Origin: an uncultured Candidatus Saccharibacteria bacterium | GTDB lineage: Bacteria; Patescibacteriota; Minisyncoccia; Phycocordibacterales; Zambryskibacteraceae | Length of the DNA: 64,000 nt | Direction of reading: 5' to 3' | Assembly: GCA_964347785.1 (NCBI GenBank) | Contig: CAYFZH010000001.1 | Coordinates: forward strand, 35,589-99,588 | Shown: positions 1 through 64,000 of the stretch, piece by piece | Position numbering within the stretch: the stretch's first letter is position 1 | How the letters are laid out: each line of letters opens with the position of its first letter | The notes under the pieces: generated by a model | Database searches by the model: none | Seen by the model: the letters and a program-made list of their open reading frames with translations, nothing else | Told to the model about the DNA's origin: nothing | Position numbers and translations under genes: made by a program

Positions 1-225
1 GTCGCACCTTAAGACCTTGGACCTTTCGCCATCTCTAGCACACATTCTCTTCAAATCTGCGTAAGAGTCAATAGTGGATAAGTGGTTGCATAAGCCAGAT
101 ATCGTGGTAGGATATTTTTTATGCAAGGATTTTGGCAGACATTTACCTACGTAAAGCCTCTCTTTCTCATCATTGAGAAGGGGCTCGTTGGTGTCGCCTA
201 AATCCCGAATCTAGACGAAACCAGA

Positions 226-264
226 GACGAGCCCCGAACTAGTTCGGGGCTCGTCATGTTTTTG
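226..264 (+). terminator. Rho-independent terminator: perfect hairpin gacgagccccgaac/gttcggggctcgtc followed by a TTTTTG tract
   Basis: Perfect inverted repeat followed by a T-tract, read directly from the sequence. It probably terminates a plus-strand gene ending upstream of or at the window edge. Confidence 0.6.
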
Positions 265-302
265 TCTCAGTAGTTTTTAGTTCTTTCAACCAAGGAGAGC
301 GT

Positions 303-587
303 ATGATTGATGAACGAGTGTTCTTCACCACAAAGCACGGTGACAAGCGTGTCACGGTCAAGGACTTGATTCGCAAGAAGGGTCACAAGGGGTGTCTCCA
401 CGGGCGAACGGTCTGGCTTGAGCTTCCCGATGGAAGCAGAGAGGCGCATCAGTACGATGTCTACGCTGTCGATTTTCTGTCGGTCCCTGTCTTTCAGGGG
501 AAACAGAAGATTCGCAGGGAAGCTCGTCGTCTTGATCGTTCTCAGAGAGCTCGTGGATCTGTGTACGAGTATAGATTCGCTCTCTAA
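303..587 (+). CDS. Hypothetical small protein (94 aa)
   Basis: ORF with SD AAGGAGAG about 5 nt upstream of the ATG and a terminator hairpin immediately downstream. The overlapping antisense ORF 267..605 has an S/T/L/R-rich composition typical of a spurious antisense frame. Confidence 0.5.
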   Translation: MIDERVFFTTKHGDKRVTVKDLIRKKGHKGCLHGRTVWLELPDGSREAHQYDVYAVDFLSVPVFQGKQKIRREARRLDRSQRARGSVYEYRFAL

Positions 588-594
588 TCGATTC

Positions 595-626
595 GCGGCG
601 GACACAGTTGTCCGCCGCTTTCTTAT
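595..626 (+). terminator. Rho-independent terminator: hairpin gcggcggacacagttgtccgccgc followed by TTTCTT
   Basis: Inverted repeat with 8-bp arms followed by a T-rich tract, directly after the stop of ORF 303..587. Confidence 0.6.
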
Positions 627-653
627 TGGTAAGAAAGTCTTATACTAAGCGCA

Positions 654-2669
654 ATGTCAGTTTTCAAAATCAATAACGAATTCTCACCAGCTGGAGATCA
701 GCCTAAGGCGATCAAGGAGCTAGTGTCAGGTCTTAAGTCTGGTCTCTCACACCAGACTCTTCTGGGTGTCACAGGCTCTGGTAAGACCTTCACCGCGGCG
801 AACGTCATCGCAGAGATAGGTAAACCCACTCTTGTCATAGCCCACAACAAGACTCTTGCAGCTCAACTCGCACAGGAGTACCGAGAGTTCTTCCCAGACA
901 ACGCAGTGCATTACTTCGTCTCTTACTACGACTACTATCAGCCAGAAGCCTACATCCCTCACTCCGATACTTATATCGAGAAGGAGGCGATGATCAACGA
1001 AGAGATCGAGCGTCTGCGACATGCCTCGACTCAAGCACTGCTTACGAGGAAGGATGTCATTATCGTCGCCTCGGTGTCTTGTATCTACGGCTTGGGTGAC
1101 CCGATAGAATACGAAAAAGTGAATTTGAAAATCTCGAAGGGGGATGTCAGGAGTCGAGCGGACTTTATCCGAGAGCTGATCGACATCCACTATACTCGCA
1201 CTAACTCTGACTTGAAGTCAGGACAGTTCCGCGCACTGGGCAATGTCATCGAGATCATGCCTGTCTCTGAGCGGATCATTTATCGCATCGAGCTTGAGGC
1301 TGGGCAGGTGAGTGCCATCAAGCGGATCGATGCTACTTCTCGCACTATTATCAATGAAGTGGAAGTTTTCTTCCTCTTTCCTGCGAAGCACTTCATCACT
1401 GGAGATAAGGCACAGGAGAAGGCTCTCAAGAGTATCAAGACTGAGCTCGATAAGCGTCTGGTCGAACTCCAAGATGGAGGCAAGCTTCTCGAAGCTGAGA
1501 GGCTCAAGCGACGCACGAGCTATGACCTCGCTATGATCCGCGAGGTGGGCTATACCAACGGGATCGAGAACTACTCCAGACACTTCACCGGCAAGTCTGC
1601 AGGGGAAGCACCCTATACTCTCCTCGACTACTTTCCCAAGAAGGCGGACGGCTCAGCAGACTTCCTCACTATCATCGACGAGTCGCACGTCTCTGTGCCA
1701 CAGATTGGTGGTATGTATGCTGGAGACAGATCTCGCAAGGAGACTCTGGTGGAGCATGGCTTCCGTCTCCCAAGTGCCAAGGACAACAGACCGCTCAAGT
1801 TCGACGAGTTCGAGAAGCGAGTGGGTCAAGTGATCTTCACCTCTGCCACTCCGAGTAAGTATGAGAAGGAGAAGAGTCAGAAAGTGGTGGAGCAGATCAT
1901 CCGTCCGACAGGACTGATCGACCCAGAGATTATCGTCCGTCCTATACAAGAGAAGGGAAGTTACAAGGGGCAGATCGTAGACTTCATCGCCGAGGCAGAG
2001 AAGGCGATAGAGAAGGGGGGTCGTGTCATCGCTACCACTCTGACCAAGAGGATGGCAGAAGATCTCTCTGAATATCTCAAAGAGAAGAAAATCAAAGCAG
2101 AGTATCTACATAGTGACATCAAGACTATCCAGCGTATCGAAATTTTGACCAGTTTACGCAAGGGAGAGTTCGATGTCATCGTGGGAGTAAACCTCCTCCG
2201 GGAAGGGCTCGACTTACCCGAAGTGACACTGATCGGTATTCTCGACGCAGACAAGGAAGGTTTCCTCCGTAGTGAATCGGCACTTATCCAGATCATTGGT
2301 CGTGCAGCGAGAAATGTCCTCGGGCGAGTGATCCTCTACGCAGATAACATGACAGGCTCGATGAAGAACGCGATAGACGAGACAGCTCGACGTCGTGCTA
2401 TCCAGACTGCATATAATACGAAGCATGGGATCACTCCCAAGACGATTATCAAGAAGATCAAGGACATTACAGAAACGCTAGAGCGTGAGCACCACCAAGC
2501 AGTGAACCTGCTTCTAGAGACAGATGAGAAACTTTTCAAAAAAGCTCCAAAGAAAGTGATCAAGGAGAAGACTCGGGAGATGGAGGAAGCGGTCAAGAAC
2601 CTCGACTTCGAGACTGCAGCTATCATCCGTGATGAGATCAAGGCACTTGAAAGTAGGTTGAAAAAGTAG
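654..2669 (+). CDS. uvrB: Excinuclease ABC subunit B (UvrB)
   Basis: 671 aa with a Walker A motif (GVTGSGKTF), helicase motifs and a C-terminal UvrB/UvrC interaction coil. TATACT lies 7 nt upstream of the ATG, suggesting a leaderless start. Confidence 0.95.
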   Translation: MSVFKINNEFSPAGDQPKAIKELVSGLKSGLSHQTLLGVTGSGKTFTAANVIAEIGKPTLVIAHNKTLAAQLAQEYREFFPDNAVHYFVSYYDYYQPEAYIPHSDTYIEKEAMINEEIERLRHASTQALLTRKDVIIVASVSCIYGLGDPIEYEKVNLKISKGDVRSRADFIRELIDIHYTRTNSDLKSGQFRALGNVIEIMPVSERIIYRIELEAGQVSAIKRIDATSRTIINEVEVFFLFPAKHFITGDKAQEKALKSIKTELDKRLVELQDGGKLLEAERLKRRTSYDLAMIREVGYTNGIENYSRHFTGKSAGEAPYTLLDYFPKKADGSADFLTIIDESHVSVPQIGGMYAGDRSRKETLVEHGFRLPSAKDNRPLKFDEFEKRVGQVIFTSATPSKYEKEKSQKVVEQIIRPTGLIDPEIIVRPIQEKGSYKGQIVDFIAEAEKAIEKGGRVIATTLTKRMAEDLSEYLKEKKIKAEYLHSDIKTIQRIEILTSLRKGEFDVIVGVNLLREGLDLPEVTLIGILDADKEGFLRSESALIQIIGRAARNVLGRVILYADNMTGSMKNAIDETARRRAIQTAYNTKHGITPKTIIKKIKDITETLEREHHQAVNLLLETDEKLFKKAPKKVIKEKTREMEEAVKNLDFETAAIIRDEIKALESRLKK

Positions 2670-2696
2670 TACCGTGATTTCTGGACTGGAGGGTCT

Positions 2697-2918
2697 ATGT
2701 TTGCAAAGATTGTCGCTGTCGTCGTCTCCGTATTTTTCTTCGGGATGGTGTATCAGAACATCGCCTATCCCGTGCAACCTGTCGATCATCAGGAGTTGAC
2801 GATGTGGTGGGTGCTCGGAGTTCCGGGGTCCATCTTTTTTTCCTGCCTGCTCATGACCGTGCTGAGGATTCAGCAGGATGACAGACAGCGTGTCAGTTCT
2901 AAGGGCGGGTCATCGTGA
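2697..2918 (+). CDS. Small hydrophobic membrane protein (73 aa), co-transcribed with uvrB
   Basis: ORF with two predicted TM helices and a GGAGGG 3 nt upstream. No terminator separates it from uvrB, and a hairpin terminator overlaps its stop codon. Confidence 0.45.
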   Translation: MFAKIVAVVVSVFFFGMVYQNIAYPVQPVDHQELTMWWVLGVPGSIFFSCLLMTVLRIQQDDRQRVSSKGGSS

Positions 2919-2934
2919 CCCGCTTTCGTTTTAT
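2905..2934 (+). terminator. Rho-independent terminator: hairpin gcgggtca-tcg-tgacccgc followed by TTTCGTTTT
   Basis: 8-bp stem followed by a T-tract, at the end of the uvrB / small-ORF transcription unit. Confidence 0.6.
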
Positions 2935-3008
2935 AAAAATAGTCTATGTGTTAGTATCTACCTGTTCTATATACCCCCTATAGCCTAAGTGGCAGGGGAT
3001 TTACCTGT

Positions 3009-5606
3009 ATGAAAAAGGACCATAAATCGGAGGACAAAATAATCGTACGAGGTGCTCGTACTCACAACCTTAAGAACATTACGGTTGAGATGCCGCGCAA
3101 CAAGATGGTGGTCTTTACAGGACTCTCGGGCTCGGGCAAGTCATCTCTTGCCTTCGATACCATCTTCGCCGAAGGTCAGCGTCGTTATGTCGAGTCGCTC
3201 TCAAGCTATGCGAGGCAGTTCCTCCGTCAGATGCAGAAGCCAGATGTAGACGAGATCGTAGGTCTCTCTCCGGCTATCTCTATCGACCAGAAGTCGCGCT
3301 CCAACAATCCTCGCTCGACTGTCGCCACCATCACCGAGATCTACGACTATCTGCGTATCCTCTATGCGCGTATCGGTAGACCACATTGTCTAGTCTGTGG
3401 GACGGAGATCAAGAAACTAAGTAACGAAGAGATCAAGAACTTCGTCTTGGAGAAAATTTCTGAATACCAAGCCAGTAAGCCGAAAGCCAAGAAGCTTGAG
3501 TTGCCAATCTACGCAGAGATCTTCTCTCCGATAGTGCGTGGGAGGAAGGGTGAGTACTACCAGCTTCTCTACGACCTCTTGGGTAAGGGTTACTCAGAAG
3601 TGCTTGTCGACGGCGAGAGGAAGTCTCTCCGTGAGCGTATTGCACTTACCAAGACCAAGAAGCATGAGATCTCTGTCCTCGTCGACTCTATCTCAGTAGA
3701 AGATTTTAAGAGTGATGAGAAGTCAGCCCATGAGCGTTTGAGTGAGGCGATAGAGAAGGCTGTGAGTGAGTCTGATGGACTCCTTGTCCTGAAGTTCAGA
3801 GACATGAGCTTGAAAGAGCAGAGTAAGGAAGAGTTCCTGATGTCTGCCAAGTGGGCGTGCCCCAAGGATGGCTTCTCCTTCCCCGAGATTGAGCCGAGAC
3901 TCTTCTCCTTCAACTCGCCTTACGGTGCGTGTCCGACTTGTAACGGCTTGGGGACCAAGTACCTCTTCGGTACAGAACCGTGTGAAGCTTGTGAGGGTAA
4001 GCGTCTGAGAGCAGAGGCTCTCCACGTGCTTGTCGGAGGCAAGAATATCGTCGACCTCACTGCCATGTCTATCAAGGAAGCAGATGAGTTTTTCAAGAAG
4101 CTCAAGCTTACTGCGAGAGAGAAAAATATTTCTAAAGTGGTGACCAAGGAGATTGAGGCACGACTCTCCTTCATGCTCAACGTGGGTATAGACTATCTCT
4201 CTCTCAGCCGTCGCGCACACACACTCTCTGGTGGTGAGGCTCAGCGTATCCGTCTTGCCTCACAACTTGGTTCTGGACTCGTGGGTGCACTCTACGTGCT
4301 CGACGAGCCGACTATCGGTCTCCACTCTAGAGACAACGACAGACTGATCCAGACCTTGCTCAATCTCCGCGACCTCGGCAACACCATCCTCATCGTCGAA
4401 CACGACGAGGACACTATCTATGCATCAGATTATCTCATCGATATAGGACCGGGGGCTGGTACGCACGGTGGTGAGGTTGTGGTGGCAGATTATCTCGACG
4501 ATCTCCTGACAGCTCCGAAGAACAAGAGCGGGTCTCTCACCCTTTCTTATCTGCGTGGTGAGACCAAGATAGATTTACCAGAGAAGCGTCGTGAGTCAGA
4601 GAAGGGGATGATCCAGATTAGAGCTGGGAAAATTTTCAATATCAAACACTTAAACGTCGACATCCCACTCCACAGACTCATCGTCGTGACTGGTGTCTCG
4701 GGCTCTGGTAAGTCCTCCTTCGTCTACGAGATCCTTTATAAAAACTTACAGGCTCGTCTCGATAGGCGATACAGAAGTGCACAGACTTATAACTGTCAGA
4801 GCTTCAATGGCTCAGAGTATCTGGGTCGAGCTATCATGATCGACCAGTCGCCCATCGGTCGCACTCCTCGCTCGAACCCCGCGACATATACGGGTGCGTG
4901 GACCTTTATCCGAGAGCTCTTCGCCGAGTCGTCTGAGGCGCGAGCGCGTGGTTGGAAGCCGAACAGGTTCTCCTTCAACGTGAAGGGTGGTAGGTGTGAG
5001 ACTTGTCAGGGTAACGGGATGATAGAGGTGGAGATGCACTTCCTCCCGACAGTCTATGTGCCTTGTGATGTCTGTGGTGGTAAGAGGTTTATGAAAGAGA
5101 CTCTGGAGGTGAAGTACAAGGGCAAGAATATCCACCAAGTGCTTGAGATGACTATCGAGGAGGCACTAAGCTTCTTCGAAGATATCCCAGCTATCTACGA
5201 CAGACTCAAGTCGATGAACGACGTGGGTCTCGGATACCTTGCACTCGGTCAGTCTGCGACTACTCTCTCTGGTGGTGAGGCACAGAGAGTGAAGGTGGCA
5301 TCAGAACTCTATCGTCCTCATGTGGAGAAGACGATCTATATCCTCGACGAGCCGACTATCGGTCTCCACTACGAAGATGTGAGAAAGCTCATCGAGATCC
5401 TCCAGAAGCTCGTGGACAAGGGCAACACCGTGCTCGTCATCGAGCACAATATGGATGTCATCAAGAGTGCAGACTATATCCTCGACATCGGTCCTGAGGG
5501 AGGTGATGGGGGAGGTGATCTTGTTGCCAAGGGTACTCCAGAAGAAGTGGCGGGAGCTGATACGCATACAGCAAAATATCTTAGGAAAGCTTTGAAGAAG
5601 AAATAA
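3009..5606 (+). CDS. uvrA: Excinuclease ABC subunit A (UvrA)
   Basis: 865 aa with two ABC ATPase modules (GLSGSGKSS; GVSGSGKSS), LSGGE signature motifs and zinc-finger cysteines. Confidence 0.95.
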
Positions 5607-5611
5607 AAACC

Positions 5612-5637
5612 GACCCGAGCAGTCGTTGCTCGGGCCG
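5612..5637. terminator. Hairpin terminator shared by the convergent uvrA and minus-strand ORF
   Basis: Hairpin cccgagca..tgctcggg. Reading the minus strand it is followed by a T-tract (TTTTTATTT), so it is mainly the terminator of the minus-strand gene. Confidence 0.5.
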
Positions 5638-5647
5638 TCTCTCAGAA

Positions 5648-5914
5648 CTAGTAGGCGTCCGCGTAGTACGGATGCCGGAGTCCGGCCTCATAGTCGAGGT
5701 CGTCATACTCGTAGGGATCGTATCTCCTGAGCGCAGGCTCCTCTTCATCGAAGAAGGGGTAGATGTGCCCATCCTCGCGCTCAGATTCGAAAAAGTGGTC
5801 AAGTTCCTCCGCATCTTCCTGCTCCTCCTGGAGACTGAGACGGAGTTCCTCTTTCTTGCTGATCTGAAAGCGGTTCGCCTTGAGAATGCCCTTCTGTGCC
5901 ATGCCAGCCTCCAT
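5648..5914 (-). CDS. Highly acidic, aromatic-rich hypothetical protein (88 aa)
   Basis: GC-rich ORF (about 58% GC) with a D/E/Y-rich C-terminus. It is convergent with uvrA and divergent from uvrC, and followed by its own terminator hairpin. No SD was seen. Confidence 0.45.
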   Translation of the reverse strand: MEAGMAQKGILKANRFQISKKEELRLSLQEEQEDAEELDHFFESEREDGHIYPFFDEEEPALRRYDPYEYDDLDYEAGLRHPYYADAY

Positions 5915-5941
5915 GAATCGAAGCGGTTGAAAATGTCTCTA

Positions 5942-5957
5942 TATAGTATATACTATA
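5942..5957. promoter_or_regulatory. Perfect 16-bp palindrome TATAGTATATACTATA in the divergent promoter region, overlapping the -10 box (TATAAT 5954..5959) of uvrC
   Basis: Seen directly in the sequence. It is a candidate operator or divergent promoter element between ORF 5648..5914 and uvrC. Confidence 0.35.
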
Positions 5958-5961
5958 ATAG

Positions 5962-7179
5962 ATGAAAAGTCAAGAGCTCAAGAATTTTAACTTACCAGAT
6001 GCGCCGGGGGTGTATTACTTCTTAGATAAAAAGGGGAAGATTTTGTATGTAGGCAAAGCAACTTCCTTGAAGGATAGGGTCAAGAGTTACTTCGCTCGAG
6101 ATATCTTGATGACACGTGGACCGAAGATCCAGAAGATGCTCGAGGATGCGGTGAGAGTCGAGTACAAGCAGACTGACTCGGTACTTGAGGCACTTATACT
6201 TGAGGCGAACGAGATCAAGCGACTTCAACCTCCTGCCAACTCCAAGGACAAAGATGACAAGAGTTACAACTTCGTCGTGATTACCAAAGAGGATTTCCCA
6301 CGGGTACTAATAAAACGCGGTAGAGAGTTAGAAACAAACACTATGATATATCATAGTGTCTTCGGTCCGTTCCCGAACTCGGGGGAACTCAAAGAGGCTT
6401 TGCGAATAGTCAGGAAGATTTTTCCCTTCAGAGATGAGAAGTGCAAGATCACTGATAAACACAAACCTTGCTTCAACGCACAGCTAGGTCTCTGTCCGGG
6501 ACCTTGTGCGGGATGGATTACGAAGACGGACTACAAGAAGCAGATTAGGAATATCAAAATGTTTCTCGAAGGCAAGAAGCCCAAGCTTATCAAGTCTCTA
6601 GAGCAAGAGATGAAAGCGTTTGCCAAGAAGCACGAGTTTGAGAAAGCGGATGAGATCAAGAAAAAGATTTTTGCCCTCGATCACATTCAAGATATCGCTT
6701 TGATAAAGGCTGACATTACGACCTACGACGAACGACCAACGACATTTAGAATTGAAGCTTATGACATCGCCCATCTCTCGGGTAAAGATGTGGTAGGGGT
6801 GATGACTGTGGTTGAGGATGGAGAGACTGCGAAGAGTCAGTATAGGAAATTTAAAATCAAGCTAGACAAGAACGACGATACCAAGAACCTGAGGGAAGTC
6901 CTCGAGAGACGTCTCAACCACAGAGAGTGGCGACTACCTGAGCTCATCGTTGTAGATGGAGGAGTGGGTCAGATCAACGTCGCGAAGAGTGTGCTCAAGG
7001 AGAGAGGTCTCAAGATTAATGTAGTCTCGGTGGTCAAGGATGATCGGCATAAGGCTCGAGAAATCTTGGACCTCAAGGATAAGACTCTCGAGAAAGCGAT
7101 CATCCTCGCCAATGCAGAAGCGCATCGCTTCGCCATCGGTTATCACAGGAAGCTCCGTGGGAAAGGATTTCGTATATAA
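5962..7179 (+). CDS. uvrC: Excinuclease ABC subunit C (UvrC), short form lacking the C-terminal (HhH)2 domain
   Basis: N-terminal GIY-YIG motif (GVYYF..GKILYVGKA), a Cys-rich segment, the UvrB-interaction region and an RNase H-like endonuclease domain. At 405 aa it is shorter than the typical ~600 aa. Confidence 0.85.
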   Translation: MKSQELKNFNLPDAPGVYYFLDKKGKILYVGKATSLKDRVKSYFARDILMTRGPKIQKMLEDAVRVEYKQTDSVLEALILEANEIKRLQPPANSKDKDDKSYNFVVITKEDFPRVLIKRGRELETNTMIYHSVFGPFPNSGELKEALRIVRKIFPFRDEKCKITDKHKPCFNAQLGLCPGPCAGWITKTDYKKQIRNIKMFLEGKKPKLIKSLEQEMKAFAKKHEFEKADEIKKKIFALDHIQDIALIKADITTYDERPTTFRIEAYDIAHLSGKDVVGVMTVVEDGETAKSQYRKFKIKLDKNDDTKNLREVLERRLNHREWRLPELIVVDGGVGQINVAKSVLKERGLKINVVSVVKDDRHKAREILDLKDKTLEKAIILANAEAHRFAIGYHRKLRGKGFRI

Positions 7180-7186
7180 TAAGTTC

Positions 7187-8083
7187 ATGTCGAAGATAAA
7201 AGTTGGTGTGCTCCGTGGTGGACCATCACACGCGTATGATGATTCGCTCAAGACTGGTGGCTATGTACTCTCGCTCTTGCGAAAGATGCCAGAGACTTAT
7301 GAACCAGTCGATCTCTTTGTCTCGAGAAATGGGGACTGGCACTCTGCTGGGCTTGTGACAGAACCTCACGACGTCTTGAGTAAGGTCGATGTGGTGTGGA
7401 ACGCAGTCCACGGTCCTTACGGAGAAGATGGTCAGGTGCAGAAACTCTTCGATAACCTCATGGTTCCATATATTGGTCCGTCCTCATTTTCCTCAGCTCT
7501 GTCTTACAACAAAGACTTCTCCAAAAAGCTTTATACAGAACACTCCCTCCTGACCCCTAGGTCATATGTCTTGAGCGAGGAGAGCGTGAGTGAAGATGAA
7601 TTGGTCAAGGTCTTCCACGCCTTCGTCTACCCTGTGGTGGTAAAGCCTGCCACAGGCTCTCGGGCTCTAGGGGTGAGACTGGCTCACACCTTCCAAGAAC
7701 TCAAGGACTTGGTCAAGAGAACTTTCTCCCACGCCCCTAAGGTGCTAGTTGAGGAGTATGTGAAGGGGAGAGTCTCGACTTGTACAGTAATCGAGGATGC
7801 AAAGGGGGAGAGACTCTACGCACTCCTACCTACAGGTAGACAACCGGTCGAGGTGAACAAGAAGATTGAGGAGATGGCGAAGAAGGCTCATGAGATCCTG
7901 GGTCAGAGACATTTCTCGAGTTCTGACTTCATCATCACTCCGAGAGGGAAGGTGTATATCCTCGAGACCAACTCTGTACCGGTCTTCTACGAAGGTTCAC
8001 ATTTGCATCAGTCTCTAGAGTCTACCGGTTGGCAACCGCAAGACTTCGTCGAACATTGTCTGAAGCTGACTCTCAAGAGTTAG
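7187..8083 (+). CDS. ddl: D-alanine--D-alanine ligase
   Basis: Ddl N-terminal motif (KIKVGVLRGGPSHAYDDSLKTG) and ATP-grasp motifs. The ORF-track start at 7040 is an out-of-frame extension into uvrC. The ATG at 7187 gives 299 aa. Confidence 0.85.
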   Translation: MSKIKVGVLRGGPSHAYDDSLKTGGYVLSLLRKMPETYEPVDLFVSRNGDWHSAGLVTEPHDVLSKVDVVWNAVHGPYGEDGQVQKLFDNLMVPYIGPSSFSSALSYNKDFSKKLYTEHSLLTPRSYVLSEESVSEDELVKVFHAFVYPVVVKPATGSRALGVRLAHTFQELKDLVKRTFSHAPKVLVEEYVKGRVSTCTVIEDAKGERLYALLPTGRQPVEVNKKIEEMAKKAHEILGQRHFSSSDFIITPRGKVYILETNSVPVFYEGSHLHQSLESTGWQPQDFVEHCLKLTLKS

Positions 8084-8089
8084 ATATGA

Positions 8090-8127
8090 GAAAGGGCGCC
8101 CGCTGTGTATAAGCCGAGCGCCCTCTA
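8090..8127. terminator. Bidirectional hairpin terminator (agggcgc..gcgccct) between the convergent ddl and minus-strand ORF
   Basis: 7-bp GC stem seen directly in the sequence. Confidence 0.45.
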
Positions 8128-8376
8128 ACGATACTCACGACTCTTCTTGTTTTCTGTATAGTATGTGTCACCGATACTTCGGCGACACCGCGGACAGAGA
8201 TCGTGATCCTTGTCCGTCTTCACAAATCTCTTTTTACACAAAACGACAACACCATCCCTCGTTCTCCGACTCCTTCTGATGAAAATCGCTTTATTGGGAC
8301 ACCACGCACAGACCTTCTTGGTCTGTTTGTTCAAAACCCTTGTCCTACCTTTTCTGTTGGGCTTGATCGGGCGCAT
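8125..8376 (-). CDS. Small, very basic zinc-ribbon protein (83 aa; CxxC-x35-CxxC)
   Basis: Strong SD AGGAGGTG 4 nt upstream of the ATG. Two CxxC pairs, K/R-rich. Function unknown. Confidence 0.55.
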   Translation of the reverse strand: MRPIKPNRKGRTRVLNKQTKKVCAWCPNKAIFIRRSRRTRDGVVVLCKKRFVKTDKDHDLCPRCRRSIGDTYYTENKKSREYR

Positions 8377-8540
8377 CGTGCACCTCCTGCTGGACAGGAT
8401 AGCATAGGTATCCTTTTATTCAATTGGGTGGAGTTGGACTATGCCTTTTGGAACAAATTCACAATAGAATGCGGGAGGTTGGCTCAGATTTTGAAAGAAA
8501 TATAATACGAAAGACCCGTTGATATTATCTCAGGGTCTTT

Positions 8541-8813
8541 TTAGTCTTTGAACGGGATCTCCTTGTGCAACTTATGAACAACATCCCACTGTTCCTTACG
8601 GGTGAGTCTCGAGAGTTCCTCCCACAGCGAATCCGTGTACTCTGCCATTGGAGAGAATACCATTAACTCCTCCCCGTCGATGCGGAGTACTGGAATTGGT
8701 GTTCTGGCTTGTGAGAGCGGAGTGGTTCCTAGGAAGACCCCGATCTTCAAGGGCTCATCCTCGTTGCTTCTTACGATATACGAAACGCCTTCTTTGTAAG
8801 CTCTGCCCTTCAC
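8541..8813 (-). CDS. Hypothetical protein (90 aa)
   Basis: GTG start preceded by GAGGAGG. It has its own promoter (TTGACA-17-TAATGT) and a downstream terminator hairpin (8508..8545). Confidence 0.5.
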   Translation of the reverse strand: MKGRAYKEGVSYIVRSNEDEPLKIGVFLGTTPLSQARTPIPVLRIDGEELMVFSPMAEYTDSLWEELSRLTRKEQWDVVHKLHKEIPFKD

Positions 8814-8838
8814 ACAACCTCCTCTCTATCTGCTATAA

Positions 8839-8867
8839 ACATTAGCACGCTTTAATACTTATGTCAA
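8839..8867 (-). promoter_or_regulatory. Sigma-70-like promoter TTGACA-17-TAATGT driving ORF 8541..8813
   Basis: Consensus -35 and extended -10 (TGCTAATGT) on the minus strand. The same TGCTAATGT motif recurs at 10152..10161. Confidence 0.5.
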
Positions 8868-9043
8868 GCATTATGAAAACTGACCCATATCAGACCAGAG
8901 TGGTACATGTTGGGATAAATATTTGTATGCTTCGCATGCAGATCTAGTGGATCACAAATAAATTTCCTGACGGAAATTTTTCGCGACCCCCGCTCGCAAT
9001 TTTTGCCTTTCGCTTCGCTCAAACAAAAATATAGCTGCGCGCT

Positions 9044-9093
9044 CCACAAAATAAGAAAAGACTGGAGCAGTCCAGTCTTTTCTTATTTTGTGG
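9044..9093. terminator. Perfect 23-bp-arm palindrome (ccacaaaataagaaaagactgga-gcag-tccagtcttttcttattttgtgg), a bidirectional terminator abutting the 3' end of tRNA-Ala(UGC)
   Basis: Exact inverted repeat with a 4-nt loop. The outer arm includes the tRNA 3' end (..TGG). Confidence 0.6.
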
Positions 9094-9163
9094 ACCCTAC
9101 CGGGATCGAACCGGTCACCTCCTCATTGCAAATGAGGCGCTCTACCAGATGAGCTAAGGGCCC
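9091..9163 (-). tRNA. tRNA-Ala (anticodon UGC)
   Basis: 73-nt cloverleaf folded by hand: acceptor GGGCCCU/AGGGUCC with a G3:U70 pair, D-arm GCUC/GAGC containing GG, anticodon loop UUUGCAA, and T-loop UUCGAUC. CCA is not encoded. Confidence 0.85.
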
Positions 9164-9222
9164 TAAATTTCTAACCGATTGATTCTAGTATAAAAATGGA
9201 GCAAAATAAAGCCCTAATAAAA

Positions 9223-9293
9223 GGGCCCATAGTATAGTAGTAACACGCATCCATGGCATGGATGAGTCCGGAGTGCGATTCTCCGTGGGTCCA
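9223..9293 (+). tRNA. tRNA-Ala (anticodon GGC), noncanonical D- and T-loops
   Basis: 71 nt: acceptor GGGCCCA/UGGGUCC with G3:U70, and anticodon stem CAUCC/GGAUG with loop AUGGCAU. The D-loop lacks the conserved GG and the T-loop reads UGCGAUU (G at position 55). CCA is not encoded. Confidence 0.6.
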
Positions 9294-9317
9294 CAAAAGC
9301 GCGGGGCGCTTTTGTGG
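9291..9317 (+). terminator. Perfect palindrome ccacaaaagcgc-ggg-gcgcttttgtgg including the tRNA-Ala(GGC) 3' end
   Basis: 12-bp arms with a T-tract in the 3' arm. It shares the CCACAAAA/TTTTGTGG outer motif with the palindrome at 9044..9093. Confidence 0.5.
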
Positions 9318-9329
9318 CGTGTTCACAAG

Positions 9330-9405
9330 GGACGATTAGCTCAGTTGGTTAGAGCGTACGATTCACATTCGTAAGGTCACAGGTTCAATTCCTGTATCGT
9401 CCACC
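9330..9405 (+). tRNA. tRNA-Val (anticodon CAC)
   Basis: Acceptor GGACGAU/AUCGUCC fully paired, D-arm GCUC/GAGC with GG, anticodon loop UUCACAU, and T-loop UUCAAUU. Discriminator A followed by CC. Confidence 0.85.
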
Positions 9406-9440
9406 CAAGGTTTCCCACCTCAATATGTTAGTATTCCAGT

Positions 9441-10124
9441 ATGAAGAAAGTCGCTATATTTGACGTAGATGGGACCATCTTCCGATCGAGTCTACTCATC
9501 GAGCTGGTCAATGTGCTCATAGACAAGAAGCTTTTTCCCGCGGATTCTTACACAGAGTATAACAAGGAGTACTTGGCTTGGATGGATAGGAAGGGGACAT
9601 ACGAGGAGTACATCATGGCGGTGGTGAGAGTCTTTATGAAATATATTGTGGGGATTAGCTACACAGATCTGCAAGAAGTTTCTAGGATCGTGGTGGCACA
9701 TCACGCGGATCGTACATATAGATATACGCGGGACCTGATCAAGGAACTCAAGGAGAAGGACTACTATATCCTCGCCATCTCGCACTCGCCGAAGACAGTC
9801 CTAGACGAGTTCGCGAAGAAGATGGGCTTCGACAAGGTCTACGGTATGCGTTATGAGGTGGACGCAGATGGTAAGTATACGAGTACAATCTTGGACGAAG
9901 AGATCATCAGGAACAAGAACAAGGTTCTCGAGAGAGCAGTAGAGAAGGAGGGTCTCACTCTAGAGGATTCTGTGGGAGTGGGGGATACTGAGTCTGATAT
10001 CAAGTTCTTGAGCATGGTGGCGAAGCCGATCTGCTTCAACCCTAACAGTGGTCTATACAAACATGCGAAGGAAGCAGGCTGGAAGGTGGTCGTAGAGAGG
10101 AAGGATGTGGTTTATGAACTGTAA
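9441..10124 (+). CDS. HAD-superfamily hydrolase (HAD-IB / phosphoserine-phosphatase-like)
   Basis: N-terminal DxD motif (FDVDGTIF) and C-terminal GDTESD motif. An extended -10 (TGTTAGTAT) lies 6 nt upstream of the ATG. Confidence 0.7.
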   Translation: MKKVAIFDVDGTIFRSSLLIELVNVLIDKKLFPADSYTEYNKEYLAWMDRKGTYEEYIMAVVRVFMKYIVGISYTDLQEVSRIVVAHHADRTYRYTRDLIKELKEKDYYILAISHSPKTVLDEFAKKMGFDKVYGMRYEVDADGKYTSTILDEEIIRNKNKVLERAVEKEGLTLEDSVGVGDTESDIKFLSMVAKPICFNPNSGLYKHAKEAGWKVVVERKDVVYEL

Positions 10125-10133
10125 GAGAGATAG

Positions 10134-10161
10134 TTGACTTTATATAAAAATGTGCTAATGT
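10134..10161 (+). promoter_or_regulatory. Sigma-70-like promoter TTGACT-16-TGCTAATGT for the response-regulator gene
   Basis: -35 and extended -10 consensus. SD GGAGGG at about 10185 and a GTG start at 10200. Confidence 0.5.
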
Positions 10162-10199
10162 TTCGTCTGAACAAACAAGCCTTTGGAGGGGCTTAAAAA

Positions 10200-10553
10200 G
10201 TGAAGAGAATCCTCATCGTGGACGACGAAGAAGGGATTCGTGAGATTCTGAGTCGGGTGTTATCGGCTCACCAACTTACGGTGCTTGCAAGTGCCGAGGA
10301 GGCGGTCGTTGAGCTCATGGCGGGGAAACGCTACGATGCCATCATCACCGATGTGGATATGTCTCCAGGCATATCTGGCATCGAGCTTATCCGTATCGCT
10401 CGGGCCAATAATCTTCTGGGTGGGGCGAACATCTTCGTGATGACAGGACTTCCTACCCCGGAGAGGGTCGACTTCTGCGATGAGATCGGGGCTGTGCTTC
10501 TGACAAAGCCGTTCAACATCCAGAGGTTCGCTTCTCTCGTCTCCGGAGTCTAG
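10200..10553 (+). CDS. Single-domain response regulator (CheY-like receiver only)
   Basis: 117 aa with the acidic pocket DDEEG, the phospho-acceptor Asp in ITDVDM, and a conserved T/K (TKPF). No output domain. GTG start. Confidence 0.8.
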   Translation: MKRILIVDDEEGIREILSRVLSAHQLTVLASAEEAVVELMAGKRYDAIITDVDMSPGISGIELIRIARANNLLGGANIFVMTGLPTPERVDFCDEIGAVLLTKPFNIQRFASLVSGV

Positions 10554-10567
10554 CTTCTCCGGCAGTA

Positions 10568-10600
10568 CCCCCACGCGAAGAGTCGCGTGGGGGTCTTATT
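10568..10600 (+). terminator. Rho-independent terminator ccccccacgcga-agag-tcgcgtggggg followed by TCTTATT
   Basis: 11-bp GC-rich stem followed by a T-tract, after the response-regulator gene. Confidence 0.7.
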
Positions 10601-10610
10601 ATATAAAGTT

Positions 10611-10634
10611 AAACCCACCCGTAAGGGTGGGTTT
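10611..10634 (-). terminator. Hairpin aaacccaccc-gtaa-gggtgggttt, terminator for the minus-strand SWIB gene
   Basis: 10-bp stem with U-rich flanks in both directions. It forms a convergent-gene terminator pair with 10568..10600. Confidence 0.55.
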
Positions 10635-10661
10635 AACTAACTTTTGTTCTCGAGTCTTAGA

Positions 10662-10916
10662 TTACTTCAAGTGTCCTGAAGCAAGCTTGGTCATCTCAAA
10701 CATTGTTACCTCCTTCTTGCCGAAGATAGGCATAAGCTTGTCATCAGCGAAGATGTTGCGCTTGTTAGCAGGATTCTGAAGATCGTTCTTCTTGATGTAT
10801 TCCCACATCTTCTTGACGACTTCTCCACGAGGCATAGGACCCTTGCCAACCACGGCTTCAAGCTCTGGTGAGAGGGTCATCGGCTTCATAAGGGCCGCGT
10901 TTGCAGTTCTAACCAT
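10662..10916 (-). CDS. SWIB/MDM2-domain protein
   Basis: 84 aa matching the bacterial SWIB consensus (..LSPELEAVVG..PMPRGEVVKKMWEYIKKNDLQNPANKRNIFADDKL..). Confidence 0.75.
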   Translation of the reverse strand: MVRTANAALMKPMTLSPELEAVVGKGPMPRGEVVKKMWEYIKKNDLQNPANKRNIFADDKLMPIFGKKEVTMFEMTKLASGHLK

Positions 10917-11009
10917 AAATTAATTTAAATTTATTGTAATTAAGTCCTAGTAAACTTGGACGGAGTCCATTATACCATAGAATTATGCATGCTAGAATAG
11001 TGTCAACCT

Positions 11010-11918
11010 ATGTTAGACCTACTGAGCTCCATCTGGCTTACCTTGGTATCGCTTCTTGGACTGAGCCATTTTGTACCAGAAAGAGCTATTTTTTCTTGTT
11101 CTGAACCCATCTCATACTCTATCGGGACCTTCGATAGACGGTTTGGAGTGAGCTTCGAGGATTTCCTCAAGGCTCTACAGGAGGCTGAGGAGATATGGGA
11201 AAGCTCTTCAGGGAAAAATCTTTTTACTTACTCTCCAGAGAATGCCACACTTCCAGTGAATCTGGTCTATGACTACAGACAACAGGTGACACAAGTGCTC
11301 GACGATATCGAGGATACGGTCAAGACAAATGACGTCAGATACAAAGAGCTCCAAGCTCGCTACTTACAGATGAAGAGTTCCTATGAGTCAGCCAAAATTT
11401 CTTATGATTCAAAGGTGGACATCTTTGACCAACACAATAGAGAATACGAACAGGCGGTGAAGGATTGGAACACTGGCCCTAGAGGCTCACGCTCTGAGTT
11501 CGAGGCTCTCGAGAAGAAGCGTGTCGAGTTACAAGCAGAGCTTGTGGTCCTGAAGGAGTCTGAGAAGAAGATCAACGCTCTCGCAGAAGAGATCAACGCT
11601 GTAGTCTCAGAGCTCAACCCCTTGGCCAAGGAACTCAACCTTACTGTCGAGGAGTACAACACTATCGGAGCTTCTCGCGGGGAGACCTTTGCTGGAGGGA
11701 CTTATACACAGGATGAGAGTGGGGAACGTATAGATATCTTCGAGTTCAGTAACCACGATAAGCTGGTGAGACTCTTGGCACATGAGCTCGGGCATGCACT
11801 GGGTCTGGAGCACATCTCAGACTCACAGGCTATTATGTATGAGCTCAATAAGGGTACGGCAGGTAAGGCGACCGAGGCGGATCTCCTCGCGCTCGAAGCA
11901 CTTTGCCAGAGTAAATAA
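11010..11918 (+). CDS. Metzincin-type zinc metallopeptidase (matrixin-like HExxHxxGxxH with Met-turn), N-terminal signal/TM and a central coiled-coil insertion
   Basis: HELGHALGLEH followed by a Met-turn (IMY). A hydrophobic N-terminus and a heptad-repeat region of about 120 aa lie between the N- and C-terminal catalytic segments. Confidence 0.7.
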   Translation: MLDLLSSIWLTLVSLLGLSHFVPERAIFSCSEPISYSIGTFDRRFGVSFEDFLKALQEAEEIWESSSGKNLFTYSPENATLPVNLVYDYRQQVTQVLDDIEDTVKTNDVRYKELQARYLQMKSSYESAKISYDSKVDIFDQHNREYEQAVKDWNTGPRGSRSEFEALEKKRVELQAELVVLKESEKKINALAEEINAVVSELNPLAKELNLTVEEYNTIGASRGETFAGGTYTQDESGERIDIFEFSNHDKLVRLLAHELGHALGLEHISDSQAIMYELNKGTAGKATEADLLALEALCQSK

Positions 11919-11919
11919 T

Positions 11920-12636
11920 ATGAACAAACTAATTTTCCTAGATACAGAGTCCACAGGCAACGAACCTCTCAAGGATCGTCTAGTGCAAGTGTGTTACAAG
12001 GTGGACGGAGTGGTGAGGACAGAATACTTCAAACCACCGATTCTCATGTCGGTGAAGGCGATGAGTGTGACTCACATTACGAACAAGATGCTTGTAGACA
12101 AACCTCCCTTCGAAGGCTCTCTGATGCAGAATGACTTACAGGAACTTCTGAAGGAAGAGGTGCTCGTCGCGCACAATGCTCTCTTCGACATCGCGATGCT
12201 CAAGGCGGACGGAGTCTCGGTGCATAAGTTTATCGACACTCTACGTGTCGCGAGATACTTGGACCCAGACAACAAGATCCCAGAATACAACCTTCAGTTC
12301 CTACGATACTTCTTGGAACTTGAGATAGAGGGTTCTGCTCACGACGCGGAGGGAGATGTGCTGGTGCTTGAGGGGATCTTCAAGAGACTTTTCGCCAAGA
12401 TACGAGAGAGCGAGGAGTCAGATGAGGATACGATAGACAAGATGGTCGAGATCTCGGGTCGCCCAACTCTCTTCAAATATATGATCTTCGGCAAACATAA
12501 GGGTAAGACTATGGAAGAAGTGTTGAAGACGGACAGACGTTACCTAGAGTGGCTCCTGAGTACCAAGCTGGAGAACGAAGAAGGCGAGGAGGATTGGATC
12601 TATACACTGAGGCATTATTTGGAGAAAACAGCCTGA
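11920..12636 (+). CDS. DnaQ-like 3'-5' exonuclease (DEDDh) with a C-terminal FGKHKG..YLEWL extension
   Basis: Exo motifs FLDTESTG, HNALFD and H..D. Its ATG lies 1 nt after the metzincin stop. The ORF-track start at 11782 is an upstream extension. Confidence 0.75.
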   Translation: MNKLIFLDTESTGNEPLKDRLVQVCYKVDGVVRTEYFKPPILMSVKAMSVTHITNKMLVDKPPFEGSLMQNDLQELLKEEVLVAHNALFDIAMLKADGVSVHKFIDTLRVARYLDPDNKIPEYNLQFLRYFLELEIEGSAHDAEGDVLVLEGIFKRLFAKIRESEESDEDTIDKMVEISGRPTLFKYMIFGKHKGKTMEEVLKTDRRYLEWLLSTKLENEEGEEDWIYTLRHYLEKTA

Positions 12637-12653
12637 CTTGGTAATATCAAGAA

Positions 12654-12887
12654 ATGGGAATCAAAGATTTCTTCCTCAAACAAGCTCTGAAGCACAAGAT
12701 GAAGGATGTGCCCGAGGAGCAGAGAGACATGCTTCTCAAGGCTATGGAGGCGCATCCAGACTTCTTCAACAAGATTGGAGAGGAGGTGCAGAGGAGAGTT
12801 AAGGGTGGTCAGAGTGAGATGGTGGCGACACTTGCTGTGATGCGAGAGCATCAGTCAGAGCTTCAGAAGATTATGACCAATAGATAG
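12654..12887 (+). CDS. Hypothetical small helical protein (77 aa)
   Basis: ORF only; charged and helical. Confidence 0.35.
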   Translation: MGIKDFFLKQALKHKMKDVPEEQRDMLLKAMEAHPDFFNKIGEEVQRRVKGGQSEMVATLAVMREHQSELQKIMTNR

Positions 12888-12893
12888 TTTTAT

Positions 12894-13484
12894 ATGTTCT
12901 CAAACAAGAAAAAGAAAATTTTCATATTGCTCGGTCATCCAGACGAAGATAGCTTCAACTGCACGCTCGCAGATGAGTACCAGCGTGGAGCAGAGGAAGC
13001 GGGTCACGAAGTGAGGAGGGTCAATATTTCTGACATGTCCTTCGACCCTATCCTTCACCATGGTTATCGTCTGAAGCAGGAGCTTGAGCCTGACCTCCTC
13101 TCCTTCCAAGAAGATGTGAATTGGTGTGACCACTTCGTCATCTTCTACCCGTCTTGGTGGTCTACTATGCCAGCTCTCCTCAAGGGACTCTTCGACCGAG
13201 TGTGGCTCCCAGGGTTTGCTTACAAGTTTACCAGTGACTTCAGTTGGGAGAAGCTCCTGAAGGGCAAGAGTGCGACTATGGTTATCACTTCAGACACTAT
13301 CCCGCTAGTGCAGAGGATTATCTTCGGCGATACGACCAACGAGCTTAGGAAGGGGATACTTTGGTTCGCGGGGTTCTCTCCTATCCGTGTCTACAAGTTC
13401 GGTTATCTCAAGCACTTCCACTCCACCGGTCGTCGAGAGAGGATTAAGAGAAAAGTATTTAACTACGGTAAGAAAGTAAAATAA
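12894..13484 (+). CDS. Flavodoxin-like NAD(P)H-dependent oxidoreductase (NQO1 / MdaB / general stress protein 14-like)
   Basis: Flavodoxin_2-like motifs (ILLGHP.E.SFN..L, YPSWWSTMPALLKGLFDRVW). Confidence 0.65.
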   Translation: MFSNKKKKIFILLGHPDEDSFNCTLADEYQRGAEEAGHEVRRVNISDMSFDPILHHGYRLKQELEPDLLSFQEDVNWCDHFVIFYPSWWSTMPALLKGLFDRVWLPGFAYKFTSDFSWEKLLKGKSATMVITSDTIPLVQRIIFGDTTNELRKGILWFAGFSPIRVYKFGYLKHFHSTGRRERIKRKVFNYGKKVK

Positions 13485-14497
13485 TGAAAACGAAAGTGAT
13501 CGCAACAATCGGACCCAAGTCCGAGAATGAGTTAGTTTTGTCCAAATTGGTCGAGGCTGGTATCGACGTGGCTCGTATGAACTTCTCTCACTGTACAGAA
13601 GAAGAGTTTATTAAGCGTGTGGAGATTATCCGCCGAGAGAGTGAGCGTCTAGGGAAGAAAGTTTCTATTCTCCAAGATCTCCAAGGTCCTAGGATCCGTG
13701 TAGGGAAGCTCCCAGAAGATGGTCGGGAACTAGAGAAGGGGGAGAAGGTCATTTTCACCGTGGCTCATGAGGAGGAAGGCAAGATCTTCGTCGACGAGGC
13801 GTCACTTATAGAGAGTATCGAGGTGGGGCACCCGATTTTCCTCTCGAGTGGTGAGATGGAGCTTATGGTCATAGAGAAGGGTAGAGAGGAGTTCACTGCG
13901 GAGGTGGTGCGAGGCGGGACACTCTTCTCTAGGAAGGGCGTCAATGTGCCGGAGACTCCGCTCAAGTTCAACGGACTGACAGAGAAGGATCTCAAGGACT
14001 TGGAGTTCGGGCTCTCTCAAGGAGTGGACTATGTGGCGATCTCCTTCGTCCAGTCGGCTGAAGATGTGCGACGTGTACAAGAGATAGTACGAGGTCGTGC
14101 GAGAGTGGTGTCGAAGATCGAGTCCTCTCAAGCTCTGCGTAACATCGACGAGATCATCCGCGAGTCAGACTGCATCATGATCGCTCGAGGAGATCTCGGG
14201 GTCGAGGTACCTATGGAGAGAGTGCCATTTATCCAGAAGAACCTCATCCGCCAAGCTCACTGGCACAACAAGGGTGCGATAGTGGCGACTCAGATGCTTC
14301 TCTCGATGGTCAGCAACAAGAAGCCCACTCGTGCAGAAGTTTCTGACGTGGCAAACGCCGTCCTCGACGGAGCAGATGCGGTGATGCTCTCAGATGAGTC
14401 AGCAGGAGGGCATTACCCTATAGAATCTGTAGAGATGATGATCAAGATTGCTCGCGAGACCGAGCGCATCTTCCATGAGACGGACAATTTGCTCTAA
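13484..14497 (+). CDS. pyk: Pyruvate kinase, short form lacking the C-terminal allosteric domain
   Basis: TKIVATIGP, MIARGDLGVEVP and ATQMLLSM motifs. At 337 aa it is shorter than the typical ~470 aa. The TAATGA start overlaps the upstream gene. Confidence 0.85.
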   Translation: MKTKVIATIGPKSENELVLSKLVEAGIDVARMNFSHCTEEEFIKRVEIIRRESERLGKKVSILQDLQGPRIRVGKLPEDGRELEKGEKVIFTVAHEEEGKIFVDEASLIESIEVGHPIFLSSGEMELMVIEKGREEFTAEVVRGGTLFSRKGVNVPETPLKFNGLTEKDLKDLEFGLSQGVDYVAISFVQSAEDVRRVQEIVRGRARVVSKIESSQALRNIDEIIRESDCIMIARGDLGVEVPMERVPFIQKNLIRQAHWHNKGAIVATQMLLSMVSNKKPTRAEVSDVANAVLDGADAVMLSDESAGGHYPIESVEMMIKIARETERIFHETDNLL

Positions 14498-15018
14498 ACA
14501 ATATTCTTGAGTGCTGAGCCGACGCCGTAGGCGACAGAGGCTGCGATGATACCGATGAGGCACGTCTGGAGAGAGGTCTTCAGACTAGAAGCCCTTGCCA
14601 CTCTGCCTCGGATAAGTCCGATGATAAAGAAGGTGAGCAGTGTGAGAACCGATGCTGTGTAGAATTCATCTCTGATAAGCTCGGGGTAGAAATAACTCAC
14701 GACATAAGAGATGAGTGGTATGGAGCCCACGGTGACAAAGGAGACGAAGGTAGCAACAGCAGTCTTCCAAGGGGAGATAAATGAGTGACCCAAGCTCTTG
14801 TGCTGGTCTTGATGTGACTCCTCGGAGAGATAGTTGGAGGAGGCCATGGAGAAACCGTCTGCGAGGACATTCGAGAACCCGAGGATGAGGACGATAGAGG
14901 AACTGAGGTTCGCTCCTGCCACGCCGGCGATGATGGCGAAGGTGGTGACAGTGCCGTCTATGGAGCCATAAACAAACTCGGGCAAATATTTCCAAAACTT
15001 TTTCAGTATCTTTTGCAT
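14494..15018 (-). CDS. VIT1/CCC1-family membrane protein (iron/manganese transporter-like)
   Basis: N-terminal GSIDGTVTTFAIIAGVAG signature plus TM helices. TATTAT lies 6 nt upstream of the ATG on the minus strand. Confidence 0.7.
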   Translation of the reverse strand: MQKILKKFWKYLPEFVYGSIDGTVTTFAIIAGVAGANLSSSIVLILGFSNVLADGFSMASSNYLSEESHQDQHKSLGHSFISPWKTAVATFVSFVTVGSIPLISYVVSYFYPELIRDEFYTASVLTLLTFFIIGLIRGRVARASSLKTSLQTCLIGIIAASVAYGVGSALKNIV

Positions 15019-15068
15019 TTGGACATAATACTATAAATCTAAGTCAAAATAAGCTACTCTAGAGTCCT

Positions 15069-15890
15069 ATGTCCAAACTTTCTGTCGGCATTGTCGGTCT
15101 ACCAAACGTGGGGAAGTCCACGCTCTTCAACGCGTTGACGAAGAAGGGGGTGCCAGCGGAGAACTACCCCTTCTGCACCATCGACCCTTCGGTCGGTATA
15201 GTGCCCGTACCCGATGAGAGACTCCAGAAACTCTCTGACCTAAGTAAGTCGAAGAAGACTATCCCTGCGGTAGTAGAGTTCGTCGACATCGCAGGGCTCG
15301 TGAAGGGAGCTTCAGAGGGAGAAGGTCTGGGCAACAAGTTCCTTTCACATATCCGCGAGGTGGATGCGATCATCATGATGGTGCGCACCTTCGAGGACTC
15401 AGACATTATCCATGTGCACAACAAGGTGGATCCGCTCTTCGACATTGAGATTATCAAGATGGAGCTCGAGAAGGCGGGGATAGATAAACCGATTCTCTAC
15501 GTGCTCAATGTCTCTGAAGTCAACGGGCAGATCTCACCAGAATTTAAAGATAAGATCCCCGGACCATATCTCGAAGTGGACCCAGTCTTCGGCACCGGAC
15601 TCGACAAACTCATCGTCGAGGCGTACAAACTCCTCGACCTGATCACCTTCTTCACCACAGGAGAGGACGAGTCGAGGGCGTGGACGACTAAGAGGGATGC
15701 CACTGCACCAGAAGCGGGGAAGAGTATCCACACAGACTTCCAAGAGAAGTTTATCCGCGCCCAAGTAGTCTCGTACGAAGATCTCATTGGCAACGGCTCT
15801 ATGACTAAGGCTCGAGAGAAGGGACTCCTGCGTACAGAAGGTCGAGACTACATCGTGCAGGACGGAGATGTCATAGAATTTTTGATATAA
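15069..15890 (+). CDS. ychF: Ribosome-binding ATPase YchF (Obg-like), short form
   Basis: G1 motif [10 protein letters not shown]3 and G4 motifs, and a C-terminal TGS domain. At 273 aa it is shorter than the typical ~363 aa because the central helical insertion is missing. Confidence 0.85.
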
Positions 15891-15894
15891 GAAA

Positions 15895-15926
15895 ACCGGT
15901 ATCTCGTCGTGTGACGTGATACCGGC
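15895..15926. terminator. Hairpin accggtatc..gataccgg. A T-tract on the minus-strand side makes it the terminator of the minus operon 15930..16693
   Basis: Inverted repeat seen directly in the sequence. It may also terminate ychF. Confidence 0.5.
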
Positions 15927-15929
15927 TGG

Positions 15930-16166
15930 TCAGTGTTGTGTCGGCTTCTTCTTCTTGCCGATGACAATCTTGACCTTACTTTCACCCTTCGCCCCGACGC
16001 AGTCGGGGCACCCAGAGGAGAACTCGATCTTGGCGTAGAGTACTTCGCCAGACCTCTCCTTCTTGTTGAGTTCCTTGCAGGGCTTTGCGGAGAGGAATCT
16101 TTTGAACTCCTTCTCCGTTAGCTCCCGGACTCGCTTGCACTTCTGACAGAAGGAGTGGTAAGTCAT
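15930..16166 (-). CDS. Small zinc-ribbon protein (78 aa; CxxC..CxxC), lysine-rich C-terminus
   Basis: Four Cys arranged as two CxxC pairs. A 4-nt ATGA overlap couples it to the upstream gene. Confidence 0.5.
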   Translation of the reverse strand: MTYHSFCQKCKRVRELTEKEFKRFLSAKPCKELNKKERSGEVLYAKIEFSSGCPDCVGAKGESKVKIVIGKKKKPTQH

Positions 16167-16645
16167 CGCACTCCTCCTGCCAGTCGCTTCGCCACTTCCG
16201 GAGCGGCGAATGCGATCGCCGCGTCCCGGTAGCTACAGTTGACCACGAGGTCAGCCTTCGCTACCTGCTTCGATGAGTTGATCGTCAGATCGATAGTGAC
16301 GATCTTCCCCTTGAAGCAGAAGAAGCAGTCCACTCCGTGGAAGAAGTCCAGAGGACTCCCCACCGCGGTATAGAACTCGAGCCCTGACCAGTCATCGAGC
16401 CCGAGTGCGAGCGCCACACTTGCGTGCAGGTCACTTGCGAATCTCGGCTCGGGGTCAGACGGGTCCCACGGCTGGTGAGACTTCACTGCCCGGAGGCTCT
16501 GATGGAAAGGAACGTACTGACCGTTCCAACTCACCAGAGCGTGACCGATGACTTCTTCCTCCACTTCCGTGCCGGTCGGGCACGTGGGTCTCCAAGACAT
16601 CTCGCTCTCCTCTCTGGTTGCCGGAATGGCTACTATGTCTATCAT
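16163..16645 (-). CDS. Hypothetical protein (about 160 aa), GC-rich, no recognisable domain
   Basis: GC-rich ORF (about 58%) translationally coupled to the zinc-ribbon ORF. The start is uncertain: the ATG at 16645 is preferred over the GTG at 16693, and no SD was seen. Confidence 0.45.
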   Translation of the reverse strand: MIDIVAIPATREESEMSWRPTCPTGTEVEEEVIGHALVSWNGQYVPFHQSLRAVKSHQPWDPSDPEPRFASDLHASVALALGLDDWSGLEFYTAVGSPLDFFHGVDCFFCFKGKIVTIDLTINSSKQVAKADLVVNCSYRDAAIAFAAPEVAKRLAGGVR

Positions 16646-16741
16646 AGCATATTCTATACCTAATGTCAAGTAGCTAAAACAGCCTATAAACACGGCTTAA
16701 GGTGTGTTACTAAAAGGGTCAAATTTTGCTATATTATCTAT

Positions 16742-17281
16742 ATGAACACATCAAACATCGGCAGGTGGTCTATCATCTTCGGGATTATCATCGTACTCAA
16801 CCTCTTCTTCAACTACGCGATCTCGCTCGCTTACAAGGCTCCTGAGTACGAAGCTTTTTGCCCTACATCTCAAGTAGTAACCCAACCAGACAATCAGAAG
16901 TCCTGTACAGACCAAGGTGGTCAGTGGACAGACAACGCTTACTACTCTAAACCTATGCCAGCTAGTGAGGTAGAACCTCGTGGTTACTGCGACCTCCAGT
17001 ACACCTGTAGGCAGGAGTATGAGACTGCCAACAAGACTTACAATCAGAACGTCTTCATCATCCTCGTCGTCCTCGGCGCACTCTCTGTAGCAGTAGGGAA
17101 CTTCTTCGCCGGTAACGAGATCATCTCGAGCGGGCTCTCTCTCGCAGGTGTACTCTCCTTCGTCATCGCCTCAGTGCGTTACTGGAGTTCGGCAAACGAC
17201 ATCATCCGTCTAGTTATCCTTGCTATTGCTCTCGGACTTCTCTTCTGGGTAGCGATGAAGAAATTTGGTAGTAAGAAGTAA
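16742..17281 (+). CDS. Hypothetical membrane protein (179 aa; N-terminal TM, Cys-containing extracytoplasmic segment, 2-3 C-terminal TM helices)
   Basis: Hydrophobicity pattern. An extended -10 (TGCTATATT) lies 6 nt upstream of the ATG. Confidence 0.5.
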   Translation: MNTSNIGRWSIIFGIIIVLNLFFNYAISLAYKAPEYEAFCPTSQVVTQPDNQKSCTDQGGQWTDNAYYSKPMPASEVEPRGYCDLQYTCRQEYETANKTYNQNVFIILVVLGALSVAVGNFFAGNEIISSGLSLAGVLSFVIASVRYWSSANDIIRLVILAIALGLLFWVAMKKFGSKK

Positions 17282-17306
17282 GGAGTAGGAAGTAAGAATA
17301 ATAAAA

Positions 17307-19607
17307 GTGAAAGATTACGATCCGAAAGAAATAGAGAAGAAGTGGCAAGCAGAGTGGGAGAAGTCGGAGACCTCTAAGGCTCAAGAAGAAAGCGATGTGC
17401 CCAAGGAGTATCTCTTAGTAGAGTTCCCTTATCCGTCTGGCAACCTCCACGTCGGTCACTGGTACGCTTTCTCTGTGCCTGATATCAAGGCGAGGTTCGA
17501 GAGGATGAGAGGGAAGAACGTCTTTTTCCCTATAGGGTTCGACGCGTTCGGTCTCCCAGCAGAGAACGCAGCTATCAAGCGTGGACTCAACCCTCGTACT
17601 TGGACTCTCGACAACATCGCTTATATGAGAAACCAGCTTCGCTCGATGGGGGCGTCCTTCGACTGGTCTAGGGAGGTTATCACTTGTGAGCCGGAGTACT
17701 ACAAGTGGACACAGTGGCTCTTCCTCCAACTTTTCGACAAGGGTTTGGTCTACCAAGCAGAGAGGGAGGTGAACTGGTGTCCCAAGGACCTGACCGTGCT
17801 TGCTAACGAGCAGGTGATAAACGGTAAGTGCGAGCGTTGCGATACACTAGTCGAGAAGCGCAACATGCTCCAGTGGAATATAAAAATTACAGACTATGCT
17901 GACAGATTGATTGATGATCTCGAGGCGCTTGATTGGCCAAGGGCGATCAAGGAAAGTCAGAAGAACTGGATAGGCAGAAGTGAGGGAGCAGAGATAGAGT
18001 TCTCAATTCTCAATTCTCAATTTTCAGTTAAGGTCTTCACCACTCGACCCGACACAATCTATGGTGCGACTTATATGGTCCTTGCACCGGAGCATGAGCT
18101 GGTAGGGAAATTGAAATCAGAGATTTCTAACTTCTCTGAAGTTGAAGTTTATATCAACAAGACCAAGAACAAGACGGATATAGAGAGAAGTGCGGAGGGT
18201 AAGGAGAAGACAGGTGTCGAGCTCAAGGGAGTAAAAGCTATCAATCCTGCTAACAAAGAGGAGATACCTGTCTTTATCGCAGACTATGTCCTCCCTCACT
18301 ACGGTACGGGAGCGATCATGGCGGTACCTGCAGATGACGAGAGAGATAGAGAATTTGCCGAGGCTTATAAGTTGCAAATTGTTAAGGATTATCCAGAAGC
18401 AGGCTTCGAAGATTTCGGTCATAAGGTGACTAAGTTCAAACTCCGTGACTGGGTGGTCTCGAGGCAACGTTACTGGGGGGTACCGATACCTATGGCGCAT
18501 TGTGAGTCTTGTGGAGTTGTTCGTATACCAGATACTGATCTCCCTGTAGTCTTGCCCGAGATAGACGACTATCTACCCCACGACGACGGCAAGTCACCAC
18601 TTGCGAAGGCAGAATCTTGGGTAAATGTTAAATGTCCGAAGTGTGGAGGCTCGGCACAGAGAGACACAGATACGCTCGACACCTTCGTCGACTCTTCTTG
18701 GTATTACCTTAGATACACGGATCCAAAAAATACTGAAGCCTTCGCCTCTAGAGAACAGCTCGATAAATGGTTGCCCGTAGATCTCTACTCGGGCGGCTCG
18801 GAGCATACTACTATGCACCTTCTCTACTCGCGCTTCTGGCACAAGGCTCTCTATGACTGTGGACTAGTGCCACAGAGCGAACCATATCTCAAGAGGATGA
18901 ACAGAGGTCTCATCATGGGTCCAGATGGGCAGAAGATGAGTAAGTCCAAGGGCAACGTTATCGACCCAGACAAGGAGGTCGAGCGTCTAGGTGCTGACAC
19001 AGTGCGTATGTACCTCGCTTTCATCGGTCCTTACAACGAGGTCGGCTCTTATCCTTGGAACCCAGACGGCGCAGTGGGGGTGAGAAGGTTCCTCGAGAGA
19101 GTTTGGAGATTGGGACAGAAAGTTTCTAATTCTCCACTCCCAATTTCCAATGAATTTTCAATGCATCAGACGATAAAAAAAGTTGGAGAAGAAATTTCGT
19201 CAATGAAGATGAATACAGCAGTCTCTGCCCTGATGATCTTTACTAACGAACTCGACAAGAGAGAGAAAATTTCTCAAGAAGAATACGAAACCTTACTCAA
19301 GCTTCTCGCGCCGTTCGCTCCACACATGTCAGAAGAGCTTTGGCACACGCTGGGCCACACTACATCTATCCACACTGAAATCTGGCCGAAGTGGGATGAA
19401 AGCAAGCTCGTGTCGGACCAAGTTACACTCGTGGTACAGATAGACGGCAAGGTCAGGGCGCAGTTTCTCGCCTCTCCTGAGATGGCAGAAGATGAGGCTT
19501 ACCAGAGAGCACTTGAGTTGCCAGATGTGCAAAAGTGGGTTGGGGATAAGGAGGTCAAAAGGCGGGTCTATGTGAAGGGGAAATTGGTCAATCTGGTGGT
19601 ATCTTGA
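17307..19607 (+). CDS. leuS: Leucyl-tRNA synthetase
   Basis: HIGH (HVGH) and KMSKS motifs, plus CP1 editing-domain motifs (TTRPDT, GTGAIMAVPADDERD). 766 aa. GTG start. Confidence 0.95.
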   Translation: MKDYDPKEIEKKWQAEWEKSETSKAQEESDVPKEYLLVEFPYPSGNLHVGHWYAFSVPDIKARFERMRGKNVFFPIGFDAFGLPAENAAIKRGLNPRTWTLDNIAYMRNQLRSMGASFDWSREVITCEPEYYKWTQWLFLQLFDKGLVYQAEREVNWCPKDLTVLANEQVINGKCERCDTLVEKRNMLQWNIKITDYADRLIDDLEALDWPRAIKESQKNWIGRSEGAEIEFSILNSQFSVKVFTTRPDTIYGATYMVLAPEHELVGKLKSEISNFSEVEVYINKTKNKTDIERSAEGKEKTGVELKGVKAINPANKEEIPVFIADYVLPHYGTGAIMAVPADDERDREFAEAYKLQIVKDYPEAGFEDFGHKVTKFKLRDWVVSRQRYWGVPIPMAHCESCGVVRIPDTDLPVVLPEIDDYLPHDDGKSPLAKAESWVNVKCPKCGGSAQRDTDTLDTFVDSSWYYLRYTDPKNTEAFASREQLDKWLPVDLYSGGSEHTTMHLLYSRFWHKALYDCGLVPQSEPYLKRMNRGLIMGPDGQKMSKSKGNVIDPDKEVERLGADTVRMYLAFIGPYNEVGSYPWNPDGAVGVRRFLERVWRLGQKVSNSPLPISNEFSMHQTIKKVGEEISSMKMNTAVSALMIFTNELDKREKISQEEYETLLKLLAPFAPHMSEELWHTLGHTTSIHTEIWPKWDESKLVSDQVTLVVQIDGKVRAQFLASPEMAEDEAYQRALELPDVQKWVGDKEVKRRVYVKGKLVNLVVS

Positions 19608-19652
19608 CACGGTATTGACATATAAGTAGTGTAATGATACAAATAAGATTAC

Positions 19653-20690
19653 ATGATAGAAAAAACAGCCAGCTTCAAACCGAAGGAAGCCACCAAGAAA
19701 CTCTTGGGCGTCCTCACTAAGCGTGCTCAGGACGTGATTGTCTCTCGCTATGGTCTCGGTTCCAAGGCCACTCGTCTCACTCTCGACGCTATCGGCAAGA
19801 AGTACAGCATCACTCGCGAGCGTGTCCGCCAGATCGAGAACCACTCTCTCGTCACCATCAGGAAGTCCAAGGCTTATAAGGACCTCGAACCCGTCTTTAC
19901 CGAACTCAAGGCAATACTCATCGAGCTTGGTGGTCTAGTCTCTGAGAAGGATCTCCTCAAGCACCTGAGCAAGGACGTCTCTACACAGAACCATTTCCAC
20001 TTCCTACTTGTCATCGGCGAAGAGTTCAAGAAGGAGAAGGAAGACGACGAGTTCAAGCACCGCTGGCACGTGGACCCACAACTTCAGGGCAAGATTGAGT
20101 CTGCTCTCCGCAAACTTTACTCCAAGCTCTCTGACGACGAACTCGTCGTAGAAGGTGATCTGATCGAGGACTTCCTCGAAGAGGTCAAGGATATGAATGA
20201 GAAGTACAAGAACGAGGAAGTGATCAAGCGTTGGCTCTCTATCTCACACAAGATTGGCAAGAACCCTCTAGGTGAGTGGGGCAAGACCTCTTCTCCAAAT
20301 GTGAATGCCAAGGGTATGCGTGACTACGCCTTCCTCGTCATCAGGAAGCACGGTTCCCCAATCCACTTCAAGGAAGTGGCGAAGGCTATCGGTCAGTATT
20401 TCAATAAAAAGGCTCACGTTGCCACTACTCACAACGAGCTGATCAAGGATCCACGCTTCGTCCTTGTAGGACGCGGTCTCTATGCACTTGCTGAGTGGGG
20501 TTATATGTCTGGGGTAGTTAAGGATGTCATCCGTAAGATCATCGACAAGGACGGTCCTCTCACCAAGGAGAAGATTATCGACAAGGTACTCAAGGAGCGT
20601 TATGTGAAGGAGAACACTATTCTCGTCAATCTCCAGAACCCAAAGTTCTTCAAGAAGGACAAGGAAGGCAGGTATTCCAACGCGAGCTAA
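19653..20690 (+). CDS. Sigma-70 region-4 HTH protein with a C-terminal HARE-HTH-like winged helix
   Basis: N-terminal region-4.2-like segment (ITRERVRQIENHSLVTIRKS). C-terminal segment (HFKEVAKAIG..FVLVGRGLYALAEWGY) resembles HARE-HTH. No sigma regions 2 or 3. Confidence 0.6.
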   Translation: MIEKTASFKPKEATKKLLGVLTKRAQDVIVSRYGLGSKATRLTLDAIGKKYSITRERVRQIENHSLVTIRKSKAYKDLEPVFTELKAILIELGGLVSEKDLLKHLSKDVSTQNHFHFLLVIGEEFKKEKEDDEFKHRWHVDPQLQGKIESALRKLYSKLSDDELVVEGDLIEDFLEEVKDMNEKYKNEEVIKRWLSISHKIGKNPLGEWGKTSSPNVNAKGMRDYAFLVIRKHGSPIHFKEVAKAIGQYFNKKAHVATTHNELIKDPRFVLVGRGLYALAEWGYMSGVVKDVIRKIIDKDGPLTKEKIIDKVLKERYVKENTILVNLQNPKFFKKDKEGRYSNAS

Positions 20691-20732
20691 GTTTCTCTCT
20701 TCTAACTTTTAGTTTTAGTGTAGAATAAAGTC

Positions 20733-21977
20733 ATGTTCGAAGACTTGTTCGCACTTTTCAAACACCCTTATTTCATCAAGGCTTTACGCATCTTCTGGTC
20801 TCTCTGGCCAGTGTGGGCACCTATCATCGCAGTCAAGGTTGCTTGGGAGTATTGGATGGACTATGTAAGACGCCTCTGGATACAGAAGAAGGGTTACCTC
20901 CTGCTTGAGATTAAGTTACCCAAAGACCAGCCCAAGAGTCCGGCGGCTATGGAGTTTGTCCTCCAAGGTATCTGGGAGAACGCTGGTATCTCTACTCCAG
21001 CAGATGCCTTCTGGGAAGGTAAGCTCCGTGAATGGTTCTCTCTCGAGATAGTGGCAGTGGGGGGAGAGGTGAGGTTCTTTATCTGGACCTTCCCTAGGTG
21101 GAAGAAGATTATCGAAGCGAGAATCTACGCCCAGTACCCAGGAGCGGAGGTCTATGAGGTCGACGACTATGCACTCAAGCTTCACTACGATCCTACTAAG
21201 GTAAGCATCTTTGCCGTCAATACTGAGCTCGTCAAGCCAGACGCGTATCCTATCAAGACATACATCGAGTATGAGCTCGACAAGAAGAAGGGAGATGAAC
21301 AAGAAGAGATTGTGGACCCTCTCACACCGGTGATCGAGTACCTAGGCACACTTGGACCAAGTGAGGTGGCGGGGATTCAGATTATGATCAGAGCTCATGC
21401 TTCCGAAGACTATATGTATGGTCGTCTGAGCAAGAAGAAGGACTGGCAGGGAGGTATCAAGGATGAGATCAAGAAGATGCTCAAGGAAGAGTCTCTGGTC
21501 GAGCAAGACAAGGACAAGCCAGCCAGCTTCCTCAACCTCACTAAGCTCCAGACCGACACGGTAAATGCTATCCAGAGGAACGCGGGCAAGCTCGCCTTCG
21601 ACACGATGATCCGCCTGCTCTACGTGGCACCCAAGGACACCTTCGAGAGTACGAGAGGGATGGGGATCATCGGCTCGATGCGCCAGTTCGGCTCGAGCAA
21701 TATGAACGGGATCAAGCCGAAGTTCTTCTCTACCACGCACGCATGGGAAGACTTCAACGACAGGACCAAGAGAGAGCGTCAGTCTACGTTTGTCGACGCT
21801 TACAAGAGGCGTTCCTTCTTCAGCACTCCGCACCAGAACTTGTTTGGCAAACCCTACATTCTCACTACAGAGGAGCTTGCTACACTCTTCCATCTCCCAG
21901 GAGCCGTCGCTACCACTCCGAGCCTTCGTCGTGCTCCAAGCAAGAAGGCCGAAGCCCCAGCCAATCTCCCTGTCTAG
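20733..21977 (+). CDS. Hypothetical protein (414 aa), N-terminal TM, translationally coupled to mltG
   Basis: ORF only. Its stop codon lies 2 nt before the mltG ATG. TAGAAT lies 6 nt upstream of the ATG. Confidence 0.5.
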   Translation: MFEDLFALFKHPYFIKALRIFWSLWPVWAPIIAVKVAWEYWMDYVRRLWIQKKGYLLLEIKLPKDQPKSPAAMEFVLQGIWENAGISTPADAFWEGKLREWFSLEIVAVGGEVRFFIWTFPRWKKIIEARIYAQYPGAEVYEVDDYALKLHYDPTKVSIFAVNTELVKPDAYPIKTYIEYELDKKKGDEQEEIVDPLTPVIEYLGTLGPSEVAGIQIMIRAHASEDYMYGRLSKKKDWQGGIKDEIKKMLKEESLVEQDKDKPASFLNLTKLQTDTVNAIQRNAGKLAFDTMIRLLYVAPKDTFESTRGMGIIGSMRQFGSSNMNGIKPKFFSTTHAWEDFNDRTKRERQSTFVDAYKRRSFFSTPHQNLFGKPYILTTEELATLFHLPGAVATTPSLRRAPSKKAEAPANLPV

Positions 21978-21979
21978 CA

Positions 21980-22861
21980 ATGATCGACCCGAAGCAGAAG
22001 AAATTTATAGTTCTAGGAGTGGTGTCGATTCTTTTTTTATTTCTAATTTGGAGTATTGCTCCACCGAGAAATTTCCCCAAGGATTCTATCTTGAGTATCC
22101 CCGATGGTTCGGGGCTCTACGTGGTAGGACAACTGCTAGAGCAAGAAGGGTTTATCCGCTCGCCATTCTGGTTCCGGAGCGTGGCTATTATGCTCTCTGG
22201 TGAGAGGAGGATGAAGGCGGGGCAATACTTCTTCGACACTCCAGAAAGCTCTGTGAAGCTCGCGTGGCGTATCCTCCACGGGGATTACAAGGTGGAGACG
22301 GTCAAGCTTACTATCCCAGAAGGATTTACAAACGAGAAGATCTCAGACCTCTTTGGAGAAAGGTTTACTCTCTTCGACAACACCACCTTCCTTGTCACGG
22401 CTCCAGAGGGATACCTCTTCCCTGACACATACTTCATCCAACTTACTGCAACGGCTTCCTCGACTATCAAACTAATGCAGGACAACTTCGATCGTAAGGT
22501 CTTGCCTCTCTTGCCCGAGATAGAGAAGTCCAAACATACGCTCCACGACATTGTGGTGATGGCGTCACTGATCGAAGGTGAGACTAACAATCAGAAGGAT
22601 AGGGAGATGGTCTCGAGTATTCTCTGGAAGAGACTAAGACTCGGGATGTTACTCCAAGTAGACGTAGAGAGGAAGACGTATGAGTTCAAGGGTCTACCAG
22701 AGAAACCTATCAATAACCCCGGACTCGCATCTATCAAGGCTGCTATCTATCCCACCACTACTCCGTATCTCTACTATTTGACAGGCAATGATGGGAAAAT
22801 GCATTATGCGAAGACATTTGATGAACACAAACAAAATATTGTGAAATACTTGACAAGATAG
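21980..22861 (+). CDS. mltG: Endolytic murein transglycosylase MltG (YceG family)
   Basis: N-terminal TM plus YceG motifs (EGYLFPDTY, MASLIEGE, NPGLASIKAA, YLYY). The ORF-track start at 21743 is an out-of-frame upstream extension. Confidence 0.8.
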   Translation: MIDPKQKKFIVLGVVSILFLFLIWSIAPPRNFPKDSILSIPDGSGLYVVGQLLEQEGFIRSPFWFRSVAIMLSGERRMKAGQYFFDTPESSVKLAWRILHGDYKVETVKLTIPEGFTNEKISDLFGERFTLFDNTTFLVTAPEGYLFPDTYFIQLTATASSTIKLMQDNFDRKVLPLLPEIEKSKHTLHDIVVMASLIEGETNNQKDREMVSSILWKRLRLGMLLQVDVERKTYEFKGLPEKPINNPGLASIKAAIYPTTTPYLYYLTGNDGKMHYAKTFDEHKQNIVKYLTR

Positions 22862-22899
22862 GCATTTGAGTGTATTTTCATGAAAGGAGGCTAAGTTAG

Positions 22900-23307
22900 A
22901 TGAAAAAGTTCATGCTGTTCCTCGTACTGCTGGTATATGCCATCGGTGTGAATTTCTGTGGAAGCTGGCTTCTCAGTGGTCACTTCAGACTCACAGACAT
23001 CCGTAATCCTGGCGATGTCGTACTTCTGGTGGTGGAGACAATCATTCTCCTCATCTTTTGTAAGGGGAGCTGGGCAAATCATGAAATCCCGTTTTCTCGA
23101 ACGATCACTGTGGTCTTTGGCATTGCCGGGCTCATGGTCAGTAATTATCTCGCTATCGTGTTTGTCGACGGAGGTTTCTCTACGAGCATGGCGTTGGAGT
23201 GGTACTACTTCCGTTTGTACCTACTCATGATCCTGCCGGTGGCGTTTTTTGGTCATCACACCGGCACGGTCTGGGTGGGTAACCTGGGTTGCCCATCAAA
23301 AGTCTAG
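22900..23307 (+). CDS. Hypothetical 4-TM membrane protein (135 aa)
   Basis: SD AAGGAGG, hydrophobic helices and a downstream terminator. Confidence 0.5.
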   Translation: MKKFMLFLVLLVYAIGVNFCGSWLLSGHFRLTDIRNPGDVVLLVVETIILLIFCKGSWANHEIPFSRTITVVFGIAGLMVSNYLAIVFVDGGFSTSMALEWYYFRLYLLMILPVAFFGHHTGTVWVGNLGCPSKV

Positions 23308-23321
23308 TTGTGGTATCAAGT

Positions 23322-23352
23322 GGCACTGGAGAAATCCAGTGCCTTTCGTTTT
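23322..23352 (+). terminator. Rho-independent terminator ggcactgga-gaaat-ccagtgcc followed by TTTCGTTTT
   Basis: Hairpin followed by a T-tract after ORF 22900..23307. Confidence 0.65.
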
Positions 23353-23384
23353 GGAAAAATACGTTAACAGACTATACTCATTTC

Positions 23385-24521
23385 ATGAAAAAGGTTTTTG
23401 TTGGACTTTCTGGTGGGGTAGATAGCGCTGTGTCAGCGGCGCTACTACAGGAGCAGGGGTATGACGTCACGGGCGTCTTTATCCGTGCATGGCAACCGGA
23501 CTGGCTTCCTTGTACTTGGCGAGAGGAGAGACGAGATGCGATGAAGGTGGCTATCGCTCTCGGCATACCGTTCCTCTTCCTCGACCTTGAGAAGGAGTAC
23601 AAGCAGGAGGTGGTAGATAAGATGCTCGATGAGTACAAGAAGAACAGGACGCCGAACCCAGACGTGCTTTGTAACAGAGAGATCAAGTTCGGTCACTTCT
23701 GGAAGTTCGCGAAGGAGATGGGTGCAGATTTTATTGCAACTGGTCATTATGCGAGAGTCGCACATGATTCTACTCGAAAAAACGCGCTATCGTCGTCTGC
23801 TGACGACGCACGCTCCACTGAGTCCGGTGACGTTTTTTCTCTGCAGAATCATGTGCTCTTAGAAAGTTTTGATAAAGAGAAAGATCAGTCCTACTTCTTG
23901 TGGACTTTGACAAAAAATGATTTGGAACACGTTTTGTTCCCTGTTGGAGATTTACAAAAGTCTGAGGTAAGGAAGCTGGCGAAGAAATTCAATTTGCCTG
24001 TTGCAGAGAAGAAGGATAGTCAGGGGATCTGCTTCATGGGCAATGTTTCTATGGAGGAGTTTCTCTCGCACTTCATCGAGACTAAGTCAGGGAAAGTTTT
24101 GAACACTGACGGAGAGGTGATCGGCAAGCACAAGGGTCTCGTCTACTACACCATCGGTGAGCGACACGGCTTCGAGGTGACGAAGAAGAGTGCTACCAGT
24201 GGTCCCTTCTATGTTGTGGGGAAAGATGTTAAGAAAAATATTCTAGTCGTCTCTGATAAGGAGTCAGAGATAGTGGAACTCTCGCCACGCAAGATCGCTC
24301 TCACCAAGGCAAGTTGGTCTCAAGTGCCAGATGTACCCAACCTCACTGCGCGCATTCGTTATAGGGGAGAGAAGCTACCTTGCAAACTCTCGCTTAAGGG
24401 TAAGAGACTTATGGTCGAGTTTGCTGAGCCGGTCCGCGGACTCTCGCTCGGGCAGTCTATCGTCTTCTATTCTGATGAAATCTGTCTCGGAGGAGCAGTG
24501 ATGGATAAAATAGTTTCTTGA
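23385..24521 (+). CDS. mnmA: tRNA-specific 2-thiouridylase MnmA
   Basis: PP-loop SGGVDSAV, catalytic Cys residues and KDQSYFL. TATACT lies 6 nt upstream of the ATG. The ORF-track start at 23289 is an upstream extension. Confidence 0.85.
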   Translation: MKKVFVGLSGGVDSAVSAALLQEQGYDVTGVFIRAWQPDWLPCTWREERRDAMKVAIALGIPFLFLDLEKEYKQEVVDKMLDEYKKNRTPNPDVLCNREIKFGHFWKFAKEMGADFIATGHYARVAHDSTRKNALSSSADDARSTESGDVFSLQNHVLLESFDKEKDQSYFLWTLTKNDLEHVLFPVGDLQKSEVRKLAKKFNLPVAEKKDSQGICFMGNVSMEEFLSHFIETKSGKVLNTDGEVIGKHKGLVYYTIGERHGFEVTKKSATSGPFYVVGKDVKKNILVVSDKESEIVELSPRKIALTKASWSQVPDVPNLTARIRYRGEKLPCKLSLKGKRLMVEFAEPVRGLSLGQSIVFYSDEICLGGAVMDKIVS

Positions 24522-24534
24522 TATACTTAGGGCT

Positions 24535-25374
24535 ATGTTAAGCGAGGCAGAAGATATCATTATAGTTAAGGAGAATGGCAAGCATGAGAGCTTCGACTCA
24601 GAGAAGCTTCGCTTCTCACTTCTGCACTCGGGTGCCTCAGAAGAATCTGTGGAGGAGGTGATGAGTCGTGTAGTCCCAGAGCTCAAGAGTGGTATGACCA
24701 CTCAAGATATCTACTCGCACGCCTTCGCTGTGCTCGAAGGGTTGAACAAGAAAGTGGCAAGGAGTTACTCACTTCGCCGAGCAGTGATGCAACTTGGACC
24801 CTCTGGCTTTCCCTTCGAGGACTTCGTAGCAGAGATCTTGCGTGCCAAAGGTTTCGAGTGCAAGACTCGTCAGACTGTGCTCGGTGGTTGCGTCCCACAC
24901 GAAGTGGACGTGGTCGCTTACAATGAGAAGAAGCTCATCATGGTCGAGGCGAAGTTCCACAACGAGCTTGGTATCAAGTCCGATATCAAGGTGGCACTCT
25001 ATATCAAGGCACGCTTCGATGATATAAGGGAAAACGTCTTCAACTACGGTAGAGACAACCGCAAGGTGACAGACAGCTGGCTTATCACCAATACCAAGTT
25101 CTCCTCTACTGCTATCCACTACGGCGAGTGCAACAACATGACCCTTATCGGATGGAACTATCCTGAGCATGGTAGTCTCCAAGATATGATCGAGAGTGAG
25201 CGGCTACACCCTCTCACTTGTCTCACCACCCTTTCTGATACAGAGAAGAAGAAACTTCTCGAGAGTGGGGTCGTACTCTGTAGTAATATTAAGTCTGATC
25301 CGGAGGTGCTGAAGAGACTTCTGGGGCAAGAATTTATCATCGAACCTGTGCTTAATGAAATAAACGAATTATGA
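24535..25374 (+). CDS. ATP-cone domain fused to a PD-(D/E)xK (Mrr-like) nuclease-fold domain
   Basis: N-terminal ATP-cone (IIVKENGKHESFDSEKLRFSL). Central candidate D..ExK motif (HEVDVVAY..LIMVEAKFH). TATACT lies 7 nt upstream of the ATG. Confidence 0.6.
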   Translation: MLSEAEDIIIVKENGKHESFDSEKLRFSLLHSGASEESVEEVMSRVVPELKSGMTTQDIYSHAFAVLEGLNKKVARSYSLRRAVMQLGPSGFPFEDFVAEILRAKGFECKTRQTVLGGCVPHEVDVVAYNEKKLIMVEAKFHNELGIKSDIKVALYIKARFDDIRENVFNYGRDNRKVTDSWLITNTKFSSTAIHYGECNNMTLIGWNYPEHGSLQDMIESERLHPLTCLTTLSDTEKKKLLESGVVLCSNIKSDPEVLKRLLGQEFIIEPVLNEINEL

Positions 25375-25823
25375 CCTTAAACCTTTTGACCTCGGGACCC
25401 TTTGTATATCTGGTAGTAGCTCTTCTCCTCGGTGCCGTCTTGGGACTCGAGAGAACTCTGGCTCACAAGACTGCCGGTGTGCGTACTTACGGACTAGTCT
25501 CGATGGGAGCGTGCCTCTTCGTCACTCTTGCTCGGATAGTGAGTCCAGCTGTCGACTTGTCTGCTCCGGGACAGATGTATATCTTGCAAGGGTTGATCAT
25601 CGGGATTGGGTTCGTCGGCGGAGGAGCTATCCTCCATGCACGAGATCATCACCAAGACCACACCTCGGGTCTCACTACCGCGGCGGGTCTCTGGGTGGCA
25701 GCAGGTATCGGCGCTACTGTGGGTTATGGACTCATGCAACTAGCCCTCTTTACCACTCTGGCTACACTAGTTGTCTTTACTCTTTTCTGGTTTATCGAAC
25801 ACAGAGTTCTAGCAGACAAATAA
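25371..25823 (+). CDS. mgtC: MgtC/SapB-family membrane protein
   Basis: MgtC N-terminal motif (GAVLGLERTLAHKTAGVRTYGLVSMGACLF). 4-nt ATGA overlap with the upstream gene. Confidence 0.7.
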   Translation: MTLNLLTSGPFVYLVVALLLGAVLGLERTLAHKTAGVRTYGLVSMGACLFVTLARIVSPAVDLSAPGQMYILQGLIIGIGFVGGGAILHARDHHQDHTSGLTTAAGLWVAAGIGATVGYGLMQLALFTTLATLVVFTLFWFIEHRVLADK

Positions 25824-25838
25824 TCCCTTCTCCTATGT

Positions 25839-26426
25839 ATGAGCGATAAGATTCTGGAGCTCAAGAAGATTGAGGAAGAAGTACTCGTTCTCAAGGATTC
25901 TCCCCTCTACTCTCTACGTGTGGACAATAGTTATCTCCCTGTTACAGGAGAGGGGAGTTGTGATGCACGAATTATGTTTGTCGGCGAAGCTCCGGGGGAG
26001 AATGAGGCGAAGACGGGGAGACCCTTCTGTGGGCGATCTGGCAAACTTCTCGACACCCTTCTTGAGTCTGTGGGTGTACGGCGCGAAGATGTCTATATCA
26101 CGAACATCGTGAAGGACCGTCCACCCAAGAACCGTGACCCTCTTCCAGAGGAGATTTCTCTCTACGCACCCTTCCTCGATCGGCAGATAGAGATCATTAA
26201 GCCTAAGGTGGTAGTCACTCTCGGACGCTTCTCTATGATGTATGTGATGAGTCGTTACGGATTTGAGAGTGAGCTTGCTCCTATAGGTGAGCTTCATGGC
26301 AAAGTATTCCAAGGTCAGACCTTTAAACTCATCCCGCTCTATCACCCAGCAGCCGCTATTTATAATCAGAAACTTCTAGAAACTCTTCGGAGTGATTTCC
26401 AAATTTTGAAAAGAGTGGTAATCTAG
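25839..26426 (+). CDS. Uracil-DNA glycosylase, family 4
   Basis: UDG family-4 motifs (GEAPGENEAKTGRPFCGRSG, HPAA). Confidence 0.8.
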   Translation: MSDKILELKKIEEEVLVLKDSPLYSLRVDNSYLPVTGEGSCDARIMFVGEAPGENEAKTGRPFCGRSGKLLDTLLESVGVRREDVYITNIVKDRPPKNRDPLPEEISLYAPFLDRQIEIIKPKVVVTLGRFSMMYVMSRYGFESELAPIGELHGKVFQGQTFKLIPLYHPAAAIYNQKLLETLRSDFQILKRVVI

Positions 26427-26459
26427 TGGATTAGACATGTTCCCAAGGAGGGTCTGTCT

Positions 26460-26687
26460 ATGTGTGTGCATCCACCATCGCTTCTACGGCGTACCGAAAC
26501 CCCTGGTATTACGCGGTGTCTCGAATGTGGTGACACGCACAAGTGCGATCACCCTCAGTCTCGACAGACGGCAGGTCACGAGATCACCGTTTGCGCTGCT
26601 TGCGACGAGATCACGGCGTTCGACAGGGTCGTGCTCGTCGCACAGCCTTCGAGGATGGTTTACCCACCAAGCCATCTTCACCACTGA
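26460..26687 (+). CDS. GC-rich micro-protein with a CxxC-x17-CxxC zinc ribbon (75 aa), tentative
   Basis: Strong SD AAGGAGGG 7 nt upstream of the ATG, and a terminator immediately downstream. The region is about 60% GC with ORFs open in several frames, so a structured RNA cannot be excluded. Confidence 0.4.
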   Translation: MCVHPPSLLRRTETPGITRCLECGDTHKCDHPQSRQTAGHEITVCAACDEITAFDRVVLVAQPSRMVYPPSHLHH

Positions 26688-26693
26688 TTCCAC

Positions 26694-26735
26694 CGGCACC
26701 CCACGCGCGAAGCGTCGGGTGCCGTTCTATTTTTA
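26694..26735 (+). terminator. Rho-independent terminator (compound hairpin ccggcaccc..gggtgccg followed by TTCTATTTTT)
   Basis: Hairpin followed by a T5 tract just upstream of alaS. Confidence 0.6.
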
Positions 26736-26760
26736 GTGCCGAAATGCTATATTTCTAAGC

Positions 26761-28023
26761 ATGAATTCAAAAGAAATAAGAAAACGATTTGCAGATTTTT
26801 TTGAAAAGAGGGGACACGCTGTCATCCCTTCCGCTTCTCTCGTGCCTGATCAGAACGACAAGTCAGTACTCTTCAACACTGCAGGGATGCAACCTCTCCA
26901 ACCTTACCTTATGGGTGCAGAGCATCCGAAGGGTAAGCGCTTGGTCAACATTCAGAAGTGCGTCCGCACTCAAGATATCGAAGAAGTGGGGGACAAGACG
27001 CATGACACCTTCTTCGAAATGCTTGGTAACTGGTCTCTCGGTGATTATTTCAAAGAAGAGGCGATCAAGTGGAGTTTCGAGCTCCTTACTTCCAAGGAAG
27101 AGGGTTTCGGTCTCGATCCAAAGAGACTTTATGTCACCGTCTTCGAAGGAGATGATAACGCTCCTAAGGATACAGAGGCCTTCGAGATTTGGAAGAAGTA
27201 TATGCCAGAGAATCGTATCTATTTCCTCGGGGCAGATAAGAACTGGTGGAGTGTGGGACCCAATGGCCCATGTGGTCCTGATACAGAGATGTACTACGAC
27301 GTGACTCCAGAAGGTCTCGGTGATCTTAGTTTGGAGGAGTTCAAGAAGGTGGACGACGAGCAGAAGGTGGTCGAGATCTGGAACGACGTCTTCATGCAAT
27401 ATGAGAAGAAGGATGGCAGTATTGTAGGCAGGCTTTCTCAACAGAATGTCGATACCGGTGCCGGTCTTGAGCGTCTGGTTATGGCTCTGCAGAACAAGGA
27501 CAACATCTTCGATACAGATCTCTTTGCACCGCTCATGGCGATACTGCCGAAGGAGAAGGACCTCAAGTCCGCTCGAGTGGTCGCCGACCACATGCGTACA
27601 TCCGTTTTCATGATTGCTGATGGTGTAACTCCATCGAACACCGATAGGGGTTATATCCTCCGTCGACTATTACGCCGTTCGTATGTCCATGCGAGAAAAC
27701 TGGGAGCTAGTCCAGAAGTTCTTGAGTCTGTAGCAGAGCTCGTGGTGTCGCATGAGAGTTATAAGGGTCTCTACAGCTTCAACCCTGATACCATAAAGAT
27801 AATCAGAGAAGAAATAGAGAAGTTCAAGAAAGCTCTTGAAGCTGGACTAAAGCAAGTGGAGAAAGGAGCCGATCCCTTCACCCTCTTTACCAGTTATGGT
27901 TTGCCACTCGAGATTATCGAAGAGGTAACAGCAGTAGATCGGGAGAAGTTTGCGAAACAACTGGCTGAACACAAACAAATGTCCAGTGTGGCGGGTGAGC
28001 AGAAATTTAAAAGTACGTTATAA
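26761..28023 (+). CDS. alaS: Alanyl-tRNA synthetase, catalytic/tRNA-recognition N-terminal fragment only (420 aa; no editing or C-Ala domains)
   Basis: AlaRS N-terminal motifs (FFEKRGH, FNTAGM, KCVRT.DIE, LGNWS.GDYFK). The ORF ends with a TAA stop and the next gene is unrelated. Confidence 0.85.
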   Translation: MNSKEIRKRFADFFEKRGHAVIPSASLVPDQNDKSVLFNTAGMQPLQPYLMGAEHPKGKRLVNIQKCVRTQDIEEVGDKTHDTFFEMLGNWSLGDYFKEEAIKWSFELLTSKEEGFGLDPKRLYVTVFEGDDNAPKDTEAFEIWKKYMPENRIYFLGADKNWWSVGPNGPCGPDTEMYYDVTPEGLGDLSLEEFKKVDDEQKVVEIWNDVFMQYEKKDGSIVGRLSQQNVDTGAGLERLVMALQNKDNIFDTDLFAPLMAILPKEKDLKSARVVADHMRTSVFMIADGVTPSNTDRGYILRRLLRRSYVHARKLGASPEVLESVAELVVSHESYKGLYSFNPDTIKIIREEIEKFKKALEAGLKQVEKGADPFTLFTSYGLPLEIIEEVTAVDREKFAKQLAEHKQMSSVAGEQKFKSTL

Positions 28024-28030
28024 TTTGTCT

Positions 28031-29365
28031 ATGCCAAAAAATATCGACGATGTAATCTTGCCAGAAAGGAGGAAAAGCATCAGGAATATCCCCATCCCTG
28101 AAGGTCGGAGCAAAAAGGGTGAGAAAGTTGCTCTCGACGGTGTTAAGCGTCCTGCACGAGTAGCAGAAGATAGAGAAGAAGTTTCTCACGAAGCAGAACG
28201 TCACGAGTCATCTCGTCGTACACACAATCCCAAGAAGAAGATCTGGCTCGCTTCAGGTTTCGCCATCTTGGTACTCATCTTCTCTGTCCTCTCAATGTTT
28301 AAGGGTGGCACTCTCTCCTATGTGCCTAAGTCGGTAGATCTCAAGTTTGCAAACGACATCTTCTCTGCGGTCAAGACTGGTGAGGATAAGCTCACTTATA
28401 GTGTGGTCAAGCTCTCTGGGGATAAGGGAGTGAGTGTCCCTGCTACGGGAGAACAGGCGGTGAGTCGTAAGGCTTCCGGTATGATCGTGGTCTACAACGA
28501 CGCTTCAGCCGAACCTCAGAAGTTGGTCGAGAACACTCGTTTCGAGTCCCCAACAGGCAAGATCTACCGTATCGCTACAGCTATCACTATCCCCGGCAAG
28601 AAGACTGTGGCGGGTAAGTCTCAACCAGGGAGTATTGAGGTCAAGGTCAACGCAGATGTCGCTGGTGCTGAATACAACTCGGAGCCTACTGACTTTACCG
28701 TCCCCGGGCTCAAGGGATCTCCTCGTTACACCACTATCTATGCTCGTTCCTCCACTGCTATCTCTGGAGGGTTTGTGGGCAAGGAGAAGGCTGTCGCTCC
28801 AGCAGACTTAGAGAAGGCTAAGGCAGAGCTCAAGACTTCCCTCAGCCAAGGACTTCTAGCCAAGGCGCAAGCCGAGGTGCCGTCTGAGTTTATCCTCTTC
28901 CCCACACTCTCATCCGTCAGTTTTGAGGACCTACCACAGAGCAATACTGGTAGTGGGAGCACTGTGACGGTCAATCTCCGCGGTCACCTATACGGTATTA
29001 TGTTTAAGAAGAACGACCTCTCCCACGAGCTAGGCAAGAAGAAGGCCTCTCTGGCGAAGGATGATTCTGTTGAGCTCGTCTCCTTCGATTCTCTAGAACT
29101 AGCCTTCGCCGGTGTCGCACCAACCAACCTTCTCTCTCTCAATGAGATTAGCTTCAAGGTTACTGGAGAAAGTAAGCTCGTCTGGCGTACTGACGAGGTG
29201 GCTCTCAAGTCAGATATCCTAGGACGCAAGAAGTCTGAACTCTCTACTATCCTGAAGAATTACCCTACAATCTCATCCGCCTCTGCCACACTTAGACCAT
29301 TTTGGAAGACGACTTTTCCTCTAGAGGGTGATAAGGTGTCCGTGAAGAAATTAGAAATCAAATAA
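28031..29365 (+). CDS. Hypothetical membrane-anchored protein (444 aa; charged N-terminus, one TM, large beta-rich ectodomain)
   Basis: The ORF-track start at 27950 is out of frame. The ATG at 28031 lies 7 nt after the alaS stop. TAATG overlap with infA. Confidence 0.5.
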   Translation: MPKNIDDVILPERRKSIRNIPIPEGRSKKGEKVALDGVKRPARVAEDREEVSHEAERHESSRRTHNPKKKIWLASGFAILVLIFSVLSMFKGGTLSYVPKSVDLKFANDIFSAVKTGEDKLTYSVVKLSGDKGVSVPATGEQAVSRKASGMIVVYNDASAEPQKLVENTRFESPTGKIYRIATAITIPGKKTVAGKSQPGSIEVKVNADVAGAEYNSEPTDFTVPGLKGSPRYTTIYARSSTAISGGFVGKEKAVAPADLEKAKAELKTSLSQGLLAKAQAEVPSEFILFPTLSSVSFEDLPQSNTGSGSTVTVNLRGHLYGIMFKKNDLSHELGKKKASLAKDDSVELVSFDSLELAFAGVAPTNLLSLNEISFKVTGESKLVWRTDEVALKSDILGRKKSELSTILKNYPTISSASATLRPFWKTTFPLEGDKVSVKKLEIK

Positions 29366-29580
29366 TGGACAACAAGAAAGACTTAGAGAAGACAGGTGTG
29401 GTGGTAGAATCCCTGCCGAACATCATGTTTAGAGTAAGGCTAGACGGTACAGAGGAGGAGATTCTCACCTACCTTTCAGGCAAGATGAGACTCCACCGTA
29501 TACGTGTCTTGGTAGGGGATAAGGTCCTCCTAGAGCTTGAACCTTATGGGGGTAAGGCTCGTATTATCAAGCGACTTTAG
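29365..29580 (+). CDS. infA: Translation initiation factor IF-1
   Basis: 71-aa S1-like OB fold (GVVVESLPN.MFRVRLDG..E.L.YLSGKMR...IRVL.GDKV). Confidence 0.9.
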   Translation: MDNKKDLEKTGVVVESLPNIMFRVRLDGTEEEILTYLSGKMRLHRIRVLVGDKVLLELEPYGGKARIIKRL

Positions 29581-29628
29581 CCTCAGACTAGACAAGAAAC
29601 AGGGCTTGGGTTAGAATACACCTTTGCT

Positions 29629-29745
29629 ATGAAAGTAAAGGCGGCAGTAAAGAAAATCTGTGCAAAGTGTCAGATAGTCCGAAGAAAGGGCTATGTTTAT
29701 GTAGTCTGTAAGGCAAATCCCCGCCATAAGCAAAGGCAAGGCTAA
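29629..29745 (+). CDS. rpmJ: 50S ribosomal protein L36
   Basis: Hand-translated as [38 protein letters not shown] (38 aa; C..C..C..H zinc ribbon). It is absent from the ORF track because it is under 60 aa. Its stop overlaps the rpsM start (TAATG). Confidence 0.9.
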
Positions 29746-30125
29746 TGAGAATACTCGGCATCACCATCCCAGACGAAAAGCGTCTTGAAATCGGCTTGAC
29801 TACGCTCTACGGCGTAGGCCGTTCTCGCGCACAGGCCATCCTCAAGGAGGCTGGAGTTCCTTATGAACTTAAGGTGAAGGACGTAACTATCGATCAGGAG
29901 AACAAGATACGCTCCATCATAGAGACCGTTACGCTCGAAGGTGACTTGAAGAGAGAGACTGCCAGTAACATCAAGCGTCTCAAGGATATCAAGGCTTACA
30001 GAGGAGTGAGACATATGAGAAGCCTCCCAGTCCGCGGTCAGAGGACCAAGACCAACTCTCGTACTCGCCGTGGTAACGTCAGGAAGACCATGGGTACCGG
30101 TAGAAAGATCGCTGAGAAGAAATAA
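29745..30125 (+). CDS. rpsM: 30S ribosomal protein S13
   Basis: MRILGI.IP..K....LT.IYGVG consensus. Confidence 0.95.
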   Translation: MRILGITIPDEKRLEIGLTTLYGVGRSRAQAILKEAGVPYELKVKDVTIDQENKIRSIIETVTLEGDLKRETASNIKRLKDIKAYRGVRHMRSLPVRGQRTKTNSRTRRGNVRKTMGTGRKIAEKK

Positions 30126-30130
30126 TCAAT

Positions 30131-30577
30131 ATGGGCAAGAAGAAAATCACCACAACCGAAGAGAAGACAGAGAAGAAAGTAGAAGCCACTACTGAGGCTG
30201 TTGCTACCCCTACCAAGATCAAGGGTAAGCGTATCGACACAGGTATTCTCTGTGTAGAATCCACATATAACAACACCAAGCTTGTACTCACAGACATTAA
30301 GGGTGGAACTCTCGCTTGGTCTTCTTCTGGTTCGTTGGGCTTCAAGGGTGCTAAGAAGGGCACCCCTTTTGCTGCCGCAAAGGTGGGTGAGACTCTGGCT
30401 ACCAAGGCTCAGACCTTCGGAGTCAAGGAGGTGAGAGTGGTGGTCAAGGGCGTAGGTTCTGGACGCGAGTCAGCTATCAGAGGATTTATCTCCAAGGGGA
30501 TCAACCTCACTACTATCCAAGATATGACTCCAGTGCCTCACAATGGCCCAAAGCCTCCTAAGCCTCGTCGCACATAA
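30131..30577 (+). CDS. rpsK: 30S ribosomal protein S11
   Basis: S11 consensus (..NTKLVLTDIKGGTLAWSSSGSLGFKG.KK.TPFAA). Confidence 0.95.
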   Translation: MGKKKITTTEEKTEKKVEATTEAVATPTKIKGKRIDTGILCVESTYNNTKLVLTDIKGGTLAWSSSGSLGFKGAKKGTPFAAAKVGETLATKAQTFGVKEVRVVVKGVGSGRESAIRGFISKGINLTTIQDMTPVPHNGPKPPKPRRT

Positions 30578-30588
30578 TTTAAATATCT

Positions 30589-31194
30589 ATGAAAATCGGA
30601 CCTAAATTCAAAATAGCCCGCCGCCTTGGAGCCCCTGTCTTTGAGAAAACTCAGACTGCCAAGTTTGCCCTCTCACTCTCTCGCAAGGAGCGTGCTGGTA
30701 CCGTTCCTCCTCGTGCCAAGAGTGAGTACGGTCAGGCTCTTACTGAGAAGCAGAAGGCTCGTTATACTTACGGTCTCTCTGAGAAGCAGTTTAGAAGTTA
30801 TGTAGATAAGGCTCTCAAGTCTACTAACCCAACTGGGAAGCTCTTCACCTCACTTGAGTCTCGTCTCGACAATGTCCTCTTCCGCTCTGGTCTTGCGAAG
30901 ACTAGATCCTCTGCCCGCCAGATCGCGAGCCACGGTCACACTCTCGTCAATGGTAGACGAGTGGACGTGCCTTCTGTCCTCTTGAGAAACGGAGACAAGG
31001 TGAGCTTGCGTGACGCTTCGGCAGGGAGCGCGCTGTTCGCTGAGACAGCAGAGAGGATGAAGGCGATGAACGTACCGGCTTGGCTTAAGGTCAACGCAGA
31101 GACTCGAGAAGTCTCTGTCGTCGGCGAGCCGGTATATGAGCGTGGAGCACACGTCTTTGACCTGGGCGTGGTGATCGAGTTCTATAACAGATAA
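30589..31194 (+). CDS. rpsD: 30S ribosomal protein S4
   Basis: S4 N-terminal region plus S4 RNA-binding domain. Confidence 0.95.
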   Translation: MKIGPKFKIARRLGAPVFEKTQTAKFALSLSRKERAGTVPPRAKSEYGQALTEKQKARYTYGLSEKQFRSYVDKALKSTNPTGKLFTSLESRLDNVLFRSGLAKTRSSARQIASHGHTLVNGRRVDVPSVLLRNGDKVSLRDASAGSALFAETAERMKAMNVPAWLKVNAETREVSVVGEPVYERGAHVFDLGVVIEFYNR

Positions 31195-31219
31195 TTTTAA
31201 ATATTTAAACTTTATAACA

Positions 31220-32182
31220 ATGGCGGATTACACAATACATCTACCCTCCAAGCCCCGAGTGGTCGAAGAAGTTGGAGATAGCGGAGTCTTCGAGATTGAG
31301 GGACTATACCCTGGTTATGGCCACACCCTTGGCAACAGTCTTCGACGCATCATCCTTTCCTCACTTCCTGGAGTAGCTATCACTTCGGTCAAGATTTCTG
31401 GTGTTCAGCACGAGTTCTCTACTATCGACGGTATCAAGGAAGATGTCGTTACTATCCTTCTCAATCTTAAGAAGATTAGAATGCGTTTCTCTACAGACGA
31501 GGCTCAGATTATCACTCTCAAGGTTAAGGGTGAGAAGGCTGTTACTGCGAGAGACCTAGAGGTCCCTGGTCAGGTTGAGGTTCTTACCCCAGATGCTCCT
31601 ATTGCTACCCTTACTTCCAAGACAGCAACTCTCGAGATGGAGATCAGAGCAGAGAAGGGTCTCGGCTTTATGCCGAAGGAGATGGTCGACAAGAACCGTG
31701 TCGAGATCGGGGCTATCGCACTCGATGGTATCTTTACCCCTATTCGTCGCGCTTCCTACGAAGTAGAGAATATGCGCGTAGGTGACAGGACAGACTTCAA
31801 CAAGCTTAAGGTCTTTATCGAGACTGACGGCACTGTCACTCCGACTGTCGCTCTCTCAACTGCTATCGAGATTATGATCAACCAGCTCAAGGCTGTGGTC
31901 GGCTTCAAGGAGGAAGAGCCTGAGGTCGAAGAAGATGCTCCCAAGGAGTCCGCTTCCTCTGCTACTCGTTCTGAGGTTGACCCTGAGGTCTTGAAGACTC
32001 GTATCGAGTCTCTTGAACTCTCAGCTCGTACTGCAAACGCACTCACTAGCGCCAACATCCGCACTGTCGGAGGGCTTGCTCGCAAGAAGGAGAAGGATCT
32101 CCTCGAAGTCGAGGGTCTAGGTGCTAAGGGTATCCAAGAGATCAGGAAGGCCCTCGGTGAGTTCGGTATCACACTTAAGTAA
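31220..32182 (+). CDS. rpoA: DNA-directed RNA polymerase subunit alpha
   Basis: Alpha N-terminal domain (GYGHTLGNSLRR) and C-terminal HhH domain. Confidence 0.95.
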   Translation: MADYTIHLPSKPRVVEEVGDSGVFEIEGLYPGYGHTLGNSLRRIILSSLPGVAITSVKISGVQHEFSTIDGIKEDVVTILLNLKKIRMRFSTDEAQIITLKVKGEKAVTARDLEVPGQVEVLTPDAPIATLTSKTATLEMEIRAEKGLGFMPKEMVDKNRVEIGAIALDGIFTPIRRASYEVENMRVGDRTDFNKLKVFIETDGTVTPTVALSTAIEIMINQLKAVVGFKEEEPEVEEDAPKESASSATRSEVDPEVLKTRIESLELSARTANALTSANIRTVGGLARKKEKDLLEVEGLGAKGIQEIRKALGEFGITLK

Positions 32183-32188
32183 ACCAAC

Positions 32189-32536
32189 ATGGCGTACCAC
32201 AAGGCAAAAAGAAAATTCGGTCGAGAGAAGAACCAGAGAGTAGCTCTGATGAAGTCCTTGGTCTACGCGCTTGCTACTGAGGAGAAGATCGTCACTACCG
32301 AGGCGAAGGCTAAGTCTCTCCGCCCAATGATCGAGAAACTCGTAACTCTAGGCAAATCTGGTACACTAGCATCTCGTCGTCTTCTAGAGAGTCGTGTCGG
32401 AGCTATCGCAGCCAAGAAGATTGCAACTGACATTGCTCCTAGGTATAAAGAGAGGGCGGGAGGATACACTCGTATCACCAAGATGGTACGTCGTGCCTCA
32501 GACGGTGCCACTCGAGCCGTAATCGAGTTCGTATAA
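32189..32536 (+). CDS. rplQ: 50S ribosomal protein L17
   Basis: L17 consensus. Confidence 0.95.
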   Translation: MAYHKAKRKFGREKNQRVALMKSLVYALATEEKIVTTEAKAKSLRPMIEKLVTLGKSGTLASRRLLESRVGAIAAKKIATDIAPRYKERAGGYTRITKMVRRASDGATRAVIEFV

Positions 32537-32541
32537 CCAAC

Positions 32542-32889
32542 ATGCAGAAATACACTATAGACGCCAAGGGAAGAGTGCCAGGAAGAATTGCTACAGAAGT
32601 GGCAGTTATCCTCATGGGGAAGAATCGCACTGACTTTTCCAAGAACACTATCCCTGCAGTAGAGGTAGAGGTGCTCTCTGCTTCTACTATGAAGCTCGAC
32701 AGCAAGAAGCTCGTCGACAAGGAGTACCACCGCCATACTCTCTACCCTGGAGGTTTGAAGACTCAGAGTATGCAACAGGTGATTGCAGAGAAGGGCGCCA
32801 AGGAGATCCTCAGACGCGCAGTCTATGGTATGCTACCCAAGAACAAGCTCCGCCCACGTATGATGAAGAACCTGAAGATCAAGGACTAA
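32542..32889 (+). CDS. rplM: 50S ribosomal protein L13
   Basis: L13 consensus. Confidence 0.9.
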   Translation: MQKYTIDAKGRVPGRIATEVAVILMGKNRTDFSKNTIPAVEVEVLSASTMKLDSKKLVDKEYHRHTLYPGGLKTQSMQQVIAEKGAKEILRRAVYGMLPKNKLRPRMMKNLKIKD

Positions 32890-32890
32890 T

Positions 32891-33292
32891 ATGACTGTCA
32901 CCAAAGAAAACAAGTATATAGAGACCGTAGGAAGAAGGAAGACTTCTGTGGCTCGTGTTCGCATCACTCCTGCTGCCAAGACTACTATCGTTGTCAACGA
33001 ACGCGAATTTGAAAACTATTTCCCAACCAAGGAGTTGCAGAATGTCGTCCTTGCCGTCTTTGCTGATGCCACTGAGAACTTCACTGTCACTGCCAAGCTC
33101 GTCGGAGGTGGAGTGTCCTCTCAAGCACAGGCTCTAAGACACGGTCTCGCTCGTGCTCTAGAGAAGAATGCTCCAGAGCTCCGTACCAAGCTCAAGGTTA
33201 AGGGTTACCTCAAGCGTGACCCTCGTGCCAAGGAACGCCGTAAGTTCGGTCTCAAGAAAGCAAGAAAGGCCCCTCAGTGGTCTAAACGCTAA
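32891..33292 (+). CDS. rpsI: 30S ribosomal protein S9
   Basis: S9 consensus with C-terminal ..RRKFGLKKARKAPQWSKR. Confidence 0.95.
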   Translation: MTVTKENKYIETVGRRKTSVARVRITPAAKTTIVVNEREFENYFPTKELQNVVLAVFADATENFTVTAKLVGGGVSSQAQALRHGLARALEKNAPELRTKLKVKGYLKRDPRAKERRKFGLKKARKAPQWSKR

Positions 33293-33296
33293 AGCG

Positions 33297-33330
33297 AAAA
33301 ACCAGACTCGAAAGAGTCTGGTTTTGTTTT
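33297..33330. terminator. Bidirectional rho-independent terminator aaaaccagactc-gaaa-gagtctggtttt followed by GTTTT
   Basis: Perfect 12-bp stem flanked by A- and T-tracts. It ends the ribosomal-protein operon. Confidence 0.75.
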
Positions 33331-33333
33331 GGA

Positions 33334-33444
33334 CCACTGAGGGTGAGAAAGGGGTCGGGAAAACTCCGGTTTTCCCGTGGAGGAAGGCAGGGCGAAGCCC
33401 GTTGGAAAACCGTGGGTTTCCAAAGAGCGGGAGCGACTCAGTGG
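33334..33444 (+). ncRNA. GC-rich structured element of about 111 nt, closed by the helix ccactgag/ctcagtgg, with internal hairpins built on GGAAAAC/GTTTTCC repeats. Class unknown, strand uncertain.
   Basis: Long-range 8-bp closing helix and two or three internal hairpins (gggaaaac-tccg-gttttccc; tggaaa..tttcca; gggc-gaa-gccc). It lies between two bidirectional terminators with no plausible ORF. Class and strand are unconfirmed. Confidence 0.3.
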
Positions 33445-33452
33445 AGCAAGAG

Positions 33453-33495
33453 ATATAAAAAGAATCGGGCGAGCCACAGTGGCTCGCCCTTTTCA
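33453..33495. terminator. Bidirectional terminator gggcgagcc-acagt-ggctcgccc flanked by U-rich tracts
   Basis: 9-bp GC stem with TTTTC on the plus side and ATTCTTTTTATA on the minus side. It terminates minus-strand gene 33509..34159. Confidence 0.65.
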
Positions 33496-33508
33496 CACAG
33501 AAGAACTT

Positions 33509-34159
33509 CTACCAGCTCGGCCACCACGTGACGTTCGCACGCAGTTTCCGGTTGTGGGTGCTGTACGCGTCGACCTCGAGGCGAGCTTCGGCGTTGTCGC
33601 TGAACCGTCTCGCGGCTCCGACGACCACTCCGAGGTAAGGCCGGTGACCCTCTTCCGGCTTCAGTTCGAGCCAGTCGCCAGAAACGCAGAGGTATACGTC
33701 GAGACAGGTCCTCGACTTGTACATCTCGTACGCCTTGTGGTTGGTGACGAGTGCCACTCCGCCGAAGACGCCCGCGATCGGTCGGATGCCGAGCTTGTCG
33801 AGTACCTTCGGTCTCGGCGTTTCCCATGTCATCTGACCACGGACTGCGAGGTTGCTCGAGCGGACAACTCCGCCCTTGCTGTAGCTCACCGGACCGTAGT
33901 CTGAACCGCCCATCTCGTGGACGTCGACCTTCTCGTTGATGGAGAAGCGTTCGACGACGAGGCTTGCCCGAAGGGGCTTGTCGCGGTCGGCGAACATGAT
34001 GCCGATGGACCATGGCTTGATCGGCTCAGCTTCTCCATAGAAGTTGAGATCCGATGACGAGCCCAAGGTGTACACCGTGCCAGTGATGCCGATAGTGCGC
34101 TCCTCGGCCTTGGCCACAGATGCGACCAGCAGGACCAGAAGAATCATGAGATATTTCAC
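33509..34159 (-). CDS. Secreted beta-rich protein with signal peptide and a C-terminal aromatic residue (..VTWWPSW), resembling small outer-membrane beta-barrel proteins
   Basis: GTG start at 34159 with SD GGAGGT. Signal peptide KYLMILLVLLVASVAKA, alternating hydrophobic pattern, and a terminal W. About 58% GC. The ORF-track start at 34228 is an upstream extension. Confidence 0.5.
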   Translation of the reverse strand: MKYLMILLVLLVASVAKAEERTIGITGTVYTLGSSSDLNFYGEAEPIKPWSIGIMFADRDKPLRASLVVERFSINEKVDVHEMGGSDYGPVSYSKGGVVRSSNLAVRGQMTWETPRPKVLDKLGIRPIAGVFGGVALVTNHKAYEMYKSRTCLDVYLCVSGDWLELKPEEGHRPYLGVVVGAARRFSDNAEARLEVDAYSTHNRKLRANVTWWPSW

Positions 34160-34199
34160 TTCTCTACCTCCAAGGGGTGAGCGGGATGCTCTGTGTGCT

Positions 34200-34228
34200 A
34201 TACTAGCATAAATTATATAGATTGTCAA
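34200..34228 (-). promoter_or_regulatory. Sigma-70-like promoter TTGACA-17-TAGTAT for minus-strand gene 33509..34159
   Basis: Consensus hexamers with 17-nt spacing on the minus strand. Confidence 0.5.
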
Positions 34229-34240
34229 GTAATCACTTGA
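34225..34240. promoter_or_regulatory. Inverted repeat TCAAGT-aatc-ACTTGA overlapping the -35 of the minus promoter and upstream of grpE. Candidate operator.
   Basis: 6-bp perfect IR with a 4-nt spacer between the divergent gene 33509..34159 and the grpE-dnaK-dnaJ operon. It does not match CIRCE. Confidence 0.3.
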
Positions 34241-34274
34241 TTTAAGCCCTATTTTAAGTTATCTTGTGTGCACC

Positions 34275-34802
34275 ATGCAGGATGATGAAAAAGATATTGA
34301 GTTAGATAAGGAGGGTATAGACGACTCGGTCATCTCTGAAGAATACCAAGGTGATACTATCGCTAAGCTCAAGGGTAAGGTGAAGGACGCCGAGGCGAAG
34401 GCGAAGGAGTACCTAGATGGATGGCAGAGGGCACAGGCAGAGTTTGTAAACATTCGCAAGAGAGACGAGGAGGCGAAGGGTGAGTTCCTCAAGTTCGCCA
34501 AAGCTGATCTTGTGGAGCAACTTATGCCGGTCCTCGACAGTCTAGAGCTCTCTCTACCTCACGGGAACAAGGAGCTCGAGGTCATATCCAAGCAGTTCCT
34601 CTCTATCTTGAAGGCAAACGGTTTCGAGGAGGTAAACCCTCTCGGTGAGAAGTTCGACCCGAGACTTCACGAGTCTATAGGGACAGAGTCTGTGAAGAGT
34701 GAGGAGGAGGATCACAAGATTCTTGAAGTGATGCAGAAAGGTTATATACTATCAGGGAAAATTATTAGACCCGCCAAGGTAAAAATAGGCGAATTTAATT
34801 AA
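34275..34802 (+). CDS. grpE: Nucleotide exchange factor GrpE
   Basis: GrpE coiled coil and C-terminal beta domain (..EFVNIRKR.....[18 protein letters not shown]..). An alternative GTG start lies at 34266. Confidence 0.85.
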
Positions 34803-34810
34803 ACAAAACT

Positions 34811-36709
34811 ATGGCAAAAATAATCGGCATTGATCTAGGTACAACTTTCTCAGCAGTGGCTGTGATGGAGGCAGGTGCGCCCAAGATTCTCGAGAACGCC
34901 GAAGGCGTCCGCACCACTCCGTCTATTGTTGCTGTGTCTAAGACTGGTGAGCGTCTCGTCGGTCTCCTCGCCAAGCGTCAGGCTGTGACGAACCCGAAGA
35001 ACACCGTCTTCGGTATCAAGCGCTTCATCGGACACACCTTCTCTGACCCTGCAGTACAGAAGGACAAGACCACTGTGCCTTATGAGGTCAAGGAGGGTGC
35101 GGGTGGTGGAGTCGTAGTGCAGATGTCTGACAAGGACTTCCGCCCAGAAGAGATCTCCGCTCAGATTCTCCAGAAGCTAAAGAGCGATGCAGAAGCCAAG
35201 CTTGGAGAGAAGGTGACTCAAGCGATCATCACTGTGCCAGCTTACTTCAACGACTCACAGAGACAGGCGACCAAGGATGCTGGTCAGATCGCTGGACTCG
35301 ATGTCTTGCGTATCATCAACGAACCTACAGCTGCAGCTCTCGCATATGGATTTAATAAAAAGAAGAATGAGAAGATAGCCGTCTTCGACTTCGGTGGAGG
35401 GACCTTCGACGTCTCGATACTTGAAGTGGGTGACGACGTCGTCGAGGTGAAGAGTACAGACGGAGACTCACATCTCGGAGGCAAGGATATCGACCAGAAG
35501 ATACTGAACTTCATCGCAGAGGAGTTCAAGAAGGAGTCTGGTATCGACGTGCGTTCAGACGCTCTCGCTCTCCAGAGACTAGACGAAGCTGCCGAGAAGG
35601 CGAAGATCGAACTCTCGACCGCTACAGAGACCGAGATCAATATCCCGTTCATCACTTCTGACGCTTCTGGACCTCGCCACCTCCTGATGAAGATGACTCG
35701 TGCCAAGCTCGAGGAGCTCTCGAGAGAATTCGTCGACCGCGCTATGGAGATCACCAAGAGAGCGGTAGAAGCCTCACCCTTCAAGGTCTCTGAGATAGAC
35801 GAAGTGATCCTCGTCGGTGGTCAGACTCGTATGCCTGCCATCGCAGAGGCAGCCAAGAACTTCTTCGGCAAGGAACCGAACAAGAGTATCAACCCAGACG
35901 AGGTGGTCGCTCTCGGTGCCGCTATCCAAGGAGGTATTCTCGCTGGTGATGTGAAGGACGTGCTTCTCCTAGACGTCATCCCACTTTCTCTCGGTATCGA
36001 GACTATGGGTGGTGTGGCTACCAAGCTTATAGAGAAGAACACCACCATCCCTTCTGCTAAGTCGCAGGTCTTCTCTACCGCAGCAGACAACCAGACCTCG
36101 GTCGAGATCCACATCGTCCAAGGTGAGCGTGCCATGGCTTCTGACAACAAGTCTCTGGGCAAGTTTATCCTCGACGGGATCCCACCATCTCCTCGTGGTA
36201 TGCCACAGGTCGAGGTGACCTTCGACATAGATGCGAACGGTATCCTCAATGTGAAGGCGAAGGACAAGACTTCTGGCAAGGAACAGTCTATCCGCATCGA
36301 AGCAAGCTCCGGTCTCTCGAAGGAGGAGATAGAGAAGATGCAGAAGGATGCAGAGGCAAACGCTGTCGAAGATGAGAAGAAGAAGTCTCTCATCGATGCC
36401 AAGAACACTGCAGAGCAACTCATCTATACAGCAGAGAAGGCGCTCAAAGATGCTCCAACAGTTCCAGAAGATATAAAAACTGGTGTGACAAGTAAGATCG
36501 AATCTCTGAAGAAAGAGAAGGACGGTGGCACTCTTGAGACTATCAAGACTGCGACAGAAGGTCTCTCGACCGAACTCTCGAAGATTGGAGAGTGGATGTC
36601 TAAGAATTCACAACAGACAAATGACAACTCACAACAGACGACCAATCCAGATGTGAAGGATGCAGAGGTGAAAGAAGAGAAGAAAGACGAAGGTACACCT
36701 AATGCCTAA
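34811..36709 (+). CDS. dnaK: Chaperone DnaK (Hsp70)
   Basis: Hsp70 signatures ([27 protein letters not shown]). 632 aa. Confidence 0.97.
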
Positions 36710-37565
36710 AGATTACTACAAGATTCTTGGTGTAGAGAAAGGCGCTTCCGAAGACGAGATCAAGAAGGCTTTTCGTAAGCTTGCTCACGCTTACCACCCG
36801 GACAAGAGTGGTGGAGATGAGGCGAAGTTCAAGGAAGCTTCCGAGGCTTACTCTGTCCTCTCGGACAAGAAGAAGAGACAGCAGTACGATACTTACGGTT
36901 CTGCCGGAGCGGGAATGGGCGGAGGGTTCCAAGGAGGATTTAATCCAAACGACTTCGGGTTCGACTTCTCTGGATTCGGTACACAAGGTTTCGACTCTGG
37001 AGATTTGAACGACATCCTCTCATCTATCTTCGGCGGACGTCGTGTGCGTCGTGGGAGAGATGTAGCGGTAGATATCGAACTTTCTTTCCAAGACTCAATC
37101 TTCGGCACAGAGAGGAAGGTGGTGATCAATTCTAAATTTGTGAAGCAGAAGGAAGTCTCTATCTCTGTCCCTGCTGGGATAGATGACGGTCAGATGATCC
37201 GTCTCACAGGTATGGGCGAGACCCTCGAGGGAGGAGTCCCGGGAGATCTTTATGTGAAGGTCCACGTCAGGAAGCATCCTTATCTTAGGAAGGAAGGCTA
37301 CAATCTGGTGATGGACTTGTCTCTCAAGCTCACCGAAGCACTTCTCGGTAGTGAGAGACCTATCGCCACTCTAGAAGGAGAGATTACTCTCAAGGTGCCC
37401 GCTGGTACCAAGCACGGCACCATACTGAGGGTGAAGGGTAAGGGTGTGCCCATGAGTAAGGACAAGAAGGGTGATCTCTATGTACGTACCCTGATAAATT
37501 TCCCAGAAAAACTTTCCAAAGAAGAGAAGAAGGTGGTAGAAGAACTTAAGAAACTTGGTCTCTAA
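36702..37565 (+). CDS. dnaJ: DnaJ-class co-chaperone without a zinc-finger domain (CbpA/type II-like)
   Basis: J-domain with HPD, a G/F-rich linker and C-terminal substrate-binding domains, but no CxxCxGxG repeats. 8-nt overlap with dnaK. Confidence 0.85.
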
Positions 37566-37573
37566 TCTAACTT

Positions 37574-39334
37574 ATGTCAAAAATTCAAAATTCTTGGAAC
37601 CTCAAACTCTTCTACAAGAGCGACACCGACCCAGAGATAGAGCAGGATATGCAGGCGATAGAGGAAGCCTGTCTTAAGTTTGAGAAGAAGTATCGGGGCA
37701 AGGACTTCACCTCTTCGGTCGACAAACTTCTTAAGGCTCTCAAGGATTCTGAGAATCTGGACAAGATCTTCAAGGGATACAAACCTCTGGTCTACTTCAA
37801 CTACAAGAGAGATTTGAATTCCAAGGATTCTGCTGTAGTAGCCAAGGCAACGCAACTAGAAGTCCGCCTGACGAGAGCTGGTAATAGACTCACCTTCTTC
37901 TCTCTTGAGCTCGGTAAGATTCCGAGTAAGTTGCAGAAGCAGTTTCTCAAAGATGCGAGACTTGCTTCGTATCATTATCTTCTGAAAACTATTTTCGACA
38001 AAGCCAAGTACAACCTCACGGAGAAGGAGGAACAGCTTGCAAGCCTACTTTCTCAACCTGGGTATGGTATGTGGGTAGATGGTCAGGACAAGCTCGCAAG
38101 CTCTCAGATGGTCAAGCACAAGGGTAAGTCTATACCTCTGGCAGAAGCGTCTGGTATCTTGTCGGGAGAGAGTAAGCCCTTGCGCCAAGCTCTGTACAAA
38201 GAGATCACCAAGACCTTGAAGAATATCAGTCACTTCGCCGAGGCGGAGATCAACGCTATCTACAACTTCAAGAAGATTATGGATGAGAGGAGAGGGTTCA
38301 AGCACCCATATAGTGCGACAGTGCTTGGTTATGAGAATGATGAGAAGACGATTGAGGGTCTAGTGGCTCTGGTGACCAAGAGCTTCAAGATTAGTCAGCG
38401 GTTCTACAAGCTCCACGCCAAGCTTCTCAAGGAGAAGAAGATTACTCTCGCAGACAGGGGAGTCTCTATCGGTAAGATTGATAAGAAGTTTGACTTCAGA
38501 GCATCGGTTGAGATTGTGAAGAGAGCCTTCGGCAAGATTGATCCTAAGTATGTGGAAATCTTTGAGAACTTTCTTGAGAATGGGCAGCTCGACGTCTTCC
38601 CCAAGAAGGGTAAGACCGGCGGAGCCTACTGTTCGCACGGAGGAGACAACCCTACTTTTGTCTTACTAAACCATACCGACAACATCCGTTCGGTCGAGAC
38701 TATTGCTCACGAGATGGGGCATGCCTTCCACAGTGAGTTTAGTAAGACTCAGCCTCACCACTACAGAGAGTATTCTACTGCGACAGCCGAAGTGGCTAGT
38801 ACTTTCTTCGAACAAGTGACTCTCGCAGAGATGGAGAAGGAGCTCGACAAGAAGGAGTACGCTATCCTCCTCCACAACAAGATTATGGGAGACGTCTCAA
38901 CCATCTTTAGACAAGTGGCGTGCTTCAACTTCGAGCTTGAGTTGCATCAGAGGATTAGACAAGAGGGTCAGCTCTCGGGCGAGGAGATGGCGAAGCTTAT
39001 GAGCAAGCACCTCCGCTCGTATCTCGGTGACTCAGTAGAGGTGACAGATGATGACGGTTACTTCTTCGTCTATTGGTCGCATATCCGTAGGTTTTTCTAC
39101 GTCTACTCATATGCATACGGGCAGATAATTAGCCGAGCTCTCTTCGAGAAGTGGAGCGAGGACAAGAGTTATGCGAAGAAGATTGAGCAGTTCCTACACG
39201 CTGGAGGCTCGATGAGTCCCAAGGACATCTTCAAATCTATCGGCATCAACACCTCTGACCCCAATTTTTTCCTCACTGGTCTTAAGGGGATAGAGAAGGA
39301 TATCAAGAAGCTAGAAAGGCTGACGGCAAAATAG
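37574..39334 (+). CDS. pepF: Oligoendopeptidase F (M3B family)
   Basis: HEMGHAFH zinc motif in an M3-like fold. 586 aa. Confidence 0.8.
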   Translation: MSKIQNSWNLKLFYKSDTDPEIEQDMQAIEEACLKFEKKYRGKDFTSSVDKLLKALKDSENLDKIFKGYKPLVYFNYKRDLNSKDSAVVAKATQLEVRLTRAGNRLTFFSLELGKIPSKLQKQFLKDARLASYHYLLKTIFDKAKYNLTEKEEQLASLLSQPGYGMWVDGQDKLASSQMVKHKGKSIPLAEASGILSGESKPLRQALYKEITKTLKNISHFAEAEINAIYNFKKIMDERRGFKHPYSATVLGYENDEKTIEGLVALVTKSFKISQRFYKLHAKLLKEKKITLADRGVSIGKIDKKFDFRASVEIVKRAFGKIDPKYVEIFENFLENGQLDVFPKKGKTGGAYCSHGGDNPTFVLLNHTDNIRSVETIAHEMGHAFHSEFSKTQPHHYREYSTATAEVASTFFEQVTLAEMEKELDKKEYAILLHNKIMGDVSTIFRQVACFNFELELHQRIRQEGQLSGEEMAKLMSKHLRSYLGDSVEVTDDDGYFFVYWSHIRRFFYVYSYAYGQIISRALFEKWSEDKSYAKKIEQFLHAGGSMSPKDIFKSIGINTSDPNFFLTGLKGIEKDIKKLERLTAK

Positions 39335-39392
39335 GTTTCCACACGTTTCTCCTTGAAATAAGCCATATAAATGGTACTGTATTCACTTGTCT

Positions 39393-41174
39393 ATGGAAAA
39401 AGTTACGCACAAGATTGGTGTTCTAGATGTTTTCAAGGCTTATTGGCAAGGAGCTAAGCATCAGAAGGGGGCAGTGTTCTTCACCGTCTTCGCTTGGACG
39501 GTGGCGAATACTCTCCTCATATCTATACCGTTATTTTATAAACGGTTTTTCGACATACTCACTCTAAATGAAGTAAACCACAGTGTGGTCGTATCTCTGG
39601 TGCGGATTATCTTGATAATCTTGGGTATTAACTTAGTAGTGATGGCACTTCTTCGAGTCGGCTTTGTATTTCTCAATAGTCTTGAATCTAGGACTATGTC
39701 TCGTCTCAAACAAATGTCCTTCGACTATATGATCAATCACTCTTATACCTTCTTTACCAACAACTTCACTGGCTCACTCGTCCAGAGAGTTAGTCGCTTC
39801 AGTCGTTCTTTCGAAAGGATTTATGACACGCTCGTCTTCCAGATCATCCCTCTTGCTGTGACTATCGTGGGATCCCTGGTGGTTATCTGGCTCAACAAAC
39901 CTCTCATCGCTGTTGTGATGCTGGCTTGGCTTGTGGTCGTGATGACCTTTAATTTCTTCTTCTCTCGCTGGAAACTTAAGTACGATATCGCTTCTGCCAA
40001 GGCAGATTCTCATACCACAGCAGTTCTTGCAGATGACGTGACCAACCAAAATGCGATAGTACTCTTCAATAACTTTAATCAAGAGGCAGAGATTTTTAGA
40101 AAGACGACCGACGAACAAGCGGCTGCACAGAGACTGACTTGGAACTTGTCTTCCATTGCTGATGGTGTTCAGATCTTCTGTATGGTGGTGGTAGAGTTTG
40201 TCATCTTCTACTACGCACTCAAGTACTGGGAGGTGGGTAGTATTACTATCGGCACCTTTGTCCTTATCCAGAGCTACATCATCGGACTCTCTAACAAGTT
40301 GTGGGACTTCGGACGGATTATCAGAAACTTACATGAAGCTCTTGCTGACTCTAAGGAGATGCTTGAGATACTCAAACTACCTCATGAGATCAAGAACCTT
40401 CCTAATGCTAAGGATCTTGAGGTGAGTGAGGGTGGTATCCAGTTCGATAAGGTTCAGTTCAACTTCAATGAGACGAGAGCTGTGCTCCAAGACTTCAACC
40501 TTAGTATCAAGGGTGGAGAGAAGGTGGCGCTCATCGGTCCTTCTGGTGCCGGCAAGTCAACTATCATCAAGACTCTACTTCGTATGTACGACTTAACTGG
40601 TGGAGCGATCCTCATAGACGGTCAGGATATCAAACGCGTCACTCAAGAGAGTTTGCGACAGAATGTGAGTCTGGTCCCACAGGATCCAGTGCTATTCCAC
40701 AGGAGTCTGATGGAGAACATCCGCTACGGTAGGACATCGGCTACAGATGAGGAAGTATACAGAGCTGCCAAGCTCGCACATTGTGATGACTTTATCGACT
40801 CACTACCTCTCAAGTATGAGACTCTGGTAGGTGAGAGGGGGATCAAGCTCTCGGGTGGCGAGAGACAGCGTATCGCTATCGCTCGCGCGATACTCAAGAA
40901 CGCTCCTATACTCGTACTCGACGAGGCGACATCAAGTCTTGACTCACATTCTGAGTCGCTTATCCAAGATGCCTTGGAAGTACTTATGAAAGGGAAGACC
41001 AGTATCGTTATCGCCCACAGGCTCTCGACTATCAGGAAGATGGATAGGATAGTGGTGATAGAAGACGGTAAGGTGGTTGAGGATGGTGACCACGAGTCTC
41101 TTCTCAAGAAGACTGATGGTCTCTACAACAAACTTTGGACTCTTCAGGCAGGCGGGTTTATCCAAGGAGAATAA
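39393..41174 (+). CDS. ABC transporter, fused permease-ATPase (type I exporter, MsbA-like)
   Basis: 6-TM domain followed by Walker A GPSGAGKST, LSGGERQR and Walker B ILVLDEATS. The ORF-track TTG at 39387 is probably an upstream extension. Confidence 0.85.
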   Translation: MEKVTHKIGVLDVFKAYWQGAKHQKGAVFFTVFAWTVANTLLISIPLFYKRFFDILTLNEVNHSVVVSLVRIILIILGINLVVMALLRVGFVFLNSLESRTMSRLKQMSFDYMINHSYTFFTNNFTGSLVQRVSRFSRSFERIYDTLVFQIIPLAVTIVGSLVVIWLNKPLIAVVMLAWLVVVMTFNFFFSRWKLKYDIASAKADSHTTAVLADDVTNQNAIVLFNNFNQEAEIFRKTTDEQAAAQRLTWNLSSIADGVQIFCMVVVEFVIFYYALKYWEVGSITIGTFVLIQSYIIGLSNKLWDFGRIIRNLHEALADSKEMLEILKLPHEIKNLPNAKDLEVSEGGIQFDKVQFNFNETRAVLQDFNLSIKGGEKVALIGPSGAGKSTIIKTLLRMYDLTGGAILIDGQDIKRVTQESLRQNVSLVPQDPVLFHRSLMENIRYGRTSATDEEVYRAAKLAHCDDFIDSLPLKYETLVGERGIKLSGGERQRIAIARAILKNAPILVLDEATSSLDSHSESLIQDALEVLMKGKTSIVIAHRLSTIRKMDRIVVIEDGKVVEDGDHESLLKKTDGLYNKLWTLQAGGFIQGE

Positions 41175-41200
41175 ATTTATTTTTGTTATATAATAAGGTC

Positions 41201-41530
41201 ATGTTTTGGCCACTAGTAATATTGGTTGGATTTCTGGGTTCTGGAGCAGATATCGTTCTTCAGGGCTGGAGTAAGAATCTGACTTTGAATTCGTGGTTGG
41301 TGAGTGTCATACCGTATCTAATCTTTATGACCGGACTCGGCTTTGTTATCCGCCTAGGAGAGACTGGCAAGGTACCACTGACTATCGCTGTGCTTCTTGT
41401 GGTGGTGGTCAATGTAGCGGGACTTGCTGTATGGGACAGCTATAAGGGAGCTCCATTCTCCTTGATGCAATGGGCAGGAGTACTTCTTGCCCTAGGGGCT
41501 ATCGCTTGTATTGAGTTTGGACGCGCTTAG
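41201..41530 (+). CDS. Small 4-TM membrane protein (about 110 aa; SMR/DMT-like topology)
   Basis: Four hydrophobic helices. The ATG at 41201 is preferred over the ORF-track start at 41135. Its 3' end overlaps the convergent gene by 4 nt. Confidence 0.45.
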   Translation: MFWPLVILVGFLGSGADIVLQGWSKNLTLNSWLVSVIPYLIFMTGLGFVIRLGETGKVPLTIAVLLVVVVNVAGLAVWDSYKGAPFSLMQWAGVLLALGAIACIEFGRA

Positions 41531-41910
41531 ACTCTAGCGACTACGGTGTGGATGGCGCCTTTTGCCTTCCAGAACTCTTTGCAGAAGTTTAGTGCATCGT
41601 CTGGGTTGAATTCTTTGCAGGAGAAGATGTTGAGGTAGACGGCGTTCTTCATAGGGATGGGGTGGCAGACTATAGTACTTGTCTCGATAAATTGGACCGC
41701 GGAGATGCCGTGGAGATGAGGGATACCAGAATAGTCTTCCCAGTATATAGGGTCGCCGTGCCGGGTCATCTTTATGAGGTCGCACAGCTCTACCAAGAAC
41801 TTGCCCAACTTCTCTTTGCTCAGATCTCCAAGTTCGCATTCGTGGAGGTCTGCTACTAGCTCGAGACCGTAGCCTCCTTTGTATCCAAATTCTTGATTTG
41901 CTTCTGACAT
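41527..41910 (-). CDS. S-adenosylmethionine decarboxylase proenzyme-like (SpeH/SpeD bacterial small type), with Thr in place of the pyruvoyl-forming Ser
   Basis: Recalled B. subtilis SpeH [27 protein letters not shown] aligns with GISAVQFIETSTIVCHPIPM..NIFSCK here. The ES-H processing site is replaced by ET-S. Confidence 0.6.
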   Translation of the reverse strand: MSEANQEFGYKGGYGLELVADLHECELGDLSKEKLGKFLVELCDLIKMTRHGDPIYWEDYSGIPHLHGISAVQFIETSTIVCHPIPMKNAVYLNIFSCKEFNPDDALNFCKEFWKAKGAIHTVVARV

Positions 41911-41952
41911 TGTTGGTTGCGTTCATTTTACTAACATTCTAAGATAGTATCA

Positions 41953-42756
41953 ATGGCCAAGACCCTCAGTTCCATCTACTTCGTGACCCTCATTGCTTGG
42001 TGTGTGCTTACCTTCCAGACTGGGCATACAGAGCACTCAGCTGGACTCTACCTACAGATCATCCTCTTCCTCGTACCATTTCTGGGAGCGATCTTCGGAC
42101 TGGTGAATGCTCGTGCTTGGGGTGGTCTAAGAAGTGCTGTGGGTAAGGCTGTGACCTTCCTCTCACTCGGCACCCTTACATGGTCTCTAGGGATGTTTGC
42201 TTGGAATTACTACATCTTTGTCGCGATGGTCGAAGTGCCGTATCCTTCGTTTGCTGACATCTTCTTCATCATCAGCTGGCCTTTGTGGGCTCTGGGAGTG
42301 TTCTTCCTCTCCCATGCTACTGGGGTGAAGTTTGCCCTCAGACAGAGCAAGGGTAAGATGCTTGTGGTGGCAGTCCCTCTGATAGCCATCGTTGCCTCGT
42401 ATTACATGCTAGTGGTGGTGGCACGTGGTGGAGCATTAGATCTTGAGGGTGTGAATGGGTGGAAGCTCTTCTTCGACCTCTTCTATCCGATAGGGACAGC
42501 GGTGATCTTGGCGATGGCTCTGACCTTCTTTAGTCTCTCGGCAGAGTTTCTGGGAGGAGTTTATAAGAAGCCGATTATTATTCTCATCTTGGGCTTTCTC
42601 GCAAATTATTTGTCTGACTTTACCTTCTCTCTTACTACTACCAACGAAACTTATTTCAACGGACATTTCGTCGATATCCTTTTCCTCACGGCAATGTACC
42701 TTCTGTCTATTAGCATCTCAGAACTTTCTCCTAGAAAAGAGATCGAGACAAAATAG
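41953..42756 (+). CDS. Polytopic membrane protein (7-8 TM), candidate sensor module of a split histidine kinase
   Basis: Hydrophobicity pattern. It lies in a tight 3-gene array (3-4 nt spacers) ending in a histidine-kinase core. Confidence 0.5.
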   Translation: MAKTLSSIYFVTLIAWCVLTFQTGHTEHSAGLYLQIILFLVPFLGAIFGLVNARAWGGLRSAVGKAVTFLSLGTLTWSLGMFAWNYYIFVAMVEVPYPSFADIFFIISWPLWALGVFFLSHATGVKFALRQSKGKMLVVAVPLIAIVASYYMLVVVARGGALDLEGVNGWKLFFDLFYPIGTAVILAMALTFFSLSAEFLGGVYKKPIIILILGFLANYLSDFTFSLTTTNETYFNGHFVDILFLTAMYLLSISISELSPRKEIETK

Positions 42757-42759
42757 AAT

Positions 42760-43047
42760 ATGAATACTATGGAACAAATAGCCTCAAAGATTATCAAAGA
42801 GCAGGAACTGATCATAGGACCATTGGCTTGGGATAGAGCAGAGAAGGTTGTAGGGCTCCACGTCGTAGACAAGAAGTCTGGAGTGGTATCTATAGACTCT
42901 GGAGTAGATGTGCGTATGGTCATAGATAATTTGGTAAAAGTTTATGAGCACCTCTTCGGTCGAGCTTCACACGAAGTTTGTAGAGAAGTGGCAAGACCTT
43001 TTCTGATCAATCTGACTCCAGCAGAGATACCGATGAGCCTACAGTAA
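42760..43047 (+). CDS. Hypothetical small cytoplasmic protein (95 aa) between the membrane module and the kinase core
   Basis: ORF only, with tight spacing to both neighbours. Confidence 0.45.
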   Translation: MNTMEQIASKIIKEQELIIGPLAWDRAEKVVGLHVVDKKSGVVSIDSGVDVRMVIDNLVKVYEHLFGRASHEVCREVARPFLINLTPAEIPMSLQ

Positions 43048-43051
43048 AGAT

Positions 43052-43873
43052 ATGCCAGAAGATACTCAACCCATTTCTCCAGAGGAGTACAAAAAGGTTA
43101 CCGAAGATCTCTATAAGCAAAATTTGGAAGTGGTTCGACTTTATAAAGAAGTCGAGAAGCTCAATGCGGATCTCCGTGTGGCAAACGAGGGTCAAGCGGA
43201 CCTGCTCCATATCTTGAACCACCAGATCAAGGGTTATCTGACTAAGGCACGCCTCATCTTCGACGATCTCTTGGAAGATACGAGTTATGGTCTCTCGGAG
43301 AAGGCGAAGCCTATGGTCAAGCAAGGGTTCGACTCGGTGACTGAGGGGGTCAACTTCGTACAAGATTTCCTAAATGCTTCAAACATCGAGAAAGGGACAT
43401 TTACTTACAATATGGTGCCAACAGACCTTAGACTTATTGTCTCTGAGGAAGCCGAGGGTCAGCGGGGAGTAGCGACAGAGAAGGGGTTGTCTTTCGACCT
43501 TGAGATTGAGGAGGGTCTCTATAACCTTACTGGCGACACTGCTGAGCTTAGACAGGCGGTAAAGAATCTTATCGACAACTCGATCAGATATACTCCGAAG
43601 GGAAGAGTCAATGTACAATTGACAATGAACAATGGTAAGGCGCAACTCAAGGTGGAAGATACGGGAGTTGGTCTCTCAGAGGAAGTGAAGCCGAAGCTCT
43701 TTACCAAGGGAGGGAGAGACAAGGATAGCCAGAAGATCAATATAAACTCGACCGGCTTCGGCCTCGCCTTCGTGAAGGGCGTGGCAGAGGCTCACAAGGG
43801 GAGAGTCTGGGCTGAGTCCGCTGGGGTGGGTCAGGGTTCTCAGTTCTATATGGAGTTGCCACTCAAATCCTGA
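43052..43873 (+). CDS. Histidine kinase core (coiled coil + DHp H-box + HATPase_c), no TM or sensor domain
   Basis: H-box LLHILNHQIKGYL, N-box LRQAVKNLIDNSIRYT, and G-boxes DTGVGL, GFGLAFV. Confidence 0.75.
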   Translation: MPEDTQPISPEEYKKVTEDLYKQNLEVVRLYKEVEKLNADLRVANEGQADLLHILNHQIKGYLTKARLIFDDLLEDTSYGLSEKAKPMVKQGFDSVTEGVNFVQDFLNASNIEKGTFTYNMVPTDLRLIVSEEAEGQRGVATEKGLSFDLEIEEGLYNLTGDTAELRQAVKNLIDNSIRYTPKGRVNVQLTMNNGKAQLKVEDTGVGLSEEVKPKLFTKGGRDKDSQKININSTGFGLAFVKGVAEAHKGRVWAESAGVGQGSQFYMELPLKS

Positions 43874-43888
43874 TAATATAGGCTCCAT

Positions 43889-44839
43889 ATGGCAAAGAAG
43901 ATTCTCCTCTCCGGTATCCAACCCACAGCTAAGCCTCATATAGGTAACTACTTCGGTGCGATGAGGCAGTTCGTCGATCTCCAGTCAGAGTACGAGAGCT
44001 ACGTCTTCATCGCGGACTTACACGCTCTCACTACTGTCAAAGACAAGAAACAACTCGAGGAGAATACTCTCGGAGTGATCCTCGACTATATGGCGATAGG
44101 ATTGGATCCAAAGAACGTCACACTCTACAAGCAATCCGATGTGCCACAGGTGACAGAACTTGCATGGATATTTAACTGTCTTACTACCGTACCTTATCTA
44201 GAGCGAGCACACGCTTATAAAGACGCTATCGCGAACGGCAAGGAATCAAGTGTGGGACTTTTTACCTACCCGCTTCTCATGGCGGCAGATATCCTCATCC
44301 AAGATGCAGACGTAGTCCCTGTTGGACAGGATCAGAAGCAACACGTCGAGATTGCTCGAGACACTGCAGAGAAGTTCAACAACGCCTTCGGCGATGTCTT
44401 CAAGCTTCCTCTGCCTATGATCCCCGCTGAAGTGGCAGTGGTCCCCGGTACAGATGGCAGGAAGATGAGCAAGAGTTACGGTAACACTATCCCACTCTTC
44501 GCTACCGACGAGGAGATAGAGAAGGCCGTGATGAGTATCGTCACAGACTCGGGCTCTGATATCCCGACCAATGTCTACGCTATCCACTCACTCCTCCGAG
44601 ACAAGACCGAGCTCGACTCTCTCTACGCAGAGCACAAGGGTCAGTACAAGAAGTTGAAGGAGCTCCTCATAGAAGATTTGAAGGTGTTTATCAAACCTAT
44701 GAGAGACAGGCGCCAAGCACTCGAAGAGGACAAGGAAGCCGTGCTCGAAGTACTCAAGGCTGGGGGTAAGGTGGCTCGTGAGAGAGCGGAGCAGAAGATG
44801 GAGAAGGTGAGAGAACTTGTCGGTCTTAAACTCTATTAA
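43889..44839 (+). CDS. trpS: Tryptophanyl-tRNA synthetase
   Basis: HIGH-like motif (PHIGNY), KMSKS, and a class Ic fold of 316 aa. Confidence 0.85.
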   Translation: MAKKILLSGIQPTAKPHIGNYFGAMRQFVDLQSEYESYVFIADLHALTTVKDKKQLEENTLGVILDYMAIGLDPKNVTLYKQSDVPQVTELAWIFNCLTTVPYLERAHAYKDAIANGKESSVGLFTYPLLMAADILIQDADVVPVGQDQKQHVEIARDTAEKFNNAFGDVFKLPLPMIPAEVAVVPGTDGRKMSKSYGNTIPLFATDEEIEKAVMSIVTDSGSDIPTNVYAIHSLLRDKTELDSLYAEHKGQYKKLKELLIEDLKVFIKPMRDRRQALEEDKEAVLEVLKAGGKVARERAEQKMEKVRELVGLKLY

Positions 44840-44852
44840 TAAATATTAGTAA

Positions 44853-46640
44853 ATGAAAGGGATTAGAGATTATTTTTCGAGTGTGTGGTTTGCTTTAGGA
44901 TTTTCTTTCCGTTTCGTACCCAGATCTACCGCACTCATGGGGGTGATGAATGGAGTAGTGGGAGTTTTGCCATATCTCAATGCTTTTATCTTGGGCAAAC
45001 TTGTAAATAATATTGTCGATGGAGCTCAAAATGGGCAGTTTGGAAATGTTTGGCAGTTAGTTTTCCTATACGCTTTTCTTGGTACGTTGCCAGCCTTGTT
45101 TAGTAACCTGCTTATGTATGTAAACAGGTATAGAATGCTCACTCTTCAGATGGAGACCGATCTCAGTATCTTGAAACGTAGGGAGGAAATCGATATAGCT
45201 CGCTACGAAGATCCAAAATTTCAAGATCTCATCCAGCGTACATTTAGAAATGGTCCCAACCCTACGTTTCAGTTGAGTAATGCCCAGTTCGATCTTATTA
45301 GGGCAGTAGTAGGATTTGCTGTGGGTACTACATTATCTATCAACTTTAGTCCGTGGGTGTACTTTCTAGTAATTGGGGCTGCGGTACCCGCTTTCTTTAT
45401 GGATATAAAGTATGCAGGTAAGGCTTGGAGTATCTGGGCTAAGGATTCCCCAGAACAACGTCGGCTTGGAGATCTGCGTCAACACATCACATCTAGATAT
45501 AATCTTATCGAGACAAAGTTACTTCAGTCTGGGGAGAAACTTTTTTCTTGGATGAGAAAGATTTTCGTAGATTTCTCTGATATCCAGAGAAAATTAGAAA
45601 AGAATAGGGTTTGGCAAAATTCAGCCGCGGATCTAGTCGCCTTCCTTGGGTTTGCTGGTGGGCTTGTGTTGATAGTTAGAAGTGTGATGGGCGGAGAATC
45701 ATCAGTGGGTACTCTAGTCTATATGATGGGTACTCTGGGAAGTGTGCGAAACTCCATCGCCAATCTTCTAGAGACTATCTCAGGACAATATGAGAACCAT
45801 TTGGTCGTCCAGGATTTGAAGGAATTTATGGAGACAAAGCCTGTTATCACCGAGACTAAAGAGCCTAGATTTTTGGATATCAAATCTGCTCCAGAGATTG
45901 TCTTCGAGAAAGTGAGTTTCAAATATTTCGGTTCTGACACTTGGAGTCTGAGACATTTGAGTTTGACCATGAGAGCAGGAGACAAGATTGGTCTCGTGGG
46001 TAACAACGGTGCGGGTAAGACCACTTTCGTCAAACTTCTCTGTCGTATCTATGACCCCACAGAGGGGAGGATTCTGGTCAATGGAGTAGATCTGAGAGAA
46101 ATCTCGATCAAGGAGTGGTGGTCGTATCTGGGAGTGATGTTCCAAGACTATGCGACATATGATTTCAAGGCTAAGGAGGCTATCGCTATAGGTCGTCCAA
46201 GTGGGAAGCTCGATATGAACCGTGTCAGAGAGTCTGCCCAGATTAGTCAGGCATCAGGATTTATCGAACAGTGGAAGGATGGGTTCGACCAGCAGATTGG
46301 AGTGGAGTTCTCTGGTGTAGAGCCGTCTAAAGGTCAGAGACAGAAGCTCTCTATTGCCAAGGTGATCTATCGTGATGCTCGTATCATGATCCTCGACGAA
46401 CCGACAGCTTCTGTAGACGCAGAGTCGGAGGCGAAGATCTTCAACTCTCTCGAGAACCTCTCCAAGGACACCACAGCCCTACTCATCTCGCACGACTTCT
46501 CGACCATCTCTCAGTGTGACCAGATCTTCGTACTAGAAGAAGGTAAGCTCATCGAGGAGGGTAACCACAAGGAGCTTATGAAGCACAAGGGTAAGTACGC
46601 TGAGCTCTACGACCTCCAAGCAGAGAGGTTTAGAAAATAG
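44853..46640 (+). CDS. ABC transporter, fused permease-ATPase (type I exporter)
   Basis: TM domain followed by Walker A GNNGAGKTT, signature SKGQRQKLSIAK and Walker B IMILDEPTA. Confidence 0.85.
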   Translation: MKGIRDYFSSVWFALGFSFRFVPRSTALMGVMNGVVGVLPYLNAFILGKLVNNIVDGAQNGQFGNVWQLVFLYAFLGTLPALFSNLLMYVNRYRMLTLQMETDLSILKRREEIDIARYEDPKFQDLIQRTFRNGPNPTFQLSNAQFDLIRAVVGFAVGTTLSINFSPWVYFLVIGAAVPAFFMDIKYAGKAWSIWAKDSPEQRRLGDLRQHITSRYNLIETKLLQSGEKLFSWMRKIFVDFSDIQRKLEKNRVWQNSAADLVAFLGFAGGLVLIVRSVMGGESSVGTLVYMMGTLGSVRNSIANLLETISGQYENHLVVQDLKEFMETKPVITETKEPRFLDIKSAPEIVFEKVSFKYFGSDTWSLRHLSLTMRAGDKIGLVGNNGAGKTTFVKLLCRIYDPTEGRILVNGVDLREISIKEWWSYLGVMFQDYATYDFKAKEAIAIGRPSGKLDMNRVRESAQISQASGFIEQWKDGFDQQIGVEFSGVEPSKGQRQKLSIAKVIYRDARIMILDEPTASVDAESEAKIFNSLENLSKDTTALLISHDFSTISQCDQIFVLEEGKLIEEGNHKELMKHKGKYAELYDLQAERFRK

Positions 46641-46665
46641 GTCATTTTGTGGTAAAATCGCTCAA

Positions 46666-47964
46666 ATGATAACTAGAACACAGGTCAAGGATATCTCGAA
46701 GGAAGCTGGCAAGGAGTGCTCTGTAGCCGGCTTCGTCCACGCACTCCGTGTGCAGTCGAAGATCGTCTTTATCGTCCTGCGAGACATTACAGGAGTAGTC
46801 CAAGTGGTGGTCACTGCGGACAACTCACAGTTCGAGATAGCGAAGTCTCTCACTCTCGAGTCTGTCATCCGTGTGACGGGTATGGTCAAGGAGTCCGCTC
46901 AGGCACCCGGAGGCTTCGAGATCGAGCCGGTGACATCTATAGAGATCCTCAGTGCATCCGCTCCAGAGCTCCCGATACCGGTCGTGGTGAAGGGGAACGA
47001 TGAGGAGACAGAGGCACCTACTCGCTTCGACTACCGCTGGTTAGATCTACGCAAGCCAGAGAAGACCAAGATATTCAAGGTCTGGACCGAGTTCGAGAAG
47101 GGTTGGCGTGAGTATTGGGACAAGAATAACTATATCCAACTCTACCCACCAGCCTTTATGTCCACACCATCCGAGAGTGGGGCAGATGTCTTCGAGGTGA
47201 AGTACTTCGACAGGAAGGCATACCTCGCTCAGTCTCCGCAGTTTTACAAACAGATGGCGCAGTCGGCAGGGCTCGAGAGAGTCTTCATGGTGGCACCAGT
47301 CTTCCGTGCGGAAGAGTCCTTTACCACACGACATATGACCGAGTTTACTGGCTGGGACTTCGAACTCTCATATATCGAGAACCACCATGACATCATGGAC
47401 GAAGAAGAGGGGATGATAGTCGCTGGGTTCGAGAGACTAGAGAAGATGTTCCCTGAGCTCAATATCACTGTACCTACTCAACCCTTCCCCCGCATCACCA
47501 TGCTTGAGGCGAAGCAAATCTTGTCGACACTCGGTGTCAACAGTCCAGAAGAGCACGATCTCTCTCCAGAAGAAGAGCGGGCCATATCGGAGTATGTGCA
47601 TAAGGAGCACAATCACGAGTTCGTCTTCATCACCGAGTATCATAAGTCGAAGAGTGCCTTCTACCATATGCGTCTCGAGGAAGGCTCTGACAGATCTCGT
47701 CGCGCAGACCTGCTCTACCGAGGGATCGAGGTAACTACTCTCGCTCAACGTGAGCACAGACCAGAGATTCTCGAGAAGCAAGCAGTAGAGAAGGGGATGA
47801 ATCTTGAGTCTCTCAAGGACTATCTCAACTTCTTCCGCTACGGCTGTCCTCCACACGGTGGTGCTGGAGTCGGTCCAGCAAGGTTTATCATGAAGATCCT
47901 CGACCTCTCAAACGTCCGCGAAGCGACGTACCTCCCAAGGGATGTGAAGAGGTTGAATCCGTAA
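46666..47964 (+). CDS. aspS: Class IIb aminoacyl-tRNA synthetase, short archaeal/eukaryal-type. Probably aspartyl-tRNA synthetase; AsnRS is not excluded.
   Basis: N-terminal OB anticodon-binding domain, QSPQFYKQ, motif 2 FRAEESFTTRHMTEFTGWDFE and motif 3 GGAGVGPARFIM. The D in ..GWDFE favours AspRS. Confidence 0.65.
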   Translation: MITRTQVKDISKEAGKECSVAGFVHALRVQSKIVFIVLRDITGVVQVVVTADNSQFEIAKSLTLESVIRVTGMVKESAQAPGGFEIEPVTSIEILSASAPELPIPVVVKGNDEETEAPTRFDYRWLDLRKPEKTKIFKVWTEFEKGWREYWDKNNYIQLYPPAFMSTPSESGADVFEVKYFDRKAYLAQSPQFYKQMAQSAGLERVFMVAPVFRAEESFTTRHMTEFTGWDFELSYIENHHDIMDEEEGMIVAGFERLEKMFPELNITVPTQPFPRITMLEAKQILSTLGVNSPEEHDLSPEEERAISEYVHKEHNHEFVFITEYHKSKSAFYHMRLEEGSDRSRRADLLYRGIEVTTLAQREHRPEILEKQAVEKGMNLESLKDYLNFFRYGCPPHGGAGVGPARFIMKILDLSNVREATYLPRDVKRLNP

Positions 47965-48006
47965 CATTTCCTTACTCAGTAGGGTTTTATATAAAGGAGG
48001 TGCGAT

Positions 48007-48381
48007 ATGAAGAAGGTTCCATATCCACATTCGTTTGAGGCTGGAACTGAATGGCAGGATGGCTATGTTCATCCAGAAGGGTTTAAAGTTAAGCTTAAAG
48101 CTCGTTTCCCAGACTGGTCTGGCTTACACGGACTTCTTGATAGTGAAGACAAGTGTGTGTGGGAGCTCCTTTGGATCTATCAAGGAAGACTCGGTACAAT
48201 CAAAGCTGAAGAAATTGTCGCTGCTGATGACAATGGCACCTTGAAGGAGATTGTCGCCAGAGTACGGGAAGCTCTTGAGCTTCACAACTGGCTCAACGAC
48301 CTTGAGAAGGAATTCTTCCCAGAAGAAATCGCTCGTCGTGAGGAGCGAAGGAAAAGAGATCTCGAGAGCTGGTTTTATTAG
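48007..48381 (+). CDS. Hypothetical protein (124 aa)
   Basis: SD AAGGAGGTG upstream. No known motif. Confidence 0.45.
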   Translation: MKKVPYPHSFEAGTEWQDGYVHPEGFKVKLKARFPDWSGLHGLLDSEDKCVWELLWIYQGRLGTIKAEEIVAADDNGTLKEIVARVREALELHNWLNDLEKEFFPEEIARREERRKRDLESWFY

Positions 48382-48407
48382 CAACAACTGAATCATCCTA
48401 TAAATCA

Positions 48408-48429
48408 GCGCCCGGCTTATGCCGGGCGC
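48408..48429. terminator. Hairpin gcgcccggc-ttat-gccgggcgc between convergent genes
   Basis: 9-bp GC stem with U-rich flanks on the minus side. Confidence 0.5.
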
Positions 48430-48447
48430 GTTGTAGTCTCACTGGGT

Positions 48448-48690
48448 TTAGGTTGAGCGTACCTCTGTTGGTATTCTCCTCGACACGAAGGCGTGGTCCA
48501 GTGGCACGATATATGCCTGCTGTTCCGTCCTCCTGTCGGAGGACTCTCTTTTGAATTGCCCATGAGAGTGCTCGGTGAATCCTCTCCGAGTCAGTTCGTT
48601 ACGGGCTACTTGCTCGCTACCGTATGGGCCAAAATTGCCATCTTCTCTTGTAGAGAAACTATAAGTGGTGATCTGCACACAGACTCTCAT
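48448..48690 (-). CDS. GC-rich small hypothetical protein (80 aa)
   Basis: Strong SD GGAGGTGG 5 nt upstream of the ATG at 48690. About 58% GC. The ORF-track start at 48738 is an upstream extension. Confidence 0.4.
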   Translation of the reverse strand: MRVCVQITTYSFSTREDGNFGPYGSEQVARNELTRRGFTEHSHGQFKRESSDRRTEQQAYIVPLDHAFVSRRIPTEVRST

Positions 48691-48771
48691 GGTGCCACCT
48701 CCGCTGGATAATGTAACACCAGATATTCTATAAAACAAACTAGGTTATATTAAAATTATTTGTAAGATAAT

Positions 48772-48800
48772 TTGACTTGTTACTATAAATAGTGTATAAA
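48772..48800 (+). promoter_or_regulatory. Sigma-70-like promoter TTGACT-17-TATAAA
   Basis: Consensus hexamers with 17-nt spacing in an AT-rich intergenic region. Followed by TGTGCTATG. Confidence 0.5.
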
Positions 48801-48806
48801 TGTGCT

Positions 48807-48985
48807 ATGCCTAGAGCATATTACAGTGCACATATGAATTCCTGCGGGCTCGGTCAGAAGATCGACGCCTCTTTTGCCGTATCTACCCAGAACGGATTCA
48901 TATTGTGTTCAGCTGTAATTGTCTAATCTCTCTAACTAAAAAGAATTTGGAAAACTGGAGCTGAACAGAAGCTTCAGTTTTTGTT
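48807..48985 (+). ncRNA. Roughly 180-nt promoter-to-terminator transcript without an ORF: candidate sRNA or cis-regulatory attenuator leader of the GNAT gene
   Basis: No ORF of 30 aa or more. Long-range helix atatgaattcc/ggattcatat, and an intrinsic terminator (ctgaa..ttcag + TTTTTGTTT at 48958..48985) about 40 nt upstream of the GNAT start, with no promoter between them. Confidence 0.4.
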
Positions 48986-49024
48986 TAGCAGTTGTTCTTT
49001 CACTTCAACACAGAGGATACGAAG

Positions 49025-49594
49025 ATGGTGACAGGAAAAGTGGTTTTTCTCCATGGTAAGAATGTGGTCCTACGTCCGGTTGAGAAGAGTGACGTGCCGA
49101 ACCTTGTCAGGTGGATCAACGATCCTGATGTGCGGCGGTTCCTCAATAACTCCTTTCCTCAGAATGAGCGTGACGAGGAAGAGTGGGTGAGTTCTCTGAG
49201 CAAGAAGACAAATAACATCGTCTTTGCTTTGGAGACTCTCTCTGGCTCTCCGATCGGAGTTATGGGACTTCACAACATCAAGTGGCGTGACGGTGTGGCG
49301 ACCACAGGAGCGTTTATCGGGGAGAAGGAGTATTGGGGCAAGGGTCTGGGGTCTGAGGCTAAACTGCTTCTCCTCGACTACGCCTTCAACACTCTGAATC
49401 TCAGGAAGATTTGCTCCGATGTTATCGCCTTCAACGAGAGGAGTTACAAGTACAGTCTCAAGTGTGGCTACAAGGAAGAGGCGAGACTCAAGTCCCACAT
49501 CTTCCGCGCTGGTCGCTACTGGGACATGATCCTCTTGGCAGTCTTCCGCGAAGACTTCGAGTCTGTTTGGGAGAAGTATCAGAAGGGAATCTAG
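49025..49594 (+). CDS. GNAT-family N-acetyltransferase (RimJ/RimL-like)
   Basis: GNAT motif A (IGEKEYWGKGLGSEAKLLLLDYAF). The ATG at 49025 has an AGAGGA SD-like sequence upstream. The ORF-track TTG at 48992 is an extension. Confidence 0.75.
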   Translation: MVTGKVVFLHGKNVVLRPVEKSDVPNLVRWINDPDVRRFLNNSFPQNERDEEEWVSSLSKKTNNIVFALETLSGSPIGVMGLHNIKWRDGVATTGAFIGEKEYWGKGLGSEAKLLLLDYAFNTLNLRKICSDVIAFNERSYKYSLKCGYKEEARLKSHIFRAGRYWDMILLAVFREDFESVWEKYQKGI

Positions 49595-49600
49595 TGTGCA

Positions 49601-49637
49601 AAAGCCTGTGGTCTACACGACCACAGGCTTTTTTATA
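49601..49637 (+). terminator. Strong rho-independent terminator aaagcctgtggtc-tacac-gaccacaggcttt followed by TTTAT
   Basis: 13-bp stem followed by a T-tract after the GNAT gene. Confidence 0.8.
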
Positions 49638-49675
49638 TTATATAAAAGAAAAGGACCACCCTGGAAAGAAAAACT

Positions 49676-49872
49676 TCCATAGGTGGCCCCGCGAACGAGC
49701 GAACGAGCGAACGAGATTGAGACGAAGGACGAGCCCCCGGTCCGCGCGAGAGGTCCGCGGGGACCGAACAGTGTCGGCGCCACGGTGAGCTACTCGCCGC
49801 GAACCGGGGTAAGTCAGGTGGAGAGGCTATGCCGTCGAATGAATCACCCGGCGGACACGCCCCGTCGCCACC
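49676..49872. other. GC-rich (about 65%) non-coding island of about 200 nt with an 8-nt x3 tandem repeat (gcgaacga, 49691..49714) and several GC hairpins. Unknown element.
   Basis: Composition shift against about 35% GC flanks. Contains the direct repeat ggtccgcg x2 and long-range complementarity ggccccgcg/cgcggggacc. Only junk-like ORFs overlap it. Confidence 0.3.
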
Positions 49873-50000
49873 CTTATCTATATCCTATCATACATCACAT
49901 TTTTTGTCAAGCATTTGTTATATATCATCTAGAAATGGCTCAGATTAGCCCTCCTTGAGACTTGGGGGATAGAGGAAGAAAAGCTATAATACTAGGACTT

Positions 50001-50741
50001 ATGGAGGGAACTTATACGGTAAAAACACATGTCTTCGAAGGTCCTCTAGATCTACTACTAGAGCTTGTGACCAAGAGGAAACTCTTTATCAACGACGTCT
50101 CTCTGGCACAGGTGGCAGATGACTTCATCAAGTACTTAGATGAGCACGAAGAATTCCCTATAGCTGAGAGTGCGGAGTTTATCCTCGTGGCCTCGACCCT
50201 CATGCTCATCAAGAGTCGCTCGCTCCTACCGATGCTAGAGCTGACTCAGGAGGAAGAGGAGAGTATCCACGACCTTGAGAGTCGTCTTGAGATCTATGCG
50301 AGAGTGAAGGAGCTTGCAGGGGAGCTCAGACTTATCTTCGGCAAGAAGATGATCTATGAGAAGGAGTCGAGGAGAAACGAGACTATCATCTTCTCCCCAG
50401 ATGCGAAGACCGACAAGGAGAACCTCCTCCTCTCGCTAGAGAGAGTGATCGACTCTCTACCCAAGAAAGAGTTCCTGCCCAAAGTGATGGTGAGGAAGGT
50501 GGTCAGTCTCGAGGAGATGATCGAGCGACTCGCCGAGAGGGTGAGTAAGGCGAACAAACTCTCCTTCACCAGCTTCCACGGAGCGAAGGGTGCTCTTACT
50601 CCAGAGAAGAAAGTTTCTATCATTGTTGGTTTCCTTGCTATGCTGGAGCTTGTGAAGAGGGGAGCTATCCGCGTGAGTCAGGAGGAAGGAGGGGAGATCC
50701 ACATGGAGACAGAGATGGTCAATACACCGAACTATGCTTGA
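50001..50741 (+). CDS. scpA: Segregation and condensation protein A
   Basis: ScpA N-terminus (FEGPLDLLLELV.KRKL.I.DVSLAQVADDF). The ATG at 50001 is preferred, and TATAAT lies 10 nt upstream. The ORF-track TTG at 49962 is an extension. Confidence 0.8.
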   Translation: MEGTYTVKTHVFEGPLDLLLELVTKRKLFINDVSLAQVADDFIKYLDEHEEFPIAESAEFILVASTLMLIKSRSLLPMLELTQEEEESIHDLESRLEIYARVKELAGELRLIFGKKMIYEKESRRNETIIFSPDAKTDKENLLLSLERVIDSLPKKEFLPKVMVRKVVSLEEMIERLAERVSKANKLSFTSFHGAKGALTPEKKVSIIVGFLAMLELVKRGAIRVSQEEGGEIHMETEMVNTPNYA

Positions 50742-51273
50742 GAAAAAAATCGAATCAATCTTATTCTTCCGTAACGAACCGGTGACTATCGCCGAGCTTG
50801 CCAAGATACTCGGAGAGTCGCGAGAAAATTTACAATTATCAATTTCCAATTTACAAAAGGAATACCAAGATAGGGGGATAGTCCTCATCACCGATGGAGA
50901 GCAGGTGAGTTTCGGTACTCATCCAGAGAATGCTGATCTTATCGAGAAGTTACAGAAGGAGGAGTTCTCTCGAGAGCTTGGGCGAGCGGGGCTTGAGACT
51001 CTGGCAGTCATCGCTTACCGCGGACCGATCTCAAGGAGGGAGATAGATCAGATCCGTGGGGTCAACTCAGGATTTATCCTCCGTACCTTGCTTATTCGAG
51101 GATTGATTGAGAGAGTCGAAAGCTCGACAGGCGAGAGAAGCTTTACCTACAAACCAACTCTCAAACTCTTCCAACACCTAGGCGTCTCTTCTAGAGAAGG
51201 TTTGCCCCAGTATGAGAGCGCCTTCAAGAAGATAGAAGAGTTTGTAAAGACTGAACCAGAACAAGATGCCTAA
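50734..51273 (+). CDS. scpB: Segregation and condensation protein B
   Basis: ScpB tandem winged-helix motifs (IESILF....PV....LA.IL; LETLAVIAYRGPISRREID.IRGV). 8-nt overlap with scpA. Confidence 0.85.
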   Translation: MLEKKIESILFFRNEPVTIAELAKILGESRENLQLSISNLQKEYQDRGIVLITDGEQVSFGTHPENADLIEKLQKEEFSRELGRAGLETLAVIAYRGPISRREIDQIRGVNSGFILRTLLIRGLIERVESSTGERSFTYKPTLKLFQHLGVSSREGLPQYESAFKKIEEFVKTEPEQDA

Positions 51274-52216
51274 CGAATTCCTTGCCAGACGTGATCAGGA
51301 GATTAGACTCGCCGTCATCTTGGTTGTTATCCTTGCACTCATGTTTATACTCTCATCTATCTTCGGTGTGCGAGTACAGAGAGATGACCACTCTGTGCCG
51401 ACACAGGTAGCGGTGGGAACCTTCCCAGAAGTAGAGCTCGAGGCGAAGTCTGCTTACGTCTTCGACGTGAGGACCGAGACCGTCCTCTACGCTCTCGAGG
51501 AGAACAAGCGTATGCCACTAGCATCTCTTACCAAGATTATGTCTGCTCTGGTAGCAGAAGACCTCTCACCTTCGTACGGTACGGTGACTGTGACAAGTGA
51601 GGCACTGAAGAGTGAGGGAGATAGTGGACTTAGAGTGGGTGAGAAGTGGAGACTCAGGGACTTGCTCGACTTCTCTCTGGTAAGTTCTTCTAACGACGGG
51701 ATACGAGCAGTAGCTCTCGCTCTCGGAGCACTCGATAGTGCTATCGCCACAGATGAGGAGATTATCTCTGACTTCGTGAGGAGGATGAACGCTAAGGCTC
51801 TCGAGCTCGATCTCAAGAACACTTACTTCTGGAACGAGACAGGTCTCGATGAGTCAGAGGTGAAGGGTGGTGCATATGGTACAGCCAAGGATATAGCTAC
51901 TCTCATGACTCACATCGTGAGATACCATCCAGAGACTCTCTCGGCTACTAGAGAATCTCTAGCCACTCTGACCTCTCTCAACAATCTCGAGCATAAGACC
52001 AAGAACACCAACCTCATCACTGGGTCTATCCCTGGCCTTCTTGCATCCAAGACCGGATTTACCGATACTGCTGGAGGGAACCTTGCCTTCGTCTTCGACC
52101 CAGAGATCGGACGCCCTATAGTGGTCGTGCTTATGGGCTCGACTGTCGATGGGAGGTTCGCTGATGCAGAGAAGCTAGTCTCTGCCAGTGTGCAATATAT
52201 AAACGGAATAGAATAA
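51266..52216 (+). CDS. D-alanyl-D-alanine carboxypeptidase (low-MW PBP, S11 family)
   Basis: SxxK (ASLTK), SxN (SSNDG) and KTG (KTGFT) motifs, plus an N-terminal TM. Confidence 0.8.
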   Translation: MPNEFLARRDQEIRLAVILVVILALMFILSSIFGVRVQRDDHSVPTQVAVGTFPEVELEAKSAYVFDVRTETVLYALEENKRMPLASLTKIMSALVAEDLSPSYGTVTVTSEALKSEGDSGLRVGEKWRLRDLLDFSLVSSSNDGIRAVALALGALDSAIATDEEIISDFVRRMNAKALELDLKNTYFWNETGLDESEVKGGAYGTAKDIATLMTHIVRYHPETLSATRESLATLTSLNNLEHKTKNTNLITGSIPGLLASKTGFTDTAGGNLAFVFDPEIGRPIVVVLMGSTVDGRFADAEKLVSASVQYINGIE

Positions 52217-52220
52217 ATAT

Positions 52221-54059
52221 ATGTGTGGTATCACCGGTATAACCGACAGCAGAATAGGGAGACTCGAGGAATCTATCCAGAAGATGAACCGTGCCATAGC
52301 GCACCGTGGACCAGACGACGATGGCTTCTTCGTCGACGTCTACGTGGCACTTGGGATGCGCCGACTCGCTATCATCGATCTAGACAAGGGACGCCAGCCC
52401 ATCTCCTCTACCGATGGGCGCTTCCTTATCTTCTTCAACGGAGAGATTTATAACTACAAGGAGCTCAAGAAGGAGCTCTCGGACTACGTCTTCAAAACGG
52501 AGAGTGATACTGAAGTGATCTTGGCAGGGTTTATCAAGTGGGGCGCAAACGGCGTACTCAGCCGTTTGCGCGGGATGTTCGCTCTCGCTATCTACGACAC
52601 AGAGGAGCACAAGATCCTCCTCGCTCGAGATCCATTTGGCATCAAGCCACTCTACTACTGGAAGGAGGATGGCAGGGTGAAGGCCTTCTCCTCGGAGATC
52701 AAGAGTTTCCTCGAGCTTTACTCCTTTAGACCTGAGGTCAATGACAGAGCTGTGGTCAACTTCCTCTCATACCAATACAATCCGCTCGATGAGACCTTTT
52801 TCAAAAATGTTTACAAACTTGCACCCAACCACTTACTCGCCATCGATCTGAAGACGGGCGTCTTCGACATAGAGTCTTATGGGCAGTTCAACTTCTCTCC
52901 GGATGAGAAGCTAGAAGAAGAACCGACCAAGCAGAAGATCCTCGAGACGATGGAGGACTCGGTCTCTCATCATATGATCGCCGATGTGCCAGTGGGGTCC
53001 TTCCTCTCTGGCGGGATAGATTCTTCTATCATTGCCACTCTGATGCAAAAGATTCGTGGAGAGAAGAAGATCAAGACATTTACTGTTGGATTCGAGAGTC
53101 TCTCGGAAGGAAATGAGGCCAAGGAAACAGCAGACCCTCTCGGGACCGAACACATTGAGATCACCGTGACTTCCGATGAATACTTCCAAGCCTTGCCTCA
53201 AGCGGTATGGCACTTCGACGAGCCGGTGGGGGATCCTTCGGCACTTGGACTCTATTTCCTTGCGAGAGAAGCGAGGAAGTCGGTCAAGGTGGTGCTCTCG
53301 GGAGAGGGGTCTGATGAGCTCTTCGGCGGGTACAATATATACCTTGCACCTCTAGCTCGAGCCAAGATGGCTTGGCTTCCACACTGGCTTCTAAGACTCT
53401 GTGTCAGTCTACCTTTCGAATACTATGGTAAGAACTATCTGCGTCGTGTGGAGATGAAGCTCTCGGAATGGTACTTCGGTCAGAAGTACTTCAACGAGTC
53501 TATCTTCCAGAGAGAAGAGATTGGTAAACTTTGGAAGGGGAAACCACAAGAGTTTCTCTCTCTTGAATCCTTATACAAGGATATTGCCCACTTGAGCGAC
53601 TCTACTCAGATGCAGTATATCGATATCCACACATGGCTTGTCGGAGACATCTTGGCGAAGGCAGATAAGATGACGATGGCTCACTCGCTTGAGCTCCGCG
53701 TGCCCTTCCTCGACAAGGAGGTGGCAAGACTCTCTGAGACTCTGCCTGACAGGTTTAAGTGGCGTGGGGGTGTGACCAAGTATCTCTTGCGAGAGGCTTT
53801 TAGATCCGTGCTTCCAGAATCTACGAGGAATAGGAGGAAGCTCGGTTTCCCCACTCCGGTCAAGAACTGGTTTACTAGAGATAGGCAGGATATCTACGAC
53901 TTCATCTTGGAGAACGCTTATGTCAAATCACACTTAGATACTGACATTATCAAGAAATTGGTGGAAGATCACCTGTCTCAAAAGAGAGATAACTCAAGGA
54001 AAATTTACCTCCTTCTACAGCTCAGCCTCTGGTACAATACCTTTATCGAAAGAAAATAA
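52221..54059 (+). CDS. asnB: Asparagine synthetase B-type glutamine amidotransferase
   Basis: N-terminal Cys2 (MCGI), a GATase-2 domain, and PP-loop SGGIDSS. 612 aa. Confidence 0.85.
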   Translation: MCGITGITDSRIGRLEESIQKMNRAIAHRGPDDDGFFVDVYVALGMRRLAIIDLDKGRQPISSTDGRFLIFFNGEIYNYKELKKELSDYVFKTESDTEVILAGFIKWGANGVLSRLRGMFALAIYDTEEHKILLARDPFGIKPLYYWKEDGRVKAFSSEIKSFLELYSFRPEVNDRAVVNFLSYQYNPLDETFFKNVYKLAPNHLLAIDLKTGVFDIESYGQFNFSPDEKLEEEPTKQKILETMEDSVSHHMIADVPVGSFLSGGIDSSIIATLMQKIRGEKKIKTFTVGFESLSEGNEAKETADPLGTEHIEITVTSDEYFQALPQAVWHFDEPVGDPSALGLYFLAREARKSVKVVLSGEGSDELFGGYNIYLAPLARAKMAWLPHWLLRLCVSLPFEYYGKNYLRRVEMKLSEWYFGQKYFNESIFQREEIGKLWKGKPQEFLSLESLYKDIAHLSDSTQMQYIDIHTWLVGDILAKADKMTMAHSLELRVPFLDKEVARLSETLPDRFKWRGGVTKYLLREAFRSVLPESTRNRRKLGFPTPVKNWFTRDRQDIYDFILENAYVKSHLDTDIIKKLVEDHLSQKRDNSRKIYLLLQLSLWYNTFIERK

Positions 54060-55105
54060 TGGACATCCTCAAGGTTATCATCCCCACAGTGCTCACCTTC
54101 TCGATAGGGATACTTATCACCCCGATCTTTTCTCGTTATTTCTATAAGTACAAGATGTGGAAGAAGTCTGCTCGTATCCACTCCGATACATCAGAGGCCT
54201 TCGGCGCCATACATAACACCGAGCACGAGGTTTCGACTCCGCGCATTGGTGGGGTGATTATCTGGGTAGCGGTCTTCCTCACTGTGTTTGCTATCTATGC
54301 TCTCTCGAGACTCTTCCCCACAGAGCTTGCTCTGGGGGTAGACTTCTTTAGCCGTTCGCAGACAGTGGTACCGCTCGGAGCCTTCTTCCTCGCAGCACTC
54401 ATTGGACTCTTCGACGACCTCCTCCAGATCTTCGGGCATGGTAGTTATGCCAAGGATCCTCTCATCTACCGCAAGGTCAAGATTTTCTTCATCACACTCA
54501 TTGGACTCTCTATCGCACTCTGGTTCTACTACAAGCTTGACTTCGTCTCAGTGTACGTACCGTTTGTCGGAGAATGGTTCCTCGGGATGTGGTTTGTACC
54601 ATTCTTTGTCCTCGTGATGCTTGCCACCTTCTCTACCTCTGTCATCGACGGGATAGACGGTTTGTCTGGCGGTGTCTTGGCTTCATGCTTCACTGCCTTC
54701 GCGGTGATCGCCTTCATCGGTGCACAGTACGACATCTCGGCACTCGCTGGTGCTATCGCGGGAGGTATACTGGCCTTCCTCTGGTTCAACATCCCACCAG
54801 CGAGGTTCTATATGGGGGAGACAGGTATGCTCTCGCTCACGGTCGTGCTCTCGGTGATCGCCTTCCTGACAGACTCAGTTCTCCTCCTGCCTCTTATCGG
54901 ACTCCCGCTTGTAGCCACTTCTGCTTCTGTCATCATCCAGACGAAGGTCTATCGATATTGTGGAGGTAGGAGAGTGTTCAAGGTGGCACCACTCCACCAC
55001 CACTTCCAAGCACTCGGCTGGCCGAGAGAGAAGGTGGTGATGAGGTATTGGATCGTCTCCGTCATCTGCGCTATCACCGGTGTGATCTTATATATAGTAA
55101 GCTAA
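54059..55105 (+). CDS. mraY: Phospho-N-acetylmuramoyl-pentapeptide transferase MraY
   Basis: 10-TM protein with DDxxQ-like DDLLQ, IDGIDGL and the C-terminal PLHHHFQALGW motif. Confidence 0.8.
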   Translation: MDILKVIIPTVLTFSIGILITPIFSRYFYKYKMWKKSARIHSDTSEAFGAIHNTEHEVSTPRIGGVIIWVAVFLTVFAIYALSRLFPTELALGVDFFSRSQTVVPLGAFFLAALIGLFDDLLQIFGHGSYAKDPLIYRKVKIFFITLIGLSIALWFYYKLDFVSVYVPFVGEWFLGMWFVPFFVLVMLATFSTSVIDGIDGLSGGVLASCFTAFAVIAFIGAQYDISALAGAIAGGILAFLWFNIPPARFYMGETGMLSLTVVLSVIAFLTDSVLLLPLIGLPLVATSASVIIQTKVYRYCGGRRVFKVAPLHHHFQALGWPREKVVMRYWIVSVICAITGVILYIVS

Positions 55106-55109
55106 ACGA

Positions 55110-56195
55110 GTGACCAAGCTTAAAAAGCTTAAGAGTTGGTACGAAGAACATGAGAAGCATATCTCTACTTCTTCACTTATCTTCGGATTCGTCTTCGACG
55201 CGCTGACACTCAAGCGTATCGACTCGCTCCTCGACAACCTCTGGTTGGGGGTCAACCTGTTCGCGGTGGCACTCTGTATCCTGCTTATCAACAGAGCAGA
55301 GAACTCGGGTAAGTTTTCTGAGTGGAAACATTTCTGGTACTTCAACACCTTACAATTCTCATTCGGAGCGCTTCTCGGTGCATCATTTATCTTCTACTTC
55401 CGTTCGGCAACTCTTGCGGTCAGTTGGCCCTTCCTCCTCATCCTCCTTGGAGCGATGGTGGGCAACGAGGTGTTGAAGAAGCATTACGATAGGCTCACCT
55501 TCCAACTCTCGTTTCTCTTCCTCTCGATCTTCGTCTTCGCCATCTTCCTCATACCGGTACTGATGCACAAGGTAGGGGCACCCATCTTCCTCTTGAGTGG
55601 GGGAGTGAGCCTGTTGCTTATCTATCTCTTCGTCTCTGCGCTCAAGAAGTTTGCCAAGGAGAAATTCCGCAAGGGTAGTTCTGAGCGTATCTGGGTCTCC
55701 ATCTTCTCAATCTTCTTTATCATCAATGCGTTGTACTTCACCAACCTTATCCCGCCTATCCCGCTCTCACTCAAGGATGCCGGTGTGTATCACTCGATCG
55801 CTGTCGGTAGTCGCGGAGAGTATCTAGTCTCAGAAGAAGAGAGGGTAGGTTGGAAGAGATATCTAGAACTTAGACAGAAGGTACACCTCCTCCCCAATGA
55901 ACCTCTCTATGCCTATGCGGCCATCTTTGCCCCTGGCTCTCTCAATACTCGAGTAGTCCACGAGTGGCAGTACAGAAACGAGTTCGGTGAGTGGGTGACT
56001 GCAACTAGGATCTCGATCACTCTCTCGGGTGGGCGTGACCAAGGCTTCCGCACTTACTCGAACAAGACGAGCCTTACCCCTGGAATCTGGAGAGTAAACA
56101 TCGAGAACCCACGAGGTCAGCTCATCGGGAGGGTCAACTTCGAGATTATTGCTGTAGATACTCAAGTCCCACTTGTGACCACGGTAAAGGATTGA
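55110..56195 (+). CDS. Hypothetical membrane protein (6 TM + C-terminal beta-rich soluble domain) inside the cell-wall cluster
   Basis: Hydrophobicity pattern. Position between mraY and ftsW. Confidence 0.5.
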   Translation: MTKLKKLKSWYEEHEKHISTSSLIFGFVFDALTLKRIDSLLDNLWLGVNLFAVALCILLINRAENSGKFSEWKHFWYFNTLQFSFGALLGASFIFYFRSATLAVSWPFLLILLGAMVGNEVLKKHYDRLTFQLSFLFLSIFVFAIFLIPVLMHKVGAPIFLLSGGVSLLLIYLFVSALKKFAKEKFRKGSSERIWVSIFSIFFIINALYFTNLIPPIPLSLKDAGVYHSIAVGSRGEYLVSEEERVGWKRYLELRQKVHLLPNEPLYAYAAIFAPGSLNTRVVHEWQYRNEFGEWVTATRISITLSGGRDQGFRTYSNKTSLTPGIWRVNIENPRGQLIGRVNFEIIAVDTQVPLVTTVKD

Positions 56196-56226
56196 TTTAA
56201 TCCAAATATGTTGTATTATATGTTTT

Positions 56227-57267
56227 ATGAAAAAGTGGCTCAAGAGACACTTCATACCCAGAGAGGAGAACGGTTATAGACCTGAGTTTCTCTCTGCACG
56301 CAACATGCGTCACATAGCGGGTGTGGCACTCTTCTTCGAGCTGATTCTCTTCGTCCTACCGTTTCTCAACACCACCACTTACTTCAGTAACCTTGATCTC
56401 TCTGCCGTCCTCCCTGGGGTACTCTCGACTATCACCAATGAAGAGAGGGAGAAGATGGCTCTACCAGAGCTAGTGGAGAACCCTGTGCTCGACAAGGTGG
56501 CACAGATGAAGGCTGAGGATATGGCAAGCAAGGGGTACTTCGCTCACACTTCTCCAGAAGGGAAGAGCCCTTGGTACTGGTTCGATAAGGTTGGTTACAA
56601 ATATCTCTATGCGGGAGAGAACTTGGCGGTTAACTTCTCTGACTCAAGAGAAGTGGCACGCGCTTGGATGAATTCTCCGAGTCACAAGGAGAACATTGTG
56701 AACGCTGGATACACAGAAGTCGGCACAGGGATCGCCTCTGGCGTCTATGAGGGTCGAGAGACTATCTTCGTCGTACAGGTGTACGGATCTCCGTCTGCAA
56801 GAAATGTAGTCGCAAAAGCTAGTAGTGATTTCTTCGCGCTTAACCCTCTCTCCGGGGGCTCCGACACGACTCAGAAATCACAACTAGCTCCTGCTCCTCA
56901 ATCTTTGGCTAAGACTAGCGAGGTGACTACCGAAGTTCTCGGTGCTTCAGAAGTGTCTGTGGCTAAGGTCAATGTCACCGAGAGACTGATGAAGAGTCCT
57001 AGCTTCTGGCAGAAGGCGCTGACTTCTCCAAGTCAGACGACTAGGGCCGTTTTCTACACCATCCTTTCTATTCTCTTTATCGCACTTTTCTTCAATATCG
57101 TGATCCACTTCGAGCGTCAGTATCCAGATCTCATCACCAATGGTCTCGTAGTGGCAGCTCTCATACTCGCTTTCAACATAGGTAACGACATCATCGCCAA
57201 GAGTCGCCTTGAGACCTCCTTTGTCGCCTTCAACAACACCACAGTATCAAGTGTCCCTACAGAGTAG
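56227..57267 (+). CDS. CAP/SCP/PR1-domain protein with N-terminal and C-terminal TM anchors
   Basis: CAP domain motifs (GYFAHTSPEG, GENLA, W.NSPSHKENI, YTEVGTGI). Confidence 0.65.
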   Translation: MKKWLKRHFIPREENGYRPEFLSARNMRHIAGVALFFELILFVLPFLNTTTYFSNLDLSAVLPGVLSTITNEEREKMALPELVENPVLDKVAQMKAEDMASKGYFAHTSPEGKSPWYWFDKVGYKYLYAGENLAVNFSDSREVARAWMNSPSHKENIVNAGYTEVGTGIASGVYEGRETIFVVQVYGSPSARNVVAKASSDFFALNPLSGGSDTTQKSQLAPAPQSLAKTSEVTTEVLGASEVSVAKVNVTERLMKSPSFWQKALTSPSQTTRAVFYTILSILFIALFFNIVIHFERQYPDLITNGLVVAALILAFNIGNDIIAKSRLETSFVAFNNTTVSSVPTE

Positions 57268-57276
57268 TGCTATAAT
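57268..57276 (+). promoter_or_regulatory. Extended -10 promoter TGCTATAAT for the ftsW transcript
   Basis: Perfect TATAAT with an upstream TG, immediately after the CAP-gene stop. Confidence 0.45.
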
Positions 57277-57288
57277 CTGTCATCATGG

Positions 57289-57410
57289 TCCCGTTAGAAG
57301 CCTCGGTCACGGTTTCAATAGGAGCCATAAGTAAATATGAAAAACAATAAAAAATTTATCAGAAATATCATTAAGCAAAGCTCGCTGACCGAGACCTGCT
57401 TCTAACGGGA
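57289..57410 (+). promoter_or_regulatory. About 120-nt structured ftsW 5' leader: 20-25-nt imperfect inverted repeat (tcccgttagaagcctcggtca / tgaccgagacctgcttctaacggga) enclosing an AT-rich loop, with the 3' arm ending at the ftsW ATG
   Basis: The long-range IR closes over the ribosome-loading region. The loop contains a 22-codon micro-ORF (MKNNKKFIRNIIKQSSLTETCF). Confidence 0.4.
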
Positions 57411-58519
57411 TGGCAGTTAGTCGGATAAAGGTGGACAAAAGTTTCCTCTTCGTCACCGTCACGCTCATCGTAGCGGGCTTCTTTATCTTCTCTTCGGCAT
57501 CCTTGGGACTCTTGGCGAAAGAGAGTTCCAACTACTCGAGCGTCGCCTTCTCTCAGACAGTGCTCGGGCTCTTCTTGGGAACTCTCGCGATGATCGTTGC
57601 CACAAGGCTCGATGTGAAGTTCTGGAAGACGTGGGCCTTCTACATATTTGTCCTTGGGATTGTCCTCAACGTGCTCGTACTCTTCCCCCAGATTGGATGG
57701 GAGCATGGTGGTGCAAGACGTTGGATCAAGCTGGGGACATTTTCCTTCCAACCTTCTGAGATTCTCAAGTTCGGTTTCGTAGTCTACTTCGCTGCGTGGT
57801 GTGCCTCGGTCAAGAGTAAGATGGAGAGCTTCTCTCATGGATTTCTACCACTCGTAATGTTGCTCGGTATCTGCGGAGGTCTGCTTCTCCAGCAACCAGA
57901 TACAGATACATTTCTCATCATCGTCGTGACTGGTCTGGCTATGTATCTGGCAGGGGGAGGGAGGTGGCGTTACGTCTTCCTCGTCGGTCTTGTGGGAGTG
58001 ATGGGGCTTGGGTTCCTCGCCTTCACCCGACCTTATGTGATGCAACGTATCGAAACATTCTTCAACCCTACGGCGGATGCTCTGGGAGCGAGTTACCAGA
58101 TCCAGCAGTCTCTCATCGCTATCGGCTCTGGAGGAGTTTTCGGGCGAGGGTTCGGTCAGAGTGTGCAGAAGTTTACTTACTTGCCTGAGCCAGTGGGGGA
58201 CTCAATCTTCGCTGTGGCAGCAGAGGAGTTCGGCTTCGTCGGCTCGGTGGTACTCATAGGACTCTTCCTCCTCTTCGCCATGAGGGGGCTCAAGATCGCA
58301 TCTGCGGTCTCAAATATGCAAGCTCGACTGGTGGTGGTCGGAATTGTTACAATGATCATATCCCAAGCGTTCGTCAATATTGGCGCCATGCTGGGAGTCT
58401 TGCCACTCTCGGGTATTACACTGCCTTTCGTCAGTCACGGGGGCACATCACTCTTCATCAGTCTCTTCGAAGTGGGAGTGTTGCTCTCTATCTCTAAAAT
58501 TCAGAAACAATCCTCATGA
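57410..58519 (+). CDS. ftsW: Peptidoglycan glycosyltransferase FtsW/RodA (SEDS family)
   Basis: 10-TM SEDS consensus (..PSE..K....Y.A.W; GHGGTSL..). 369 aa. Confidence 0.85.
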   Translation: MAVSRIKVDKSFLFVTVTLIVAGFFIFSSASLGLLAKESSNYSSVAFSQTVLGLFLGTLAMIVATRLDVKFWKTWAFYIFVLGIVLNVLVLFPQIGWEHGGARRWIKLGTFSFQPSEILKFGFVVYFAAWCASVKSKMESFSHGFLPLVMLLGICGGLLLQQPDTDTFLIIVVTGLAMYLAGGGRWRYVFLVGLVGVMGLGFLAFTRPYVMQRIETFFNPTADALGASYQIQQSLIAIGSGGVFGRGFGQSVQKFTYLPEPVGDSIFAVAAEEFGFVGSVVLIGLFLLFAMRGLKIASAVSNMQARLVVVGIVTMIISQAFVNIGAMLGVLPLSGITLPFVSHGGTSLFISLFEVGVLLSISKIQKQSS

Positions 58520-59661
58520 GAATCTTATTTACCGGCGGAGGGACAGGAGGACACTTCTACCCTATCATCTCTGTAGCTCAAGAGCTCAACGCCTTGGCTA
58601 AGGAGAAGAAACTTCTCGATCTCGAGCTGTTCTATATGGCACCGACACCGTACAACCCTGGTGTCCTCTTCGAGAACAATATTACTTATAAGAAAAATAG
58701 TGCCGGCAAACTCCGCCGGTCTGCTGGTGTGGTGAGCTCCCTTAGAAACTTCTTCGACTTATTCAAAACTGCGTGGGGAGTCTTTACCTCCGTGGTGCAA
58801 GTCTATCGTCTTTACCCAGACGTCATCTTCGGCAAGGGTGGCTACGCCTCATTCCCAGCACTTCTTGCTGGGCGGATTCTCCGTATACCAGTAGTGATCC
58901 ACGAGTCTGACACCGTACCGGGGAGAGTGAACTTGTGGGCGGGGAAGTTTGCCCAGCGAGTCGCTGTCTCGTATCGAGACGCGGCGAAGTACTTCGCATC
59001 AGAGAAGGTGGCTTATACAGGGCAACCTCTCCGACCTGAGATTACTCACCCGCTGACAGAAGGAGCCAGAGACTTCTTGAAGATTGAGAACGATATCCCT
59101 GTCGTACTCGTCCTCGGAGGTTCTCAAGGTGCTCAGAAGATCAACGACACTATCCTCGAGTCCCTGAAGCCTCTAGTAGAGAAGTACGTGGTCGTACACC
59201 AGACTGGTCCCAACAATATCCTCGAGGCCAAAGCCACTGCTGATGCTGTCCTCCACAGCTCACCGCACAAGGACCGTTATAAACCTTTCGACTACCTCAA
59301 CCCCCTAGCGCTCCGTATGTCTGCTGGAGTGGCAAGTGTGGTGGTCTCGAGAGCGGGCTCAACTATATTCGAGATCGCTTCTTGGGAAGTGCCGGCGATC
59401 ATCATTCCTATCAACGAGAAGGTCAGTCGTGACCAGCACACAAATGCTTTCGCCTTCGCTCGGGCGGGAGGCTGTGAGGTGATTGAGGAGAAGAACCTCC
59501 GTCCCAATATCCTCCAAGCAGAGATCGAACGCTTGGTGACCAATAAGGAAGTGAGAGACAAGATGCGCGAAGCGGATAAGATATTTTACAAACCAGATGC
59601 AGGCAAGCTCATCGCCGAAGAAGTGCTCAAGATTGCCCTAAGTCACGAGATAGAGAAATAA
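58516..59661 (+). CDS. murG: Undecaprenyldiphospho-muramoylpentapeptide beta-N-acetylglucosaminyltransferase MurG
   Basis: GT28 N-terminal motif (ILFTGGGTGGHFYP) and C-terminal motifs. 4-nt overlap with ftsW. Confidence 0.9.
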   Translation: MRILFTGGGTGGHFYPIISVAQELNALAKEKKLLDLELFYMAPTPYNPGVLFENNITYKKNSAGKLRRSAGVVSSLRNFFDLFKTAWGVFTSVVQVYRLYPDVIFGKGGYASFPALLAGRILRIPVVIHESDTVPGRVNLWAGKFAQRVAVSYRDAAKYFASEKVAYTGQPLRPEITHPLTEGARDFLKIENDIPVVLVLGGSQGAQKINDTILESLKPLVEKYVVVHQTGPNNILEAKATADAVLHSSPHKDRYKPFDYLNPLALRMSAGVASVVVSRAGSTIFEIASWEVPAIIIPINEKVSRDQHTNAFAFARAGGCEVIEEKNLRPNILQAEIERLVTNKEVRDKMREADKIFYKPDAGKLIAEEVLKIALSHEIEK

Positions 59662-59698
59662 AAATGTTAAAGGGCGCGGTCCCGTAGGATCCGCGCCC
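59659..59698. terminator. Bidirectional terminator gggcgcgg..ccgcgccc preceded by a T-tract on the minus side
   Basis: 8-bp GC stem. It terminates minus-strand gene 59714..60256 and may also terminate murG. Confidence 0.55.
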
Positions 59699-59713
59699 AG
59701 TCTTGCTACTCGA

Positions 59714-60256
59714 TCAGGCGATCCGCTCGCGAATCCTGTAGATCCGCTCGCGAATGTCTCGTCTGATGAGTTTGTACATCTCCCCGATGAGGTCCCGCAG
59801 GTGGCGAAACGGCGGAGGCACCTGCTCGCTCTCGTAGTCGAGCGCCGGCCAGATTTGGCCGAGCCTGATGAGCTGGTAGAGCTCACGCAGATCCGAGATG
59901 TTCTTGGCTCGGAGCTTCACATGGTAGTGGCGATCTCTGTTCGAACTGATTTCTTCGAGACTCGCACTCGCCGACATGAGTCGATAGTGGCCGAGACGTC
60001 GACGGGGGGAGAGTCCTTCACCGAAGTTGTCGTAGTAGCTGACCTCCTCGACGAATTCCCGAAGAACCTTCGGAACGTCCGTGAGCAGGTCATCAAGATA
60101 GATGGTGATCTTCCCGTTACCGTAGTCTGCTACCTCGACCTCGTTGATGGTCAGCACATCGTGCTGACGTCGATTGTCACCGCTCCCGCCCCATCGTTGG
60201 GAAACTGAAGCCCCGGCATTCAACAGGGCCTCTCGATTGAGATAGGCTTGCAACAT
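59714..60256 (-). CDS. GC-rich orphan hypothetical protein (180 aa; Arg-rich, C-terminal RIRERI repeats)
   Basis: About 59% GC against about 46% in flanking genes. Opposite strand to all neighbours, with its own terminator. No recognisable domain. Confidence 0.45.
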   Translation of the reverse strand: MLQAYLNREALLNAGASVSQRWGGSGDNRRQHDVLTINEVEVADYGNGKITIYLDDLLTDVPKVLREFVEEVSYYDNFGEGLSPRRRLGHYRLMSASASLEEISSNRDRHYHVKLRAKNISDLRELYQLIRLGQIWPALDYESEQVPPPFRHLRDLIGEMYKLIRRDIRERIYRIRERIA

Positions 60257-60466
60257 GGGTCACCTTTCTTCTTTCTGCCTCCGGCTTTGTTTCCGGTGGT
60301 CAGTGAGTGGTCTAAAGAACACACGCTTTCGGGCGTGACCGGTTACTTAGATTTCACCAGTACTTACATAATACACCCAAATTAGTACTTTGTCAAGTAA
60401 ACCACAAAATAAGCCTAGAAATAAGGGTGTCTTAAGAGATGATTGGTCTATGCTAAAATATTCTTC

Positions 60467-61666
60467 ATGAATGAGAAAATCGTAGTTCGCATACCACCAT
60501 CCCCGACAGGGAACCTGCATATCGGTACAGCTCGTACTGCTCTCTTCAACTACCTCTTTGCCAAGAAGCATGGGGGCAAGGTATTACTCCGTAGTGAGGA
60601 CACAGACAAGGAGAGGTCTAAGAAAGAATTCGAAGACAATATTATAGAAGGTCTGGCTTGGCTTGGTGTCGAGTATGACGGTGAGATGGTCAGACAGTCG
60701 GAGAGAACTGAGATTTATATTAAGTATCTCAAGCAAATGATTGAGGGTGGTACCGCTTATGTTTCTAAAGAGGAACCCAAGGAAGAGGGTCAGAGAGCAG
60801 AAGTGATACGACTTAGGAATCCCAACAAGAAGGTGAAGTTTAACGACCTCGTCCGCGGAGAGATCGAGTTCGACACGACCGAGCTCAAGGACTTCGTCAT
60901 AGCGAAGAGTCTTGAGGAGCCACTCTACCACCTCGCTGTAGTAGTGGATGATCACGAGATGGGTGTGACACACATCATCCGTGGAGAAGACCATATCTCA
61001 AACACTCCCAGACAGATCTTGATCCAAGAAGCATTGGGTCTGCCACGCCCTGAGTATGCTCACATTCCTCTTATCCTTGCTCCAGATCGCTCCAAACTCT
61101 CTAAGAGGCACGGCGCTACTTCTCTCGCTGAATACAAAGAGAAGGGTTATCTTCCACAAGCGATGGTGAATTATCTGGCACTCCTCGGTTGGAACCCGGG
61201 TACAGAGCAAGAAATCTTCTCTATGTCAGAGCTTATCGAGCAGTTCGACCTCAAGAAGATTCAGAAGGGGGGAGCGATCTTCGACGAGAAGAAGCTGGAG
61301 TGGGTCAACAAGGAGCATGTAAAGCTCTTGCCACCCGAGGAGCAGAGAGCTCGACTACTCGCCTCGATACAGGATGAGCCATATATGAAGGGTGTACCAG
61401 AACTAGATTTGTCGAAGATTTGTTGGAAGGAGGTTAGTAAGGAAGATACCAAGAATCACTTGGCTAAGGTCAAGGAAATGCTAGGAGACCCAGATGCTAC
61501 AATGAAGTACGCAGAACAAGTGGGGAAGGGGAATGTCCTCTGGCCTCTGCGCTACGCTCTCTCTGGTCTTGAGAAGTCTCCGGACCCGTTTACTTTGCTC
61601 TCGATTCTCGGTCAAGAAGAATCCCTCAGGCGTGTTGAGAGAGCGATCGAAGCCCTCAACCAATAA
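60467..61666 (+). CDS. gltX: Glutamyl-tRNA synthetase (short)
   Basis: HIGH (PSPTGNLHIGTAR) and KMSKS-like KLSKR motifs. An extended -10 (TGCTAAAAT) lies 7 nt upstream of the ATG. The ORF-track TTG at 60443 is an extension. Confidence 0.85.
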   Translation: MNEKIVVRIPPSPTGNLHIGTARTALFNYLFAKKHGGKVLLRSEDTDKERSKKEFEDNIIEGLAWLGVEYDGEMVRQSERTEIYIKYLKQMIEGGTAYVSKEEPKEEGQRAEVIRLRNPNKKVKFNDLVRGEIEFDTTELKDFVIAKSLEEPLYHLAVVVDDHEMGVTHIIRGEDHISNTPRQILIQEALGLPRPEYAHIPLILAPDRSKLSKRHGATSLAEYKEKGYLPQAMVNYLALLGWNPGTEQEIFSMSELIEQFDLKKIQKGGAIFDEKKLEWVNKEHVKLLPPEEQRARLLASIQDEPYMKGVPELDLSKICWKEVSKEDTKNHLAKVKEMLGDPDATMKYAEQVGKGNVLWPLRYALSGLEKSPDPFTLLSILGQEESLRRVERAIEALNQ

Positions 61667-62970
61667 TGCAGGACAAAGTATTTCTCTTAGTATTTCCTAT
61701 AATTTTCTCATTGACTCTCCTTGGGTTAGAACCAGAGAGATTGTTTGCTGTGACTAATACTGATTCTCTCTCGACACAGATAGAGTCTGTGAGACGACAG
61801 CGTGAGGCTCTAGTCGACGAGCAGAAGCGTCTCCAAGATGAGCTCGACAAACTCTCGACTCAGAGTGCCAACCTCGGCACGGCAGTGAAGTCGCTCGATG
61901 CGACGAGGAAGAAGCTTGCTTCTGATATAAAGGTGACTCAATCCAAGATTTCTTCTACCGATCTAAACATCAAGGTCCTTGAGAACAGCGTCAATGCTGC
62001 GGAGAGGAAGATCGACACACATCAGAGCGCTATCGCCAGTGCGATCAAGGCCTTATACAACTATGATTCTAGTCCGCTCTGGATCAATCTACTCGCATCT
62101 GAGAATCTCTCAGATGCTTGGCGAGACAGAACTCAACTCGAAGGTCTAAATGTTTCTCTCGAAGACGAGATAGATGGTTTGCGAGAAACCAAGACCAAGC
62201 TAACCAAGGAGAAGGAGAAGAAGGAGGAAGCGAAGAAAGAGATCGTCTCTCTGAGTAAGGAGCTGACAGGGCAGAAGACTGTGGTAGAGCAGACCAAGAA
62301 GGCCCAAGAACAACTCCTCGCCCAGACCAAGAGTAAGGAAGCACTCTACCAAGAGATGCTGAAGGAAAATCTCGAGCGACAGAAACAGACCGAGCAGGAT
62401 CTCTACAGCTTGGAGTCAGAGCTCAACATCGCTATCGACCCCACTCTCATCCCGAAGCCGAAGCTGGGTGTGCTCTCTTGGCCACTCGACAAGGTCTATA
62501 TCACTCAACGTTTCGGTAGGACGGCTGGGGCATCTAGACTCTATGCCTCGGGGAGTCACAATGGGATAGACTTCCGTGCTACGCAAGGGACGAGGGTCCT
62601 CGCTATGCTCTCTGGGGTGGTCGAGGGTACTGGTAACACAGACGAGCAGAAGGGTTGTTACTCGTATGGTCGCTGGGTCCTGATCAAGCACGCGAACGGT
62701 CTCTCGAGCGTCTACGCGCACCTCTCCGCCTCTACGGTCTCTAAGGGGCAAGTGGTGGGTACTGGTGAGGTTATAGGCTATTCTGGAGGTCTGCCAAGAG
62801 TCTTCGGCTCAGGGTACTCTACGGGTCAACACTTGCACGTAGGCCTCTTTGCCAGCCAAGGAGTCAAGGTGGAGAGGTTTGTCACCAGTAAGGGTTGTAA
62901 GCAGGTGGTGGTCCCTATCGTCGACATCAAGGCTTATCTTGACCCTCTTGCGTATCTACCGTCTATTTAA
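61666..62970 (+). CDS. M23-family peptidase with an N-terminal coiled coil (EnvC/NlpD-like murein hydrolase activator)
   Basis: Signal/TM, long heptad region and C-terminal LytM motifs (HNGIDF, HLHVGLF). 1-nt overlap with gltX. Confidence 0.8.
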   Translation: MQDKVFLLVFPIIFSLTLLGLEPERLFAVTNTDSLSTQIESVRRQREALVDEQKRLQDELDKLSTQSANLGTAVKSLDATRKKLASDIKVTQSKISSTDLNIKVLENSVNAAERKIDTHQSAIASAIKALYNYDSSPLWINLLASENLSDAWRDRTQLEGLNVSLEDEIDGLRETKTKLTKEKEKKEEAKKEIVSLSKELTGQKTVVEQTKKAQEQLLAQTKSKEALYQEMLKENLERQKQTEQDLYSLESELNIAIDPTLIPKPKLGVLSWPLDKVYITQRFGRTAGASRLYASGSHNGIDFRATQGTRVLAMLSGVVEGTGNTDEQKGCYSYGRWVLIKHANGLSSVYAHLSASTVSKGQVVGTGEVIGYSGGLPRVFGSGYSTGQHLHVGLFASQGVKVERFVTSKGCKQVVVPIVDIKAYLDPLAYLPSI

Positions 62971-62982
62971 TAAACTTTACAT

Positions 62983-63270
62983 ATGACTAATCTAAAGCGT
63001 GAGACGAATAGGGGATTTGTAATGATTGTCGTTCTCATCATCGCCGGTCTTGCTGCTCTTAAGTACTTCTTGAACTGGGACATCTTCGACGCTGCTTCCT
63101 CTGAGCAGGGTCAGAGTACTATCGGGTATATACGTGACCTCGTGAACACTGTCTGGTCATACCTCGAGGCACCAGTAAGGTTTGCTTGGAACGAAGTGGC
63201 TTGGCCGATACTTCTCTTCGCTTGGCACAGTCTTCAGCAATTAATCAGTATGGGTCGCGCTAACGCTTAA
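62983..63270 (+). CDS. Small membrane protein (95 aa)
   Basis: ORF with one TM and W-rich amphipathic segments. Confidence 0.4.
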   Translation: MTNLKRETNRGFVMIVVLIIAGLAALKYFLNWDIFDAASSEQGQSTIGYIRDLVNTVWSYLEAPVRFAWNEVAWPILLFAWHSLQQLISMGRANA

Positions 63271-63394
63271 GCTCTAAATTATTTATGAAATTTCTCAAAC
63301 TTGTTCTCTTCTTCGCCCTCTCTCCACTCTATGTGCCAGCGTATCTCCTGATGAACTTCTCCTTCAAATGGTGGACGAGTCTCTTGGAGTGATC

Positions 63395-64000
63395 TTACTC
63401 GACAACTTTCTCTAGACGCATACCTCTTGAACCCTTGACCAGTACGGTCCAATCCTTCCAATCTTCTTCTGTAAACCATTCGCGAGCTTTCTCTGAGCTT
63501 TCGAACCAGAGAGATTTGAGAGTAACGTACTCTAGGGTTTTCTTGAAATTTTCTCCGACTAGTATTGTGCGCTCGATATTTTGCTTCGCAAGATATTCTA
63601 ATATTTCTCGATGGTAGTGATCAGAATAGTCTCCAAGCTCAAGCATGTCACCCAATACAACAGCGCGAGGAGGAACTGCAGAGCTTATAAAACTTTCTAG
63701 GGCGAGTCTCAAGCTGGTGGGGTTTGCGTTGTAACAGTCGAGGATTATCTTGGTCCCGTCCTTTTCTACTAGCTGACTTCTCTTGAGAGTGGGGGAGTAG
63801 TGGGTTATAGCCTCGAGAGATTCCTTTGTGTCCAATCCAAATTCTTGTCCTATAGATAGAGCTGAAATAATGTTCTCTAGATTATAATCACCGAAAAGTT
63901 GCGTCTTGTATTCTGAGTCTTCGTATCTGAGAGTGAGGGGTAGGGAAGAGGTCTTTTCTAAATTTATTGGCATCTTGTGTATCACCACTTTTCCCTGCTC
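63395..64000 (-). CDS. murF: UDP-N-acetylmuramoyl-tripeptide--D-alanyl-D-alanine ligase MurF (C-terminal part only; the gene continues beyond the window)
   Basis: Mur-ligase C-terminal domain motifs (DCYNANP.S, VVLGDMLELG). The frame stays open to the window edge. Confidence 0.75.
   Translation of the reverse strand, partial: EQGKVVIHKMPINLEKTSSLPLTLRYEDSEYKTQLFGDYNLENIISALSIGQEFGLDTKESLEAITHYSPTLKRSQLVEKDGTKIILDCYNANPTSLRLALESFISSAVPPRAVVLGDMLELGDYSDHYHREILEYLAKQNIERTILVGENFKKTLEYVTLKSLWFESSEKAREWFTEEDWKDWTVLVKGSRGMRLEKVVE

Follow-up and report, generated by a model that had tools for sequence, protein, structure and literature searches.

A conserved prokaryotic protein family that joins an ATP-cone to a predicted PD-(D/E)xK nuclease and a helix-hairpin-helix-type domain

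In this study we identified a three-domain protein, referred to here as X, in which an ATP-cone is followed by a predicted PD-(D/E)xK nuclease domain and a C-terminal helix-hairpin-helix (HhH)-type domain. It is encoded in the window, by which we mean the whole 64,000-nucleotide stretch of DNA that was analysed. Judged from its sequence, X is probably a catalytically competent nuclease that is regulated through the cone, and our best reading, which we hold tentatively, is that it may be an endonuclease that is gated by adenine nucleotides and cuts nucleic acid of the cell itself, in turnover and salvage or in repair. To our knowledge ATP-cones are known experimentally in two settings only, ribonucleotide reductases (RNRs) and their bacterial repressor NrdR, and every characterised ATP-cone protein of these kinds links its activity to the ATP/dATP pool via oligomerisation. 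In RNR and NrdR the cones make dNTP supply responsive to the ratio of ATP to dATP, and in a conserved family of ATP-cone nucleases nucleic-acid cleavage would come under the same logic. A literature search found no paper on a fusion of an ATP-cone with an Mrr or PD-(D/E)xK domain. The features of X are as follows.

24535-25374, + strand: the three-domain open reading frame of X (279 amino acids plus stop; ATP-cone, PD-(D/E)xK nuclease, HhH)
24559..24780, + strand: ATP-cone, predicted ATP/dATP sensor (residues 9-82, PF03477)
24793..24819, + strand: near-invariant linker LGPSGFPFE (residues 87-95, the last being E95)
24805..25149, + strand: PD-(D/E)xK (Mrr_cat) nuclease domain (residues 91-205, PF04471)
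24898..24909, + strand: motif H122-E123-V-D125, the 'PD' position
24946..24954, + strand: motif E138-A-K140, the 'ExK' of the predicted catalytic site
25162..25371, + strand: AF1548-like_C domain (PF22357) with a helix-hairpin-helix-type fold (residues ~210-279)

The initial annotation placed the start of this gene at 24522; the open reading frame is real, but 24522 is the first base of a TATACT box rather than a start codon. A protein identical to X (P0001) is present in public assemblies, and homologues number 3766 at E<=1e-3, with 428 clusters (50% identity, E<=1e-30). The three-domain architecture is common to Patescibacteria, Bacteroidota (for example Chitinophaga and Pontibacter), Chlamydiota and Archaea, where it is held by Archaeoglobi, Korarchaeota and Pacearchaeota. 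Residue conservation was scored over 48 diverse homologues that are 34-49% identical to the window protein, in an alignment with a mean column identity of 43%.

The Mrr-like PD-(D/E)xK fold that had been proposed for the protein is borne out. Mrr_cat (PF04471) matches X with an E-value of 3.5e-7 and 30.8 bits, above the Pfam curated cut-off of 21, and the confident AlphaFold model (pLDDT 93.2, pTM 0.88) shows a restriction-endonuclease-like alpha-beta-beta-beta-alpha-beta core. The peptides originally quoted for a candidate D..ExK arrangement are found in X, within ...CVPHEVDVVAYNEKKLIMVEAKFHN... (residues 119-143), and the candidate catalytic residues proved to be conserved, D125, E138 and K140 being invariant in the 48 homologues. 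The same holds for E95 and E123, so that each of the five residues is present in 48/48 sequences, while H122 is found in 45/48. The linker is of the same order of conservation (G88, G91, F94 and E95, 48/48), and its last residue, E95, the first of the acidic residues in the nuclease site, opens helix 93-104 in the model. The term 'Mrr-like' applies to the catalytic domain, which matches Mrr_cat above its curated cut-off, but not to the whole protein: a Pfam search of X found no match to the Mrr_N winged-helix domain, the N-terminal reader of modified DNA in Mrr (a type IV modification-dependent restriction enzyme), the N-terminus being instead the ATP-cone, and X has a different C-terminal domain and lacks the sporadic mobile spread of restriction genes. 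A structural likeness to NucS/EndoMS, like Hjc an archaeal repair and recombination nuclease, reflects the shared PD-(D/E)xK core only, and X has neither the N-terminal domain of NucS nor a PCNA motif. X was also considered as a Holliday-junction resolvase, a reading that was rejected; the Hjc model scored below threshold, and in Geoglobus a separate Hjc lies three genes from X.

Residues 97-263 of X match PDB entry 1Y88 with an E-value of 3e-27. This is the structure of Archaeoglobus fulgidus AF1548, a structural-genomics 'protein of unknown function'. X has the nuclease core, the specific C-terminal helical domain and the significant sequence similarity that mark the AF1548-like family, which on this sequence evidence is its true family. 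The third, C-terminal domain, overlooked in the initial annotation, has an HhH-type fold and is predicted to be a sequence-nonspecific DNA-binding domain. The crystallised AF1548 chain aligns from the equivalent of F97 onward and therefore has no ATP-cone, no invariant LGPxGFPFE linker and no E95. Since the Archaeoglobus protein P0408 (265 amino acids, 99% identical to AF1548) carries the cone, as do nearly all full-length archaeal relatives (260-273 amino acids), the deposited AF1548 open reading frame was probably called from an internal start. The record for 1Y88 is corrected in this respect, in that the AF1548 construct probably lacks the sensor domain and one catalytic glutamate. D125 aligns with D38 of AF1548, and E138 and K140 with E51 and K53, which are predicted catalytic residues in the 2007 GOS paper, the sole relevant text that we found, where AF1548 is predicted to be a restriction endonuclease (PMC1821046).

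An N-terminal ATP-cone had likewise been suggested at the outset, and PF03477 matches residues 9-82 of X above the Pfam curated cut-off of 25.8 (E 1.3e-6, 29.3 bits). The modelled domain consists of a beta-hairpin lid above a four-helix bundle. The X-family profile matches the NrdR and NrdD cones in the PDB with an E-value of ~8e-4, with designed helical repeats ranking above them. A phmmer search of the PDB with the cone alone returned designed helical repeats only, a result that is uninformative because it was driven by a low-complexity-like 'LKRSGASEE..' stretch. The conserved residues I10, K12, E18, F20, K24 and L25 are spaced like V51, K53, E59, F61, K65 and L66 of E. coli NrdR, the correspondence between the two pockets being one of spacing and pattern. 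At position 13, where the canonical 'KR' motif has its second basic residue, the X family has A, S, G, T or E and never a basic residue, and ligand preference may therefore differ from that of RNR and NrdR.

The cone of X is most similar to NrdR cones, and X could accordingly be conceived as a non-catalytic, NrdR-like regulator whose nuclease fold and HhH domain merely bind operator DNA under ATP/dATP control; inactivated PD-(D/E)xK folds can, as is generally known, be DNA binders, and no NrdR was found in the window, a weak point as about 30 of the 61 open reading frames were scanned. However, NrdR, a protein of about 150 amino acids that lacks a catalytic domain, binds DNA through an N-terminal Zn-ribbon, whereas X has no Zn-ribbon and carries its cone at the N-terminus, preceded by 8 residues and followed by the nuclease and HhH domains. 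With the NCBIfam NrdR model X reaches 14 bits (cut-off 124.65), and no linkage to RNR genes was seen among the loci inspected. Moreover, E95, E123, D125, E138 and K140 are invariant over deep divergence, and invariant metal-binding and catalytic residues would not be expected of a mere DNA binder. We therefore rejected a purely regulatory function, which we consider highly improbable. In RNRs the cones (of NrdA, NrdD and the NrdB of Leeuwenhoekiella) regulate nucleotide reduction, whereas in X the regulated activity is a predicted nuclease.

The immediate surroundings of X were examined in the window and at orthologous loci; genome loci were collected with the single window protein as query and metagenome loci with a 12-sequence alignment. 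The neighbours named initially, mnmA, mgtC and a uracil-DNA glycosylase (UDG) gene, are all confirmed by Pfam.

23289..24521, + strand: mnmA (tRNA 2-thiouridylase), the 5' neighbour (Pfam tRNA_Me_trans, E 2.5e-73)
24519..24527, + strand: extended -10-like box TGaTATACT, overlapping the mnmA stop, its hexamer ending 7 nt before the ATG of X
25371..25823, + strand: MgtC-family membrane protein, downstream (Pfam MgtC, E 8.9e-31)
25839..26426, + strand: UDG-superfamily glycosylase, the 3' neighbour past a variable slot (Pfam UDG, E 4.6e-35)

The tRNA_Me_trans match in the mnmA open reading frame begins at amino acid 34, and the real start of this gene is probably near 23385. The gap between mnmA and X is 13 nt and holds the TATACT box. 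With so short a distance (7 nt) between hexamer and ATG, a transcript from this box would be leaderless. That X has its own leaderless promoter had been claimed for the single locus, and the claim gains support from comparison: 41/51 orthologous Patescibacteria loci have a TATAAT, TATACT or GATAAT box that ends 6-9 nt, in most cases 6 nt, ahead of the ATG. With naive start calls such a box precedes 34/56 X-family members, as against 48/534 (9%) of the other open reading frames at the same loci. A generic sigma-70 scan returned no promoter upstream of X, which is explained by its requirement for a -35 hexamer, and we infer that transcription of X would start at the leaderless position. On its other side the stop of X and the start of the MgtC gene share 4 nt (ATGA), an arrangement suggestive of co-transcribed and translationally coupled genes.

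The window is core chromosome (uvrABC, leuS, rpoA, dnaK and murG are among its genes), and the gene order leuS-sigma-like-?-mltG-mnmA-X-slot-UDG-alaS is fixed across 54 Patescibacteria genomes. The mnmA gene lies directly upstream of X in 45 of these 54 loci and within four genes in 51. The slot after X is filled by a Cas4-like PDDEXK_1 nuclease in 21 of the loci, an HD/YfbR-like 5'-deoxynucleotidase in 10, MgtC in 10 and MGMT in six, and UDG follows 1-4 genes downstream of X in 43. Mean identity to the window protein at 34 shared loci is 57.3% for X, 53.5% for mnmA, 53.3% for alaS and 60.7% for UDG, and by this measure X appears to diverge as slowly as mnmA and alaS.

These surroundings bring to mind a DNA-repair endonuclease, in which X would incise damaged or mismatched DNA or the intermediates left by glycosylases, with the cone limiting its action to times when dNTPs for resynthesis are available. 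The proximity of UDG and, where it occupies the slot, of MGMT is in keeping with this, as are a divergence no faster than that of housekeeping neighbours, the HhH domains that are in general typical of repair proteins, and repair genes elsewhere, namely a PolX-like gene directly 3' of X in Chitinophaga, a purine DNA glycosylase near X in one Korarchaeota locus and the Hjc of Geoglobus. However, the repair neighbours are clade-specific, the partner in Bacteroidota and Chlamydiota being mainly a beta-CASP nuclease of the RMMBL type amid genes of stress and energy metabolism. X itself has no lesion-recognition domain, and its structural likeness to NucS goes no further than the common nuclease core. 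On balance a dedicated repair function seems rather unlikely.

Outside Patescibacteria, 79 loci included sequence downstream of X; in 41 of them a beta-CASP/RMMBL nuclease is encoded no more than three genes away, and in 30 it directly follows X. In two phyla X stands at the head of a packed four-gene cassette, followed by the MBL/beta-CASP gene, a member of the thymidine phosphorylase family and a ribose-phosphate pyrophosphokinase (Prs-like); this is a minority arrangement of about 9 loci, and a phosphorylase-like gene is found downstream of X in 7 further loci. Bacteroidota-type loci also contain tandem universal stress proteins (USPs), Hsp20, PFK, a 2-hydroxyacid dehydrogenase and P-type ATPases, with recurrence of an MgtC+DUF4010 protein. 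In some loci the phosphorylase-like and Prs-like genes, too, are found within such USP/Hsp20 islands. The USPs, Hsp20, a beta-CASP RNase, a kinase and a cation ATPase of these islands have counterparts in the low-oxygen lxa locus of Burkholderia; no ATP-cone nuclease is mentioned for that locus, and it serves as an analogy for the setting only. Archaeal contexts are variable, and include CorA, an MscS channel, an amino-acid-permease-Usp fusion and an RNA polymerase operon on the opposite strand; no consistent partner, and no nuclease partner, was seen in the archaeal neighbourhoods inspected. Across the family, membrane transporters recur near X (CorA, MscS, the permease-Usp fusion, MgtC and P-type ATPases).

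The composition of these loci can also be read in favour of an RNA-directed nuclease, whereby X and the beta-CASP RNase would take part in stress-induced turnover of RNA or ribosomes, possibly within Mg2+/ATP homeostasis, with the HhH domain on structured RNA. The partner carries an RMMBL RNA-specificity domain, its Burkholderia lxa counterpart is annotated 'metal-dependent RNase', and the thymidine-phosphorylase-family and Prs-like enzymes of the cassette could handle ribonucleotides. The Mg2+/cation-related neighbours MgtC, CorA and P-type ATPases recur, and in Patescibacteria mnmA, alaS and leuS are related to tRNA. Set against this, synteny with the tRNA-related genes is seen in one clade only, the nearest structural relatives of the X nuclease are all DNases, and DNA is, as a general rule, the substrate of most PD-(D/E)xK enzymes and of (HhH)2 domains. 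An RNA substrate is thus distinctly unlikely.

The initial annotation considered X a plausible stress or defence effector. Its structural neighbours include Can2, Card1, NucC, Cap4 and Avs nuclease domains, and as an anti-phage or abortive-infection effector X would release a nonspecific nuclease when its cone sensed a (d)NTP pool collapsed or distorted by phage. The layout of a sensor joined to a nonspecific PD-(D/E)xK domain is reminiscent of the cyclic-oligonucleotide-activated nucleases Can2, Card1 and NucC, and one archaeal locus adjoins an MjaI-type restriction-modification pair. However, Can2, Card1, Cdn1, NucC and Cap4 are characterised by a CARF or SAVED sensor or a NucC-type allosteric pocket, whereas the sensor of X is an ATP-cone, no match to CARF or SAVED being found in X by Pfam search and no CRISPR or CBASS neighbourhood at its locus; the ligands of such systems are dedicated second messengers, whereas that of X is presumed to be the primary metabolite ATP or dATP. 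PADLOC gave a single, sub-threshold match (PDC-S02, E 7e-4), and a search of PHROGs gave RNR-cone or sub-threshold matches only, with no assignment to a phage family. The X family had no tblastn match in 50,697 phage records, no relative was confirmed in 2.9 million viral contigs, and only 2/72,556 plasmids carry one. No methyltransferase is adjacent to X, and none was seen among the ~30 larger of the 61 open reading frames of the window that were scanned, in which immunity genes and defence-island neighbours were likewise not found. Together with the fixed place of X in a housekeeping block in 54 genomes, its slow divergence and its single stable architecture across both prokaryotic domains, these findings make an anti-phage function very unlikely. 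X appears from sequence comparison to be chromosomal and vertically inherited, and its role is probably one of housekeeping or stress rather than defence; the defence half of the earlier proposal is thus set aside, while the stress half agrees with the surroundings of the gene outside Patescibacteria.

Returning to our preferred reading of X as an adenine-nucleotide-gated endonuclease, we infer its nuclease activity, substrate, ligand, sign of regulation and physiological role as follows. The PD-(D/E)xK core, with E95, E123, D125, E138 and K140, would constitute a Mg2+-dependent endonuclease, with the HhH domain as its sequence-nonspecific anchor on the nucleic acid, which is most likely duplex DNA. 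Binding of ATP or dATP to the cone would switch X on or off, probably via its oligomeric state as in NrdR and the ribonucleotide reductases; that ATP activates and dATP inhibits, as in RNR, is a guess. In this way cleavage of the cell's own nucleic acid, rather than of foreign DNA, would be coupled to the adenine-nucleotide or dNTP pool. X would make the first cuts, after which a partner, a beta-CASP exonuclease in Bacteroidota and Chlamydiota or a Cas4-like one in Patescibacteria, may trim the fragments to mononucleotides, to be recycled by the thymidine-phosphorylase-like and Prs-like enzymes, or by the HD 5'-deoxynucleotidase, under energy or nutrient limitation. The specific role in turnover and salvage is possible, if slightly more tentative than the broader reading. 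Some observations run counter to the latter: the RMMBL 'RNA-specificity' domain of the beta-CASP partner favours RNA as the substrate and the HhH domain DNA, gene order in Patescibacteria may have been kept by phylogenetic inertia rather than by a functional link, and UDG and MGMT in that clade are as compatible with repair as with salvage.

A more far-reaching proposal, which we regard as unlikely, is that X is the gated entry enzyme of a conserved but undescribed, 'self-cannibalising' route of nucleic-acid catabolism that opens at energy or nucleotide shortage. The signal would be the adenylate or dATP pool reporting that shortage, upon which X would cut, a beta-CASP or Cas4-like nuclease would trim, and the phosphorylase and Prs-like enzymes, or the HD nucleotidase, would handle the mononucleotides. 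Nucleotide synthesis in Patescibacteria is, according to earlier literature, very limited, and in these organisms X would have joined the core genes, under a leaderless promoter of its own. If this catabolic route exists, nucleic-acid degradation would be a third output of the ATP-cone, beside nucleotide reduction in RNR and transcription in NrdR. If, on the other hand, X is merely an ordinary constitutive nuclease, the finding shrinks to routine annotation.

The family is amenable to experiment, as X is a small protein with culturable carriers (Chitinophaga, Pontibacter, Ferroglobus and Geoglobus) and a structure of the cone-less core (1Y88). It comprises thousands of members in both prokaryotic domains and appears fixed in position across many Patescibacteria. 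For the Patescibacteria, X is a strongly conserved and unstudied predicted enzyme that adjoins genes of repair and nucleotide recycling.

The initial annotation read this gene as a fusion of an ATP-cone and a Mrr-like PD-(D/E)xK nuclease, and both domains are bona fide. The open reading frame stands, but the proposed start at 24522 marks where a TATACT box begins in the 13-nt gap 3' of mnmA, the ATG being at 24535.

24535-25374, + strand: open reading frame of the ATP-cone nuclease, encoding 279 amino acids
Amino acids 9-82: ATP-cone (Pfam, E 1.3e-6, above the curated cut-off)
Amino acids 91-205: Mrr_cat (Pfam, E 3.5e-7, above the curated cut-off)

Weaker, sub-threshold Pfam matches fall in the minimal PD-(D/E)xK families Hjc, UPF0102/YraN and DUF234, and amino acids 97-263 match the solved structure of AF1548 from Archaeoglobus fulgidus (PDB 1Y88, E 3e-27). 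The peptide HEVDVVAY..LIMVEAKFH, cited as the candidate active site, lies at amino acids 122-142, and the neighbours that had been named, mnmA, MgtC and a UDG-superfamily protein, are all present. Because the domain models, the 1Y88 match and the neighbours are each confirmed, the observation is real, far beyond chance. All family features tested were found, and by sequence the protein belongs to the AF1548-like family. Several other identities were rejected: a Mrr restriction enzyme, since the reader domain is lacking and the distribution does not fit; NrdR, since there is no Zn-ribbon; a type II restriction-modification nuclease, with no methyltransferase among the approximately 30 larger ORFs scanned; and a CARF/SAVED effector. 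In outline the protein resembles the ligand-activated nucleases Can2, Card1 and NucC, from which it is predicted to differ in sensing a primary metabolite and in its housekeeping context.

A set of 5.8 billion proteins contained 3766 homologues at E<=1e-3. The best 120 show 70-82% identity, and those with a named source are from Patescibacteria (Zambryskibacteria, Minisyncoccia). When 1.84 billion cluster representatives were scanned exhaustively with HMMER, 428 clusters were obtained at E<=1e-30; since nearly all are 265-300 amino acids long and can be aligned end to end, the three-domain architecture, with its C-terminal helix-hairpin-helix (HhH) domain, is fixed. The family extends to cultured Bacteroidota (many Chitinophaga species, Pontibacter), to Chlamydiota (Criblamydia) and to archaea (Ferroglobus placidus, Geoglobus ahangari, Archaeoglobaceae, Korarchaeota and Pacearchaeota). 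Databases already record the domain combination under generic names, with source annotations of 'ATP cone domain-containing protein', 'restriction endonuclease' or 'ATPase'. In the literature searched, no paper analyses the fusion and none reports an experiment on a family member. A known sensor is here combined with a known effector class.

In an alignment of 48 homologues, 34-49% identical to the window protein, the nuclease-site columns E95, E123, D125, E138 and K140 are invariant, as are G15, G88, G91, F94, G117, R160, D163, N186, W207 and P226, while C119, H122 and C199 are each conserved in at least 45 sequences. The extra acidic residue of the PD-(D/E)xK superfamily usually sits where E95 does, at the beginning of the first core helix. 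The D..ExK arrangement first noticed in the peptide holds across the 48 homologues, and its D125, E138 and K140 are the counterparts of AF1548 D38/E51/K53, predicted to be catalytic in the 2007 GOS paper (PMC1821046). In the cone, K12 is conserved in 47 of the 48 sequences, G15 in all, K24 in 46, and position 20 is always F or Y; the AF1548-like family never has a basic residue at the second position of the canonical 'KR' motif. By pattern and by an exactly equal spacing, I10, K12, E18, F20, K24 and L25 correspond to E. coli NrdR V51, K53, E59, F61, K65 and L66, the residues that enclose adenine from above and around (bioRxiv 10.1101/2025.03.28.645925).

With its invariant active site the protein would be a functional endonuclease dependent on Mg2+. 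The HhH domain would bind without specificity, duplex DNA being the likeliest target, and the intact cone pocket would bind ATP/dATP. In every studied ATP-cone protein, to our knowledge, the identity of the ligand alters the oligomer and thereby the activity. Such coupling is established for RNR and NrdR (bioRxiv 10.1101/2025.03.28.645925). Because of these three features and this precedent we propose, by analogy, that the adenine-nucleotide pool would set the access of the nuclease to nucleic acid. Either sign of the switch is conceivable; an RNR-like ATP-on/dATP-off response would suit a salvage enzyme. A purely regulatory role is unlikely, as the catalytic residues are invariant.

Alignment of the PDB 1Y88 chain begins no earlier than the position of F97, which is a Met in that chain, and the chain contains no ATP-cone. 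A 265-amino-acid Archaeoglobus protein 99% identical to the AF1548 fragment (P0408; locus L146, 6001-6798) does carry the cone, as do nearly all full-length (260-273 amino acids) archaeal relatives retrieved with that fragment, and the AF1548 gene model was therefore probably called from an internal start codon. If so, the family's sole solved structure, a core structure from 2004, would be without the sensor domain, the invariant linker and E95.

The initial annotation had suggested a stress or defence effector. By tblastn the gene is absent from 50,697 phage records and present in only two of 72,556 plasmids; pattern scans confirmed none among 2.9 million viral contigs, a comparable scan of metagenome contigs yielding at least 595 copies, and PADLOC returned nothing beyond one sub-threshold match. 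The gene content of the window is that of ordinary core chromosome (uvrB, uvrA, uvrC, ddl, pyk, leuS, rpoA, dnaK, asnB, mraY, ftsW, murG, gltX), with no methyltransferase among the approximately 30 larger ORFs scanned. Here uvrB (654-2669), uvrA (3009-5606) and a short uvrC (5962-7179, 405 amino acids) are consecutive on the + strand (654-7179). Across 54 species-representative Patescibacteria genomes a co-directional block of leuS, a sigma-like gene, an unknown gene, mltG, mnmA, the nuclease gene, a variable slot, UDG and alaS is kept, with mnmA directly 5' of the nuclease gene in 45. Mean identity to the window over the 34 loci with all genes is 57.3% for the nuclease, the values for its neighbours being 53.5% (mnmA), 53.3% (alaS), 60.7% (UDG) and 41.8% (mltG), and therefore indicates housekeeping-grade constraint. 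A defence role is unlikely: absence from the phage and viral sets, rarity on plasmids, fixed synteny and slow divergence all speak against it, and of the earlier suggestion the stress part fits the universal stress protein and Hsp20 settings outside Patescibacteria.

The gene's own leaderless promoter, also proposed initially, has good comparative support.

13-nt gap before the gene, + strand: extended -10-like box TGaTATACT, its hexamer ending 7 nt 5' of the ATG

No Shine-Dalgarno sequence lies at a usable distance upstream of this ATG. Once start codons had been refined by alignment, 41 of 51 orthologous loci showed a TATAAT, TATACT or GATAAT box whose end falls 6-9 nt (mostly 6) 5' of the ATG, frequently preceded by TG; with naive start calls such a box is found in 34/56 family members, versus 48/534 (9%) other ORFs of the same loci. 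A 414-amino-acid ORF without a Pfam match (20733-21977, + strand) is conserved across 48-49 related loci; in 21 of 48 a -10-like box immediately precedes its start, which makes it a second candidate leaderless gene of the block. MgtC is probably co-expressed with the nuclease, since the stop codon of the latter overlaps its start (ATGA).

In Patescibacteria the slot between the nuclease gene and UDG holds a Cas4-like PDDEXK_1 nuclease (21 loci), an HD/YfbR-like 5'-deoxynucleotidase (10), MgtC (10) or MGMT (6). The 334-nt gap between UDG and alaS (26427-26760, + strand; GC 56% against 49% for the window) folds far better than shuffled sequences (z -4.77 on the + strand, -2.65 on the - strand) and ends with a GC stem and T-run near 26696-26737. 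Searches gave neither an Rfam match, even at E<=1, nor an nhmmer homologue among approximately 143 loci (L001-L143); the gap is a candidate for a structured RNA so far unannotated, or for an alaS leader. The alaS ORF itself (26761-28023, + strand) encodes only 420 amino acids, spanning positions 1-434 of the 552-position catalytic-domain model, and its 3' end is overlapped by an unrelated ORF (27950-29365) with a weak GlxA beta-barrel match. The same short alaS cluster recurs in 45 related loci, so the clade seems to have conserved a minimal AlaRS that lacks the editing and C-terminal domains.

Outside Patescibacteria we compared 87 loci, mostly Bacteroidota-like, 79 of them with downstream sequence. 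An approximately 457-amino-acid beta-CASP/RMMBL metallo-beta-lactamase (MBL) nuclease is the next gene in 30/79 and within three genes in 41/79, and tandem universal stress proteins, often 2-5 copies, lie 5' in 28 loci; Hsp20, PFK, 2-hydroxyacid dehydrogenase, P-type ATPases (14 loci) and MgtC+DUF4010 also recur. In Bacteroidota-type loci, a 137-amino-acid protein lies directly 5' of the nuclease gene in 13 (e.g. L105, 4577-4990) and an 84-amino-acid protein with a C-terminal CCGGH directly 3' in seven (e.g. L118, 5136-5390), both without a Pfam match. These islands resemble in composition the low-oxygen-activated lxa locus of Burkholderia cenocepacia, which holds USPs, alpha-crystallin, a beta-CASP-type 'metal-dependent RNase', sugar kinase, acetate kinase and cation ATPase; an ATP-cone nuclease is not among its reported genes (PMC3721108, PMC6127331). 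Two annotated plasmids from two phyla carry a tightly packed cassette of the nuclease, MBL/beta-CASP, thymidine phosphorylase family and ribose-phosphate pyrophosphokinase genes.

L142, 1972-6597: four-gene cassette, Pontibacter actiniarum plasmid NZ_CP021236
L143, 6995-11602: four-gene cassette, Criblamydia sequanensis plasmid NZ_LK031773

The Criblamydia cassette is flanked by phosphoketolase, glycogen phosphorylase (GlgP), acetate kinase and P-type ATPase genes, and a phosphorylase-like gene lies 3' of the nuclease gene in seven further loci. Archaeal contexts vary: the gene lies within 3 nt of, or overlaps, CorA (Ferroglobus), an MscS channel (Archaeoglobus) or a permease-Usp fusion (Geoglobus), is divergent from an RNA polymerase operon, and once sits beside a MjaI-type restriction-modification pair. 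Membrane cation transport or channel genes repeatedly abut or overlap the nuclease gene across domains (MgtC in Patescibacteria; MgtC+DUF4010 and P-type ATPases in Bacteroidota-type loci; CorA in Ferroglobus; MscS in Archaeoglobus; permease-Usp fusions in Geoglobus and a related archaeon), and the recurrence of MgtC, CorA and P-type ATPases may reflect a link to Mg2+/ATP homeostasis.

Window, 25371-25823: MgtC
L144, 4958-6001: membrane transport/channel gene
L146, 5193-6035: membrane transport/channel gene
L060, 2790-5045: membrane transport/channel gene

The UDG, MGMT, PolX (a PolX-like gene follows the nuclease gene in Chitinophaga) and glycosylase neighbours, together with the HhH domain, make DNA repair a serious rival for the role of the protein. 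RNA is a possible target, given that the beta-CASP partner belongs to the RMMBL type; the HhH domain points to duplex DNA. The ATP-cone nuclease is a solid, broadly distributed and easily tested prediction from sequence, its physiological role being uncertain. A second nuclease (beta-CASP or Cas4-like) recurs beside the gene, its partners include nucleotide-catabolic enzymes, and stress islands form its setting outside Patescibacteria; on these grounds we favour a role in which the protein would cleave the cell's own nucleic acid in a regulated manner and thereby feed mononucleotide recycling under energy or nutrient stress.

What the first reader, a model, noticed from the sequence alone, without database searches (positions are those of the whole stretch)
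26761..28023. AlaRS reduced to its aminoacylation domain; both tRNA-Ala genes keep G3:U70
alaS stops after about 420 aa, at the end of the catalytic and tRNA-recognition domain. The next gene is an unrelated membrane protein, so the editing (HxxxH/CxxxH) and C-Ala domains are absent from this locus.

Editing of Ser/Gly-tRNA-Ala would then require a trans-acting AlaX-type protein encoded elsewhere, or tolerance of mischarging.

The two tRNA-Ala genes in this window retain G3:U70, consistent with recognition by the N-terminal domain alone.
Basis: partly seen in the sequence, partly recalled or inferred. Interest (0 to 1): 0.55.

Follow-up and report, generated by a model that had tools for sequence, protein, structure and literature searches.

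The report
Bacterial alanyl-tRNA synthetase without editing domain
An ultra-small (Patescibacteria) bacterium carries a working-looking alanine-charging enzyme that has lost its built-in proofreading part; its relatives lost the same part several separate times, and until now this layout was described only in one giant virus.

Summary
[quoted passage not shown] It stops 7 nt before an unrelated membrane-protein gene. No editing (HxxxH/CxxxH) or C-Ala sequence exists in the 64-kb window or in about 13 kb of extra flank. Both tRNA-Ala genes carry G3:U70.

It is not an artefact. The identical protein occurs in at least 4 assemblies. Thirty-seven homologues (62-86% identical) end at the same ...KFK linker. 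All pocket residues are invariant, dN is 0.08-0.18 with saturated dS, and the gene sits where sister genomes carry a ~580-aa alaS.

The ancestor was the described "small AlaRS" (catalytic + recognition + an AlaX-S-like editing core, no C-Ala). The editing core was lost at least 3 times in this Paceibacteria group. Intermediates exist: a 1-nt frameshift split, and an editing domain decaying in place.

Unresolved: whether editing is supplied in trans or abandoned. I could not scan whole genomes. No dispersed stand-alone editing gene was found among six candidates examined.

This is a cellular counterpart of the Tupanvirus "mini-AlaRS", and I found no paper describing one. Verdict: new variant of a known kind, interest about 0.63.

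The parts
26761..28023 (+). alaS encoding a 420-aa 'mini' AlaRS: catalytic domain plus helical tRNA-recognition domain. It ends ...AGEQKFKSTL, at the linker that precedes the editing domain in relatives.
   Evidence: ORF and sequence. PF01411 E 3.5e-119. PDB sequence matches to the catalytic fragments of A. aeolicus (residues 2-405) and E. coli (3-390). AF2 model pLDDT 86.8, TM 0.79-0.80 to 3HXU and 1RIQ. Pocket residues conserved.
28031..29365 (+). Downstream gene for a 444-aa single-pass membrane protein with a weak GlxA-like beta-barrel hit. It marks the 3' boundary and is unrelated to AlaRS editing or C-Ala.
   Evidence: The same neighbour (440-444 aa) follows the short alaS in L093, L094 and L095.
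9090..9163 (-). tRNA-Ala(UGC), canonical, with G3:U70. CCA is not encoded.
   Evidence: ARAGORN, sequence, Rfam 64.2 bits.
9223..9294 (+). tRNA-Ala(GGC) with G3:U70 and an atypical elbow (A at the G18 position, G at the U55 position).
   Evidence: ARAGORN, sequence, Rfam 50.3 bits with alignment.
26427..26760 (+). 334-nt GC-rich structured spacer upstream of alaS, ending in a hairpin plus U-run about 25 nt before the ATG. It may be a leader or an ncRNA. Its relation to alaS is unproven.
   Evidence: Fold z-score -4.44 on the + strand, 0 of 100 shuffles. No Rfam match at E<=5. Absent from relatives.

Best explanation
The gene is the cell's housekeeping alanyl-tRNA synthetase, cut down to its aminoacylation core.

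Shown:
- It is the positional orthologue of the ~580-aa 'small AlaRS' of sister Paceibacteria (catalytic domain, recognition domain and a ~150-aa AlaX-S-like editing core; no C-Ala).
- The editing core was removed right after the conserved ...KFKGG linker, and this happened at least three separate times in the group.
- All alanine/ATP pocket residues and the recognition-domain Asn are intact, and the gene is under strong purifying selection.

Inferred from the behaviour of engineered N-terminal fragments and of the Tupanvirus mini-AlaRS:
- The enzyme activates alanine and charges tRNA-Ala by reading the acceptor stem (G3:U70, kept in both tRNA-Ala genes). It makes no contact with the tRNA elbow and cannot hydrolyse Ser- or Gly-tRNA-Ala itself.

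Inferred route of loss:
- A frameshift arises at the A/T-run-rich linker codons. The gene becomes a split gene, the editing ORF decays, and it is then deleted.

My commitment on fidelity (sub-probability about 0.45, against about 0.40 for an unlinked AlaX):
- These cells run without dedicated Ser-tRNA-Ala proofreading and tolerate the resulting low-level Ala-to-Ser/Gly mistranslation, as editing-defective Mycoplasma synthetases do.
For: - Real gene: the identical 420-aa product occurs in ENA ERZ27247837, Logan ERR3094292, Logan ERR3094302 and a 118-kb NCBI contig.
- Conserved truncation: 37 of the top 120 homologues are 396-447 aa with PF01411 only, and all end at ...KFK plus a few residues (up to about 20 in three cases).
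- Orthology: the gene order sigma70 - DUF8128 - YceG - MnmA - ... - alaS - ~440 aa - infA - rpsM - rpsK - rpsD - rpoA is the same around short alaS (window, L093-L096) and long alaS (L004).
- Selection: dN is 0.08-0.18 with saturated dS, and dN/dS is 0.048 for L094 against L093.
- Pocket residues: the E. coli equivalents R69, W170, N212, V214 and D235 are invariant in all 37 short and 82 long forms. G237 is invariant except for one Cys in a short form. N303 is kept in 35 of 37 short and 80 of 82 long forms.
- Fold: the model matches the crystallised catalytic fragments at TM 0.79-0.80.
- Ancestral editing core was competent: HTATH and CGGPH motifs are present, and it aligns to the P. horikoshii AlaRS editing core and to AlaX-S.
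- Repeated loss: 3-9 state changes (mode 5-6) in 200 bootstrap NJ trees, never fewer than 3. Tail sequences match each cluster's nearest long relatives.
- Intermediates: a 1-nt insertion split at the linker in L005-7, seen in 126 collection blocks. In L019 the editing domain carries at least 4 frameshifts while the N-terminal ORF is intact.
- No editing homologue in the window, its flanks, or +-10 kb of four short-form relatives.
- None of six stand-alone PF07973 candidates on contigs longer than 70 kb is a dispersed gene.
- Both tRNA-Ala genes keep G3:U70.
- The Tupanvirus mini-AlaRS shows that such an enzyme can charge tRNA-Ala specifically and support yeast growth (PMC10036535).
Against: - Only about 77 kb of a genome likely to be 0.6-1 Mb was inspected, so an unlinked AlaX, a DTD or a second alaS cannot be excluded.
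- The search for stand-alone editing proteins listed only the 120 hits most similar to one query. A divergent AlaX would not have been seen.
- AlaRS editing is regarded as near-universal, which lowers the prior for complete absence.
- Pocket residues are the same in short and long forms, and no convergent compensatory substitution was found. Misactivation of Ser and Gly is therefore presumably unchanged and something should deal with it.
- The E. coli N461 fragment binds tRNA poorly (PMC10036535). Good activity of this enzyme is assumed, not shown.
- The D400 equivalent is Thr, so the mode of G3:U70 reading is uncertain.
Confidence: 0.45

Rival explanations
1. The enzyme and its history are the same, but proofreading is supplied in trans. 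A free-standing AlaX-type deacylase encoded elsewhere clears Ser-tRNA-Ala, possibly with DTD for Gly-tRNA-Ala. Its presence made the cis domain redundant and allowed repeated loss.
For: - Repeated loss is concentrated in one group of Paceibacteria: 37 of the 120 closest homologues are short, against 1 of 80 more distant GTDB loci. This suggests a lineage-specific permissive factor.
- Pocket residues are unchanged, so misacylation should still occur.
- The L005-7 split shows that the editing core can exist as a separate 140-aa ORF starting at MYHTATH.
- AlaX proteins are known in all three domains, and DTD edits Gly-tRNA-Ala (PMC5409826, PMC11260482).
Against: - No such gene is in the window, its flanks or +-10 kb of four relatives.
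- All six examined stand-alone candidates were assembly gaps, error-ridden long-read contigs or an adjacent split.
- In L019 the domain decays in place and is not kept as a separate gene.
- No paper linking AlaX to CPR bacteria was found.
Confidence: 0.4
2. The short gene is a paralogue with a non-translational or auxiliary role (an AlaRS-like enzyme, as in natural-product or cell-wall pathways). A normal alaS with an editing domain lies elsewhere in the genome.
For: - NCBI names several of these proteins 'alanine--tRNA ligase-related protein'.
- The scores are below the alaS equivalog cut-offs.
- AlaRS-like enzymes exist in secondary metabolism (abstract of PMC12945691).
Against: - The short gene occupies the position of the long alaS in syntenic genomes, next to the infA-rpsM-rpoA ribosomal cluster.
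- It is 63-69% identical to long forms and nests among them.
- All catalytic residues are kept.
- The low NCBIfam score follows simply from the missing C-terminal third.
- Paralogous aaRS genes would be unexpected in genomes this reduced (general knowledge).
Confidence: 0.05
3. The truncation is an artefact: a sequencing or assembly error, or a frameshift that hides a downstream editing domain.
For: Some apparent stand-alone editing ORFs in public data are indeed artefacts, caused by N-gaps or long-read frameshifts.
Against: - The product and gene order are identical in at least four assemblies from different runs.
- The next gene starts 7 nt after the stop, and no editing-like sequence exists in any frame.
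- 37 diverged homologues share the same end point.
Confidence: 0.02
4. Editing became unnecessary because the catalytic site of this lineage discriminates better against Ser and Gly. This would be an intrinsic high-fidelity AlaRS, like the engineered L219M mutant.
For: - A single substitution can abolish Ser misactivation (PMC12143591).
- All 37 short forms have Ala or Gly at the motif-3 position after the pocket Gly (E. coli M238), while 53 of 82 long forms have Ser. Short clusters D and E differ here from their nearest long relatives.
Against: - The L219 and V204 equivalents are unchanged: Leu and Val in all sequences.
- A systematic scan found no convergent short-specific change in the pocket.
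- The residue-238 signal is weak: about 15% of neighbouring long forms also have Ala (counts).
Confidence: 0.08

Closest known systems
Tupanvirus mini-AlaRS (TuAlaRS, 461 aa; PMC10036535)
   Same: It has the same architecture: catalytic plus tRNA-recognition domains only, with no editing domain and no C-Ala. Thr sits at the position of the conserved Asp (E. coli D400). The cognate tRNAs keep G3:U70.
   Different: TuAlaRS is viral and derived from its amoebal host's eukaryotic AlaRS, and the host cell still has full AlaRS and editing. The gene here is bacterial and chromosomal, the positional orthologue of the housekeeping alaS, and 41 aa shorter. It keeps the conserved Asn (TuAlaRS has Pro). 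It arose repeatedly from a small-AlaRS ancestor.
'small-AlaRS' of CPR, DPANN, Asgard and other lineages (bioRxiv 10.1101/2023.05.29.542759; NCBIfam NF002436 / PRK01584, ~580-600 aa)
   Same: This is the direct ancestor family. N-terminal identity is 62-69%. It shares the shortened motif-2 loop (QKCVRT.DI..VGD, 5 residues shorter than E. coli, without AGGKH), shares Thr at the D400 position, and has no C-Ala.
   Different: small-AlaRS retains a ~150-aa AlaX-S-like editing core with HxxxH and CxxxH. The window protein has none.
Engineered catalytic fragments: E. coli AlaRS441 / 461N, A. aeolicus AlaRS453, Methylomonas AlaRS429
   Same: Domain content and fold are the same (TM 0.79-0.80). These fragments are known to activate alanine and to charge tRNA-Ala or microhelices in a G3:U70-dependent way (established knowledge; PMC10036535).
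   Different: The fragments are laboratory truncations of four-domain enzymes, and E. coli N461 binds tRNA weakly. The protein here is a natural product under purifying selection.
Split AlaRS of Nanoarchaeum equitans
   Same: In both, AlaRS functions are not encoded in one polypeptide of canonical length.
   Different: The N. equitans split lies inside the recognition domain, and the beta subunit (rest of recognition + editing + C-Ala) is required for G3:U70 specificity (PMC10036535). Here the recognition domain is complete and no second subunit was found. The adjacent-ORF split seen in L005-7 lies at the editing linker instead.
Editing-defective aaRSs of Mycoplasma and microsporidia (LeuRS, PheRS, ThrRS)
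   Same: These are reduced-genome organisms that lost aaRS proofreading and tolerate mistranslation. They are a functional precedent for the tolerance reading (my own knowledge, not tested here).
   Different: They involve other synthetases. Loss of AlaRS editing in a cellular lineage has not, to my knowledge, been described.
AlaX-S (P. horikoshii PH0574; PDB 1V4P, 1WNU)
   Same: The module lost here is homologous to AlaX-S and about the same size. The 140-aa split-gene product P0162 aligns to AlaX-S residues 9-135.
   Different: AlaX-S is a free-standing trans-editing protein. No such gene was detected in the sequence available.

Membership tests
AlaRS aminoacylation core (class IIc, PF01411) | Sequence match over the catalytic and recognition domains | tested here: met
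   PF01411 E 3.5e-119, residues 5-414. PDB catalytic fragments E 1.6e-75.
AlaRS aminoacylation core (class IIc, PF01411) | Alanine/ATP pocket residues (E. coli R69, W170, N212, V214, D235, G237; motif 3 GxGxER) | tested here: met
   All are present in the query. R69, W170, N212, V214 and D235 are invariant in 37 short and 82 long relatives; G237 has one Cys exception among the short forms.
AlaRS aminoacylation core (class IIc, PF01411) | Three-dimensional fold of the catalytic fragment | tested here: met
   AF2 pLDDT 86.8, pTM 0.83. Foldseek TM 0.79-0.80 to 3HXU, 1RIQ and 9JC7.
AlaRS aminoacylation core (class IIc, PF01411) | G3:U70-reading residues Asn303 and Asp400 (E. coli numbering) | tested here: inconclusive
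   Asn is kept (N293). The Asp position is Thr (T377), as in all Paceibacteria long forms and in TuAlaRS (PMC10036535).
AlaRS aminoacylation core (class IIc, PF01411) | Cognate tRNA-Ala with G3:U70 in the same genome | tested here: met
   Both tRNA-Ala genes carry it.
AlaRS aminoacylation core (class IIc, PF01411) | Alanylation of tRNA-Ala in vitro or in vivo | not testable with these tools
   Needs biochemistry or complementation.
Canonical alaS equivalog (TIGR00344 / NF002436) | Score above the curated cut-off, with the editing domain (HxxxH, CxxxH) | tested here: not met
   409.9 bits against a cut-off of 457, and 423 against 529. No editing sequence in any frame.
Canonical alaS equivalog (TIGR00344 / NF002436) | C-Ala domain | tested here: not met
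   The protein ends at residue 420. Long relatives also end right after the editing core.
small-AlaRS (catalytic + ATL + editing) | Phylogenetic nesting and the family-specific short motif-2 loop | tested here: met
   Nested among 572-612-aa forms. The 23-residue QKCVRT...FFEM loop occurs in all 78 ORFs where the QxCxR...FFEM pattern could be matched.
small-AlaRS (catalytic + ATL + editing) | Presence of the editing domain | tested here: not met
mini-AlaRS (as defined for Tupanvirus) | Only the aminoacylation domain present | tested here: met
mini-AlaRS (as defined for Tupanvirus) | Common descent with TuAlaRS (eukaryote/host-derived) | tested here: not met
   The nearest relatives are Paceibacteria small-AlaRS at 62-86% identity. 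The similarity in architecture is therefore convergent.
Split AlaRS (Nanoarchaeum type) | A second gene encoding the rest of the recognition domain plus editing and C-Ala | tested here: not met
   The recognition domain is complete in this ORF. No partner gene is in the window or flanks. Elsewhere in the genome was not testable.
AlaX trans-editing system | Stand-alone PF07973 protein in the same genome | not testable with these tools
   Absent from about 77 kb examined.

The most novel reading that the evidence does not exclude
Several Paceibacteria lineages are cellular organisms that have given up Ser/Gly-tRNA-Ala proofreading altogether, with no cis editing domain and no AlaX. This would break the assumed universality of AlaRS editing. 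The enzyme would also be the smallest natural AlaRS (about 420 aa), working without the C-Ala domain, without the motif-2 'GGKH' loop and without the conserved Asp, and so reading G3:U70 in a different way.
Probability: 0.35. Interest if true: 0.85.

Novelty: new variant of a known kind. Interest (0 to 1): 0.63.

Why it matters
AlaRS is described as the one synthetase that keeps its four-domain prototype throughout life. Its editing function is considered so important that free-standing AlaX copies exist in all domains of life. [quoted passage not shown]

This locus shows the same minimal architecture as the housekeeping enzyme of free-standing cells. It arose repeatedly, and evolutionary intermediates are still visible. 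That gives a natural system for three questions:
- Is AlaRS editing truly indispensable?
- How is G3:U70 read without C-Ala, the GGKH loop and the conserved Asp?
- How much Ala-to-Ser mistranslation can a minimal cell bear?

There is also a practical consequence. These genes fall below alaS equivalog cut-offs and are labelled 'alanine--tRNA ligase-related protein'. Annotation and completeness pipelines may therefore wrongly report alaS as missing.

Tried and rejected
- Editing domain hidden in another frame or nearby: rejected. tblastn and hmmsearch --max found nothing over the window, the flanks and four relatives' loci.
- Stand-alone editing proteins from the search with P0015's editing domain. 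Six on contigs longer than 70 kb were examined. P0134 is an N-gap inside a long alaS. P0191 and P0138 come from long-read contigs full of frameshifts. P0161 is an N-gap. P0162 is a real split, but the two ORFs are adjacent. P0160 is named a partial alaS by NCBI. None is a dispersed AlaX.
- Linking editing-domain proteins to short-alaS MAGs through neighbouring NCBI accession numbers: no accessions were available for the candidates.
Of 80 loci, 79 were long forms.
- Natural L219M-like high-fidelity substitution: not present.
- Convergent compensatory substitutions in short forms: none convincing. There is only a weak Ser-to-Ala signal at the E. coli 238 position.
- T-box or other known leader upstream of alaS: no Rfam hit even at E<=5.
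- DTD or AlaX among window genes: none by Pfam. The last batch of about 9 ORFs failed on a coordinate error and was not rerun. Those genes are partly covered by the annotations.
- Literature on a cellular editing-less AlaRS in CPR or Patescibacteria: none found.
Full report
**1. The observation**

The ORF at 26761..28023 (+) starts with ATG and ends with TAA at 28021-28023, giving 420 aa. Pfam PF01411 (class II AlaRS) matches residues 5-414 against profile positions 1-434 of 552, E 3.5e-119. The NCBIfam alaS models align only by their N-terminal parts (1-445/595 and 1-429/847). The scores, 423 and 410 bits, fall below the equivalog cut-offs of 529 and 457.

The next gene begins at 28031, 7 nt after the stop and in another frame. 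It encodes a 444-aa protein with one hydrophobic N-terminal segment and a weak GlxA beta-barrel hit.

I took the C-terminal extensions of 82 close full-length relatives. They carry HTATH and CGGPH, that is the HxxxH and CxxxH motifs. I searched the whole window with them. tblastn gave a best E of 0.025 over 82 queries, and a profile search with filters off on all six frames gave a best E of 0.08. The 10 kb upstream and 3 kb downstream of the window are also negative.

ARAGORN and Rfam find tRNA-Ala(UGC) at 9090-9163 (-) and tRNA-Ala(GGC) at 9223-9294 (+). Their acceptor stems read GGGCCCU/AGGGUCC and GGGCCCA/UGGGUCC, so both have G3 opposite U70.

**2. It is not an artefact or a pseudogene**

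- The identical 420-aa product, with the same neighbours, occurs in an ENA assembly, two Logan assemblies of different runs and a 118-kb NCBI contig.
- Among the 120 best database homologues, 37 are 396-447 aa with PF01411 only. One is 497 aa with PF01411 only. The other 82 are 572-612 aa, and 81 of those also carry PF07973.
- All 37 short proteins end at the same conserved linker...(A/S)GE(Q/N)KFK, followed by a few residues (up to about 20 in three cases). In the long forms this linker continues as KFKGGLA-x5-8-HTATHLL.
- E. coli residues R69, W170, N212, V214 and D235 are invariant in all 119 sequences. G237 is invariant except for one Cys in a short form.
- Against two short-form relatives (86% and 77% aa identity), dN is 0.08 and 0.16 with saturated dS. 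Between those two relatives dN/dS is 0.048.
- An AlphaFold model (pLDDT 86.8, pTM 0.83) superposes on the crystallised 'catalytic fragments' of E. coli (3HXU), A. aeolicus (1RIQ) and Methylomonas (9JC7) at TM 0.79-0.80. The model ends in a long helix (394-417) and a 9-residue disordered tail.

**3. It is the housekeeping alaS**

The window has this gene order: LeuRS - sigma70 - DUF8128 - YceG - 135-aa ORF - MnmA - ATP-cone/Mrr - MgtC - UDG - alaS - 444-aa protein - infA - rpsM - rpsK - rpsD - rpoA - rplQ - rplM - rpsI - ... - grpE - dnaK.

The core of this order (sigma70 - DUF8128 - YceG - MnmA ... alaS ... infA - rpsM - rpsK - rpsD - rpoA) recurs around short alaS genes of three other clusters: L093 and L094, L095, and L096. 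The genes immediately next to alaS vary among them. The same order also surrounds a long alaS in L004 (GCA_964348515.1). That gene is interrupted only by a scaffold N-gap, and its editing core is 83% identical to the query I used. Short and long genes are therefore positional orthologues.

**4. What was lost, and how often**

The long relatives are the 'small-AlaRS' already described from CPR, DPANN and Asgard: catalytic, recognition and editing domains, without the barrel and without C-Ala (bioRxiv 10.1101/2023.05.29.542759).

Their C-terminal ~150 aa align to the editing core of P. horikoshii AlaRS (residues 612-746) and to the free-standing AlaX-S (1V4P residues 9-135). Absence of C-Ala is therefore a family trait. 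What is special here is the loss of the editing core.

On a neighbour-joining tree of the shared N-terminal 405 columns, the short forms fall into about five clusters among long forms. Fitch parsimony over 200 bootstrap trees needs 3-9 state changes (mode 5-6) and never fewer than 3. Random labels need 26-37. The tails support independence: clusters near 'EQKFKGG' long forms end EQKFK, and clusters near 'GMFKGG' long forms end MFK.

Two intermediates were found.
- In L005-7 a single inserted C (ggtCggttta) at the GG of KFKGG splits alaS into a 442-aa gene and a 140-aa editing gene 10 nt apart. The second gene starts MYHTATH. This is one species-level population, seen in 126 collection blocks.
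- In L019 (Paceibacterota ABC1.149) the N-terminal 447-aa ORF is intact, but the ~450-nt editing region carries at least 4 frameshifts. The first lies in the A-run of the linker codons.

The linker is encoded by A/T runs (CAA AAA TTT AAA GGT GGT), a plausible slippage hot spot. This last step is an inference. Of 80 GTDB loci with small-AlaRS from Clostridia, Lentisphaeria, spirochaetes, DPANN, Asgard and other CPR, 79 are intact long forms.

**5. How it most likely works**

Shown: the protein has the full aminoacylation core, and its tRNAs keep the universal identity pair.

Inferred from established work on E. coli 461N/441 and A. aeolicus 453 fragments and on the Tupanvirus mini-AlaRS (PMC10036535): such a core activates alanine and charges tRNA-Ala through the acceptor stem alone.

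Three deviations are shared with the long forms.
- The conserved Asn (E. coli N303) is kept, but the Asp (D400) is Thr. The Tupanvirus enzyme has the same residue at that position.
- The motif-2 loop is 5 residues shorter and lacks the E. coli AGGKH segment.
- There is no C-Ala.

The way the acceptor stem and CCA end are handled probably differs from the canonical enzyme. That is a property of the whole small-AlaRS family.

**6. Fidelity**

The enzyme cannot edit in cis. The pocket is identical in short and long forms. The L219/V204 equivalents implicated in Ser rejection are unchanged. A systematic scan found no convergent short-specific substitution. The only hint is Ala or Gly in 37 of 37 short forms at the motif-3 position after the pocket Gly, where 53 of 82 long forms have Ser. 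Misactivation of Ser and Gly is therefore presumably unchanged.

Either an unlinked factor deacylates Ser/Gly-tRNA-Ala, or the cell tolerates the errors. I could not decide between these. All six stand-alone candidates on contigs longer than 70 kb turned out to be gaps, error-ridden assemblies, an adjacent split or a 'partial alaS'.

The domain decays in place in L019 and has been deleted cleanly several times. Reduced-genome Mycoplasma tolerate editing-defective synthetases (my own knowledge). For these reasons I lean slightly towards tolerance (about 0.45) over an unlinked AlaX (about 0.40).

**7. Comparison with what is known, and novelty**

In architecture this is a 'mini-AlaRS' in the sense of the Tupanvirus enzyme. 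It is not related to that enzyme by descent: it is bacterial, chromosomal, 41 aa shorter, and nested in Paceibacteria small-AlaRS.

It is not a Nanoarchaeum-type split. It is not a member of small-AlaRS as defined, because the editing domain is absent. It fails the alaS equivalog cut-offs only because a third of the model is missing.

Seven full-text searches on this question found the viral mini-AlaRS and the small-AlaRS papers. They found no description of a cellular editing-less AlaRS, and nothing linking AlaX to CPR. The 2023 paper states that TuAlaRS is, to its authors' knowledge, the only natural aaRS with only the aminoacylation domain. I therefore rate this a new variant of a known kind.

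**8. Verdict**

Beyond that reading:
- the ancestor was a small-AlaRS;
- the loss is recurrent, and intermediates were caught;
- the gene is the housekeeping orthologue under purifying selection.

The open point is whether any Ser-tRNA-Ala editing remains in these cells. This is directly testable by whole-genome scans and simple biochemistry. Interest 0.63.

Noticed in passing
window 26427-26760 (+): 334-nt spacer between the UDG gene and alaS. Its GC is 0.56-0.58 against about 0.49 for the window. The + strand folds far better than shuffles (-128.7 kcal/mol, z -4.44, 0 of 100). It ends in a GGCACCC...GGGUGCC hairpin plus a U-run about 25 nt before the alaS start. There is no Rfam match at E<=5. 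It is identical in three assemblies of this organism and absent from relatives, whose spacers are 20 nt or an unrelated 180 nt. It may be an unknown leader or ncRNA.
   Followed up: partly
window 9223-9293 (+): tRNA-Ala(GGC) scores only 50 bits. It has A where G18 is expected and G where U55 is expected, so both partners of the 18:55 elbow pair are changed. It also has one D-stem mismatch. This could be relevant because an AlaRS without C-Ala does not read the elbow. tRNA-Ala(UGC) is canonical. Neither gene encodes CCA.
   Followed up: partly
window 26950-27000 (alaS residues 65-87); also 78 small-AlaRS ORFs among loci L001-L092: The motif-2 loop of the whole small/mini-AlaRS family is 5 residues shorter than in E. 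coli (QKCVRT.DI..VGD..H.TFFEM against [28 protein letters not shown]). It lacks the Gly-Gly-Lys-His segment that I believe corresponds to the CCA 'route separator' and to Lys73 of canonical AlaRS. That mapping comes from memory and from PMC10036535 and was not verified structurally.
   Followed up: partly
L005-L007, 4662-6423: In a widespread CPR population (126 collection blocks; 140-aa products 97-99% identical) alaS is split by a 1-nt insertion at the KFKGG linker. The result is a 442-aa gene and a 140-aa editing gene 10 nt apart. Two of the variants change residues in or next to the zinc motifs: HTATR for HTATH, and ERCGGPH for EICGGPH.
   Followed up: partly
L019, 9944-11704 (JAWKSM010000003.1, Paceibacterota ABC1.149): The alaS N-terminal ORF (447 aa) is intact, while the downstream editing region is broken by at least 4 frameshifts. 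This looks like an editing domain caught while decaying, unless it reflects local assembly error.
   Followed up: partly
L094, 51-2786: The LeuRS of the closest relative is 911 aa and has a NUDIX (PF00293) hit inside it. The window's LeuRS (17307-19607) is 766 aa and has none.
   Followed up: no
window 24535-25374 (+): 279-aa protein combining an N-terminal ATP-cone with an Mrr_cat/Hjc-like nuclease domain. It is conserved next to MgtC and UDG in relatives.
   Followed up: no
alaS residue 234 (window 27460-27462): The motif-3 position after the pocket Gly (E. coli M238) is Ala or Gly in all 37 short forms and Ser in 53 of 82 long forms. Two short clusters differ here from their nearest long relatives. 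This is a weak hint of a change linked to loss of editing.
   Followed up: partly
window 43889-44839, 46666-47964, 60443-61666, 17307-19607: Four more aaRS genes lie in the same 64 kb: a 316-aa class Ib Trp/Tyr-type, a 432-aa Asp/Asn-type, a roughly 400-aa GluRS and LeuRS. All are compact. An AsnB-type asparagine synthase is at 52221-54059.
   Followed up: no

Follow-up and report, generated by a model that had tools for sequence, protein, structure and literature searches.

The 111-nt structured segment lying downstream of rpsI in the window (the whole 64,000-nt stretch of DNA analysed here) belongs to a family of small non-coding insertion elements that is widespread in Patescibacteria and had not been catalogued before. 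The best reading of this family is that of a non-autonomous, site-specific, ORF-less insertion element that replaces gene ends. That the fold represents a conserved family is practically certain, and the insertion of an element replacing gene ends is very probable; recombination through a folded strand is proposed tentatively and is rather doubtful. As a blended judgement, the whole explanation (conserved family, gene-end-replacing insertion and folded-strand recombination) is evenly balanced between right and wrong.

The locus downstream of rpsI

The window comes from a Patescibacteria contig (Parcubacteria, Zambryskibacteria-like), and the gene order around the segment is rpsM-rpsK-rpsD-rpoA-rplQ-rplM-rpsI, followed by the element, a convergent 212-aa ORF and grpE-dnaK. 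Sequence, fold and repeat scans placed the helices, the motif and both terminators exactly where the preliminary description had them:

33290-33292, + strand: stop codon TAA of rpsI (sequence reading)
33298-33309 and 33314-33325, + strand: hairpin of terminator 1, AAAACCAGACTC/GAGTCTGGTTTT, then TTTTGTTTT (inverted-repeat scan)
33334-33341 with 33437-33444, + strand: 8-bp helix CCACTGAG x CTCAGTGG (MFE fold and inverted repeat)
33356-33377, + strand: hairpin unit CGGGAAAAC-TCCG-GTTTTCCCG (fold, motif search, repeat scan)
33379-33400, + strand: purine motif GGAGGAAGGCAGGGCGAAGCCC (motif search)
33402-33423, + strand: hairpin unit TTGGAAAACC-GTG-GGTTTCCAA (fold, motif search, repeat scan)
33467-33489, both strands: hairpin of terminator 2, GGGCGAGCCAC-a-GTGGCTCGCCC (T-runs on either strand)

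The span enclosed by the 8-bp helix is exactly 111 nt, and the two hairpin units of this copy share the form GGAAAAC...GTTTYCC. Terminator 2 was flagged by the terminator scan on the minus strand only. The segment had also been described as devoid of any ORF or obvious promoter, and indeed the overlapping ORFs are shadow ORFs only and the promoter scan gave no sigma-70-like site nearby.

Two relations link the segment to the end of rpsI. Positions 33328-33343, which include the 5' arm of the closing helix, are complementary over 16 nt to the last rpsI codons (33271-33286), across terminator 1, and the 3' arm of the closing helix is the start of a second copy of the rpsI end. Both relations were absent from the preliminary description. 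As for copy number, neither the motif searches nor the covariance model of the core (R1) gave a second copy in the 64-kb window, R1 hits elsewhere in the window being of at most 11 bits and treated as noise; a repeat family inside the window was thus rejected.

Parts of the probable insert

The region running from the last rpsI codons to the second terminator was divided into target-derived arms (X and X'), gene ends (Y1 and Y2), terminators (T1 and T2) and a core with its helices (P) and junctions (J):

33271-33286, + strand: X, first copy, last rpsI codons CCCTCAGTGGTCTAAA (16-nt inverted repeat with 33328-33343)
33273-33280 and 33437, + strand: octamer CTCAGTGG common to both X copies (direct repeat)
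33281-33292, + strand: Y1, TCT AAA CGC TAA (S-K-R-stop), replacement gene end (from the sequence; putatively of element origin)
33298-33331, + strand: T1, intrinsic-terminator hairpin and T-run inside the X:X' helix (12-bp perfect stem)
33328-33343, + strand: X', inverted rpsI-end copy TTTGGACCACTGAGGG, whose 3' part CCACTGAG is the 5' arm of P1 (inverted repeats)
33344-33436, + strand: conserved core, a four-way junction (covariance model R1, covariation)
within 33344-33436, + strand: J1/2 GGTGAGAAAGGGGT (core model)
33356-33377, + strand: P2 (core model)
within 33344-33436, + strand: J2/3 TGGAGGAAGGCA (core model)
33390-33400, + strand: P3, GGGC-GAA-GCCC (core model)
33402-33423, + strand: P4 (core model)
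within 33344-33436, + strand: J4/1 AGAGCGGGAGCGA (core model)
33437-33456, + strand: X, second copy, and Y2, CTCAGTGG AGC AAG AGA TAT (direct repeat; QWSKRY reading)
33457-33493, unstranded: T2, second bidirectional terminator (10-bp stem; minus-strand terminator call)

The insert would span about 164 bp (33281-33444), within the last rpsI codons. The octamer at 33273-33280 being present again in the second copy, it is the presumed crossover. Y1 encodes the same residues as the second copy with different codons, the live end being TCT AAA CGC TAA vs. AGC AAG AGA TA(T) for the displaced one, and X' is complementary to the Y1 version (TCTAAA/TTTGGA). In other genomes, X' tracks either the local synonymous rpsI codons or the local tRNA 3' end. 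T1 is likely supplied by the element, and most copies at other loci have a hairpin with a T-run in its place. Positions 33437-33456, in which Q-W-S-K-R is kept and the stop codon lost, and of which the initial 8 nt form the 3' arm of P1, are read as the displaced original rpsI end. Similarly, T2 is read as the original rpsI terminator, also serving the convergent 212-aa gene; in relatives without the insert, a terminator lies directly 3' of the rpsI stop codon.

Distribution of the family

The R1 model matched the window copy at 33331-33430 with 95.3 bits (E 1.5e-28). Among 80 species-level rpsI loci, nhmmer searches and alignment found the element after rpsI in four (L025, L030, L037 and L041). 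The RpsI proteins of these four loci are only 60-69% identical to that of the window, and the element itself is about 90% identical over long stretches, with compensatory changes in P1, P2 and P3. Look-ups by exact protein gave near-identical contigs, and in one of these a G-C pair of P4 has become G-U. With a pattern made of the best-conserved core bases, at least 120 metagenome loci were matched, a sample that is shaped by this very pattern; GGAAGGC and the 5' half of P4 look invariant in part for this reason, the latter having been fixed in the search. Across rpsI loci, the presence of the element is patchy.

Concerning the identity of the segment, the Rfam scan of the window at gathering score returned three tRNAs only, that of 33200-33600 at E≤10 returned noise only (≤21 bits), and that of ten related loci nothing. 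SRP, 6S, RNase P and tmRNA, riboswitches and small ribozymes were therefore rejected for lack of any match in Rfam 15, in agreement with the earlier opinion that the segment is not an SRP, 6S or RNase P RNA, and the Rfam/Infernal check that had been proposed matched no known family, even at E≤10. The element is not a tRNA or tRNA-like gene either, as ARAGORN called the neighbouring tRNAs and never the element. A riboswitch or cis-regulatory leader was dismissed because some copies have no downstream gene and the others have unrelated or convergent ones (in the window, the element is succeeded by a terminator and then by a convergent gene). As to a MITE or an IS-derived miniature transposon, the arms differ among copies and the direct repeats vary between 8 and about 45 nt, without fixed length. 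The core does contain an open frame, but length changes in P3 are not multiples of three, so that a protein-coding core was discarded. Hammerhead-like cores, read by eye in other small rpsI inserts, did not match. The core pattern was not found in IMG/VR, and neither the phage collection nor PLSDB contained anything similar to the element, so that a phage or plasmid origin found no support in these collections.

No prior description of the family was found in the literature, in which the precedent for integrase targets does exist. Group I introns in tRNA genes of Patescibacteria are also on record there and are unrelated to the element.

Covariation and strand of the fold

The single-sequence fold of the window copy reaches z = -1.5 for the + strand and z = -2.9 for the - strand and, taken alone, is not convincingly beyond chance. 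The fold statistics were drawn from an alignment of 101 distinct cores, among the matches listed. In these 101 copies, 98.5% of the cells pair, and double-change cells number 102 vs. 37±4 in shuffles, a value reached by none of the 500 shuffles (0/500); slid-register controls on the same alignment collapse. Two pairs of P2 show 36 and 43 double changes, respectively. The helices are thus kept through compensatory changes in homologues from other genomes, as would be expected of the structured non-coding element that had been suggested, and the loss of these helices in related genomes, which would have spoken against it, was not observed: they are conserved and covary.

G·U pairs largely outnumber A·C in P2 (47 vs. 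6), from which the structured strand is taken to be the + strand of the window, and the + strand folds better in 95 of the 101 copies. A minus-strand sRNA, as the z of -2.9 had suggested, was rejected by these G·U/A·C counts together with the energies in the 101 copies. No significant replication-strand bias was seen from GC-skew orientation (24/39, p = 0.2).

As for the individual helices, P2 has UCCG and GGGA tetraloops, P3 varies in length and sequence, always pairs and very often ends in a GCGNAGC apex flanked by tandem G·A, and P4 is nearly invariant (its 5' half being set by the search pattern). P1 is not alignable family-wide; in its rpsI type, a U·U mismatch is conserved. The 16-bp helix between the first copy of X and X' and the 8-bp P1 are mutually exclusive. 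The UNCG- and GNRA-like tetraloops and the tandem G·A pairs would be at least as much at home in an RNA as in folded DNA. Regarding the active form, DNA is somewhat favoured by the GCGNAGC mini-hairpins and by the terminator upstream, and RNA by the UNCG and GNRA tetraloops and by the location downstream of highly expressed genes. The folded core is probably a recombination or guide module.

Arms, layout and targets

The copies read in detail follow a shared plan consisting of gene body, X, Y1 (a complete new terminus), linker, X', core, X, Y2 (the old terminus) and old terminator. X' is the reverse complement of X over 10-23 nt, the core is about 95 nt and the unit about 160-250 nt long. The linker is usually an intrinsic terminator and measures 15-100 nt, except for one that contains a Prok-JAB ORF. 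This layout was read base by base at tRNA-His, tRNA-Arg, tRNA-Gly and tmRNA loci, as well as at L33, CTP-synthase-like, RNase H, glycosyltransferase, L11 and MurD loci. The targets are as follows, several assignments being single loci:

same-strand tRNA genes of 14 amino-acid specificities: 47 of 103 classifiable copies (among the matches listed)
rpsI: 18 of 103 classifiable copies (among the matches listed)
rpmG-like (L33): 5 of 103 classifiable copies (among the matches listed)
tmRNA: 1 of 103 classifiable copies (among the matches listed)
3' ends, single loci: CTP-synthase-like gene, L11 gene and uvrC
5' ends of opposite-strand genes, single loci: RNase H, MurD and GT4 glycosyltransferase

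In the 5'-end cases, what has been displaced is the former N-terminus, which has an ATG of its own. As for the tRNA-linked copies, their X extends between the boundary of T-loop and T-stem and the discriminator base, which is the classic T-loop sublocation for integrases.

This distribution bears on what had been proposed for the window copy. The segment had been considered as a small stable RNA, as a processed 3' UTR product of the ribosomal operon, or as an integration scar next to the GC-rich minus-strand gene. Of the three, the last comes closest: the insertion itself is supported, flanked as the segment is by a duplication of the rpsI 3' end, whereas its inertness and its link to the minus-strand gene do not. 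An inert scar is at odds with a core about 90% identical, with covarying helices, across genomes whose RpsI are only 60-70% identical, and copies elsewhere have different neighbours or none in the place of the minus-strand gene. A product of the rpsI 3' UTR is contradicted by the fact that only about 17% of the copies (among the matches listed) follow rpsI, most of them following tRNA genes.

The 5' arms are highly diverse, with 100 distinct ones among 105 copies (among the matches listed), and match their own partners: the median pairing energy is -16.3 kcal/mol for cognate arms vs. -12.8 kcal/mol for swapped ones (p = 8e-11). With a criterion of ≥13 nt and at most 1 mismatch, an upstream copy of either arm was present in 47 of 96 copies, vs. 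1/96 per arm in the controls. A hairpin enclosing the CDS end as a mere habit of the genome was rejected, given that such pairing was found in 4 of 54 ORFs and that a separate terminator is enclosed at rpsI only.

X' agrees better with the first copy of X than with the downstream copy of the element, e.g. 20/20 vs. 9/11 in L041. Such a preference, which extends to the chromosomal bases left of the presumed crossover, is not predicted by a simple hairpin mimic. Likewise, the direct repeats can be as short as 8 nt and as long as about 45 nt, a spread not expected from a fixed staggered cut. The better match of X' to the upstream X, the mutually exclusive helices and the variable length of the direct repeats all fall outside the explanation proposed below, which leaves them unexplained. 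As a neutral alternative, X and X' could stay matched in the absence of selection if quasi-palindromes were corrected by template switching.

Displaced gene ends and neighbourhood

The displaced ends have kept the look of coding sequence. HWSKR and a stop codon persist at the displaced end of at least nine other rpsI-linked copies, and their Ser, Lys, Arg and stop codons differ from those of the live copy and among genomes. Coding-like displaced ends also occur at the L33, CTP-synthase-like, RNase H and MurD loci. Identical residues written in different codons fit two homologous ends that were selected in separate lineages and then joined by insertion, and these coding-like ends do not fit the decay of a local duplicate. 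At three loci (L100, L202 and L031), the two copies are identical over 24-45 nt, which fits a recent insertion within one lineage.

Clustering of the ORFs within ±4 kb of the copies gave no recurring recombinase, transposase or reverse transcriptase, and the families that do recur within this distance are housekeeping only (ribosomal, chaperone). One tmRNA-linked copy has a 190-aa Prok-JAB ORF in its linker, so that cargo is possible. Since no clean pair of empty and occupied sites was present among the fetched loci, mobility is deduced from the layout and the patchiness only.

Proposed mechanism

In the window, about 164 bp (33281-33444) would have entered the last rpsI codons at the octamer CTCAGTGG. 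As the insert brings its own S-K-R-stop and a terminator, rpsI is left intact, and the original rpsI end and its terminator would have been pushed downstream. The mobile form may be a small circle ordered X, new gene end, terminator, X' and core, which would recombine with the chromosomal X, the observed layout being what conservative recombination would leave. The predicted circle junction joins the second copy of X to Y1 (...GAGCGACTCAGTGG to TCTAAACGCTAA...), and the restored empty site would join rpsI ...CAGTGG to AGCAAGAGATA....

The order inverted site, ~90-nt spacer, site resembles integrated CTX-phi and integron attC cassettes, in both of which recombination acts on a folded single strand, hence the reading of the 111-nt segment as a recombination or recognition module. 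The single-stranded X'-core-X fold would be this module, with its closing helix formed between X' and the downstream X. The conserved core may recruit a recombinase or transposase encoded elsewhere, and the target-derived arm may provide for recognition of the site, by imitating the target duplex or by pairing with the target. A bolder version, programmable integration guided by nucleic acid, in which a ~95-nt scaffold would carry an exchangeable arm X' reading the target by base-pairing, is unlikely. If true, one trans-acting enzyme, or the fold itself, would place a tiny cassette into dozens of gene termini and repair each terminus, and the family would form a new, Patescibacteria-specific class of guided recombination elements.

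Alternative explanations

Two other readings take the fold as RNA. In one of them, which is rather improbable, a programmable guide RNA would arise by read-through from the strongly transcribed upstream gene, X' would pair with target DNA and the core would bind an RNA-guided recombinase or transposase encoded elsewhere, on the model of the bridge or seek RNAs of IS110/IS1111. A core about 90% identical that serves many targets while the arms alone change, an X' that varies with the synonymous variants of its local target, the UCCG/GGGA tetraloops and strand-specific G·U pairs of P2, and the position of most copies shortly after a highly expressed gene of the same strand would all fit. However, a terminator usually lies between the upstream gene and the fold, no promoter was seen, some copies are antisense to the neighbouring gene, no IS110-type or other enzyme gene was found within ±4 kb, and the duplication and replacement of gene ends is foreign to known bridge-RNA elements. 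The other RNA reading is that of a stable cellular small RNA, e.g. a protein-binding or 3'-derived sRNA made by terminator read-through, the duplications being traces of its spreading or copying. Strong purifying selection on the core with covarying helices, and the sense orientation of the fold relative to upstream tRNA and ribosomal-protein genes, speak for such an RNA, as does the tRNA-linked P1, in which the 3' strand of acceptor and T-stem is paired to its complement and could recruit tRNA-processing enzymes. It is nevertheless improbable: there is a terminator upstream and no promoter, short contigs carry several copies each, the presence is patchy among close relatives, a consistent downstream or partner gene is absent, and the inverted plus direct copy of its own insertion site in each element would be left unexplained.

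The other two readings start from the duplicated gene end. The element could be a leftover attachment site, i.e. a CIME-like remnant of attL and attR, whose core would be double-stranded arm DNA bearing sites for an integrase or accessory proteins (the GGAAAAC/GTTTTCC palindromes). The gene-end-replacing layout and choice of targets do match tyrosine-integrase elements, the core lies where the P arm of attR would be, and one linker has cargo; yet compensation runs via G·U and hardly via A·C (47 vs. 6), as in single-strand pairing and not as in symmetric protein sites, the P3 hairpin is free in length and sequence yet always paired, no integrase was found within ±4 kb, and more than 20 different core-type targets with one arm sequence would be unusual. 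This origin is accordingly very unlikely. Least probable is an intron-like or bypassed insert, in which the segment between the X copies would be removed at the RNA level and the downstream gene end used too. Displaced ends often have an intact frame and a stop codon, and X' pairs with the end of the 5' 'exon' like an internal guide sequence, but the upstream copy already has a stop codon followed by a terminator. Moreover, the U·G of X:X' in the window, which would correspond to a group I-like P1 splice site, is not conserved (L041 has 20 Watson-Crick pairs), in L029, of a different core type, the distance between the two copies cannot be divided by three, no match to a known ribozyme family was obtained, and a ~95-nt core is far below the size of any self-splicing intron.

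Comparison with known systems

The gene-end-replacing insertion element is classed here as a non-autonomous integrative cassette whose att-like module is folded, and its structure as that of a new family. Tyrosine integrases are already established to target the 3' ends of rpsI, rpmG and tRNA genes, with the element restoring the gene end (PMC4701971, PMC5357655). ICEs, IMEs and CIMEs share with the present family the kinds of targets, the element-borne replacement end and the partial direct repeat of the gene end (PMC4701971, PMC5357655). In the present family, too, the insert lies between direct repeats of the target end and brings the sequence that restores the gene, and CIMEs likewise lack their own integrase. 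Those elements are, however, kilobases long with double-stranded att sites, and none of them is known to have the target copied in inverted form next to a conserved folded core; within ±4 kb of the copies of the present family, neither integrase nor conjugation genes were found, nor an integrase gene beside an att site. Gene-end-restoring integrative elements are not known to combine an inverted copy of their target with a conserved four-way junction of single-stranded type.

The folded single-stranded attP hairpin of CTX-phi is reportedly recombined by the host XerCD (Val et al. in 2005). After integration, the CTX-phi IMEX has an inverted target copy, a ~90-nt spacer and a functional hybrid site, which corresponds to X', core and X. 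Differences are the CTX target, dif instead of gene termini, a spacer that is not a conserved four-way junction, and the size of several kb for the phages vs. ~160-250 nt for the unit, which remained unmatched in the viral and phage collections. In integrons, an attC cassette also offers the succession of site, cassette body (often ORF-less), inverted arm, variable or structured loop and site; the site is an imperfect hairpin formed from one specific strand, stem mismatches are tolerated or conserved (cf. the U·U in rpsI-type P1), and the enzyme gene is absent from the cassette. The family shares the strand asymmetry (G·U 47 vs. A·C 6) and the imperfect stems. Unlike attC, its arms (CCACTGAG/CTCAGTGG here; tRNA or gene ends elsewhere) lack the RYYYAAC and GTTRRRY core sites, its loop is conserved and its arms variable, the reverse of attC, and it enters many gene termini rather than an attI platform; no intI was seen within ±4 kb.

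IS200/IS605 (IS608), REP/RAYT and PATE elements are small and hairpin-rich, with non-autonomous copies moved by an enzyme encoded elsewhere. In these elements as well, the target is read by pairing with a short internal sequence and one strand acts. IS608 has guides of only 4 nt and neither duplicates its target nor replaces a gene end; in sequence, the end hairpins of IS200/IS605 are unrelated, and no tnpA or tnpB was seen within ±4 kb of the copies. As for the bridge or seek RNAs of IS110/IS1111, variable segments complementary to the target would similarly let one scaffold serve many targets. Bridge RNAs, however, are encoded next to the recombinase inside the IS, use internal loops and not a terminal helix, and have donor and target sharing only a core dinucleotide; no DEDD/RuvC-like IS110 recombinase recurs within ±4 kb of the copies.

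Hardly anything is known of the non-coding repertoire of this phylum, to which the family adds a widespread and strongly conserved fold. If the arm directs insertion, the element would be a very small retargetable integration module and a route into horizontal transfer in the hard-to-manipulate Patescibacteria. If it is only a small RNA, the mimicry of tRNA ends and the multi-copy spread would still be unusual. The family also accounts for an oddity of annotation, namely the partial second ends of tRNA, tmRNA, rpsI and rpmG genes and the double terminators.

Competing helices and the apex of P3

Two helices can form around the copy of the element in the window. The 3' end of rpsI pairs with X', its inverted copy, over 16 bp within 33271-33343 and encloses both the stop codon and the intrinsic terminator T1, while P1, the 8-bp helix closing the element core, spans 33334-33444. 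Since a single 5' arm serves both, the two pairings are mutually exclusive, and in every copy inspected the upstream one (gene end with X') is the stronger. Within the core, the apex of P3 (33390-33400 in the window) very often reads GCGNAGC across the family, as GCGAAGC, GCGGAGC or GCGTAGC, flanked by tandem G·A pairs, as it also does in the 3' extension of tRNA-linked copies. DNA mini-hairpins of exceptional stability are characterised by GCGNAGC, and the apex may be relevant to whether DNA or RNA is the acting form of the fold.

Distribution in the window and unusual copies

Concerning the rest of the window, the following genes were considered:

9091-9403, one on the minus strand and two on the plus strand: three tRNA genes

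No copy of the element was found at these genes, although tRNA 3' ends are the commonest target of the family. R1, the covariance model of the core, has a weak match (11.2 bits, E 0.034) within a long ORF at 13725-13804 on the plus strand, which was taken as noise.

Among the further loci, one copy has an unusual linker:

L200, 89-1420: tmRNA-linked copy with a linker of ~800 nt in which an ORF of 190 aa, Prok-JAB (JAMM-motif), runs on the opposite strand

Past this ORF the order is terminator, X', core and then the tmRNA 3' end for a second time; L200 is the sole copy with cargo among the matches listed. Loci L133, L168 and L174 each hold two cores within 2-5 kb, adjoining different tRNA genes. 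In L166, half of P2 is internally duplicated, and in L130 a broken core lies immediately upstream of an intact one.

Other inserts at the end of rpsI

Different small structured inserts occupy the same site, 0-200 nt past rpsI, in relatives L004, L058, L048, L077, L080, L031, L029, L062 and L079. They are organised on the same principle as the element: the rpsI end is repeated in inverted orientation, and W-S-K-R-stop is then encoded a second time. One type starts with X'-GGCCGCAG...GAGGYGGGGYC. None matched Rfam. Inverted copies of at least 11 nt were found in 11 of 76 loci vs. 4 of 76 in controls. At L027, three rpsI ends follow one another over the gene end and about 130 nt downstream, a sequence arrangement suggesting stacked insertions. 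At L007, a 21-nt inverted copy of the gene end (one mismatch allowed), 27-47 nt past rpsI, surrounds the terminator, with neither a core nor a second rpsI end.

The rpsI-grpE spacer

In many relatives, the rpsI-grpE spacer measures only 10-40 nt, whereas in the window it is filled by an ORF:

33509-34147, minus strand: 212-aa ORF

Its GC content is 61-62% vs. about 50% in the surroundings, its N-terminus is signal-peptide-like, and comparison with Pfam gave no match. Other element-bearing loci carry unrelated small ORFs in this slot (181 aa in L030, 71 aa in L025 and 87 aa in L041), which appears to be variable between loci.
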